40,555 bases of DNA from Burkholderiales bacterium (GTDB taxonomy: Bacteria > Pseudomonadota > Gammaproteobacteria > Burkholderiales > Burkholderiaceae_C): NCBI GenBank assembly GCA_025361305.1, contig JANYAN010000198.1, positions 1-40,555 on the forward strand, written 5' to 3'. The notes beneath the pieces are model-generated. The model did not search any database. It was not told where the DNA came from and saw only the letters and a list, made by a program, of their open reading frames with translations. Of the stretch, positions 1 to 40,555 are shown piece after piece; within the stretch, counting starts at the first letter, position 1; each line of letters starts with the position of its first letter. Both the position numbers and the translations under genes were made by a program.

Positions 1-888
1 GCCATCAGCACCTTTCCACCTCCAGCGCAGGAGTTCCTGGCCCTTGGCCGCGCGCGCGTGCTCGAATACCAGGGCCGAGCTTACGCAGACCTGTACCTGC
101 AGCGCCTGCAGACCGTGCTCGATGCGGAGCGCAGGGCCGACCCCGCGGGCCGGCACAATTTCGCCACCACGCGGGAGATGGCGCGCTGGCTGGCGCTGTG
201 GATGGCGTTCGACGACATCGTCCGCGTGGCGGACCTGAAGAGCCGTGCCAGCCGCTGGCAGCGCGTCAAGGGTGAAGTGAAAGCCGGGGACGACGATCTG
301 CTGCTGGCCTACGACTACTTCAAGCCGGGTGCGGCCGAGTTCGCGGCGCTACTGCCCCGGACGCTCGCGGATCGTGTCTTGCGCTGGGATCGCGGCCGGG
401 TGCTCAAGGGCAAGACGCCCTGGGCGCTGCCGCTGAAGGTGGGCACGCATTCGGTGTTCGGCATGCTGGCGCTGCGCGCGCTGGCCAGCCTGAGATGGCT
501 GCGGGTGCGGGGCAGCCGCTACGCGATGGAGCAGCAGATGATCGGCCAGTGGGTGACCGGCGTGGTGCAGGGCACGGGGCGCGACTGGCAACTGGGCCAC
601 GAGATCGCCTTGTGCGGTCGCCTGATCAAGGGCTATGGAGCAACCAATGAGCGGGGCAAGGAGAACCTGCTGCATGTGCTCGAACACCTGGCAACAGGCG
701 CGGTCGCGCAAGCTTGCGCAACCGCCATCGCCGCCGCCCGCGAAGCCGCGCTGGCGGACGATGCGGGCAAGGCGCTGGACACGGCGCTGGTAGCCCATGG
801 CGCGCCGCCGCGCCCGATCAAGGCGCAGCCGATCCGCTTCGTGCGCAAGCCCAGGCCTGATACCGTGGGCTCGTCCGCCAAATCGTAA
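1..888 (+). CDS. Indolepyruvate:ferredoxin oxidoreductase beta-subunit family protein, C-terminal part (5'-partial)
   Basis: Frame is open from base 1 (AISTFPPPAQEFLALGRARVLEYQGRAYADLYL...). Motifs ARWLALWMAFDDIVRVADLK and LIKGYG are typical of the IorB-like C-terminal domain. Confidence 0.75.
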   Translation, partial: AISTFPPPAQEFLALGRARVLEYQGRAYADLYLQRLQTVLDAERRADPAGRHNFATTREMARWLALWMAFDDIVRVADLKSRASRWQRVKGEVKAGDDDLLLAYDYFKPGAAEFAALLPRTLADRVLRWDRGRVLKGKTPWALPLKVGTHSVFGMLALRALASLRWLRVRGSRYAMEQQMIGQWVTGVVQGTGRDWQLGHEIALCGRLIKGYGATNERGKENLLHVLEHLATGAVAQACATAIAAAREAALADDAGKALDTALVAHGAPPRPIKAQPIRFVRKPRPDTVGSSAKS

Positions 889-930
889 ATTTCCCCTGCC
901 GGCAGGCACCTGCCAACTTGTTGAATGAAA

Positions 931-1659
931 TTAATAGCGGGTCGTCAACTCTGTCAGCCACGCGGGCGAGTGATCCACGAGCCAGCCCTCCAGGGGCTTG
1001 TCAGCCCCGGAGAGGATCGCGGCGGCAATCACCAGCATGGCTGCGCCTACGATCGTCTTACCCGCTTTGCCCGCTTGCATGAGCTTGCCGCGCGTTCGTC
1101 GCATGGCTTCGCGCGAGGCGTAGGCGAGACCGACGACGGGCAAGGCCGTGCCGACGCCGAAGATGCCCATTAGCAGCCCTACCTGCGGCAGGTTCGATCC
1201 GTGGCTGGCCAGCACGACCGCTGCGCCAAGTGTCGGCCCCACGCACGGGCTCCACACGACACCTAGCACCAGGCCAATGCCGAATTGGCCCCAGATTCCG
1301 TCGAGGCGCATCCGTGAGATCAGGTTGTTGCCGGCGCCTACCGGGCCCGAGGTCGCGGCGGCAAAGCGGTGTTGCAGGTTCGCGGACATCAGCACGATGC
1401 CCAGCAACCCAAGGATGGTGGCGCCGACCGCGCGAAAGACGGTTGTGTCGAGGCCGAGCGCTGAGCCGGCCCAGGCCAGGGCCGAGCCGATGACGGCATA
1501 GGAAAGTGCCAGGCCGCCGGCCAAGGCCAGCGGTGCACGCGGATGCGCGTTGGCGGCCGATCCAATCAGGATGGGAACGATGGGCAGCACACAAGGTGAA
1601 AGCGTCGAGAGCACGCCCGCCAGCAAGATGAACCCGTAGGACGCGAGGGCGAACACCAT
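931..1659 (-). CDS. ccdA: Cytochrome c biogenesis CcdA/DsbD-beta family membrane protein
   Basis: Hydrophobic 242-aa protein with the two conserved redox motifs LSPCVLPIVP and WSPCVGPTLG. Confidence 0.9.
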   Translation of the reverse strand: MVFALASYGFILLAGVLSTLSPCVLPIVPILIGSAANAHPRAPLALAGGLALSYAVIGSALAWAGSALGLDTTVFRAVGATILGLLGIVLMSANLQHRFAAATSGPVGAGNNLISRMRLDGIWGQFGIGLVLGVVWSPCVGPTLGAAVVLASHGSNLPQVGLLMGIFGVGTALPVVGLAYASREAMRRTRGKLMQAGKAGKTIVGAAMLVIAAAILSGADKPLEGWLVDHSPAWLTELTTRY

Positions 1660-1662
1660 GGC

Positions 1663-2049
1663 CTAGTTGACCGTCTTCTTGACCAGGTCCTCGATGCCGG
1701 CCGAGGTGGTATCGCCCACGGAGCGACCCACTTCCCTGGAGCCCTTGAAGGCGACCAGGGTGCTTTGCATTCCGACCTTGTATTTCTTCAGCCAGGCCTT
1801 GTCCGCGTCGAAGTCGAGCATGAACGTGGTCACCTGCTTGTAGGCTGGCCGGTTCATCAGGTCCCTGACGATAGGCTCTTGCGCTTTGCAGGTCGGGCAC
1901 CAGCTCGCATGAACGGCTACGACGATCGGCCTGTCGGCGGCCGCCCGCGTGTCAAAGGCGGCCTGATCATATTTCCTGACCTCGCCGGCTGAAGCGGCGA
2001 TCACGACCAGCGCGAGAAGGCCGGCCAGCAGGAGTTTGAATATCTTCAT
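1663..2049 (-). CDS. Exported thioredoxin-family protein
   Basis: Signal peptide MKIFKLLLAGLLALVVIAASA and WCPTC active site; lies 3 bp upstream of ccdA. Confidence 0.88.
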   Translation of the reverse strand: MKIFKLLLAGLLALVVIAASAGEVRKYDQAAFDTRAAADRPIVVAVHASWCPTCKAQEPIVRDLMNRPAYKQVTTFMLDFDADKAWLKKYKVGMQSTLVAFKGSREVGRSVGDTTSAGIEDLVKKTVN

Positions 2050-2074
2050 GACCTATCCGATAGAGTTGAGTTCG

Positions 2075-2104
2075 TAATTCGGCCGTCCAGGTCCTTCGGT
2101 TACA
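2075..2104 (-). promoter_or_regulatory. ECF (SigF/ECF16-type) promoter for trx-ccdA
   Basis: Minus strand reads TGTAACC (2104-2098), 16-nt spacer, CGAATTA (2081-2075). This matches the GTAACC-N16-CGAA consensus of Caulobacter SigF-type sigma factors. Confidence 0.8.
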
Positions 2105-2181
2105 GTCCGGCTCAATATCTCCCGGTGCGCGGCTCACTTCCAACTTTGGGCACAATCGACTGCACAATTTTCGGCCAGTCG

Positions 2182-2211
2182 TGTAACCGACCGTGCTTAT
2201 GCAACGAACTA
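2182..2211 (+). promoter_or_regulatory. ECF (SigF/ECF16-type) promoter overlapping the start of the sigma gene
   Basis: TGTAACC (2182-2188), 16-nt spacer, CGAACTA (2205-2211). Confidence 0.7.
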
Positions 2212-2771
2212 CCAACGAGAGCGACCTTCGGCGCCAGGAAGAGCGCCTTCAACGCCTCTGCCTGGCGGGACTGGCGGGCGATGCGCGGGCGTACCATGAA
2301 TTTCTCGAAGCGCTCGGAGCCCATTTGCGGGCCTATTTTCGGAAGCGACTGTTCCAGTTGCCGGATGAAGTCGAGGACCTTGTGCAAGAAACCTTGTTGG
2401 CCATCCACACCAAGCGTCACACCTACCGCCATGACCAGCCATTGACGGCGTGGGTCCATGCGATTGCACGTTACAAGCTGATCGACATGCTGCGTGCGCG
2501 AGTCGGCCGGGAGAATTTGACTGATCCGCTGGACGACGAAAATGAGTTATTCGCGGTCAGCGACACCGACGCGTCCGATGCGCACCGCGACCTGGAGCGG
2601 TTGCTGCGGCAACTCCCCGACAAGCAGCGCCTGCCGATAGTGCATATGAAACTTCAAGGCCTGTCGGTGACCGAGACGGCACATCGAACCGGATTGTCCG
2701 AGTCCGCGGTCAAGGTGGGAGTCCATCGTGGACTCAAGGCACTTGCCGCAAAAATCAGGAGTGGCGCATGA
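2199..2771 (+). CDS. ECF sigma-70 factor (SigF/ECF16-type)
   Basis: Region 2 (EVEDLVQETLLAIH, AWVHAIARYKLID) and region 4 (GLSVTETAHRTGLSESAVKVGVHRGLKAL). Coupled to nrsF by an ATGA overlap. Start is uncertain (GTG 2193 or ATG 2199). Confidence 0.9.
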   Translation: MQRTTNESDLRRQEERLQRLCLAGLAGDARAYHEFLEALGAHLRAYFRKRLFQLPDEVEDLVQETLLAIHTKRHTYRHDQPLTAWVHAIARYKLIDMLRARVGRENLTDPLDDENELFAVSDTDASDAHRDLERLLRQLPDKQRLPIVHMKLQGLSVTETAHRTGLSESAVKVGVHRGLKALAAKIRSGA

Positions 2772-3409
2772 AGACCGACGAGTTGATCGCCATGCTGGCC
2801 TCCAACGCCGGGCCCGTCTCCTATCGTGCGGAGCGGGGCAGGATGCTGGCGACGCTGGCCCTGGGGACATTCGTCGCGTTCGTGATGATGTATTTCGTTC
2901 TGGGATTGCGGCCTGATATGGAGCAGGCGGTGATGCTGCCCATGTTTTGGGTCAAACTGGTCTTTCCGGGCGCTGTGGCGATTCTCGCGGCAGTAGCGCT
3001 CGTGCGCCTTGGCTCTCCGGGTATGCCGTTGGGAAGGCTGACCATGGCGCTGGCCCTTCCCTTCGCGATGGTGTGGATCATGGCCTCGCTGACCCTCGTC
3101 AATGCCGCGCCGGCCGCTCGACCGGCGCTGATTCTAGGTTCCTCCTGGGAGAGATGCTCGATCAGCATCGCCGTTCTGGCCGTTCCGACCTGGTTGGCCG
3201 CGTTCTGGGCCGCACGGCGATTCGCGCCGACCCGTTTGCGGCCGGCCAGTGCAGTTGCCGGTCTGCTCGCCGGCGCTGCGGCGGCGGTCGTGTACGCGGT
3301 TCACTGTACCGAGATGCAGGCGCCGTTTCTGGCTGTGTGGTACGTGCTTGGAATGCTGGTGCCCACGCTCCTGGGATGGGCCATCGGTCCGAAGGTATTG
3401 CGCTGGTAG
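2768..3409 (+). CDS. nrsF: NrsF / DUF1109 membrane anti-sigma factor
   Basis: Starts MKTDELIAML, has about six TM segments, two conserved Cys (WERCS, YAVHCTE) and a C-terminal LRW; directly downstream of the sigma gene. Confidence 0.85.
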   Translation: MKTDELIAMLASNAGPVSYRAERGRMLATLALGTFVAFVMMYFVLGLRPDMEQAVMLPMFWVKLVFPGAVAILAAVALVRLGSPGMPLGRLTMALALPFAMVWIMASLTLVNAAPAARPALILGSSWERCSISIAVLAVPTWLAAFWAARRFAPTRLRPASAVAGLLAGAAAAVVYAVHCTEMQAPFLAVWYVLGMLVPTLLGWAIGPKVLRW

Positions 3410-3447
3410 ACGGGCGGGCGGCACAGGCCGGCGATTTGTGTTCGCTC

Positions 3448-3477
3448 TGTAACCTTTGCCCGCCGCCTTCCGAACTA
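3448..3477 (+). promoter_or_regulatory. ECF (SigF/ECF16-type) promoter for the DUF2282-DUF692-DUF2063-DoxX operon
   Basis: TGTAACC (3448-3454), 16-nt spacer, CGAACTA (3471-3477); AGGAGA RBS before ATG 3534. Confidence 0.85.
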
Positions 3478-3533
3478 GTCGATAGGGCTGCCGATCGGCG
3501 ACCCATGAACCCTCACCTTCAGGAGAACTCAGC

Positions 3534-3854
3534 ATGAGTAAACAAGTATTGGCGGCATCGACGCTGTCCGCAACGGTCGGCCTTGCACTCGCGATGCTGG
3601 CCACGCCGGGCTATACGCAAATGCAGCCCGACATGAGCAAGATGCCAAAGGCCGTGCAGGACAACATGATGAGGATGACGCAGAACAAGCTGGAGAAGTG
3701 CTACGGCATCAACGCGGTCGCCAAGAACGATTGCGCGGAAGGAGCCCACTCCTGTGCCGGTCAAGCGACTCAGGCGCGTGACGCGAAGTCCTTCGTGCTG
3801 CTGCCCGCCGGTGACTGCGGCAAGATCCAGGGCGGCAAGCTCCAGGCCAGCTGA
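3534..3854 (+). CDS. bufA1: DUF2282 (BufA1-type bufferin) RiPP precursor, exported
   Basis: Signal peptide, then EKCYG..KNDCA..HSCAGQ..LPAGDCGKIQGG with four Cys (C56, C67, C74, C95). Confidence 0.85.
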   Translation: MSKQVLAASTLSATVGLALAMLATPGYTQMQPDMSKMPKAVQDNMMRMTQNKLEKCYGINAVAKNDCAEGAHSCAGQATQARDAKSFVLLPAGDCGKIQGGKLQAS

Positions 3855-3868
3855 GCAGCAATTTCCGC

Positions 3869-4759
3869 ATGAACGTTTCTGTGGCCCGGCCGCAGAGCGC
3901 GTTGGCCCGAATTCCGGCGAAAGCCGGAGTCGGGCTGCGCTTTCGGCACCATCGGGAAGTGATCGAGAAACAGCCGGGGACAGCCTGGTTTGAGGTGCAT
4001 ACCGAAAACTACATAGGCGGTGGCATTGCACCCCGGTATCTGGACAGAATTCGGCAGGACTATCCGATCTCATTGCATGGGGTCGGCCTGTCGCTTGGCA
4101 GCGCCGAGGGCCTGGACGCCGCTCACTTGGCCCGGGTTCGCAACGCGATCGATCGCTTTGCACCCGGTCTGGTATCCGAGCATCTTTCGTGGTGCGTCGT
4201 CGGTGGCACGTACCTGGGCGACCTGCTACCACTACCCATGACCGAAGAGGCCTTGAACTTTGTGTGTCGCCACGTCGACCAGGTCCAGGGCTATCTGAAG
4301 CGTCGCATCCTGATTGAGAATCCTTCGTCCTATATGCTCTTTGCGCACTCCACCCTCCCTGAGTGGGAATTCCTTGCACAAGTAGCACAACGCACGGGTT
4401 GCGGCATTCTCTGCGACGTCAACAACGTCTACGTCAGCGCCTGCAATCACACCTGGGACCCGTTGACCTACCTTGGCGCATTGCCCCCAGCCGCGATCGG
4501 TGAAATTCATCTCGCGGGCCACAGCGTCCGGGACCTCGGTCAAGGCAGGACCATCCGGATCGACGACCATGGCTCTCAGGTCGCCCCGCAGGTCTGGGAG
4601 CTCTACCGCGAGGCCCTCAGGCTGTTCGGGCCAGTACCAACGCTGATCGAATGGGATACCGATGTGCCGGCGCTCGAAGTTCTGATGGCGGAAGCCGAAA
4701 AGGCGGATGCAGCCCTCGACCAACGCGCCGGTAAGGTGGCCTATGCCGACGCTGCTTGA
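3869..4759 (+). CDS. bufB: DUF692 multinuclear non-heme iron oxidase (MNIO, BufB-type)
   Basis: Motifs GVGLR, WFEVHTENY, SLHGVGLSLG, SEHLSW, IENPSSY, DVNNVYV, EIHLAGH, DDHG and EWD. Confidence 0.92.
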   Translation: MNVSVARPQSALARIPAKAGVGLRFRHHREVIEKQPGTAWFEVHTENYIGGGIAPRYLDRIRQDYPISLHGVGLSLGSAEGLDAAHLARVRNAIDRFAPGLVSEHLSWCVVGGTYLGDLLPLPMTEEALNFVCRHVDQVQGYLKRRILIENPSSYMLFAHSTLPEWEFLAQVAQRTGCGILCDVNNVYVSACNHTWDPLTYLGALPPAAIGEIHLAGHSVRDLGQGRTIRIDDHGSQVAPQVWELYREALRLFGPVPTLIEWDTDVPALEVLMAEAEKADAALDQRAGKVAYADAA

Positions 4760-5546
4760 GCTTCAGCACGCCATCGCCAGGAGCCTGCTGCGCGGCGATG
4801 TCAAGGAAGCCTCTGCCTTTGTCGAGAGCCAAGGATTGACCCATGAAGAACGGCTTGCGATTTACCGAAACACCTCGGCTGGCGTGATGGTGGGCGCCCT
4901 CCGGCTGGCCTTCGTGGCCGTGCAGCATGTACTTGGCGCGGACTTCTTCGAAGGAGCGGCGCGCCTGTTCGTCGGCGAAACACCACCGGGCAGTGCCTGG
5001 CTGGACCAATATGGGGCGGACTTTCCTGAATTTCTGGCCCGACTGCCCCAGACAGCGTCCATCCCGTACCTGGGTGACCTGGCGCGGCTCGAGTGGAGCG
5101 TCAACATCGTCCTGCACGCAGTCGAAGCACCGTTCCTGGACATCGCGGATTTGACCGGCATGCAGGAGGCAGACCTTGCACAACTGCGTCTTGCGCCGCA
5201 TCCGGGCGTGCAACTGCTTCGCTGCGACTTCCCGGCCGACGCGATTTGGCGCGCCGTGCTCGATCGCGACGATGACGCGATGGCGGCAATCCGACTGTCG
5301 GATGGTCCTGTCTGGCTGCTGGTTCAACGAACCGCCAAAGGTATTGACCTCCTTCGCTTGAGCGAGGTGCAGTGGCGAATCGCACGCGAGTTGTTCTTGG
5401 GGCAATCACTGGCCGCCGTGGTGGCAATGGCACCCGATGCCCAAGCCCATGCCATCCTGGCGACGCTTCTCACGCGTGAATGTTTCACGACTTTCAGTCC
5501 GGCCCCCGAGTCGTTCGCACGCCATACCCGCAGGATTCACATATGA
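4743..5546 (+). CDS. bufC: DUF2063 (BufC/HvfC-type) MNIO partner protein
   Basis: Motifs LLELQHAIA, RLAIYRN, LGADFF, YGADFPEFL and DLARLEW. Start set at ATG 4743, overlapping the end of DUF692. Confidence 0.85.
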   Translation: MPTLLELQHAIARSLLRGDVKEASAFVESQGLTHEERLAIYRNTSAGVMVGALRLAFVAVQHVLGADFFEGAARLFVGETPPGSAWLDQYGADFPEFLARLPQTASIPYLGDLARLEWSVNIVLHAVEAPFLDIADLTGMQEADLAQLRLAPHPGVQLLRCDFPADAIWRAVLDRDDDAMAAIRLSDGPVWLLVQRTAKGIDLLRLSEVQWRIARELFLGQSLAAVVAMAPDAQAHAILATLLTRECFTTFSPAPESFARHTRRIHI

Positions 5547-6022
5547 CGAACCATGCCCAACCCATCGCGCCTGACCGGGCTACATCTTCTGTCATTGCGC
5601 GGCTTGTACGGTGGCTCGACGCTGTACCTCACACGCTGCTGGCCCTTCCTCTGCGATTCGCCGTTGCGACCGTTTTCTGGAACTCCGCGATGACCAAGCT
5701 GGCGAACTGGCAGACCGCCATAGAGTTGTTCCGCGATGAGTACAAGGTGCCCGTATTGCCACCGGATCTGGCAGCCTATATGGCTGTGTCGATCGAGTTG
5801 GGCGCGCCCATTCTGCTGGCGCTGGGGCTGGCGACGCGGCCGGTGGCGCTGCTGCTGCTGGGAATGACGGCCGTCATTGAAATATTTGTCTATCCTCAGG
5901 CATGGCCGACTCATCTTCAATGGGCCGCCATGCTGCTGGTGCTGCTTTGCCGGGGTGCTGGAGATTGGTCGCTCGACCACCTGATTGCTCGGCGGTTACT
6001 CCCCGCGCTTCGCGGCCGATGA
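5543..6022 (+). CDS. DoxX family membrane protein
   Basis: Motifs LRFAVATVFWNSAMTK, LFRDEYKVP, ELGAPILLALGLATR and GAGDWSLD. ATGA overlap with the upstream gene. Confidence 0.85.
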   Translation: MTNHAQPIAPDRATSSVIARLVRWLDAVPHTLLALPLRFAVATVFWNSAMTKLANWQTAIELFRDEYKVPVLPPDLAAYMAVSIELGAPILLALGLATRPVALLLLGMTAVIEIFVYPQAWPTHLQWAAMLLVLLCRGAGDWSLDHLIARRLLPALRGR

Positions 6023-6067
6023 GCCAATTTCAACCAGGCACGCACGCGGTGCCGGGGGACCACGGGG

Positions 6068-6316
6068 TCAATACTCGCGTTGCGTCCTCGGCATGCTTGG
6101 CATGCATGGACCGCGTAGGGGTCCCGATAACGATCCAGGCAAGCAGGCGGTGACCACGGCCATCACCTCGTCCCACTCGCCTTCGAGAATGGTGCCCATC
6201 GGCGTCAACTGGTAACGCACGCCACTGCGGTCGATCACGTCCAGAATCCGGGCCACATGCGCGCTCAGGCTTTCGCCCTGGCCGTGGGGCGCCATCGCAA
6301 ATTCGAGCAGGACCAT
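6068..6316 (-). pseudogene. 3'-truncated MTH1187/DUF77 (thiamine-binding) family gene
   Basis: AGGAG RBS and ATG 6316. MVLLEFAMAP..ESLSAHVAR..YQLTPMGTILEGEWDEVMAVVTAC follows the family for 58 aa (to about 6143), then an unrelated Pro-rich tail replaces the usual C-terminal half. Confidence 0.65.
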
Positions 6317-6448
6317 TTTCTTCTCCTGGTTGGGCGCCGGCGCGCGGCGCAAAGCGGCCATCTTGCCACCCTCCGGCTTGCAGTACGGTCAGGTGGCAAT
6401 CCGCCATCGGCCCACAAAATGCGAGCGATGGCGCAAAATGCCCGTTCA

Positions 6449-7201
6449 ATGGCCACCCCCCACGCAACGACCCAGAACCACCTGCTCGCTGCGTTTCCCG
6501 CTGCCGAATACGAGCGGCTGGCCCCCCATCTGGAGCTCGCTGCCATGCCCCTGGGCGAGGTCCTGTGTGAATCGGGCGGCCAGCTGCAGCACGTTTACTT
6601 TCCCACCACGTCGATCATCTCCCTGCTCTACGTGCTGGAAAATGGCGCCTCCGCCGAGATCGCGGTTGTGGGCAACGAGGGGCTGCTGGGCATTTCGCTG
6701 TTCATGGGCGGCAACACCACCCCCAGCCGGGCCGTGGTGCGAAGCGCCGGCCATGGCTATCGCCTCAAGGCCCACTTGCTGCAGCAGGAATTCAGCCGCG
6801 CCGGGCCGGTGCTGCGCCTGTTGCTGCGCTACACGCAGGCGCTCATGACCCAGATGACCCAGACGGCCGTGTGCAACCGGCACCACTCGGTGGAGCAGCA
6901 ACTGTGCCGCGCGTTGCTGCTCACCCTGGACCGCCTGTCCTCCAACTCGATGACGATGACCCAGGAGCTGATCGCCAACATGCTGGGCGTGCGGCGCGAG
7001 GGCGTCACCGAGGCCGCCGGCAACCTCCAGCGTACCGGCCTGATCCGCTACAGCCGCGGCCATATCGACGTGCTGGACCGGCCGGGGCTGGAGAAGGCCG
7101 TGTGTGAGTGTTACGGTGTCGTCAAGGTAGAGTTCGACCGCCTGCTGTCGGATATTCCGCGGGGCGATCCCTGCCATGCACTGGGCCAGCCACGTCTCTG
7201 A
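6449..7201 (+). CDS. Crp/Fnr family transcriptional regulator
   Basis: QNHLLAA start, cNMP-type domain (EIAVVGNEG) and C-terminal HTH (TQELIANMLGVRREGVTEAAGNL). No N-terminal FNR Cys cluster. Start set at ATG 6449. Confidence 0.9.
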   Translation: MATPHATTQNHLLAAFPAAEYERLAPHLELAAMPLGEVLCESGGQLQHVYFPTTSIISLLYVLENGASAEIAVVGNEGLLGISLFMGGNTTPSRAVVRSAGHGYRLKAHLLQQEFSRAGPVLRLLLRYTQALMTQMTQTAVCNRHHSVEQQLCRALLLTLDRLSSNSMTMTQELIANMLGVRREGVTEAAGNLQRTGLIRYSRGHIDVLDRPGLEKAVCECYGVVKVEFDRLLSDIPRGDPCHALGQPRL

Positions 7202-7222
7202 CGGGCCGGGTGGGCCCGCTAC

Positions 7223-7264
7223 GTGCCCTGGCGCACAGACGAGCGCCTGAAACCGTCCTAGGCT
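7223..7264 (+). promoter_or_regulatory. Candidate Crp-family box plus -10 element
   Basis: GTGCC-CTGG-CGCAC-AGAC (7223-7240); TAGGCT at 7259, 22 nt after the 14-mer. Confidence 0.55.
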
Positions 7265-7286
7265 CACCCAATAAGGGGAAACAGCC

Positions 7287-8980
7287 ATGGATCCAACGGT
7301 AGCCCGGGCGGCACTCGCCCGTGACACAGACAGCACGGACGCGGGCGTTCGCAATTTGCTGCTCAAGGCGGGCGCGCTGCAGAACGCGATCCTGACCAGC
7401 GCCAACTTTTCGATCATCGCGACCGACGAGAAAGGCATCATCCAGTTGTTCAACGTGGGAGCCGAGCGCATGCTGGGCTACCGGGCGGACGAAGTGGTCA
7501 ACCGGATCAGCCCGAGCGATATCCACGACCCGCAGGAAGTGAGGGCGCGCGCCGCGGCCCTGACCCGGGAGCTCGGCACCGTCATCGCTCCCGGCTTCGA
7601 GGCGCTGGCCTTCAAGGCCTCGCGCGAGATCGAGGATATCTACGAGCTGACCTACATCGCCAAGGACGGCAGCCGCTTTCCGGCCATCGTATCGATCACG
7701 GCGCTGCGCGACGACTATGGCGTCATCATCGGCTACCTGCTGATCGGCACCGACAACTCGGTGCGCAAGCGCGTCGAGTCGGAGCTGAAGGAGGCCATGG
7801 CCGCGGCCGAGAAGGCCAATCGCGCCAAGTCGGACTTCCTGTCCAGCATGAGCCATGAATTGCGCACGCCGCTGAACGCGATCCTCGGCTTCGCCCAGCT
7901 GCTGGAAACGGGGGCGCCTTCGCCCACGCCCATGCAGAAGCGCAACATCGAGCAGATCCTCAAGGCCGGCTGGTACCTGCTGGAGCTGATCAACGAGATC
8001 CTGGACCTGGCGCTGATCGAGTCGGGCAAGCTGACATTGTCGAAAGAGCCGGTCCTGCTGGCCGAGGTAATGCTGGAATGCCGGGCGATGATCGAGCCGC
8101 AGGCCCGCCAGCGCGGCATCGGCATGACGTTCCCGCATTTCGACGAGCCCACGTACGTCAATGCGGACCGCACTCGCGTCAAGCAGGTACTGATCAATCT
8201 TCTGTTCAATGCGGTCAAATACAACCGGCCCCAGGGCACCGTGGCCGTGGAGTGCGACTTGAGCCTGCCCGATTCGATTCGCATCAACGTCCGGGACACC
8301 GGCGTCGGCCTGTCCCCGGAGCAGCTGGCCCAGCTGTTCCAGCCGTTCAACCGGCTCGGGCAGAAGGCCGGCGTGGAGGAAGGCACGGGCATCGGCCTGG
8401 TGGTGACCAAGCGGCTGGTCGAGAGGATGGGCGGCACGATCGGGGTCGAAAGCGTCGCCGGCGAGGGCAGCGTTTTCTGGATCGAGTTCGAGAAGGCCCA
8501 GGCGCCACGCCTGCCAACCCCGGAGCAGGAGCAAGCGGCGCTGGCACGGCAGCAGACGCCCGATGGGACCCCGCTGCGCACCTTGCTGTACGTCGAAGAC
8601 AACCCGGCCAACCTGGAACTGGTGGAGCAACTTGTCGCACGGCGATCGGACCTGCGCCTGCTCAGCGCCGCCGACGGCAGCCTGGGCATCGAGTACGCGC
8701 GCGCCTGCCTGCCGGAAGTGATCCTGATGGACATCAACCTGCCGGGCCTCAGCGGCATCGAGGCGATGAAGATCCTGCACGCCGACCCCACGACTTCGCA
8801 TATTCCCATCATCGCGCTCAGCGCCAACGCGATACCGCGCGATGTCGAGAAGGGCCTGGAAGCCGGCTTTTTCAACTACATCACCAAGCCCATCGTGGTT
8901 GAAAAGTTCATGGATGCGCTGGACGCAGCGCTCAGCGTCGCGGCCAAGACCCGTGGCAACCTGGACGGGGCGCCAGCGCC

Positions 8981-8984
<4 letters not shown>
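7287..8984 (+). CDS. Cytoplasmic PAS hybrid histidine kinase (PAS-HisKA-HATPase-REC)
   Basis: PAS/PAC region, H-box FLSSMSHELRTPLNAI, N-box NLLFNAVKYN, G boxes DTGVG and GTGIGL, receiver LLYVEDN..ILMDINLP..TKP. Confidence 0.93.
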
Positions 8985-10931
<1,947 letters not shown>

Positions 10932-10935
<4 letters not shown>

Positions 10936-11010
10936 CCACCGACAAAGCAACGGGCCAAGGTGCGCGACCGCGCGCACTCCAGCGGATTGCCCTTGTTCCA
11001 CATCGCGCAC
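10932..11010 (+). pseudogene. Probable deletion remnant of a KaiC/RAD55-like ATPase gene
   Basis: ATGA-coupled start MTTDKAT is followed in another frame by AKVRDRAHSSGLPLFHI, which resembles the C-terminal K-x-R-x2-AHS motif of KaiC-like ATPases. Confidence 0.4.
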
Positions 11011-11068
11011 CCGGCGACGCGAAACCCCGCGTGTGACCGGCCCGGCCGACGACTAGGCGCCCGAGACC

Positions 11069-12169
11069 ATGCCCAATGTAAACACCCCGGCCGAAGAGCT
11101 CAGGGTGGCCGTGGCGGCCCGGACCCTGGCGCTGCTGAACCAGCAGGCCGATGCCTTGCGCTCCGAGCTGGCAACCCTCAAGAGGGACCTGGAACAGGTC
11201 AAGCGCGATCTTGGTGAAACCCGCGACGCGCAGCTGCGGGAGGCGAACGAAAAGCTGGTGCTGGCGGCCATGCGCGCACAGGCGATCGCCGACGCGGCGC
11301 GGCGCCGCCTGGGCGACCTGGCAAGGTCCAGGCCAGCTCCGTCGCTGACGCTGGTACCGCCATCGGGCAAGCTGGCGCAAGCGGAATACCAGACGCGGGT
11401 GGGCGATCTGCGTGAAGCCAACGCGCAGCTGCTGATCGCGGCACTCAGCGCGCAGGAACTCGAAGCGGACACCGCGGACGCGCATGACCAGCAAATCACC
11501 TTTCTGGCCATGGCGGCGCACGAACTGCGCAACCCTCTGCTGCCGCTGCGGCTGGCGGCCCAGATGATCACCCGCGGCCGCGCCGATGACCAGATGCTCG
11601 CCAAGCTGCAGGAGACCATCAACGGCCAGGTCAGCCACATGGCCAGGCTGATCGGCGACCTGCTGGACGGTTCGCGCGTGAGCACCGGCAAGTTCCGGCT
11701 GGTGCGCAGCAGCGTCGACCTGAACGGCATTCTGGACGTCGCGATCGAAACCTGCCAGCCGGCCATGGACGCCAAGCAGCTTCGGTTCACACATGTGACA
11801 CCGGGCGGCCCATTGATGGTCGACGGCGACCCTGTGCGGCTGGTCCAGGTGTTTACCAACCTGCTTGAGAACGCCTCGAAATACACTCAGCAGGAGGGCG
11901 AGATCTCACTGGAGGCAGTGACCCTGGGACATGATGCTGTGATCACCGTGTCGGACAACGGCATCGGCATTACTGCGGAAGCATTGCCGCATGTCTTCGA
12001 CCTGTTCGTCCAGGACGCGCACGCCACCGAGCACGACCGGGGCGGCCTGGGGATCGGCCTGGCGGTTGTGCGAGAACTGGTGCAGGCGCACGGCGGCACT
12101 GTAGGCGCCCTGAGTGCAGGCAAAGACCAAGGCAGCCAGTTCATCGTCTCCTTGCCACTGGGCGTTTGA
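11069..12169 (+). CDS. Histidine kinase with an N-terminal coiled coil and no sensor domain
   Basis: H-box FLAMAAHELRNPL, N-box NLLENASKYT, G boxes DNGIGI and GGLGIGL; two LREANxxL repeats in the N-terminus. Confidence 0.9.
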   Translation: MPNVNTPAEELRVAVAARTLALLNQQADALRSELATLKRDLEQVKRDLGETRDAQLREANEKLVLAAMRAQAIADAARRRLGDLARSRPAPSLTLVPPSGKLAQAEYQTRVGDLREANAQLLIAALSAQELEADTADAHDQQITFLAMAAHELRNPLLPLRLAAQMITRGRADDQMLAKLQETINGQVSHMARLIGDLLDGSRVSTGKFRLVRSSVDLNGILDVAIETCQPAMDAKQLRFTHVTPGGPLMVDGDPVRLVQVFTNLLENASKYTQQEGEISLEAVTLGHDAVITVSDNGIGITAEALPHVFDLFVQDAHATEHDRGGLGIGLAVVRELVQAHGGTVGALSAGKDQGSQFIVSLPLGV

Positions 12170-12262
12170 AGCCAGCCAGTCGGTCCGACGTAGGACGAGT
12201 TCCCCCCGGGGCGTAGGCCTGCTTCGGCAGATGCGCCACGCGCCGTACATCCTGCACGCTAT

Positions 12263-12305
12263 GTTCGTCAGCGCACAGATCAGACACCGCACATTCGCGC
12301 AACCT
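12263..12305 (+). promoter_or_regulatory. Candidate Crp-family box plus weak -10 element
   Basis: GTTCG-TCAG-CGCAC-AGAT (12263-12280); CAACCT at 12300. A second, reverse-oriented variant lies at 12179-12196. Confidence 0.55.
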
Positions 12306-12372
12306 GCCGGTCAGATGACGCACGCAACTTTCGTCGCGCGCGCACTGCCCTCCAACCTTGCGGGAAAAAGCG

Positions 12373-14649
12373 ATGAACAGACTCCAGAGCATCCGGCCGT
12401 GGCTCGCGGCAATCCTGGTAGGCGCCCTGGCCGCCTGCGGCGGTGGAGGCGGAGACCCAATCCTGGGTTTCGACGCACCACCGCTCTACCCCACGGTCAC
12501 CGCTGTGGTGCCGACCGCCAACGCCACCGGCGTGGCCACCGTCAGCCCCTTGATCACCGCCGCGTTCAGCCAGACGATGGCCCCGATCGCGGGCACGGCG
12601 AGCTTTGTGCTTACCTGCGCGGCACCCTGCGTCAGCCCCACAGGCTCGGTGACGCTCGACATCACCGGCAGGATCGCCACCCTGGCGCTGGCGCCCGGGA
12701 CCACGCTGCCCTACAACACCGTCTTCACGGCCACCGTCACCGGCGCCAAGGCCCTGGCCACCGGCCTGGCCCTGGTAAGCCCGTTCATCTGGCAGTTCAC
12801 CACCGCGCAGGCGCCGCCGCCGACCGTCACCGCCGTGGCACCTGCCAGTAACGCTACCGGCGTCGCAGTCAACGGCACGGTAATCACTGCGGGTTTCAGC
12901 GAAGCGGTCACGCCGATCACCGGTTCCGCCAGCTTCGTGCTGACATGCGCGGCGCCTTGCGTCAGCCCCACGGGCGTTGTGACCCTCGACGCCACCAACC
13001 GGGTAGCCACCCTGACGCTGACCAGTGGAATCCCGCTGGCCAGCGGCACGGTCTACACCGCCACCGTCACGGGTGCGAAGAGCCAGGCCACCGGCCTGAC
13101 CCTGGTGAGCCCGTTCGTCTGGCAGTTCACTACGGGCCTGGTATCAGATACGACGCGACCGCGGGTTGCGATCACAGTGCCGGCGACGACCGTCCCCGGC
13201 CCCACGCTCGCCGTTGCGCCGAACACCGCCATCAGCGCCGTGTTCACTGAAGACATGGCTCCTGCCAGCCTCTCGGCCTCCAGCTTCACGCTGACTTGTG
13301 CCGCGCCTTGCGTGTCGCCGGTCGGCACCGTGAGCTACGTGGTGGGCAACCGGACGGCCCTGTTCACCCCGTCGGCCGCGCTCGCTGCCAACACAACCTA
13401 CACCGCCACGATCACCATCGGTGCGACCGACCTGGCCGGCAACGCGTTGGCCGGCAACCAGGCGGCCTTGCCCGCGGCAAGCGCCTACATCTGGACGTTC
13501 ACCACATCGGCGAGCGCCGCGGTTGTGGGCAATGTGTCTGTGCAGTCGACCAATCCGGCCAATGGCGCCATCGCGGTCTGCACCAATGCGGCCGTCAACG
13601 CCACCTTCAACGTCCCGTCGGGGCTGCAAATGAATCCGGCCACCATCAACTCGACGGTATTCACCCTGACCGGGCCCACACCGGTTGTCGCCGCTTCTGT
13701 GGTGCTCGACACAGCCACCGGACGCATCGCCACCTTCACACCGCTGGCGCCGCTGACAGCCGGGCTGGTCTACACCGCCCGGATCAAGGGCGGCTCGGCT
13801 GGTGCGGCGGACCTGGCGGTTCCCGCCAACACGATGCTGGCCGATGCAACCTGGAGCTTCACGGCCGCCAGCTGTGTCGTGCCCGTGGTGCCTGCGACCG
13901 TCACGCTCGGCTCGGCTTCCCTGTTCGGCGCATTCGGCGGTTCTGCCGGCACGACCAACCAGGGCCTGAACACCGTGATCAACGGAAACATCGGCACCAC
14001 GGCGGTCTCCACCGCGGTGACCGGCTTCCACGACGCCGGCCCCGGCTGCACGTACACCGAGACGCCGCTGAATGTCGGGACCATCAACGGCCTGATCTAC
14101 ACCGCGGCGCCGCCGCCGACGGTGGGCTGCCCGAGCGAGGGAACCGCAACCACCTTCGCCATCGCCACGCAGGCCCGCGCCGACGCGCTGGCGGCCTACA
14201 ACGCGCTGGTGGCGATGCCGGGCGGCCCCGATCCGGGCGCCGGCAACCTGGCCAACAAGACGCTGGCCCCCGGTGTTTATACGGCCGCAGCGGGCAGCTT
14301 CATGATCCAGGGCGGCAACCTGACCCTCGATGCACAAGGCAACGCCAACGCCGTATGGGTGTTCCAGATGGCGACCACGCTCACGGTGGGCGGCCCCGGT
14401 GCGGCGTTCCCCTCGAGCATCATCCTGAGCAACGGCGCCCAGGCCAAGAACGTGTTCTGGCAGGTCGGCAGCGCCGCCACAATCAATGCGGCCGGCGGCG
14501 GGACGATGGTGGGAACCATCATCTCGCAGGCGGGCACGGCGATCTCTACCCCGGGCAACGTGACCCTGGTGACGATCAACGGCCGCGTGCTGTCCCTCGG
14601 GGCGTCGGTCACGATGGTCAACACCGTCATCAACGTGCCCGCTCCCTGA
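12373..14649 (+). CDS. Lipoprotein with four bacterial Ig-like domains and a C-terminal DUF3494 ice-binding-like domain
   Basis: Lipobox LAAC followed by GGGGG. Four roughly 110-120-aa Thr/Ala-rich domains each end in WxFT. From about 13900, DUF3494 motifs TLAPGVY, LTLDAQGNANAVWVFQM, NGAQAKNVFWQVGSAATI and GRVLS. Confidence 0.88.
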   Translation: MNRLQSIRPWLAAILVGALAACGGGGGDPILGFDAPPLYPTVTAVVPTANATGVATVSPLITAAFSQTMAPIAGTASFVLTCAAPCVSPTGSVTLDITGRIATLALAPGTTLPYNTVFTATVTGAKALATGLALVSPFIWQFTTAQAPPPTVTAVAPASNATGVAVNGTVITAGFSEAVTPITGSASFVLTCAAPCVSPTGVVTLDATNRVATLTLTSGIPLASGTVYTATVTGAKSQATGLTLVSPFVWQFTTGLVSDTTRPRVAITVPATTVPGPTLAVAPNTAISAVFTEDMAPASLSASSFTLTCAAPCVSPVGTVSYVVGNRTALFTPSAALAANTTYTATITIGATDLAGNALAGNQAALPAASAYIWTFTTSASAAVVGNVSVQSTNPANGAIAVCTNAAVNATFNVPSGLQMNPATINSTVFTLTGPTPVVAASVVLDTATGRIATFTPLAPLTAGLVYTARIKGGSAGAADLAVPANTMLADATWSFTAASCVVPVVPATVTLGSASLFGAFGGSAGTTNQGLNTVINGNIGTTAVSTAVTGFHDAGPGCTYTETPLNVGTINGLIYTAAPPPTVGCPSEGTATTFAIATQARADALAAYNALVAMPGGPDPGAGNLANKTLAPGVYTAAAGSFMIQGGNLTLDAQGNANAVWVFQMATTLTVGGPGAAFPSSIILSNGAQAKNVFWQVGSAATINAAGGGTMVGTIISQAGTAISTPGNVTLVTINGRVLSLGASVTMVNTVINVPAP
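12490..13137 (+). repeat. Intragenic tandem duplication, 330-bp period (Ig domains 1 and 2)
   Basis: PTVTAV..NATGVA..SFVLTCAAPCVSPTG.VTLD..TATVTGAK..ATGL.LVSPF.WQFTT occurs at 12490 and at 12820. Confidence 0.85.
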
Positions 14650-14687
14650 GCACGCACGCACGCACCCACCCTCTTCCTGGAGCGAAC

Positions 14688-15836
14688 ATGAACTTCAAAA
14701 GAAACTCGGTCGCGCTCGGCGTGGCCGCTCTCGCAGCCATCGCCGCGCCGTTGGCGATGGCACAAGACTCCGGCTGGTATGCCGGTGCCAACGTGGGCCG
14801 CTCGGCAGCAACCATTGATGACACCCGCATCAGCGCCGGGCTGCTCGGCCAGGGACTGGGTACCGCCTCGATCGACGACCGAGACCACAACACGGGCTAC
14901 AAGCTGTTCGGCGGGTACCAGTTCGGCCGCAACCTCGGTCTTGAAGCGGGTTACTTCGACCTCGGGCACTTTGGCTACACGGCACACACCGTACCGCCGG
15001 GGACGCTGGATGGTGACATGAAGCTTCGGGGACTCAATCTCGACCTGGTTGGCACACTGCCCCTCGGGGAAAGACTGTCCGTGCTGGGCCGGGTGGGCGT
15101 CACGTCGGCTCGTGCCAGCGACAGCTTCAGCGCCACCGGTGCGGCGCATGTTCCCTATTCCAGTGCCAACCCCAGCGAGCGGGCGACCAACTGGAAAGCC
15201 GGTATCGGGCTGGCCTACAACTTCACCCCAGCCCTGGCCATGCGCCTGGAAGCCGAGCGTTACCGCGTCAACGACGCGGTGGGCAACAGGGGTCATGTGG
15301 ACATGATGTCGGTGGGCCTGGTCTACCGCTTCGGCGGTGCGTCGCCCGCCCCTCGGGCGGCGGCCCCAGCACCAGCCTACATCGCCGCTGCTGCGCCGCC
15401 ACCGGTGGTCGTGGCGCCTGCTCCACCGCCGCCGCCAGCACCGGCCCCTGTGGCACCGATGAGGATCAGCCTGTCGGCGGACGCATTGTTCGAATTCGAC
15501 AAATCGACGTTGAAGCCCGCGGGCCGGCAGGAGCTGGACAAGCTGGCCAGCGATCTGCGTGGCATCCGCTACGACTCGATCCAGGTCATCGGCCACACCG
15601 ACCGGATCGGCTCGCACGACTACAACATGAAGCTGTCCACTCGGCGCGCGCAGACCGTGGGCGACTATCTGGTGCAGTCAGGCGTCCCCGTGGCCAAGAT
15701 CGCCGCCAAGGGCGTGGATGGCGCGCAGCCAGTGACCAAACCAGGCGACTGCAAGGGCAACAAGGTCACACCGGCGCTGATCGCCTGCCTGCAGCCTGAC
15801 CGCCGGGTCGATGTCGAAGTGACGGGAACGAAATAA
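14688..15836 (+). CDS. OmpA family outer membrane protein (beta-barrel, Pro/Ala linker, peptidoglycan-binding domain)
   Basis: Signal peptide, then GWYAGANVG..YKLFGGYQF..VGLVYRFG, a PAPAP linker, ADALFEFDKS, GHTDRIGS..YN..LS.RRA and CLQPDRRV. Real start is ATG 14688 inside the 846-aa ORF. Confidence 0.93.
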   Translation: MNFKRNSVALGVAALAAIAAPLAMAQDSGWYAGANVGRSAATIDDTRISAGLLGQGLGTASIDDRDHNTGYKLFGGYQFGRNLGLEAGYFDLGHFGYTAHTVPPGTLDGDMKLRGLNLDLVGTLPLGERLSVLGRVGVTSARASDSFSATGAAHVPYSSANPSERATNWKAGIGLAYNFTPALAMRLEAERYRVNDAVGNRGHVDMMSVGLVYRFGGASPAPRAAAPAPAYIAAAAPPPVVVAPAPPPPPAPAPVAPMRISLSADALFEFDKSTLKPAGRQELDKLASDLRGIRYDSIQVIGHTDRIGSHDYNMKLSTRRAQTVGDYLVQSGVPVAKIAAKGVDGAQPVTKPGDCKGNKVTPALIACLQPDRRVDVEVTGTK

Positions 15837-15896
15837 GGCCCACCGAGGCGAGCGATACTGATACGGTCTGCAACTTTGCAAGTCGGGGAAGAATTG

Positions 15897-16193
15897 ATGA
15901 CCATTTCAGCCGTCTCTCACTATCGTGGTGGAACCATCGACGCAGTGGCACCCGTGGCCGCGAAGTTGAAGGCCGCCTATGTCAAACACGGAATTGTCTA
16001 CAGGCTGAGCCGCTTTCAAACCGGCCCCCATATCGGAGACTGGTTCGTCGTCGTGCAATATGCCGACCAGGCCGCCTATGAGAAGGCCCAGGCGGCTATT
16101 GCGCAAGACCCAGAATGCCAGCAGGCCTTTGCCGAGATTGCAAAGTTCGCGACCAGGATTAGCCGAGAACTGGTCATCGATCTCGACCTCTGA
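15897..16193 (+). CDS. Hypothetical protein, possibly a dimeric alpha/beta-barrel (NIPSNAP-like) fold
   Basis: 98-aa ORF with plausible RBS and an alternating strand/helix pattern (WFVVVQYADQAAYEKAQAAIAQDP). Confidence 0.55.
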   Translation: MTISAVSHYRGGTIDAVAPVAAKLKAAYVKHGIVYRLSRFQTGPHIGDWFVVVQYADQAAYEKAQAAIAQDPECQQAFAEIAKFATRISRELVIDLDL

Positions 16194-16228
16194 CGCAGCC
16201 GGCTTTGTCCGCTGACCCACCGAGGCTG

Positions 16229-16807
16229 CTAGGCCGGCTGGTCGTTCGACGTGCCATCGGCCAGTGGCGCCGGGTCGGATTCATACGTGCCTGCACCCAT
16301 GATCGCGTTACCACCGGTTCGCCAGGCTGCCGCGAATGCGGCCAGTTCCGCTGCGGTGGCTGGGCTGTCGTGCGTTGAGGAACCCGAACTCGCGCCTGGC
16401 GCAGTTCCCTTGATTTGATCGTCAACACGCCAGTAGACCCCGGTGACCTCAAGGCCATAACGTGCCCGTGCGTTCGCTGACAGGGCTTGGCCAACTTCAG
16501 ACAGGGCCCCCTGGCTGCCGCCCTCACCAAACAGGAAGTCGGTAGACAGGTCAATCATCACTGTGAAACGATGGCCACGCCTGTCGGTCTGCGCGACCTT
16601 GAAGCGGTAACTTCCGCCAAGGATGCCCTTGGTCTCCAGCGTGTACCTTATGGCGTCGTAGAGCATTTCCCGGCGAAATGCCATGCGCTCGTCAAGGTTC
16701 ATCTTGACTGGCAAGGTCTCGGATTGCGGTGCCTGCTCACCCGAGCCACGCGACGAAGAGAATAGTGAGCCGAGGATCGGTTTTCTTGTCATCCGGATAG
16801 CGGTCAC
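16229..16807 (-). CDS. Hypothetical protein
   Basis: Protein-like core MNLDERMAFRREMLYDAIR..YRFKV..DRRGHRFTVMIDL..VTGVYWR; start uncertain. Confidence 0.6.
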   Translation of the reverse strand: MTAIRMTRKPILGSLFSSSRGSGEQAPQSETLPVKMNLDERMAFRREMLYDAIRYTLETKGILGGSYRFKVAQTDRRGHRFTVMIDLSTDFLFGEGGSQGALSEVGQALSANARARYGLEVTGVYWRVDDQIKGTAPGASSGSSTHDSPATAAELAAFAAAWRTGGNAIMGAGTYESDPAPLADGTSNDQPA

Positions 16808-16981
16808 TCACCTGCGGTGTTCAGCGGTGTTGACACTCCTTCAATCATTCTAGGTGGGAGCATGCCCAACACAAACGCTCACGCAACAAGATGCGCTCCT
16901 CTGTTGGTTTCGCGGAACAGCTCACGCGGCCGGCGCTTGTAAGTTTCGTATAAGGATCACACCTCACGATGCCTCTCCACC

Positions 16982-17200
16982 GTGAACCTTGGATCTGAAA
17001 TGCTAGACGCGCACCTGTCGGAATGGCGAGAATTTCACAGGCAATTGCAGGGCGCCCAGATCACTCTGGAACGCGCCACCGGATCAAACCGTGCAGCTGT
17101 TCGCCTGGCATTGGAAGCAGAAATCGCCGGACTGCGGGCCCGGTGCGATGCCGCGCTAGAGCGCGCCGAAGCGGCTCTAGTGGCCATGGACGACGCCTAG
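16982..17200 (+). CDS. Small helical hypothetical protein
   Basis: 72-aa ORF with heptad-like composition and no recognisable motif. Confidence 0.35.
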   Translation: MNLGSEMLDAHLSEWREFHRQLQGAQITLERATGSNRAAVRLALEAEIAGLRARCDAALERAEAALVAMDDA

Positions 17201-17229
17201 CGCCATCGGTGCTCGCAAGACTCGCCAGG

Positions 17230-17326
17230 GTCTGTGCGATTGCGTACATTGACGCAACAAGGGGTGTTCTCCTACACGCCATGGGTAAGCAAGCGCACAG
17301 ACCCGGACCTGCGCTGCGGGTACAGT
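17230..17326 (+). promoter_or_regulatory. Pair of candidate Crp-family boxes plus -10 element upstream of the BON operon
   Basis: Reverse-oriented GTACG-CAAT-CGCAC-AGAC (17247-17230) and forward GTAAG-CAAG-CGCAC-AGAC (17285-17302); TACAGT at 17321, 22 nt after the forward 14-mer. Confidence 0.6.
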
Positions 17327-17399
17327 GAACGGGTTGACGCCGTCATCCGCCCAGGTGAGTTTTTACCGGGCTGCCCTCCCGGATCTTTGGAGATTCCAC

Positions 17400-17711
17400 A
17401 TGCAAAATTTCACCCGCATTTCCGTGCTGCTGGCCGCTGTTGCCCTGACGTCACTGGCCGGTTGCGCCTCGACCCAAAAGCAGGAGAGCACCGGTCAGTA
17501 CATCGACGACACAGCGATCACCGCCTCGGTCAAGGCCGCGATCTTCAATGAGCCGAGCCTCAAGTCCGCCGAGATCAACGTGGAAACCTTCAAGGGCCGC
17601 GTGCAGCTGAGCGGATTCGTCAGCAGCCGCGCCAATATCGACCGTGCCATTCAGGTGGCGCAGGGCGTCAATGGCGTGCAGTCGGTCAGCAACGACATGA
17701 GGCTCAAGTGA
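17400..17711 (+). CDS. BON-domain (OsmY-like) lipoprotein
   Basis: Lipobox LAGC; motifs GQYIDDTAITASVKAAI, INVETFKGRVQLSGFV and GVQSVSNDM. Confidence 0.92.
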   Translation: MQNFTRISVLLAAVALTSLAGCASTQKQESTGQYIDDTAITASVKAAIFNEPSLKSAEINVETFKGRVQLSGFVSSRANIDRAIQVAQGVNGVQSVSNDMRLK

Positions 17712-17923
17712 GAGCCGCGACAACTGCGGGCGCGCTGGCGCTTGCCGCGCTGATGGGCTTGACCGGCTGCGCCGGCATGTCGTCGCATGATCGGCATGTC
17801 GTCACGGGTGCGAGCGTAGGCGCCGTGGCCGGTGCGGTTCTGACGGGTGGCAGCCCGATCGGGACCGTGGGCGGCGCCGCCGTGGGTGGCGTGATCGGCA
17901 ACGAAATCGGCAAGAGCAGGTGA
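17708..17923 (+). CDS. Glycine-zipper 2TM (OsmB-like) lipoprotein
   Basis: Lipobox LTGC and GASVGAVAGAVLTGGSPIGTVGGAAVGGVIGNEIG; GTGA overlap with the BON gene. Confidence 0.85.
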   Translation: MRAATTAGALALAALMGLTGCAGMSSHDRHVVTGASVGAVAGAVLTGGSPIGTVGGAAVGGVIGNEIGKSR

Positions 17924-17930
17924 CACCACC

Positions 17931-18080
17931 ATGCTCTACACCATTGCCCTCATCCTGGTGATTCTGTGGCTCCTGGGCCTGGTCACATCGGTTACCGCGG
18001 GCGGACTGATCCACATTCTGCTCGTGATCGCCATCGTCGTTGTCCTGCTGCGCGTCATCGGCGGCGGCAAGATCCTCTAA
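17931..18080 (+). CDS. lmo0937-family (DUF5670) small membrane protein, 49 aa, absent from the ORF track
   Basis: Manual translation: MLYTIALILVILWLLGLVTSVTAGGLIHILLVIAIVVVLLRVIGGGKIL*. Confidence 0.85.
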   Translation: MLYTIALILVILWLLGLVTSVTAGGLIHILLVIAIVVVLLRVIGGGKIL

Positions 18081-18088
18081 GGCCCAAC

Positions 18089-19261
18089 TCAAACCGTGGC
18101 GTGCTGCTCTTGCGGCTTGGCCGCAGGTGCCACCAGGCCGACGCGATCCAGCGCAGCCGCCAGTTGCGCCACCGTGCGGTCGACGTGGTGCCATTTTTCC
18201 AGCCCGAACAGGCCGACGCGGAAGCTCATGAAATCGGACCCCTCGTCGCACTGCAAAGGCACGCCGGCGGCGGTCTGCAGGCCTTCGGCCAGGAACTTGC
18301 GGCTTGACTGGATTTCAGCATCGGTGGTGTAGCTCACCACCACGCCTGGCGCCTTGAAGCCTTCAGCAGCGACGCTGGCCAGGCCGCGGCTCTCGAACAG
18401 CGCGCGCACCTTGCGGCCCAGCGCCTCCTGCTCGGCGCGCACCTTGGCAAAGCCGTACAACTGCGTTTCCTTCATCACCTCGCGCAGTCGCGTCAGCGCA
18501 TCCGTGGGCATGGTGGCGTGATAGGCATGGGCACCGCTCTCGTAGGTCTCCATGATCTGCAGCCACTTCTTGAGGTCGCAGGCGAAGCTGGAACTGGTGG
18601 TCGCGTCGATCGCCGCACGGGCGCGCTCGCTAAGCATGACCATGGCGCAGCATGGAGAGCTGCTCCAGCCCTTTTGCGGCGCGGAGATCAGCAGGTCCAC
18701 CCCTGTGGCCTGCATGTCCACCCACATCGCGCCGGATGCGATGCAATCGAGCACGAACAGGCCACCGACTTCATGGACGGCATCGGCCACGGCACGCATG
18801 TAATCGTCGGGCAGGATCATGCCGGATGCCGTTTCGACGTGCGGGGCAAAGACCACTGCGGGTTTCTTGTCGCGGATGGCCGCCTGCACTTCGGCAATCG
18901 GGGCCGGGGCCCAGGGTGCCTGCGGGCCGCTGCCGGTACGCCGCGCCTTGAGCACGGTGGAAGAAGCCGGGATCTGGCCCATTTCGAAAATCTGCGTCCA
19001 GCGATAGCTGAACCAGCCATTGCGGATCACCAGCACGTCCTTGCCTTCGGCAAACTGGCGCGCCACGGCTTCCATGCCGAAGGTGCCGCTGCCGGGAATC
19101 AGCGCGACCGAGCGGGCACCGTACACCTCCTTGAGGATGGACGAGATGTCGTTCATCACGCCCTGGAAGCTGCGCGACATGTGGTTGAGGGCACGGTCGG
19201 TGTAGACCACCGAAAATTCAAGCAGGCCGTCGGGGTCGACGTTAGGCAGCAGTCCAGGCAT
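18089..19261 (-). CDS. Class V PLP aminotransferase (alanine/serine-glyoxylate aminotransferase-like)
   Basis: Motifs GSGTFGMEAVA, HVETASG and VLDCIASG, with the PLP-lysine motif SAPQKGW. Confidence 0.88.
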   Translation of the reverse strand: MPGLLPNVDPDGLLEFSVVYTDRALNHMSRSFQGVMNDISSILKEVYGARSVALIPGSGTFGMEAVARQFAEGKDVLVIRNGWFSYRWTQIFEMGQIPASSTVLKARRTGSGPQAPWAPAPIAEVQAAIRDKKPAVVFAPHVETASGMILPDDYMRAVADAVHEVGGLFVLDCIASGAMWVDMQATGVDLLISAPQKGWSSSPCCAMVMLSERARAAIDATTSSSFACDLKKWLQIMETYESGAHAYHATMPTDALTRLREVMKETQLYGFAKVRAEQEALGRKVRALFESRGLASVAAEGFKAPGVVVSYTTDAEIQSSRKFLAEGLQTAAGVPLQCDEGSDFMSFRVGLFGLEKWHHVDRTVAQLAAALDRVGLVAPAAKPQEQHATV

Positions 19262-19294
19262 CGTTGTCTCGCTCGGTAAGGCAAAAGGGGGCGC

Positions 19295-21028
19295 TTACTC
19301 TATCACGCTGGTGCTATTGCCGCTGGAGGCAACCCCAGGAGCCCGCAGGAAATCGAAGTCGACGCCCTTGTCGGCCTGGGTCACGCTTTGCAGGAACAGC
19401 TTGAGGTAGCCGCGCTCGGCCGTGGGTTCGACCACCGGGTTCTCAAGCGCGCGGCGGGCCAGTTCCTGGTCGGGCACCAGCAATGCGATCTCGCGGTTGG
19501 CGACGCTCAGCCGGATTTTGTCGCCGTTGCGCACGTAGGCCAGTGGCCCGCCCACGGCAGCTTCAGGCGTGACATGCAGCACGATGGTGCCAAAGGCCGT
19601 GCCGCTCATGCGGCCGTCGGATATGCGCACCATGTCCTTGACGCCGGCGCGAGCCAGCTTGAGAGGGATGGGGATGTATCCCGCCTCGGGCATACCAGGC
19701 GCGCCCTTGGGGCCGATGTTCTTGAGCACCAGAACGTCCTGCGCCGTGACGTCCAGATCGTCGCTGTCGATGCGGTTAGCCAGGTCCTGTGCATTTTCGA
19801 AGACAACCGCGCGCCCCTCGTGCTCCATCAGGTTCAGGTCGGCCGCGGATTGCTTGATGATCGCGCAGCCCGGCGCCAGGTTGCCGCGCAACACGGCGAT
19901 GCCACCTTGCGGATAGATGGGCCTGTCCAAGCTGCGCACCACATCCTGGGCAAACCCGGGGCCAGCAAGTTCAAGCTCCTCACCCAGCGTGCGGCCCGTC
20001 ACCGTCAGCGCCTCCAGGCGCAGCAGCGGCTTGAGCTGGCGCAGCAGCGTGGCGACGCCACCCGCATGGTGGAAATCCTCCATGTAATGCTGCCCCGAGG
20101 GCTTCAGGTCCAGCAGCACGGGTGTCTCGCGGCCCATGCGGTCCAGCGCCTGCAAGTCGATCTCCAGCCCGACCCGGCCGGCGATGGCCGCCAGGTGCAC
20201 GATGCCGTTGGTGGAGCCACCGATGGCCAGCAGCACCCGCATGGCGTTCTCGAATGCGGCGGGCGTGAGGATCTTGTCGATGGTCAGGCCGTCCCTGGCC
20301 ATCTGCACGGCCCGTGCGCCGGTGTCTTCGGCAATGCGAATGCGGTCGGCCGTGACGGCCGGGGGCGAGGCACCGCCCGGCACCGTCATGCCCAAAGCTT
20401 CGGCGATGCAGGCCATGGTGCTGGCCGTGCCCATCACCGAGCAGGTGCCCACGCTGGCCACCAGCTGGTTGTTCACGTCGGCGGTTTCCTGCTCATCGAT
20501 CTCGCCCGCGCGAAACTTGCCCCAGTAGCGGCGGCAATCGGTGCAGGCGCCCACGCGCTCGCCGCGGTGCGAGCCGGTCAGCATCGAGCCCGTGATCAAC
20601 TGGATAGCGGGTAGTCCCGCCGAAGCGGCACCCATCAACTGGGCCGGCACCGTCTTGTCGCAACCGCCAATCAGCACGACCGCATCCATCGGCTGGGCCC
20701 GGATCATCTCCTCGGTATCCATCGACATGAGATTGCGCAGGTACATGCTGGTGGGTCGCGCAAAACTCTCGTGAATGGAAATTGTGGGAAAGTCCATCGG
20801 CAGGCCGCCGGCCAGCATGACGCCGCGTTTGACGGCTTCAATCAATTGGGGTGCGTTGCCATGGCAGGGGTTGTAGGCGCTACCCGTGTTGGCGATTCCG
20901 ATCACTGGCCGGTCCAGCGCGGCGTCGGTATAGCCCGCCCCCTTGATGAACGCCTTGCGCAGAAACAGCGAGAAGCCCGCGTCGCCGTAGCTGGTCAGAC
21001 CCTTGCCCAGACCGGTTTCCTTGGTCAT
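19295..21028 (-). CDS. IlvD/Edd family [2Fe-2S] dihydroxy-acid dehydratase
   Basis: Motifs YNPCH, GGCDKT, GTCSVMGTASTM, GGSTN, GPKGAPGMPE and SDGRMSGT. Start set at ATG 21028. Confidence 0.92.
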   Translation of the reverse strand: MTKETGLGKGLTSYGDAGFSLFLRKAFIKGAGYTDAALDRPVIGIANTGSAYNPCHGNAPQLIEAVKRGVMLAGGLPMDFPTISIHESFARPTSMYLRNLMSMDTEEMIRAQPMDAVVLIGGCDKTVPAQLMGAASAGLPAIQLITGSMLTGSHRGERVGACTDCRRYWGKFRAGEIDEQETADVNNQLVASVGTCSVMGTASTMACIAEALGMTVPGGASPPAVTADRIRIAEDTGARAVQMARDGLTIDKILTPAAFENAMRVLLAIGGSTNGIVHLAAIAGRVGLEIDLQALDRMGRETPVLLDLKPSGQHYMEDFHHAGGVATLLRQLKPLLRLEALTVTGRTLGEELELAGPGFAQDVVRSLDRPIYPQGGIAVLRGNLAPGCAIIKQSAADLNLMEHEGRAVVFENAQDLANRIDSDDLDVTAQDVLVLKNIGPKGAPGMPEAGYIPIPLKLARAGVKDMVRISDGRMSGTAFGTIVLHVTPEAAVGGPLAYVRNGDKIRLSVANREIALLVPDQELARRALENPVVEPTAERGYLKLFLQSVTQADKGVDFDFLRAPGVASSGNSTSVIE

Positions 21029-21085
21029 GTTTTCCTCGACGGAGTGCGATGGGCCTCGGCCCAAGGGAAAGCCTGATTCCCCGAC

Positions 21086-21106
21086 CTTTCAATTTATTAT
21101 AGAAAG
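21086..21106. promoter_or_regulatory. AT-rich inverted repeat in a divergent promoter region (candidate operator)
   Basis: CTTTC-AAT-TTATT-ATA-GAAAG lies between the dehydratase and dctP starts. Confidence 0.4.
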
Positions 21107-21148
21107 TAATCTTTTAGCCAGTTCCACGACCCCCGTGCAGAGGAGACC

Positions 21149-22186
21149 ATGCGCACCATCCATTCCACCTTCACCCGTACTGCCACAGCTCTGGCTGCCG
21201 CCATGGCTCTGGTAGCCGGCAGCGCCTGTGCCCAGGACAAGCCCGTACAGCTTAAGCTCTCCAGCTGGGTGCCGGCGCAGCACGCGCTCAATCCTGCCCT
21301 GCAGGCGTGGGCCGACGACATCAAGAAGCAATCCAACGGCAGCATCGCCTCCACCCTGTTTCCTTCCGAGCAGCTGGGCAAGGCTTTCGACCATTACGAC
21401 ATGGCGCGCGACGGTATTGCCGATTTCTCGTACGTGAACCCCGGCTACCAGCCCGGGCGCTTCCCGATCTTCGCGGCCGCCTCGCTGCCTTTCGAGATCA
21501 CCAATGCCAAGGCCGGCTCGGCGGCCATCGACGCCTGGTACCGCCAGTACGCGGCCAGGGAAATGAAGGACGTGCACTTCTGCTTCGCCTTCGCGCACGA
21601 CCCGGGCGCACTGCATTCGCGCAAGAAGATCGTTTTGCCCAGCGAGATCAAGGGCATGAAGATCCGGCCGGCCACCAGCACCATCGGCCAGATGGTCACT
21701 ACGCTGGGCGGCACCAATGTGCAGTCGTCCGCACCCGAGGCGCGCGACATGCTCGAGCGCGGCGTCGCCGAAGCCATCACCTTCCCATGGGGCTCGCTTA
21801 CGTTGTTCGGCATCGACAAGGTGGTCAAGTACCACATGGACGTGCCGCTGTATGTCACGCCCTTCGTCTGGGTGATGAACGCCGACAAATACGCCGCGAT
21901 GTCAGCCACCCAGAAAAAAGTGATCGACGACCATTGCAACAGCGAATGGGCCGAGAAGGTCGGAAGCGCCTGGGCCGATTTCGAAATCGCGGGCCACGTG
22001 AAGCTGGCCGCCGATCCCGGCCGCGAGGTCTACAAGCTCACACCTGAGCAGATGAGCGCCTGGCGTGCCGCTGTGGCGCCGGTAGAGGTCCAGTGGGCCG
22101 AGGGCGTGAAAAAGGTCGGTGGCGATCCCAAGCAGGCGCTCGATTCGCTCAAGGCAAGCCTGGTCAAATACAAGTCCGCAATGTGA
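21149..22186 (+). CDS. dctP: TRAP transporter substrate-binding protein
   Basis: Signal peptide; motifs LFPSEQLG, GIADF..PGYQPGRFP..LPF, KGMKIR and FVWVMN. Confidence 0.9.
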   Translation: MRTIHSTFTRTATALAAAMALVAGSACAQDKPVQLKLSSWVPAQHALNPALQAWADDIKKQSNGSIASTLFPSEQLGKAFDHYDMARDGIADFSYVNPGYQPGRFPIFAAASLPFEITNAKAGSAAIDAWYRQYAAREMKDVHFCFAFAHDPGALHSRKKIVLPSEIKGMKIRPATSTIGQMVTTLGGTNVQSSAPEARDMLERGVAEAITFPWGSLTLFGIDKVVKYHMDVPLYVTPFVWVMNADKYAAMSATQKKVIDDHCNSEWAEKVGSAWADFEIAGHVKLAADPGREVYKLTPEQMSAWRAAVAPVEVQWAEGVKKVGGDPKQALDSLKASLVKYKSAM

Positions 22187-22208
22187 CACGGCGTCGCCTG
22201 CGGGCCCC

Positions 22209-22727
22209 ATGAACAAGACCCGTTTCGCCGACCGCTTCATTAACTCGATCGAGTGGCTGGCTGCCATTTTCGTCGGCATCGTCGCGCTCAATATTTTCCT
22301 GAACGTGGTGCTGCGCAAGTTCTTCAGCACCTCGATTCCGGATTCGTATGACTTCGGCCGGATGCTGCTGGGCATCCTGATCTTCTGGGGCATCGCTGCC
22401 ACCAGCTACCGCGGCGGGCACATCACCGTGGACCTGATCTGGTCCGCGGTGAACGGGCGCAGGAAGCGCCTCATAGACGTGTTCGCCACACTCGTGCTGC
22501 TGTTCGTGGTCACGGTGCAGACCGTCATGCTGTTCGACAAGGTGCGGGGCACCTATGTCGACCATGTGCTTACCTACGACCTGAACCTGCCCACCTGGCC
22601 CTTTTATGCAGTGGCCTGGGCCGGTGACGTCTGCGCCGTGATCCTGATCGCCATCCGCACCTGGCGCCTGGTGTTCCAGCCCGAAGCGCTGCACGACGAG
22701 CACTTCGAAGACCGCAAAACAGAATGA
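22209..22727 (+). CDS. dctQ: TRAP transporter small permease
   Basis: Four TM segments and the GHITVDL motif; start ATG 22209. Confidence 0.87.
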   Translation: MNKTRFADRFINSIEWLAAIFVGIVALNIFLNVVLRKFFSTSIPDSYDFGRMLLGILIFWGIAATSYRGGHITVDLIWSAVNGRRKRLIDVFATLVLLFVVTVQTVMLFDKVRGTYVDHVLTYDLNLPTWPFYAVAWAGDVCAVILIAIRTWRLVFQPEALHDEHFEDRKTE

Positions 22728-24037
22728 TGGCCCCATTGAGTACCGACGCCATCGCCCTCCTGGGGTTTGTCAGTCTGTTTGTCCTGATGCTGCTGCGCGT
22801 GCCGGTGGGCATGGCCATGGGCCTGGTAGGCATTACCGGCTACGCCTGGATCGCGGGCGCCGGCCCGGCCTTGAAGCTGGTCGGCCAGACCTCGATGCGT
22901 ACCGTCACCGACTACACGTTTGGCGTGATCCCGATGTTCATGCTGATGGGCGCCTTTGTCTCGGTGTCGGGCGTCAGCCGCGAGTTGTTCAAGGCCGCCA
23001 ATTCAATGATCGGGCATTTGCGCGGGGGCCTGGGCGTGGCCACGGTGCTGGCCTGCGGCGGCTTCGCAGCCATCTGTGGCTCGTCGGTGGCCACCGCGGC
23101 CACTTTTTCCAGCGTCGCCTACCCCGAAATGCGGCGCTTCGGCTACCCGCAATCGTTCTCCACGGGCGTGATCGCCGCCGGCGGCACGCTGGGCGCGATG
23201 CTGCCGCCCTCCACCGTGCTGGCGGTGTATGCCATCCTGACCCAGCAGGATATTGGCAAGCTGTTCATGGCCGGGGTGATCCCGGGCCTGCTCGCCATGC
23301 TGCTCTACGTCATCACCATCGTCATCATCGTCAAGGTACGGCCCAACTGGCTGCCGGGCGGCGAGCAAAAGCCCTGGCCCGAGCGCATCGTCGACCTGAA
23401 AAACGTCTGGGCGCCGCTGGTGCTTTTCCTGTTCGTGATCGGCGGGCTCTACGGCGGCTTCTTCACCCCCACAGAGGCCGGCGGCGTGGGCGCGAGCGGC
23501 GCCTTCCTGCTGGGGCTGATTCGCGGCAAGCTGGATCGGGCCAAGATCAAGGAGGCACTGCTGTCGGCCACGCGTACCGCGGCGGCCGTCTTTACCGTGC
23601 TGATCGGCGCGCTGATGTTCGGCTACTTTCTCACCATCACGCAGACACCGCAGAAGCTCACAGCATTTCTCACCGGCCTGGGCGTCGGGCCCTACGGCGT
23701 GCTGACCATGATCATGGTCATGTACCTGGTGCTGGGCTGCCTGATGGACGCGATGGCGATGATCATCCTGACGGTACCGATCATCTTTCCGGTGATCATG
23801 CAGCTGGGGTTCGATCCGATCTGGTTCGGTATCATCATCGTGATGACTGTTGAACTCGGCCTGATCCATCCGCCTGTGGGCATGAACGTCTTCGTGATCA
23901 AAAGCGTGGTGCAGGACGTGAGCTTCACCACGATCTTCAAGGGCGTGCTGCCTTTCGTGGCCACCGACATCCTGCGCCTGGTGATCCTAATCAGCTTCCC
24001 GATCATTGCGCTGTGGCTCCCCGCGAGGATGGGATGA
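22724..24037 (+). CDS. dctM: TRAP transporter large permease
   Basis: Motifs ICGSSVATAAT, GGTLGAMLPPS, IGKLFMAG and LIHPPVGMN. Confidence 0.93.
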   Translation: MMAPLSTDAIALLGFVSLFVLMLLRVPVGMAMGLVGITGYAWIAGAGPALKLVGQTSMRTVTDYTFGVIPMFMLMGAFVSVSGVSRELFKAANSMIGHLRGGLGVATVLACGGFAAICGSSVATAATFSSVAYPEMRRFGYPQSFSTGVIAAGGTLGAMLPPSTVLAVYAILTQQDIGKLFMAGVIPGLLAMLLYVITIVIIVKVRPNWLPGGEQKPWPERIVDLKNVWAPLVLFLFVIGGLYGGFFTPTEAGGVGASGAFLLGLIRGKLDRAKIKEALLSATRTAAAVFTVLIGALMFGYFLTITQTPQKLTAFLTGLGVGPYGVLTMIMVMYLVLGCLMDAMAMIILTVPIIFPVIMQLGFDPIWFGIIIVMTVELGLIHPPVGMNVFVIKSVVQDVSFTTIFKGVLPFVATDILRLVILISFPIIALWLPARMG

Positions 24038-24453
24038 CCAAAGTTGTCCTGTACGCCCAGCGCGTCGCTTTCGGCGACTGCGATCCGGCGCGCATCGTCT
24101 GGTTCCCCAATTTCTTCCGCTGGATCGATTCAGCCTCACGTCATTTCTTCGTCGAGTGCGGGGTGCCGGCCTGGCACGAAACCGAGCAGACGCTGGGCCT
24201 GATCGGCACGCCGCTGGTGGACACCCACGCGAAGTTCATCAAATCGGCCAGCTATGGCGACGAGCTGGTAATCCACACCAGCATTCCAGAGTGGCGCACC
24301 AAGAGCTTCGTGCAGCGCTACCGTGTGATGCGCGGGGAAGACCTGATCATGGAATGCGACGAGGTGCGCATCTTCGCGGCGCGCCGCACAGATGATCCCA
24401 AGACGATTTACGCGTTGCCGATACCCCATTCGATTCGCCAGCTCTGCGAATGA
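24034..24453 (+). CDS. Acyl-CoA thioesterase (4-hydroxybenzoyl-CoA thioesterase / hotdog family)
   Basis: Motif VAFGDCDPARIVWFPNFFRWID; ATGA overlap with dctM. Confidence 0.87.
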   Translation: MTKVVLYAQRVAFGDCDPARIVWFPNFFRWIDSASRHFFVECGVPAWHETEQTLGLIGTPLVDTHAKFIKSASYGDELVIHTSIPEWRTKSFVQRYRVMRGEDLIMECDEVRIFAARRTDDPKTIYALPIPHSIRQLCE

Positions 24454-24494
24454 CCTGGCCGTCAGGCCGAATCATGCACCCGGAGCCAGGGTGT

Positions 24495-24941
24495 CTATCC
24501 CGGAATCTCGGGCTCGACGAGTGTGGCCAGCTGCGCCAAGGATTCCTGCCAGCCCAAGTAGCACATCTCGACGGGAATGACGTCCGGGATTCCCTCCTGA
24601 ACTACATCGATCTCGGTTCCGCATAGAACCTTTTTCAGCGTCACGGTCACCTGAATTTCGCCGGGCAGGTTCGGATCGTCAAATTTATCGGTGTAGCGAA
24701 GCCGCTCGAACGGCACAAGTTCAAGATATTCACCGCCAAAGGAGTGGCCGTTGCCGGTATTGAAATTCGTGAACGACATCCTGAAAGTACCGCCGACCCT
24801 GGCGTCCATGTGATGCACCTTGCAGGTGAAGCCATAGGGCGGAATCCACTTGGCCATGGCGTCGGCTTGCAGGAACGCCCGATAGACGCGCTCGGGCGGT
24901 GCACGCAGCACGCGATGCAATCGAACGGTACCTGTGGCCAT
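24495..24941 (-). CDS. SRPBCC/AHSA1 family protein
   Basis: VRLHRVLRAPPERVYRAF..DARVGG..GEYLELVP..GWQESL. Real start is ATG 24941 inside the 399-aa ORF. Confidence 0.9.
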   Translation of the reverse strand: MATGTVRLHRVLRAPPERVYRAFLQADAMAKWIPPYGFTCKVHHMDARVGGTFRMSFTNFNTGNGHSFGGEYLELVPFERLRYTDKFDDPNLPGEIQVTVTLKKVLCGTEIDVVQEGIPDVIPVEMCYLGWQESLAQLATLVEPEIPG

Positions 24942-25003
24942 TGTCGAGTCTCCTTGGCTGTAGAGACTCATACGATAGCAAATCCGCGGGACGCCGCGGC
25001 CCT

Positions 25004-26023
25004 TCACTCGTCCAGGTGGCGCACGAACGACAGCCGCTGTGACGGGACGAACCCGGTGCGCTGGAAAAAACCCAGCAGCGCCAGATCGTTCGATGCCACA
25101 AGGGTCTCGACCCGTTCGATCTTCAGTTCGCCCAGGTTGGCGAACAGCTGCGCCATCAGCGCGTGGCCGATGCCGTGCTCCCACGCGGAGATATCCACGC
25201 CTATCGTGTCCACCACGGCCACCGGTTCGGTGCGGCCGAAATCCCCCAGGTCTGCGCGAGCCATCACGAAGCCCACGATCGCACCGTCCAGGCGTGCAGA
25301 CAGCGAAACGCGGATCGCCGAATCGTCCATCGCCTCGGCCAGTCGGGCGGCAATGTAGCCGCTGCGGTCGCGCCCGGTGATGCCGTGGTCGATGCGAGCA
25401 ATCTCGCGCAGGTCTTCGGGGCGCATGGCGCGCACTTCGGCGCGGCCCAGGGCCAGCCTTTCGTGGTCGTTGCCCTCGGGGGCGCCGAAGTTGACCTCGC
25501 CGCCAACGCCCTGCCCCGTGGCGAGCGTGATGTCCTCGTCGCCCAATGGCGAGCGCGTGCCCTCGCCAGGGGTCGCCTGCAGGATGTAGTTGGGCGCCAG
25601 CTCGAACCCCATGGCGCCCAGCCAGTGAAGCATTTGCGCGTCGTGCCAGGTCGCGCCGGTGTGCAGGTTGCGGATGCCGTGCCGGCCGGCCCAATCGGCC
25701 AGCACCTTGAACAGTTGCGCGCCGCCGCCGTGCCCGCGCGCATCAGGGCGCATGCCCACCATCTCCAGCCGCAGCCCCGGCTGGGCACGGCCGAATTCGC
25801 CCTCAAGCACGCGGGCCAGGATGTAGCCGGCCAGGCCCGATTCATCCGTGGCGGCAAACTGCGCATGCAATGCAGGCTCACGCAGGGCGGCGGCCAGGCG
25901 GCGCTGCACGTAGTCGCCGCGCGGCCGGCCTTCCAGGGCCGCATCGATGGTCACCACGGCCGGCAAGTCGTCGCGCGTCAATGCACGGATGGTGAGCAAC
26001 TGCCCTGCAGCGACTTCGGTCAT
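25004..26023 (-). CDS. Tandem (two-domain) GNAT acetyltransferase, BadL-like
   Basis: Two repeats of IR(A)L/M..DL..ID, GEFGR/GDFGR and acetyl-CoA motif A (RGHGGG; EHGIG). Confidence 0.82.
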   Translation of the reverse strand: MTEVAAGQLLTIRALTRDDLPAVVTIDAALEGRPRGDYVQRRLAAALREPALHAQFAATDESGLAGYILARVLEGEFGRAQPGLRLEMVGMRPDARGHGGGAQLFKVLADWAGRHGIRNLHTGATWHDAQMLHWLGAMGFELAPNYILQATPGEGTRSPLGDEDITLATGQGVGGEVNFGAPEGNDHERLALGRAEVRAMRPEDLREIARIDHGITGRDRSGYIAARLAEAMDDSAIRVSLSARLDGAIVGFVMARADLGDFGRTEPVAVVDTIGVDISAWEHGIGHALMAQLFANLGELKIERVETLVASNDLALLGFFQRTGFVPSQRLSFVRHLDE

Positions 26024-26042
26024 GGTGAGGTCCTTCTATGAT

Positions 26043-26522
26043 TCAGGTCGCCGCGTAGGCGAAGGCCAGTTCGCGGTCGGTGTCGTCATCGAGCAAGTCG
26101 TCCAGCAGCGGCAACAGAGCCATGGTTTCCTTCTGAATGTGCGCGACCTGGCGCTCCACCAGCTCCAGCGCCATGGTGCGCAGCGTGCCCCAGCGCACCT
26201 CGTCAATCGTGCCTTGCACGGCCAGCCTGGCCAGCGGCAGCATTTCAGTAGCGACTTCGCGGATCGCCTCGTGCTCCTCGAAGAGCAGCGCGGCCATGCC
26301 GCCGTCGCCGGCATCCGCCATGCGCGGGAACAGCAACTCCTCCTCAAACTGGAAGTGGCGGTTGATGTCGAGCTCCAGTGCGCCCACCAGCGTGGCTATC
26401 AGGCTGGATGCGTCGGGCGCGATGCGCGTGGCGCGGCCCAGTGCCTGCTCCACCTTGCCCAGCAGGGTGAGGAGGTTGCGGTGCTCCTCGTCGAGGAGGC
26501 GGCTGACCTGGCTGGTTGTCAT
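26043..26522 (-). CDS. Hemerythrin/HHE cation-binding domain protein
   Basis: Ligand pattern EEH, HFQFEEELLFP, EEHEAI and HIQKE..LLP. Confidence 0.85.
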   Translation of the reverse strand: MTTSQVSRLLDEEHRNLLTLLGKVEQALGRATRIAPDASSLIATLVGALELDINRHFQFEEELLFPRMADAGDGGMAALLFEEHEAIREVATEMLPLARLAVQGTIDEVRWGTLRTMALELVERQVAHIQKETMALLPLLDDLLDDDTDRELAFAYAAT

Positions 26523-26536
26523 GAGGTGAAGAAATC

Positions 26537-26564
26537 GTATTCTGGTATTTCGTTACCAATATAC
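26537..26564. promoter_or_regulatory. AT-rich imperfect inverted repeat (candidate repressor operator)
   Basis: GTATTCTGGTA-TTTCGT-TACCAATATAC, 9 of 11 arm positions complementary; it overlaps the putative -10 of the hemerythrin gene. Confidence 0.55.
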
Positions 26565-26587
26565 TGGCGCAAACAGGATGACGCCAT

Positions 26588-26603
26588 CTTGAGGTAGCTC
26601 AAG
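26588..26603. promoter_or_regulatory. FNR-family-like box
   Basis: Palindromic arms CTTGAG-GTAG-CTCAAG (consensus TTGAT-N4-ATCAA), about 70 bp upstream of the hemerythrin start. Confidence 0.55.
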
Positions 26604-27873
26604 CTCTCGCCCTTTGCAGGCGATGCAGCACCGTCGCGTAAAAGACCAGGAAGGCGGCCGCGCCTGTGGCCCCAGTGGCTGCGGATAGAACCGCCAGCAG
26701 ATGACTGTCGAACGCCGCGGCCAGTCCCAGCCCCGCCAGTGCGGCGACGTGGCACGCGAAGTGGATGCGCAGGGCTGTCTCGTGAGTTAGCGCCGATGGC
26801 GTAGGCGAACGGCGCCCTGCGCCCGCCGCATGCATGGCTGCCAGAAAAGGCAGGATGCGCTGCAGCATGCCCAGCAGGAAGCTCAGCAGCCAGACCCCAA
26901 TCAGGCACAACCCGAACCAGGTCGCCAGCCGGGGGACGGGCCACTCGAGCACCAGGCCCAATGCCAGCACAAGACTCGTCCCCAAACCGGTCCAGCCGAC
27001 TTTCACCAGCACGAAGGAGCGGCCGAGCTCGCGCCGCATGCCGCCTCTTAGCACCCGGAACATGGCGCGCAGGTGCAGGGCAACCGCCGCAGCTCCTGCC
27101 AGCAGTGCCGCGCAGCGCAGTGCCGTAGTGGCCAGCCCGAAAATGGCGAGAGCGCCCAGCGACAGCGCCGCCACCGCCAGGGCGCACGAAGCCAGTTGCG
27201 TGCGCTCGCTTGGCACATCGGCCAGCGCAAACATCGGCACCAGGATGTAGGACAGGCCCAGCGCCAGCATGCCCATGAAGCCGAAGGGAGCGAACACCAG
27301 GTGCAGCACCAAAGGGGTCTCGCGCCCAGGCCCCGGTAGCCCCAGCCAGGTCGCCGCCAGCGCCAGCGCGCTGGCGATCACCGCGCCCAGCGACACCAGC
27401 GCGACCCATCCATGTGCAACGACGCCCCGCATGCCGCGCGCCCCGCGCAGGTTCTTTGCCGTCAGTGCGGCCCATAGGGCCAGGCCCGCTGTGACGGCCA
27501 CCGCACCACCCGCCAGCACCGCCGGACGGGCCAGGCCCATGCCCAGCGCCAACCCGGCCACGCCCGGTGTGTACAGCCACCAGATCGCGGCCAGCAGCCG
27601 ATGGTCCGGCGCGCCCTGGCGGCTTGCGACGGGCAGCAGCTGGGCGCCCGCGCCCAGCGCCGTCATGCCGAGCACGCCCAGCGTCAGCAAGTGCAGTGAG
27701 GCCAATGGCCAGCCCAACCCTGCCGAAAAATCCAGCCACTGGCCAGCGCCGGCCGCCAGGGCCAGCCAGGCCAGAAGGTGGAATACCGCCGCCGCGCCAA
27801 AATAGCGCAAGGGAATCGATGCCGGCAGCAACCGGCTTCTGGCATCGCCGAGGAAGACCCCGGCCCGGCTCAC
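26599..27873 (-). CDS. Polytopic membrane protein (about 12 TM, His-containing helices) of the type associated with DUF2249
   Basis: Very hydrophobic, with repeated HLLTLG / HLVFAPFGF / HFACH helices. GTG 27873 overlaps the DUF2249 stop. Confidence 0.75.
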   Translation of the reverse strand: MSRAGVFLGDARSRLLPASIPLRYFGAAAVFHLLAWLALAAGAGQWLDFSAGLGWPLASLHLLTLGVLGMTALGAGAQLLPVASRQGAPDHRLLAAIWWLYTPGVAGLALGMGLARPAVLAGGAVAVTAGLALWAALTAKNLRGARGMRGVVAHGWVALVSLGAVIASALALAATWLGLPGPGRETPLVLHLVFAPFGFMGMLALGLSYILVPMFALADVPSERTQLASCALAVAALSLGALAIFGLATTALRCAALLAGAAAVALHLRAMFRVLRGGMRRELGRSFVLVKVGWTGLGTSLVLALGLVLEWPVPRLATWFGLCLIGVWLLSFLLGMLQRILPFLAAMHAAGAGRRSPTPSALTHETALRIHFACHVAALAGLGLAAAFDSHLLAVLSAATGATGAAAFLVFYATVLHRLQRARA

Positions 27874-28151
27874 GGCAACCTGTGCAGCAACAGGCGCACC
27901 TCGCCCGCGGGCGCTTCCATGCGGCAGGCACTCCACCCGATCTCGTCCAGCTCGGGGTACAGCAAAATCGGATCGCGGTCATGGTGGACCACCACCGGCA
28001 TTTCACGGTCCACCGATTGCAGCAGCCGCAGGATCGCAACCAGAGGCTGGGGCGGTACCAGGCCGCGCACGTCGATATGGGCTGCCTGCGCTTCCAGCCA
28101 TTGCCGTGGCGCGCCCGACCGATCCACGACTGATGAGGCCTCAGTGGTCAT
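27870..28151 (-). CDS. DUF2249 domain protein (SirA/TusA-like fold)
   Basis: IDVRGLVPPQPLVAIL..HHDRDPILLYPELDEIG. Confidence 0.8.
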   Translation of the reverse strand: MTTEASSVVDRSGAPRQWLEAQAAHIDVRGLVPPQPLVAILRLLQSVDREMPVVVHHDRDPILLYPELDEIGWSACRMEAPAGEVRLLLHRLP

Positions 28152-29184
28152 ATTGGCGGCTCAGTACCCGCGCGTCTTCCAGCAGGGCAGCGCCATTCGC
28201 GCCCTTGGCCGAGACTTCCCTGGCCCATTGATCGTCCACTTCCGTGGTGACCTTCACCCACCGCGCCAGTTCGGCCGGCGCCAGCGCAAAGACCTGGTTG
28301 CCCCGGTCGGTGGCCAGCTTGTGGAAAGGCACGACCACGCTGTCGAAACCCTTCTCGCCGGCCCAGGCCGAGACCTCGGCGCCACTGTTGGCGTCGATCA
28401 CCTTCTTCAGATCGGCTGGCAGGCCGTCGTACCGCGCCTGGTTCATGACGAAGGCAAAGATCGAGTTGGCGAACTTCGGCTGGCCCGCCGGCACGTCGAG
28501 ATGGCTGTGGGCGATTTCCTGCAGCTTGGCGGCAGGCACGCCTTCCCACGGCACCATGGCGCCGTCGATCACGCCCTTGGCCATCGCTTCCGGCACGGCC
28601 GGCAACGGCATCTGGACCGGTGTGGCGCCCAGGGCGGCAAGCATGCGCGAATTCAATCGCGTCGCCGCGCGGATCTTCAGGCCCTTGAGTTCTTCCAGTG
28701 TCTTCACGCCCTTGGCACTGGTCAGGTGGAACGACGAGCCGTCGTTGGTGTGCAGCCACAGCGGCTTGACGCCGGCATACTCGTCCTGCGCATGCTTCTG
28801 CACGAAGTACCAGAACGCCTGGCTGGACCCCTTGGCACTGCGCGTGAAGAAGGGCAACTCGAACACTTCGCTCTTGACGAAGCGGCCGGCCGAATAAGTG
28901 GGGATGGTCCAGACAATGTCGGCCACGCCGTCCTTGGCCTGGTCGAACAGCTGGGCCGGCGTGCCGCCCAGCTGCATCGCGGGATAGATCTGGCACTTGA
29001 GCCGGTCGGCCGATTCCTTGGCGATCTTGTCGCACCAGGACTGGATCAGGTTGATGTGCACGTTGGAGGTGCCGGGCAGGAAATGGTGCACCTTGAGCAC
29101 CACTTGCTGCGCCAGCGCCGGCGTGAGCGTGCCAGCCGCGATGACCGCGGCGGCGACAAGACGAACGACGGATCGAATACGCAT
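28141..29184 (-). CDS. dctP: TRAP transporter substrate-binding protein
   Basis: Signal peptide; motifs LKVHHFLP, IYPAMQLGG, GVADIVWT..GRF..FELPF and KGLKIR. Confidence 0.92.
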   Translation of the reverse strand: MRIRSVVRLVAAAVIAAGTLTPALAQQVVLKVHHFLPGTSNVHINLIQSWCDKIAKESADRLKCQIYPAMQLGGTPAQLFDQAKDGVADIVWTIPTYSAGRFVKSEVFELPFFTRSAKGSSQAFWYFVQKHAQDEYAGVKPLWLHTNDGSSFHLTSAKGVKTLEELKGLKIRAATRLNSRMLAALGATPVQMPLPAVPEAMAKGVIDGAMVPWEGVPAAKLQEIAHSHLDVPAGQPKFANSIFAFVMNQARYDGLPADLKKVIDANSGAEVSAWAGEKGFDSVVVPFHKLATDRGNQVFALAPAELARWVKVTTEVDDQWAREVSAKGANGAALLEDARVLSRQYDH

Positions 29185-29212
29185 GACATGTCTCCTGGGG
29201 TTTGGACGGGGA

Positions 29213-30544
29213 TCAGGTATGGAAAGTGCGCACCAGCACCAGCGACAGCACCGGGAAGAACAGCAGCAGTGCGGTGCGCACGAAATCCGACAGCAGGAAG
29301 GGCATCACGCCCTTGAAGGTGGCGCTCAGCGGCACGTTCTTGGCCAGCCGGTTGATGATGTAGACGTTCATGCCCACCGGCGGGTGCACCAGGCCGATTT
29401 CCACCACCATCAGGGCCAGGATGCCGAACCAGATCGATTTGTCGGTCGCGCCCAGACCCCAGAAGTCCAGCCCCATCACCACCGGGTAGAACACGGGAAT
29501 CGTCAGCAGGATCATGGCCAGCGAGTCCATCACGCAGCCCAGCAGCACGTACGTGAGCAGGATGGCCAGCATCACCAGCAATGGCGGAAAGCCACTGCCC
29601 TTGACCCACGCGGCCAGCTCGGTGGGCATCTGCGACAGCGCCAGCGCGGTGTTGAGCTGGTCAGCGCCCAGCAGCACCAGGAAGATCATGGCGGTGGTCT
29701 GCGCCGTGCCCAGCGCCACGTCCCACAGGCCACGCCAGCGCAAGCCGCCATTGGCCACGGCCAGCACGCCGCAAGCGGCCGCGCCGATGGCTGCCGCCTC
29801 GGTCGGATTGGCCCAGCCGCCGTAGATGCCGACGATGACAACCACGAACACGGCCAGCACCGGCAAGACGACGACCAGCGACTTGATCCGCTCGGGCCAG
29901 GCGACGCGCGGCCCGGCCGGGCCGGTCGAGGGCTTCCAGCGCACGATGATCTGGATCACGATCATGTAGCCGACCATCGCGATCAGGCCGGGCACGATCG
30001 CGGCCATGAACAGCTTGCCGATCGACTCCTGCGTCAGGATGGCGTAGATCACCAGCGGCACGGACGGCGGGATCATGATACCCAGGGTGCCGCCAGCTGC
30101 CAGCGCACCGGTGGCCAGCGCTCCCGAATATTTGGCCCGCTCGAGTTCGGGCAGCGCGACCTGGCCCATCGTCGCAGCGGTCGCCAGTGACGAGCCGCAG
30201 ATCGCTCCGAAGGCCGCGCAGGCGCCCACCGCAGCCATCGCGATACCGCCACGCCAATGACCCATGAACGCACTGACAAAGCGGAACAGCGAACGCGACA
30301 GTCCGCCGTGCGTGGCGAACTGGCCCATCAGCAGGAACAGCGGAATGACGATCAGGTCGTAGTTGGACAGGCGCGCATAGGCCAGGTTTTTTAGCGAGTT
30401 AAGCAGTGGCGTCCACTGGCCCCCGGTGAAGGCGAAATAGCCGCCGGCGCCCACCATGAACATGGCGACGCCGATGGGCACGCGCAAGACCAGCAGCACC
30501 ATCAACACGCCGAACAGCACCAGCCCGGATTCGATGCCACTCAT
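29213..30544 (-). CDS. dctM: TRAP transporter large permease
   Basis: Motifs ICGSSLATAATMG, GGTLGIMIPPS, IGKLFMA and LVHPPVGMN. Confidence 0.93.
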   Translation of the reverse strand: MSGIESGLVLFGVLMVLLVLRVPIGVAMFMVGAGGYFAFTGGQWTPLLNSLKNLAYARLSNYDLIVIPLFLLMGQFATHGGLSRSLFRFVSAFMGHWRGGIAMAAVGACAAFGAICGSSLATAATMGQVALPELERAKYSGALATGALAAGGTLGIMIPPSVPLVIYAILTQESIGKLFMAAIVPGLIAMVGYMIVIQIIVRWKPSTGPAGPRVAWPERIKSLVVVLPVLAVFVVVIVGIYGGWANPTEAAAIGAAACGVLAVANGGLRWRGLWDVALGTAQTTAMIFLVLLGADQLNTALALSQMPTELAAWVKGSGFPPLLVMLAILLTYVLLGCVMDSLAMILLTIPVFYPVVMGLDFWGLGATDKSIWFGILALMVVEIGLVHPPVGMNVYIINRLAKNVPLSATFKGVMPFLLSDFVRTALLLFFPVLSLVLVRTFHT

Positions 30545-31074
30545 GGCGATCTCTCACGCACAGCCAGACGCAGGTGCCAGCCAAAACGGTAGAGCCCGGC
30601 CAGCGCCAGCAGCACGAAGCCCGGCACCATCAGCGCCTGACCCAGCCACAGAGGCAGGCCCAGGATCATGGAGGTCTCGCCGACGGCACCGAGCATGGCG
30701 GCGCCCGCACCCGTGCGCCAGGCCAGCAGCGCGCCAAACAGGCCGACCAGTGCCGAGCCGACGGCATCGAGCGCATGGATCGCGCGCAAGGGCAGCCGCT
30801 CGGTAAAGAAGTCGACCTTCACGTCGCCCCGATTCATGTGGCAGTAGGCGAAGAACGTGGCGGCAGCAAAAGCCGAACACAGCTGCAGCAGTTCGACATC
30901 GCCCGGGACCGGCGCCGAAAAGAGCTTGCGCCCCGTGATGGAAACGATCGACATGGCCACCAGCGCAATGAAAACGATCGCTCCGGCCACCGCCGTCACC
31001 TTGCAGACGGCGAGCAGGCCCCGGCCCAGCGGGCCAAACGGCTCGACAGTCTCGGTGGGCAGAGGGGCTTCCAT
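30541..31074 (-). CDS. dctQ: TRAP transporter small permease
   Basis: Four TM segments; motifs PVPGDVEL, GDVKVDFF and GETSMILGLP. Confidence 0.88.
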   Translation of the reverse strand: MEAPLPTETVEPFGPLGRGLLAVCKVTAVAGAIVFIALVAMSIVSITGRKLFSAPVPGDVELLQLCSAFAAATFFAYCHMNRGDVKVDFFTERLPLRAIHALDAVGSALVGLFGALLAWRTGAGAAMLGAVGETSMILGLPLWLGQALMVPGFVLLALAGLYRFGWHLRLAVRERSP

Positions 31075-31892
31075 CAGTTGCCTTCGAACACGGGCTTCTG
31101 CTTGGCGGCGAACGCGTGGTAGGCCCTTTCGAAGTCATGGGTCTGCATGCAGATGGCCTGGGCCTGGGCCTCGGCCTCGATACATTCGCCCAGGCCGGCG
31201 CTCCATTCCTGCCAAAGCATGGTCTTGGTCATCGCGTGCCCGAAGTTCGGACCGTCTGCCAGCTCCTTCGCCAGCGCTGTGGCGGTAGCCAGCACCGCAT
31301 CGGGCTCGACCAGGCGGTTGTAGAAGCCAAAGCGTTCGGCCTCTTCGCCGCCAACCACGCGGCCTGTGTATAGCAAGTCGGCCGCGCGCGACAGCCCGAT
31401 CAGCCGGGGCAGCAACGTGCACGCGCCCATGTCGGCGCCGGCCAGACCGACCCGCACGAACAGGAAGGCCAGCTTGCTGCGCGCGGTGGCCACACGCATG
31501 TCGGAGCCGCAGGCAATCATGGCGCCAGCGCCGGTACACACGCCGTCGATCGCCGCGATGATGGGCTGCGGGCAGGCGCGCATGGCCTTGACCATGTCAC
31601 CCGTCATGCGGGTGAACTCCAGCAATTCGGGCATCGCCATCTTGACCAGCGGCCCGATGATCTCGTGTACATCGCCGCCCGAGCAGAAGTTGCCGCCCGA
31701 GCCGGTGAAGACCACGGCCTTGATGTCGGTGGCGTAGACCATCTCGCGGAACAGGTCGCGCAACTCGCCGTAGGAATCAAACGTCAGCGGGTTCTTGCGG
31801 TCGGGGCGATTGAGCGTGATGGTGGCGACCTTGCCCTCGACGCTGTAGCCGAAGTGGGTGGCGCGGTAGTTGGCAAGCTGGATGCGTTTCAT
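31074..31892 (-). CDS. Enoyl-CoA hydratase/crotonase family protein (resembles the subfamily found in aminobenzoyl-CoA/salicylyl-CoA clusters)
   Basis: Motifs [42 protein letters not shown] and [14 protein letters not shown]. Start ATG 31892. Confidence 0.88.
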
Positions 31893-31928
31893 GTGCGGGC
31901 TCCTGGAAGTAGTGGGTGTACGAAGCAT

Positions 31929-32675
31929 TCAGCCTGCCATCGTCAAGCCGCCACTGACGCTGAGCACCTGGCCGGTGATGTAGTTGGCGCGGCTACACGC
32001 GAAGAACAGGATCGCGTCGGCCACTTCTTCGGGCTGGCCGAGGCGGCGGAACGGGATCGCCTTGGTCAGCGCATCCTTCACCTTGTCCGGTACGGCCGCC
32101 ATCAGCGGCGTGTCGGTCGGTCCGGGGCAGACGCAGTTGACATTGATCTGGTAGCGGGCCACCTCTCGGGCCAGCGACTTGGTGAAGGCGATCAGACCAC
32201 CCTTGGCGCCCGAGTACACCGTCTCGCCCATGCTGCCCACACGACCGGCGTCGCTGGCCACATTGATGATTCGGCCACTGCGCCGCTCGATCATGGCCGG
32301 CAGCAGCGCCTTGACCAGTTGCATGGGGCCGATGAAGTTGAGGGCAATCACCCTGTCCCACAGTTGAGGCGTCCCTTCCCAGAACGGGTGGGTCGTGCCC
32401 CAGCCGGCACCATTGACGATCACGTCGGGAATGCCGAATTGCGTCGCCACCGTCTTGGCGAACGCTTCGATCGACTCCGGCCGGGTCAGGTCCACGCTGA
32501 GGTAGTCGGCCCGGTGGCCAGCGGCGCGCAAGTCGTCGGCGGCTTGAGCGCCCCTGGCTTCGTCGATATCGGCCAGCAATACCTTGGCGCCGGCTTGCGC
32601 GAACGCTTGTGCGGTGGCACGGCCGATGCCGGAGGCGGCGCCTGTGATGAGGGCGGTGCGTTGGTCGAGCTTCAT
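31929..32675 (-). CDS. SDR oxidoreductase, 2-hydroxycyclohexanecarboxyl-CoA dehydrogenase (BadH)-like
   Basis: TGAASGIG, NGAGW, ASDAGRVGSMGETVYSGAKGG (YxxxK), VCPGPTDTPL and SVSGGLTM. Confidence 0.85.
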   Translation of the reverse strand: MKLDQRTALITGAASGIGRATAQAFAQAGAKVLLADIDEARGAQAADDLRAAGHRADYLSVDLTRPESIEAFAKTVATQFGIPDVIVNGAGWGTTHPFWEGTPQLWDRVIALNFIGPMQLVKALLPAMIERRSGRIINVASDAGRVGSMGETVYSGAKGGLIAFTKSLAREVARYQINVNCVCPGPTDTPLMAAVPDKVKDALTKAIPFRRLGQPEEVADAILFFACSRANYITGQVLSVSGGLTMAG

Positions 32676-32712
32676 GGGGTTGACTCCTGAAAGAAAGATG
32701 GCGGACCGGGCG

Positions 32713-33498
32713 CTAACTCAGGCCACGGTCAAGAAAGGCGGCGACGCGTTCCCGCGTGACCGGGTGCTGGTACAGCCGTCGGGTATGGGCAAGTTCTTCG
32801 GCGAACCCGTCACGTGCCGGGTCTGCAGCGGCGGCGATGCATTGCTTGGCCGCATTGACGGCGTGCCGCGGCTGCGCGGCCAGGCGCCGGGCCAGGGCCA
32901 GGGCTCCATCGGCGAGATCAGCCCGCGGTAGGGACCACTGCACCAGGCCCAGCCGTTCGGCGGTGGCGCCATCGACGGTCTCGGCCCCCAGGATCAGTCG
33001 CCTGGCCAGCCCAGGTCCGACCAATCGCGTCAGCCGCTGCGTCCCGCCGGCAGCCGCAAGCAGGCCGAGGCCGGCTTCGGGCAATCCAACGCGGGCTTGG
33101 TGCGCGGCGATTCGCAAGTCGCAGGCCAGGGCGAGTTCGAAGCCGCCGCCAAGGGCCGCGCCGCCGATTTCGGCCAGCGTCACCAGCGGCGCCGTCTCCA
33201 GCTGGTGAGCCAGCCGCTGCAGCCGTGCCACAAAGGACAGCATGCATTCGAGTCCCAGTGCGGTTGCGATACTGCGTCGCATCAAGGCCAGATCTGCACC
33301 GGCGCAGAAAACACGGCAGCTGCTGCGCAGGTGCAGCACCGAGATTTCGGGGTCGGCGCAGGCCCGTTCGATCGCCTCTTCCAAAGCGTCCACCAACCCG
33401 TCGTCGAGTGCGTTGACCGGCGCGCGTGCCATCGTGAGCGTGAGCACGCCCGCGCTGCGCGCGACGTGCACCGGCGGCTCGCGCTCAATCGTTGTCAT
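32713..33498 (-). CDS. Enoyl-CoA hydratase/isomerase family protein
   Basis: PVNAL, FCAGADL, ALGGGFELALACDLR and GLPE..LGL..AGGTQRL, with both catalytic Glu present. Start ATG 33498 overlaps the fusion-gene stop. Confidence 0.9.
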   Translation of the reverse strand: MTTIEREPPVHVARSAGVLTLTMARAPVNALDDGLVDALEEAIERACADPEISVLHLRSSCRVFCAGADLALMRRSIATALGLECMLSFVARLQRLAHQLETAPLVTLAEIGGAALGGGFELALACDLRIAAHQARVGLPEAGLGLLAAAGGTQRLTRLVGPGLARRLILGAETVDGATAERLGLVQWSLPRADLADGALALARRLAAQPRHAVNAAKQCIAAAADPARDGFAEELAHTRRLYQHPVTRERVAAFLDRGLS

Positions 33499-36410
33499 GA
33501 GACACGTGCTCCGATGGGCGGAAGCATCTCGGCCAGGCGCCGGCGCAGCAGCTTGCCGGTGGGTGTGCGTGGAAGGGCTTCGATCGCGTGCATCGAGCCC
33601 GGGCGCTGATGCGCCGGTAAAGCCGCAGCCCGCTCGCGCAGCACGCCCTCGACTTGCGCGGCCTGTCCGTCGCGAGCCACGTAGAAAAAGGCGACGCTGT
33701 CCATGCCGTCCCGGTCGGGCACACACACCGTGCCAGCCTCCAGCAGCCCCGGCACGCCGGCAGCCAAACGCTCTTCGAGCTCGACCAGGTTCACCCAGCG
33801 GCCCTTGATCTTGACCAATGAGTCCTCGCGCCCGGCAAACCGCCAGTTGCCGCTTTCGGTGCGCAGGAACAGGTCGGCCGGGCAGAAAGCGCCGTCGCGG
33901 AAGGTTTCGGCCTGGGCCGCGGGCCGGTCCAGGTAGCCCAGCGCCAGGGTCGACACGCGAAAGCGCAATCGGGTCGGTATGCCAGCGCTGGCCGCCCCGG
34001 GATCAAGCGGCTCGACCTGAACACCGGGCGAGGGCCGCAGCCCTTCGTCGCCATCCACGGCCGTGAGCACCAGCACCAGCGTTTCGGACGCACCGTAGCC
34101 GTCCACCATGCCGATGCCAGTGGCCTCGCGCCAGGCCTGGCGCAGACTCGCCGGCAAGGCCTCACCTGCCGATACGCAGGTGCGGATGCCGGCCGCTGCC
34201 AATGCCGGCGCCTGGCCCGCATGCAGCAGGCTGCGGTACAGCGAAGGCACGCTGAAAAACACGCTGGGCCGCATTTGCTCGACCGTGGCGGCCACCGACG
34301 TTGCGGTTGGCCATTGGGGGTCGAGGATGACGGTGGCGCCGATCTTCAGGCCGGCAAACAGGCTGTTGGTCTGGGGATAGGAGAAGAACAGTCGCGACGT
34401 GGCGAACAGACGGTCCTGCGCCGTGATGCCCAGGCGCTCGCGCGAGATACGCTCGATTTCGCGCGCGAACCGGTGCCGGTGCACCACGGCCTTGGGTTTG
34501 CCCGAGGTACCGGACGAATGGCACCAGAATGCCGGCGAGTCTTCGCCCATCGCCTGCGGCGCAATGGGTGTCGCGTTGGCCACGGCATGCCGGCCTTCGT
34601 CGACCAGGATCACCCGCTCGCACCAGGGCGAAGGTGTGTCCTGTGCCGACTCCGCCAGGATCACATTGAAGCCGGCCTCGTCGAGGATGTAATGCCACTC
34701 CGGCGCAGGAATGTGCGGATTGACCGCTACGGCCACGCCGCCGGCCCAGATAGTGCCCAGAAACGCGACCACCCAGTCGATGCCGTCGGGCAGCTTGATG
34801 GCGACGCGGTCGCCGGGCTTGAGCCCGCGTGCGCGCCAGACCGCCGCCGCCCGGGCCACGCGATCGCGCAGTTCGCGGTAGCTCAGCCGCTGATCGCCGC
34901 AGACCAGCGCCGTATGGTCGGCCAGGCCGTGCGCCAGCAGCAACGCCGCCCCGTTGATCTGTTCGGCCTGTGTCTGCGGTGCGGCCTCGGGCGTGCGCCG
35001 GCGCCACAGCTGGTATTGCGCCGACAACACCTGCGAATGCTCACGTTCTTCGGCTGCCAGTTCCTCGTACAGGCGACGCTCGGCCGATCCTGTCGCCGCG
35101 TCGGCCGCATGGTTGGCGAAGAAGTCGGCAGCACGCTGTTCCAGTGCGATGGCGATCCGGAACAAGCTATCAGGGTCGTGCGGGCGGTACTCGATGCCGG
35201 TGAAAAGGGACGCGGTCTCGACGCGGAACGGAGGCGTTGGATCGGGAATGTCGGGCACGTGATAGCGGCGCGACAGCGTTTCCATGTGCTCGCCCTCCAT
35301 CACGGCGAACTGGCTGAACAGGGCCTTGAGCGTTTCGTCGGCGCTGTCCGCGGCCGCGCGCTGGTAGAAAGCGCGGCCACCCAGCTCGATCTCGAAGGCC
35401 GCGCGAATCGCCGCCGACCCGGGCGCGCCCGGCCCGTTGGCCAGTTCCTGCAGCAGGCGCTGCGTCAGGGCGGCCGCCACCTGGCGCCGGTAGTTCGATG
35501 GCGTGGCGGTACTGCGCATGGGGCTGACCTGGTGCTGCACCAGCTTGGCCACCCGCGCGAGCAGCGCATCGTCCACCTCCTGGCCCTCCAGCTCGCCCGT
35601 GCCGTCCAGCGACAGGGGATGTGAATTGGTTCCCGACAGGGCGATGCGCAGCGAGACAACGCGGCCCTGCTCCAGCACCAGCGCCACGGCAACGGCAGCC
35701 AGGGGAAAGTCCATCGCCGCGCGCACGCGCGCCTTGCGGTAGCCGCACACAAGGCCCGGTGCTGCGGCGGGCAGGCGCACGCGCACCAGCAGTTCGCCTG
35801 GCTCGAGCGTCAGGTGGGCGGCGCCGTCGTCCCGATACAGTTCATCCAGCGGCAACCAGTGCGTGCCACGGGTCGATTGCAGTTCGACGTGGGCACCCAG
35901 GGCCAGCAGCACCGGTGCCAGGTCACCGCTAAAGGCCGCATGGCAGCGCTTGCCCTGTGGCGCCACGTGGCAGGTTTCCCCGCCACGCTTCAGGCAGTAT
36001 TGATTGCTGGCCCGCCACCACTCGCTCTGGTTGTAGAAGACGCAGCGCGTGTCCTGGCACAGATTGCCGCCCAGCGTGGCCGCACTGCGGTGACCCGGGC
36101 CGGCGGCAGCGCGCGCTGCGTCGGCCAGGGCCGGCCAGCGCGATGCAATGGTCGGGTCGGCGGCAATTCCCGCCAAGGTGAGACCGGCACCGAGCACTGC
36201 GCCTCCATCCGCCAGCGCCTCGACCGCATCGAAACCGGAAACGCCTGATAGGTCGATCACGACCGCAGGGCAGGCAAGCCCACGCCGCATGTTGGGCAAC
36301 AGGTCGGTACCCCCCGCTATCAGGCGCGCCGACGATTCGGTCGCGAGCAATGTGGCCGCCTCGGCCATGGTTTCGGGCCTGCGCAGAATGAACTCGGGAA
36401 GTGCATGCAT
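33495..36410 (-). CDS. hcrB: Fusion protein: 4-hydroxybenzoyl-CoA reductase beta subunit (FAD, [4Fe-4S]) + ferritin/rubrerythrin-like di-iron domain + aryl-CoA ligase (ANL) domain
   Basis: aa 1-324: AGGTDL, ATLGGNLC and the four-Cys insert RCVFYNQSEWWR..YCLKRGGETCHVAPQGKRC. aa ~333-470: E..MEGEH..E..EEREH. aa ~484-971: HSSGTSGKPK, SAGEALP, DGYGASE, GREDSLVK and LPRTPTGK. Confidence 0.88.
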   Translation of the reverse strand: MHALPEFILRRPETMAEAATLLATESSARLIAGGTDLLPNMRRGLACPAVVIDLSGVSGFDAVEALADGGAVLGAGLTLAGIAADPTIASRWPALADAARAAAGPGHRSAATLGGNLCQDTRCVFYNQSEWWRASNQYCLKRGGETCHVAPQGKRCHAAFSGDLAPVLLALGAHVELQSTRGTHWLPLDELYRDDGAAHLTLEPGELLVRVRLPAAAPGLVCGYRKARVRAAMDFPLAAVAVALVLEQGRVVSLRIALSGTNSHPLSLDGTGELEGQEVDDALLARVAKLVQHQVSPMRSTATPSNYRRQVAAALTQRLLQELANGPGAPGSAAIRAAFEIELGGRAFYQRAAADSADETLKALFSQFAVMEGEHMETLSRRYHVPDIPDPTPPFRVETASLFTGIEYRPHDPDSLFRIAIALEQRAADFFANHAADAATGSAERRLYEELAAEEREHSQVLSAQYQLWRRRTPEAAPQTQAEQINGAALLLAHGLADHTALVCGDQRLSYRELRDRVARAAAVWRARGLKPGDRVAIKLPDGIDWVVAFLGTIWAGGVAVAVNPHIPAPEWHYILDEAGFNVILAESAQDTPSPWCERVILVDEGRHAVANATPIAPQAMGEDSPAFWCHSSGTSGKPKAVVHRHRFAREIERISRERLGITAQDRLFATSRLFFSYPQTNSLFAGLKIGATVILDPQWPTATSVAATVEQMRPSVFFSVPSLYRSLLHAGQAPALAAAGIRTCVSAGEALPASLRQAWREATGIGMVDGYGASETLVLVLTAVDGDEGLRPSPGVQVEPLDPGAASAGIPTRLRFRVSTLALGYLDRPAAQAETFRDGAFCPADLFLRTESGNWRFAGREDSLVKIKGRWVNLVELEERLAAGVPGLLEAGTVCVPDRDGMDSVAFFYVARDGQAAQVEGVLRERAAALPAHQRPGSMHAIEALPRTPTGKLLRRRLAEMLPPIGARVS

Positions 36411-38766
36411 CAGGCCTCCTGCTTGGCGCTGCGCGCCTGCTTGACGCGTTGCTCACGCCTGCGCGCCACCAGGGCGTCAAACACGCGATCGGGTGTCACC
36501 GGCAATTCACTGAGACGCAGGCCCAGCGCATCGGCAATCGCGCTGGTCAGGGCTGGCGGGAAGCCGTGCAGCCCCCCTTCGCTGCCCTCCTTGGCGCCAA
36601 ACGGCCCCAGCGGATCCATGCTTTCGATCAGGGTGACGTCGATCGGCGGCGATTCGGCAATGGTCGGTATGCGGTAGTCGATCAGGTTGGATCGCAGCGC
36701 CAGCCCCTCGTGGTACTGGGTCTCTTCCTGCAGCGCCTGGCCCATGCCCATCCAGACCGCGCCTTGCACCTGTCCCTCGACGGCCATCGGGTTCAGTGCG
36801 CGCCCGCAGTCGTGCGCGACCCAGACATGCTCCACATGCACGGCACCTGTCTCTTCGTCAACCTGCACCTCCACCACCTGGGCGGCATAGCTGAAGCCAG
36901 CCGTGGAACCCACGGCAGCGCCGCGGAACTTGCCGCCCTGCGTCTCCAGCGGTGTCGACCAGGCGCCTTTCACCGTGAGCGTGCCGGATTCGGCCAGTGC
37001 GGCCTCCACGCACTGCCCGAAGGCCAGACGCCGGTCGGTGCCGTTCACCCAGCACGATTCACCTCCCCACTCGATGTCGTCGGGCGACGCCTCCAGTCGC
37101 CTGCCCGCCGCCTCCACCAGCACACGCTTGAGCGCCTCCGCCGCGCGCAAAGCAGCATTGCCCACCATGAACGACACCCGCGATGAGTACGAACCGTTGT
37201 CCTTTGGGGTCAGCGCGCTGTCTGCGGAGACCACGCGAATGCGGGCCATCGGCAGCAGCAGCACCTCGGCAACCACTTGCGTCAGCAGCGTGGTCGAGCC
37301 CTGACCGATGTCGGAAGCGCCGGTCAGGACCGTGATGCCGCCGTCGAAATCGAGCTTGAGGTTGATAACCGCGTGCGGCTCGCCGCTCCAGTGCACCGGC
37401 TTGGCCGATCCGCTGACGTAGTGCGAGCACGCCATGCCCAGCCCGCGTCCCGGGGGCAGCTTGCCGCGTCGCTCGTGCCAGCCCGAGGCCTGTTCGACCG
37501 CGTCAAGACACTCCGGCAGTCCATAGGAGTTGACCTGCAGGTCGTTCAGCGTGCGATACGGCGCTTCGATCAGGTTGGCACGGCGAACAGCGAAAGGGTC
37601 GAGACCGAGCTGGCCCGCCATTTCGTCGAGCAGCGACTCCACCGCGAAGCGCACATTGACGGCACCATGGCCGCGCATCGCGCCGCAGGGTGGCAGATTG
37701 GTGTAGACCCGAAAGCCCCGATAGCGCACCGCGCCTACCTTGTAGAGCGCATGCAGCAGCGCACCGGCATACAGGATGGTCACCAGGCCATAGCCACCGT
37801 AGGCGCCCCCGCGCTGCACCACTTCGGCGTCCAGCGCCGTGATCTCGCCATTGCGCTTGAGGCCCATCTTGACGCGCACTTCGCTGTGCGGCCGGCCGCG
37901 ATGGGTCAGGAAGACTTCCTCGCGCGTCAGCTCCAGCTTCACGGTGCCACCGGCCGCGCGGGCCAGCGCTGCGGTGACCATCTCGAAATTGAGTGGTTCG
38001 ACCCGATGGCCGAAGCCACCGCCCACGAAGGGCTTGACCACCCGGATCTGCGAACTGTCGATGCCCAGCGTCTGCGCCAGCATCAGGTGCAGGTAGTACG
38101 GCACTTGGCTCACCGAATGCACGGTGAGGCGTTCACGCTCGGGCTCCCACTGCGCCACCGTGGCGTTGAGCTCGATCTGGCCATGCGCTACTTCTGCGCA
38201 TTCGTAGCTGCGTTCCAGGAGGAGGTCGGCGGCGGCAAAGCCGCCCTCGACGTCGCCGAATTCCTGTTCGACCTGGCGTTCCAGGTTGCCCGGTTTGTTG
38301 TCGTGCAGCAGCACTGCGCCGTCTGCGCGGGCCTGCGCGGCGGCAAACATCGCAGGCAGTTCTTCGAATTCCACCTTGACGGCCGCCAGCGCCGCGTGCG
38401 CCGCAGCCTTATCCTCGGCCGCCACCGCAAACAGCGGCTCGCCGCGATAGCGCACCTTGTCGCGCGCCAGCGGCCATTCGTTCTGCGCGATCGGAATCAC
38501 ACCGTAAGGCGCGCTGAAGTCCTGCCCGGTGATGACGGCGCGCACCCCAGGCAGCGCCCGCGCAGCGCTCACATCGATTGCGCGAATGATTCCGTGGGCC
38601 ACGGGGCTGCGCCCGATGAGGCCCACCAGCGCCGGCCCCAGCGCCAGGTCAGCGGTGTAGCGAGCCCGCCCCGTGACCTTTTCGATCCCGTCGACCAGGG
38701 GCGTGCGTTCGCCGATCGAGTGCGTCGGCGGCGCCGGCGGCCGCTCCAGCGTGTGCGGCTCGCGCT

Positions 38767-38770
<4 letters not shown>
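36410..38770 (-). CDS. hcrA: 4-hydroxybenzoyl-CoA reductase alpha (molybdopterin) subunit
   Basis: Xanthine-oxidase-family motifs DGIEKVTG.A.Y..D, SQVPYY.H, VGGGFG, PPCGAMRGHG, DIGQGS, YSSRV, VEGQVQG and GPFGAKE. Start ATG 38770. Confidence 0.9.
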
Positions 38771-39237
<467 letters not shown>

Positions 39238-39238
39238 C

Positions 39239-40555
39239 TCACGCCTCCTTCGGCCTGAGGTCGCGCACGCGCACGGCCTTGCCTTGCGAGCGCGGCACGG
39301 TGCCGGGTGCCTGGACCACGACTTCGGTCGTGATGCCGACCAGCGACTTGATGTGGTGCCTGACGTCACGCGCCACTTGCGCGAAGCTCTCCGGGTTGGT
39401 GCAGGGCAGGGCTTCGACCTCGACACGCACACGGTCGAGGCTGCCTTCTCGCTCGACCACCAGCTGGTAGTGCGGCGCCAGGAACGGGCGGCCCACCAGC
39501 ACCGCCTCGATCTGTGAGGGATAGACGTTGACACCGCGAATGATCAGCATGTCGTCGTTTCGGCCGGTGATGCGAAGGATGCGAACGTGGGTGCGGCCAC
39601 AGTCGCACCGAGCCGTGGTCAGCCGCGTGATGTCGCGCGTGCGGTAACGCAGCATCGGCAGCGCCTGCTTGGTCAGCGTGGTGATCACCAGTTCGCCAGC
39701 TTCGCCCTCGGGCAGCGACCGGCCGGTTTCGGGGTCGATGACCTCGAACAGAAAGTGATCCTCCCAGCCATGCAGGCCGTCCTGCACTTCGCACTCGCAT
39801 GCCACGCCCGGCCCCATGATCTCGGACAGACCGTAGATGTCGACCGCCTTCAGGCCCAGCCGCGCCTCGATCTCGCGGCGCATTGCCGTGCTCCAGGGCT
39901 CGGCACCGAACATGCCGATGCGCAGTGCGCTGGTGCGCAGATCCACACCCTGCTGTTCAGCCACTTCGGCAATGGCCAGCGCATAGGAAGGCGTGGCGCA
40001 AAGCACACGTGCCTTGAAATCCGTGATTAGGGTGATCTGGCGCTCGGTGGAGCCACCGGACATCGGCACCACCACCGCGCCAAGGCGCTCGGCACCGTAG
40101 TGGGCGCCCAGGCCGCCGGTGAACAACCCGTAGCCATAGGCGTTGTGCACGACATCGCCCGGGCGCACGCCGGCCGAGTACAGCGAACGGGCCATCAGGT
40201 TGGCCCAGGTATCGATGTCCTTCAGTGTGTAGCCGACGACGGTGGGCTTGCCGGTGGTGCCCGACGAAGCATGCAGGCGCGCCAGTTGATCGCAAGGCCG
40301 CGCGAACAGGCCGAACGGGTACTGGTCGCGCAGATCGGTCTTGACCGTGAAGGGCAGCCGCGCCAGATCCGACAGGGTGCGGATGTCCTGCGGCAGCGCG
40401 CCTGCTGCCTGCAGGCGCTGGCACACCAGCGGCACATGGTCATAGGCGTTCTGCACGGTTGCCTGCAGCCGTTCCAGCTGCAGGTGGGCGAGCCGCTCGC
40501 GTGGCATGGTTTCGCGCTCGGCGTGCAGGAAGCCGCGTTTTGCCGGCCCGGAGTT
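39239..40555 (-). CDS. paaK: Phenylacetate-CoA ligase family protein (5'-partial)
   Basis: HASSGTTGKPTVVGYT, AYGYGLFTGGLG.HYGAE, FGAEPW, DIYGLSE..GPGV, RYRTRDIT and GR.DDMLIIRGVNV. The frame stays open to the window end (..FLHAERETMPRE..). Confidence 0.9.
   Translation of the reverse strand, partial: NSGPAKRGFLHAERETMPRERLAHLQLERLQATVQNAYDHVPLVCQRLQAAGALPQDIRTLSDLARLPFTVKTDLRDQYPFGLFARPCDQLARLHASSGTTGKPTVVGYTLKDIDTWANLMARSLYSAGVRPGDVVHNAYGYGLFTGGLGAHYGAERLGAVVVPMSGGSTERQITLITDFKARVLCATPSYALAIAEVAEQQGVDLRTSALRIGMFGAEPWSTAMRREIEARLGLKAVDIYGLSEIMGPGVACECEVQDGLHGWEDHFLFEVIDPETGRSLPEGEAGELVITTLTKQALPMLRYRTRDITRLTTARCDCGRTHVRILRITGRNDDMLIIRGVNVYPSQIEAVLVGRPFLAPHYQLVVEREGSLDRVRVEVEALPCTNPESFAQVARDVRHHIKSLVGITTEVVVQAPGTVPRSQGKAVRVRDLRPKEA

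Follow-up and report, generated by a model that had tools for sequence, protein, structure and literature searches.

In one Burkholderiales genome (hereafter G000), the beta subunit of 4-hydroxybenzoyl-CoA reductase (HCR), HcrB, is encoded in a single open frame with a ferritin-like domain and an aryl-CoA ligase. The best explanation, and a rather probable one, is an in-frame fusion, likely produced when one Ramlibacter-like lineage lost 237 nt by deletion. It would yield an HCR whose beta subunit bears the pathway aryl-CoA ligase on a flexible tether, the di-iron domain likely acting mainly as a spacer.

The fused frame

The window, i.e. the whole stretch of 40,555 nt that was analysed, carries the fused gene on the minus strand (36410-33495; Table 1). 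The product (P0001) has 971 residues (104.1 kDa) with no internal stop and reads, in order, HcrB, ferritin-like domain and ANL ligase. An in-frame ATG is absent at both junctions and no Shine-Dalgarno-like sequence occurs in the 15 bases upstream of the in-frame GTG, TTG or ATG codons 291, 298, 311, 461, 462 and 490. Internal start sites, none being preceded by a ribosome-binding site, were rejected. The initial annotation had described such an uninterrupted frame without Met at the junctions, made of a complete HcrB with its four-Cys [4Fe-4S] insert, a four-helix domain with E/ExxH/E/ExxH ligands and a full ANL ligase; our analysis agrees on each point. It had also considered the architecture as undescribed, and full-text searches of the open-licence literature retrieved no description of it.

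Confirmation of both junctions, proposed at the same time, came from sequencing runs X1-X4 of one study, the source sample being possibly among them. Junction 1 (HcrB/ferritin) is bridged by a Logan contig of X3 (35277-36052, depth 6.7) and another of X4 (35277-36127, depth 5.8), each with 0 gaps and 1 mismatch. Junction 2 (ferritin/ligase) is crossed by contigs from all four runs; among the pieces listed for X1 and X2 (79% of each run covered), none spans junction 1. An assembly artefact could be suspected for a singleton from a short-read genome of 556 contigs, but it is extremely unlikely and was rejected, the X3 and X4 contigs having been assembled separately and having at junction 1 a depth that resembles their flanks.

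Table 1. Features of the fused gene and of its neighbourhood (positions in the window)
Feature	Position	Strand	Evidence
HcrB part, FAD/[4Fe-4S] beta subunit of 4-hydroxybenzoyl-CoA reductase, residues 1-324	35439..36410	-	TIGR03195, 1RM6_B
Fusion junction NGPGAPGS, likely 237-nt in-frame deletion site versus G005	35415..35438	-	DNA alignment, X3/X4 contigs
Ferritin-like four-helix domain, residues 333-471	34998..35414	-	PRK12775 860-1000
Variable ferritin/ligase linker, native to the widespread two-domain gene	34959..34997	-	pLDDT, unconserved in alignment A7
ANL aryl-CoA ligase, residues 485-971	33495..34958	-	PF00501
hcrA, molybdenum subunit	36410..38770	-	TIGR03194, 1173 bits (cut-off 994.55)
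hcrC, 2x[2Fe-2S] subunit	38767..39237	-	TIGR03193, 256 bits (just under cut-off 257.8)
PaaK-like ligase, upstream in the same gene run	39239..40507	-	TIGR02155, 608 bits (cut-off 646)
Enoyl-CoA hydratase, BadH-like SDR, PRK08258 enoyl-CoA hydratase, downstream	31074..33498	-	profile matches
TRAP transporter DctQ, DctM, DctP	28141..31074	-	profile matches

HcrB and its operon

The HcrB part passes TIGR03195 (418.7 bits, cut-off 404.55) and matches over residues 1-323 (E 1e-90) the chain 1RM6_B, which we take to be the Thauera aromatica enzyme, the R. palustris equivalent being presumably HbaBCD. Its [4Fe-4S] insert (Cys123/139/147/156, preceded by R122) and its FAD motifs AGGTDL and TLGGNL align with 1RM6_B, the Arg and Cys of the insert are invariant across 41 HcrB sequences, and the identity to stand-alone HcrB of 325-335 aa reaches at most 80%. 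All three HcrCAB subunits are present in order: the fusion is encoded alongside hcrA, above its family cut-off and with a stop codon overlapping the fusion start codon, and hcrC, ~90% identical to the copies of relatives. The beta subunit of known structure stops at 324 aa, whereas the fused protein runs on for 647 more residues. The first downstream gene, for an enoyl-CoA hydratase, overlaps the fusion stop (ATGA), and the downstream gene order is identical in G005 and G003. The hcrB and the ligase of the fusion are the only such copies found in G000. A hemerythrin gene is also present in the gene cluster, to which relatives add a second rubrerythrin-like gene.

Origin of the fusion

In unfused relatives, hcrB has its own stop codon, and next comes a distinct ~715-aa gene for an 8-Cys zinc-ribbon, a ferritin-like domain and a ligase. 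Compared with G005 by DNA alignment, the window is without 237 nt, which cover the stop of hcrB, a spacer of ~50 nt and the entire zinc-ribbon of the next gene. This alignment suggests that a short in-frame deletion likely merged two adjoining genes in one Ramlibacter-like lineage. The GPGAPGS stretch, initially taken for a dedicated linker, turned out to be native sequence, with the same spacing as the K-GPG(x5)AIR connector before the ferritin domain of unfused relatives. The direct parents are the Burkholderiales zinc-ribbon/ferritin-like/aryl-CoA ligase proteins (~715 aa, uncharacterised, labelled 'acyl-CoA synthetase/rubrerythrin'), which are 55-78% identical over ferritin and ligase and occupy the same operon position, but display the zinc-ribbon at the N-terminus where the fused protein has HcrB. 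The P0001 ligase nests within their clade of Ramlibacter-type records (SH-aLRT 99).

No fusion was found among 80 GTDB loci: hcrB is separate and directly upstream of the ferritin-ligase gene in 21, an Nfn gene intervenes in 29, other gaps in 2, and 28 loci have no hcrB. Across 118 genomes of the genus, the ferritin-ligase gene occurs in 20 besides G000, the only one in which the junction query matches end to end. A pattern scan of JGI metagenomes, requiring an NYRRQ-type hcrB end (19 of the 80 loci, 52 of which hold hcrB) and gaps of 68-98 nt, in a collection from which near-identical records may be missing, gave 0 fused versus 15 unfused matches. Among proteins, P0001 is the sole three-part one in the best 120 of 419 matches; no HcrB-ferritin fusion appears among the best 120 of 1596 matches, nor any HcrB-to-ferritin span among the 150 rows listed by a 50%-cluster search, where clustering would hide a singleton. 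P0272 (464 aa), the top match of the HcrB search, was rejected as a second HcrB fusion, being an internally duplicated HcrB. The search for independent copies suggested by the initial annotation thus found none beyond a single lineage: the three-part protein is likely a deletion product of that lineage and not an evolved family. Of 98 homologues, 87 retain the 8-Cys pattern; most of those without it (11) are truncated at the N-terminus. The zinc-ribbon/ferritin module is dispensable elsewhere, and occurs in only 8 of 30 Casimicrobiaceae-family loci.

The ferritin-like domain and its usual partner

The domain (residues ~330-471) shares with rubrerythrin, erythrin and bacterioferritin a four-helix ferritin-like fold with 4 Glu and 2 His (E342, E372xxH375, E424, E455xxH458). 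With Y349, these make seven di-iron-type residues, none of which varies across all 98 homologues. The domain probably still binds metal. The predicted model of the G005 homologue (pLDDT 90.9) is a four-helix bundle with 2OH3 as top structural match (Z 13.1, rmsd 3.5, 131 aligned); ferritin-like entries form most of the 50 structural matches listed. A four-helix bundle is also seen in the model of the ferritin and ligase domains together. The best Foldseek E value is 3.5e-3 and the PF02915 score, 20.8, is below the cut-off of 22.8. Peroxide-reducing rubrerythrins typically bear an additional Glu at the third position past the helix-C ligand. That position is Ala427 here, and Ala in all 98 homologues. 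The rubredoxin-like Cys domain is also absent from the fused chain, having been deleted, and no copy was found elsewhere in G000.

Compared with the nearest relatives, the domain does not display decay: among 47 invariant columns 1 carries a private change, with a distance ratio of 1.69 (1.23-1.77 in 14 others) and a dN/dS of 0.25 (versus 0.17-0.34). Relaxed selection was hinted at by a wider set, in which 5 of 71 conserved columns differ (mean 1.5; 7 of 95 sequences equally high), but these changes are mostly common to the clade and the hint was not upheld within the closest relatives. Since there is no decay, the domain is possibly still under functional selection; alternatively, the fusion is perhaps just too recent for decay to have become visible.

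The best family for the domain is the C-terminal part of PRK12775 (E 1e-51), the profile of AadN-like Nfn proteins, whose tail this module otherwise forms; AadN itself (RPA0678) may carry it. Only profile positions 860-1000 match the fused protein (175.7 versus 1895 bits), which has neither the NfnA/NfnB domains nor the zinc-ribbon. In relatives, positions 798-1003 of the profile are matched by the zinc-ribbon/ferritin module, and positions 1-781 by the Nfn gene upstream. The usual partner of the di-iron domain is an AadN-like Nfn, not the FAD/[4Fe-4S] chain of HcrB. A complex predicted between HcrB and the zinc-ribbon/ferritin module of a relative had a score of 0.13 (mark 0.32), which speaks neither for nor against an association. 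In Rhodopseudomonas palustris, AadN adjoins the hba genes and is required for growth on benzoate and 4-hydroxybenzoate; the accessible text of that paper contains no occurrence of a ferritin or rubrerythrin domain (PMC9973337).

No AadN-like Nfn was found in G000 (best 37% over part), where it could be unassembled since the genome is 92% complete. Nfn loss alone does not explain that of the zinc-ribbon, because relatives without an AadN-like Nfn, such as G005 (100% complete), keep the zinc-ribbon. G000 carries bcrCBA, a boxB piece and korAB adjoining had; narG was not found in it. Having KorAB and no AadN-like Nfn found, it fits the either-AadN-or-KorAB pattern of R. palustris, as given in the accessible text of PMC9973337.

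The ligase and other HcrB-ligase fusions

The ligase matches PF00501 (E 3e-61) and displays all ANL motifs: P-loop 632-640, YGASET 772-777, D846, hinge 860-870 and catalytic K953, D846 and K953 being found in 71 of 71 homologues. It shares fold and core motifs with BadA (benzoate-CoA ligase, 4EAT; E 2e-61) and 3-hydroxybenzoate-CoA ligase HbdA, yet falls below both family cut-offs (HbdA NF053567, 320.7 versus 1000; benzoate-CoA ligase TIGR02262, 263.7 versus 375.25), which are its best NCBIfam matches. In addition, FSYPQTN and Ala845-Asp846 stand where benzoate-CoA ligases have FAYGLGN and Gly-Asp, according to the accessible text of PMC10803450. Because of these replaced motifs and low scores, its specificity may differ from that of BadA and HbdA.

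At least 16 clusters of uncharacterised two-part fusions (P0002-P0016 and P0018; 14 full-length) likewise have HcrB at the N-terminus and an aryl-CoA ligase at the C-terminus, and are likewise adjacent to hcrA where checked (L154-L158), but they are without ferritin domain. In our quick tree (88 rows, SH-aLRT only, midpoint root; without L161 and L163, whose ligases are frameshifted, the short P0005 or roughly half of the 80 GTDB loci), they form a separate clade plus P0018, whose ligase is unrelated. By this comparison of sequences, HcrB was joined to a ligase on at least two further, separate occasions, one of which gave a stable multi-species clade; since the support of that clade is only 80, it may represent one to three origins. 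These fusions persist at 56-89% identity, with linkers that differ freely in length and sequence. HcrB thus tolerates C-terminal fusion to a ligase, and the earlier proposal that the ligase is tethered to the reductase gains support from these other independent events.

Discussion

In the reading that we favour, the ligase would use ATP and CoA to make the CoA ester of a hydroxy-aromatic acid (most likely 4-hydroxybenzoate, from the context). The HCR substrate site sits in HcrA, not in HcrB, and the ester would diffuse to the Mo site there. Electrons would pass from reduced ferredoxin to the HcrB [4Fe-4S] and FAD, then to HcrC and Mo, the ferredoxin being likely reduced by KorAB and not by an AadN-like Nfn; the benzoyl-CoA product would enter the Bcr (anoxic) or Box pathway of G000. 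The tether would likely bring a 1:1 stoichiometry and a gain in local concentration rather than a tunnel, and the di-iron domain would have lost with the Cys-rich domain its likely electron relay. We suppose that such a tolerated tether is more likely than a new kind of enzyme, because it is seen in one population only and joins neighbours likely merged by a short deletion.

Alternatively, the di-iron domain could have been rewired: lying ~8 residues from HcrB, with zinc-ribbon and Nfn partner gone, it would tap the FAD/[4Fe-4S] chain, reduce O2 or H2O2 and shield the reductase at oxic-anoxic boundaries. The intact di-iron residues, the absence of relaxed selection, the very short junction, the coexistence of Bcr and Box routes, the hemerythrin gene and the second rubrerythrin-like gene of relatives are consistent with it. 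We nevertheless consider it unlikely for a singleton bearing Ala427, the more so as no relative has the ferritin domain on HcrB even though 21 of 80 loci have hcrB immediately before the ferritin-ligase gene. A broader version, likewise improbable, makes of the module a mobile redox accessory of anaerobic aromatic degradation, passed from Nfn to ligase to HcrB, which would scavenge O2 or peroxide from the low-potential chain of the reductase while the ligase, in a third independent origin of the reductase-ligase tether, feeds it substrate.

A neutral or mildly harmful accident is equally doubtful. In that case, the protein would be clipped in a linker or have one of its activities impaired, and the allele would fail to spread. 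Its restriction to one population in one study, and the wide conservation of the 8-Cys pattern that was removed, would suit it. On the other hand, the genome has no second hcrB or such ligase that was found, the remaining pathway is intact, no undeleted allele occurs among the run contigs listed, and other HcrB-ligase fusions have persisted.

True channelling, with the tethered ligase docked on HcrA and passing aryl-CoA directly, seems very unlikely. At least three independent HcrB-ligase fusions speak for it, but the substrate site belongs to HcrA and not to the subunit that bears the ligase, the linkers of these fusions vary, the ferritin/ligase linker is predicted disordered (pLDDT <50 at residues 475-480; pTM 0.77 for both domains), gene adjacency alone makes such fusions easily formed, and most relatives are unfused.

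Under the preferred reading of a tolerated tether, the singleton is a snapshot of domain shuffling within an operon, and it can be traced back to the loss of 237 nt. As HcrB has been tethered to a ligase on at least three occasions, one complex can carry out both the activation and the dehydroxylation of hydroxy-aromatic acids, and these natural fusions make channelling easily testable. If the mobile-accessory reading were true, the enzyme would be a self-protecting, self-feeding dehydroxylase. The natural 'ribbon-less' variant offers a ready control for the role of the module in facultative degraders bearing Bcr and Box. More than the singleton itself, what matters are the HcrB-ligase tethers and this uncharacterised zinc-ribbon/di-iron module, which moves among an AadN-like electron-supply enzyme, a ligase and HcrB.

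A continuous frame probably formed by deletion

The initial annotation had described P0001, the 971-aa protein of the window, as a single three-part frame without a separate start at either junction. Both statements hold: all three domains are identified in one open frame, and no in-frame start near the HcrB-ferritin or ferritin-ligase junction has a ribosome-binding site. By its sequence, the N-terminal part belongs to the HcrB family, the middle domain reads as ferritin-like and not as rubrerythrin proper, and the ligase would function like benzoate/hydroxybenzoate-CoA ligases, yet it falls below the cut-offs of those families. The gene order is paaK-like, hcrC, hcrA and the fusion, then two hydratases with an SDR, and a TRAP transporter.

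Features of the window, with positions in nucleotides or in residues of P0001
Feature	Position	Strand	Remarks
Three-part fusion frame	36410-33495	minus	open for 971 codons
HcrB part	residues 1-324	minus	TIGR03195 above cut-off; 1RM6_B E 1e-90
Ferritin-like domain	residues 333-471	minus	middle part of the 971-aa frame
ANL ligase	residues 485-971	minus	C-terminal part of the 971-aa frame
DUF2249 protein, 445-aa membrane protein without Pfam match, hemerythrin-domain protein, tandem GNAT	25004-28151	minus	conserved block downstream
Short secreted-type ORF, then MbnB/TglH/ChrH-family enzyme and DUF2063	3534-5546	plus	
Ig-like repeat protein with ice-binding-like domain, then OmpA-family protein	12358-15836	plus	

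Among named relatives, Ramlibacter records are the closest. In G005 and G030, two genomes of the same genus, hcrB stops and is followed by a separate gene, whose product starts with an eight-Cys zinc-ribbon-like domain (CxxC..CC..CxxC..CxxC) and continues with ferritin-like and ligase domains as in P0001. Aligned with G005, the window shows a single 237-nt gap at ~35440, which spans the hcrB stop, the spacer and the entire Cys domain. GPGAPGS, first taken for a short linker, loses that role, its spacing being that of the native connector of the unfused gene. The deletion may have arisen at a short shared stretch of Gly-Pro; because ‘ANGP’ at the junction also resembles ordinary HcrB ends, e.g. 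ELAGP, the breakpoint is not placeable to a single base. The rest of G000, the genome of the window, yielded no copy of the zinc-ribbon.

Distribution of the fused form

The three-part form was found once. P0001 is the only such protein among 120 listed of 419 protein matches, no HcrB-ferritin fusion appears among 120 listed of 1596 shorter matches, and the 80 GTDB loci are all unfused (hcrB directly upstream in 21, a fused nfnAB gene between in 29, intermediate gaps in 2, hcrB not in view in 28). Twenty other genomes of the genus carry a ferritin-ligase gene, in frame with hcrB in 0/20, and a DNA pattern for the spacing, of limited sensitivity, gave 0 fused versus 15 unfused matches in JGI metagenomes. 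Ferritin-ligase proteins account for 98 of the 120 matches listed from the set of 419, 87 of the 98 with the full eight-Cys pattern. The open-licence literature yielded no paper on the three-part fusion or on two-part HcrB-ligase fusions, in agreement with the initial view that the architecture was undescribed.

The ferritin-like module and its Nfn partner

The proposed four-helix domain with di-iron ligands is borne out: E342, Y349, E372, H375, E424, E455 and H458 are invariant in 98/98 homologues and present in P0001, and the G005 module, modelled at pLDDT 90.9, is predicted to fold as a four-helix bundle, with ferritin-like proteins as its top structural matches (2OH3, Z 13.1). Since a Z of about 13 is modest where helical bundles are compared, the ligand pattern outweighs the structural score.

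PRK12775 proteins, e.g. P0156 (998 aa), end in this same module, and the upstream 795-aa gene in 41/80 loci matches the remainder of that family. This AadN-like fused NfnAB (~795 aa; L062:2556-4940 and 41/80 loci L059-L138) lies just upstream of the zinc-ribbon/ferritin/ligase gene, the two together amounting to PRK12775 split at another point. AadN of R. palustris resembles the PRK12775-like fused Nfn in architecture. According to one study, it adjoins the hba genes and is required for growth on benzoate and 4-hydroxybenzoate, and strains possess either AadN or KorAB (PMC9973337); neither that paper nor, in the passages covered, an Nfn review (PMC6405883) mentions a ferritin domain.

Searches of G000 gave no AadN-like gene; the genome carries korAB beside had, bcrCBA and a boxB piece, and the Cys domain is missing from the fusion. 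The module in the window has therefore lost both the partner that it usually has and the Cys domain. This account is weakened because several relatives without Nfn still keep the Cys domain and because the P0001 ferritin domain, when compared with 14 close homologues, shows no sign of decay. A folded spacer is the likely role of the di-iron domain; that it was rewired as an O2/peroxide shield seems improbable.

L168 (G265) encodes the zinc-ribbon/ferritin module in a different frame from the ligase, and apparently as a gene of its own. In G005 the same operon includes a further rubrerythrin-like gene that stands alone (L021:8142-8639); similar genes occur in L097 and L120, and the corresponding place in the window has none.

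Neighboring genes

In G005, G030, G017 and G003, most of the conserved downstream block is again found close to hcr genes, and its GNAT could control the ligase through lysine acetylation. In relatives the paaK-like gene has upstream of it the genes of a molybdopterin enzyme that includes iron-sulfur and membrane subunits (L021:17627-19933, L022:10-3988); the window does not extend that far. The enzyme presumably resembles phenylacetyl-CoA:acceptor oxidoreductase, which suggests that 4-hydroxyphenylacetate is routed into Hcr. The genes beginning with the secreted-type ORF are likely a RiPP cluster, which we take to be bufferin-like.

Tethering of HcrB to ligases

At least 16 protein clusters, of which 14 are full-length, consist of HcrB-ligase fusions that lack the ferritin domain. 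Among 30 Casimicrobiaceae-family loci examined (sample of 251 genomes), 5 carry two-part fusions and 8 the Zn/ferritin module, one of the 8 having it in a gene separate from that of the ligase. A tree of the ligases nests P0001 within the zinc-ribbon/ferritin/ligase clade (SH-aLRT 99) and puts the two-part fusions on a separate branch (support 80); the ligase of P0018 is distant. Because these ligases separate, HcrB-ligase fusion would have arisen at least three times. The two-part clade of ~830-aa proteins is multi-species (P0002-P0016, L154-L158; Casimicrobiaceae-family genomes), and P0018 (862 aa) joins HcrB independently to another kind of ligase; neither is described in the open-licence literature searched. 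P0272, a 464-aa HcrB on a 2.5-kb contig, has its N-terminal part duplicated internally and is possibly a chimera.

We favor, as the probable course, that the ligase would form hydroxybenzoyl-CoA, probably 4-hydroxybenzoyl-CoA (its pocket motif differs from that of BadA), that the ester would diffuse to the Mo site of HcrA, that electrons from KorAB-reduced ferredoxin would enter through HcrB, and that Bcr or Box would take up the benzoyl-CoA product. Both the route of the electrons and the location of the Mo site are assumed from the HCR literature. Fusions of this kind are easy to form because the genes are adjacent; that P0001 is a short-lived accident has, like the shield, little probability. 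True substrate channelling is more doubtful still, since fusion linkers vary in length and sequence, the ferritin-ligase linker is predicted to be disordered and gene adjacency alone eases fusion. Given these same linkers, the data fit a flexible tether, tolerated by HcrB and perhaps mildly favored by selection.

The stretch is present in four public runs (X1-X4), all of one study. Both junctions are confirmed at this level, contigs of X3 and X4 spanning the HcrB-ferritin junction and contigs from 4/4 runs the ferritin-ligase junction; X1 and X2, which resemble a single data set filed twice, have no contig piece over the former (79% of each run covered). At the level of DNA the fusion is real in this population, and an assembly artefact is very improbable, as the X3 and X4 contigs traverse the HcrB-ferritin junction without a gap.

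The fusion is a genuine variant of a known system, limited to one lineage and so far undescribed, and the two-part HcrB-ligase fusions, P0018 included, would arguably serve experiments better than this singleton.
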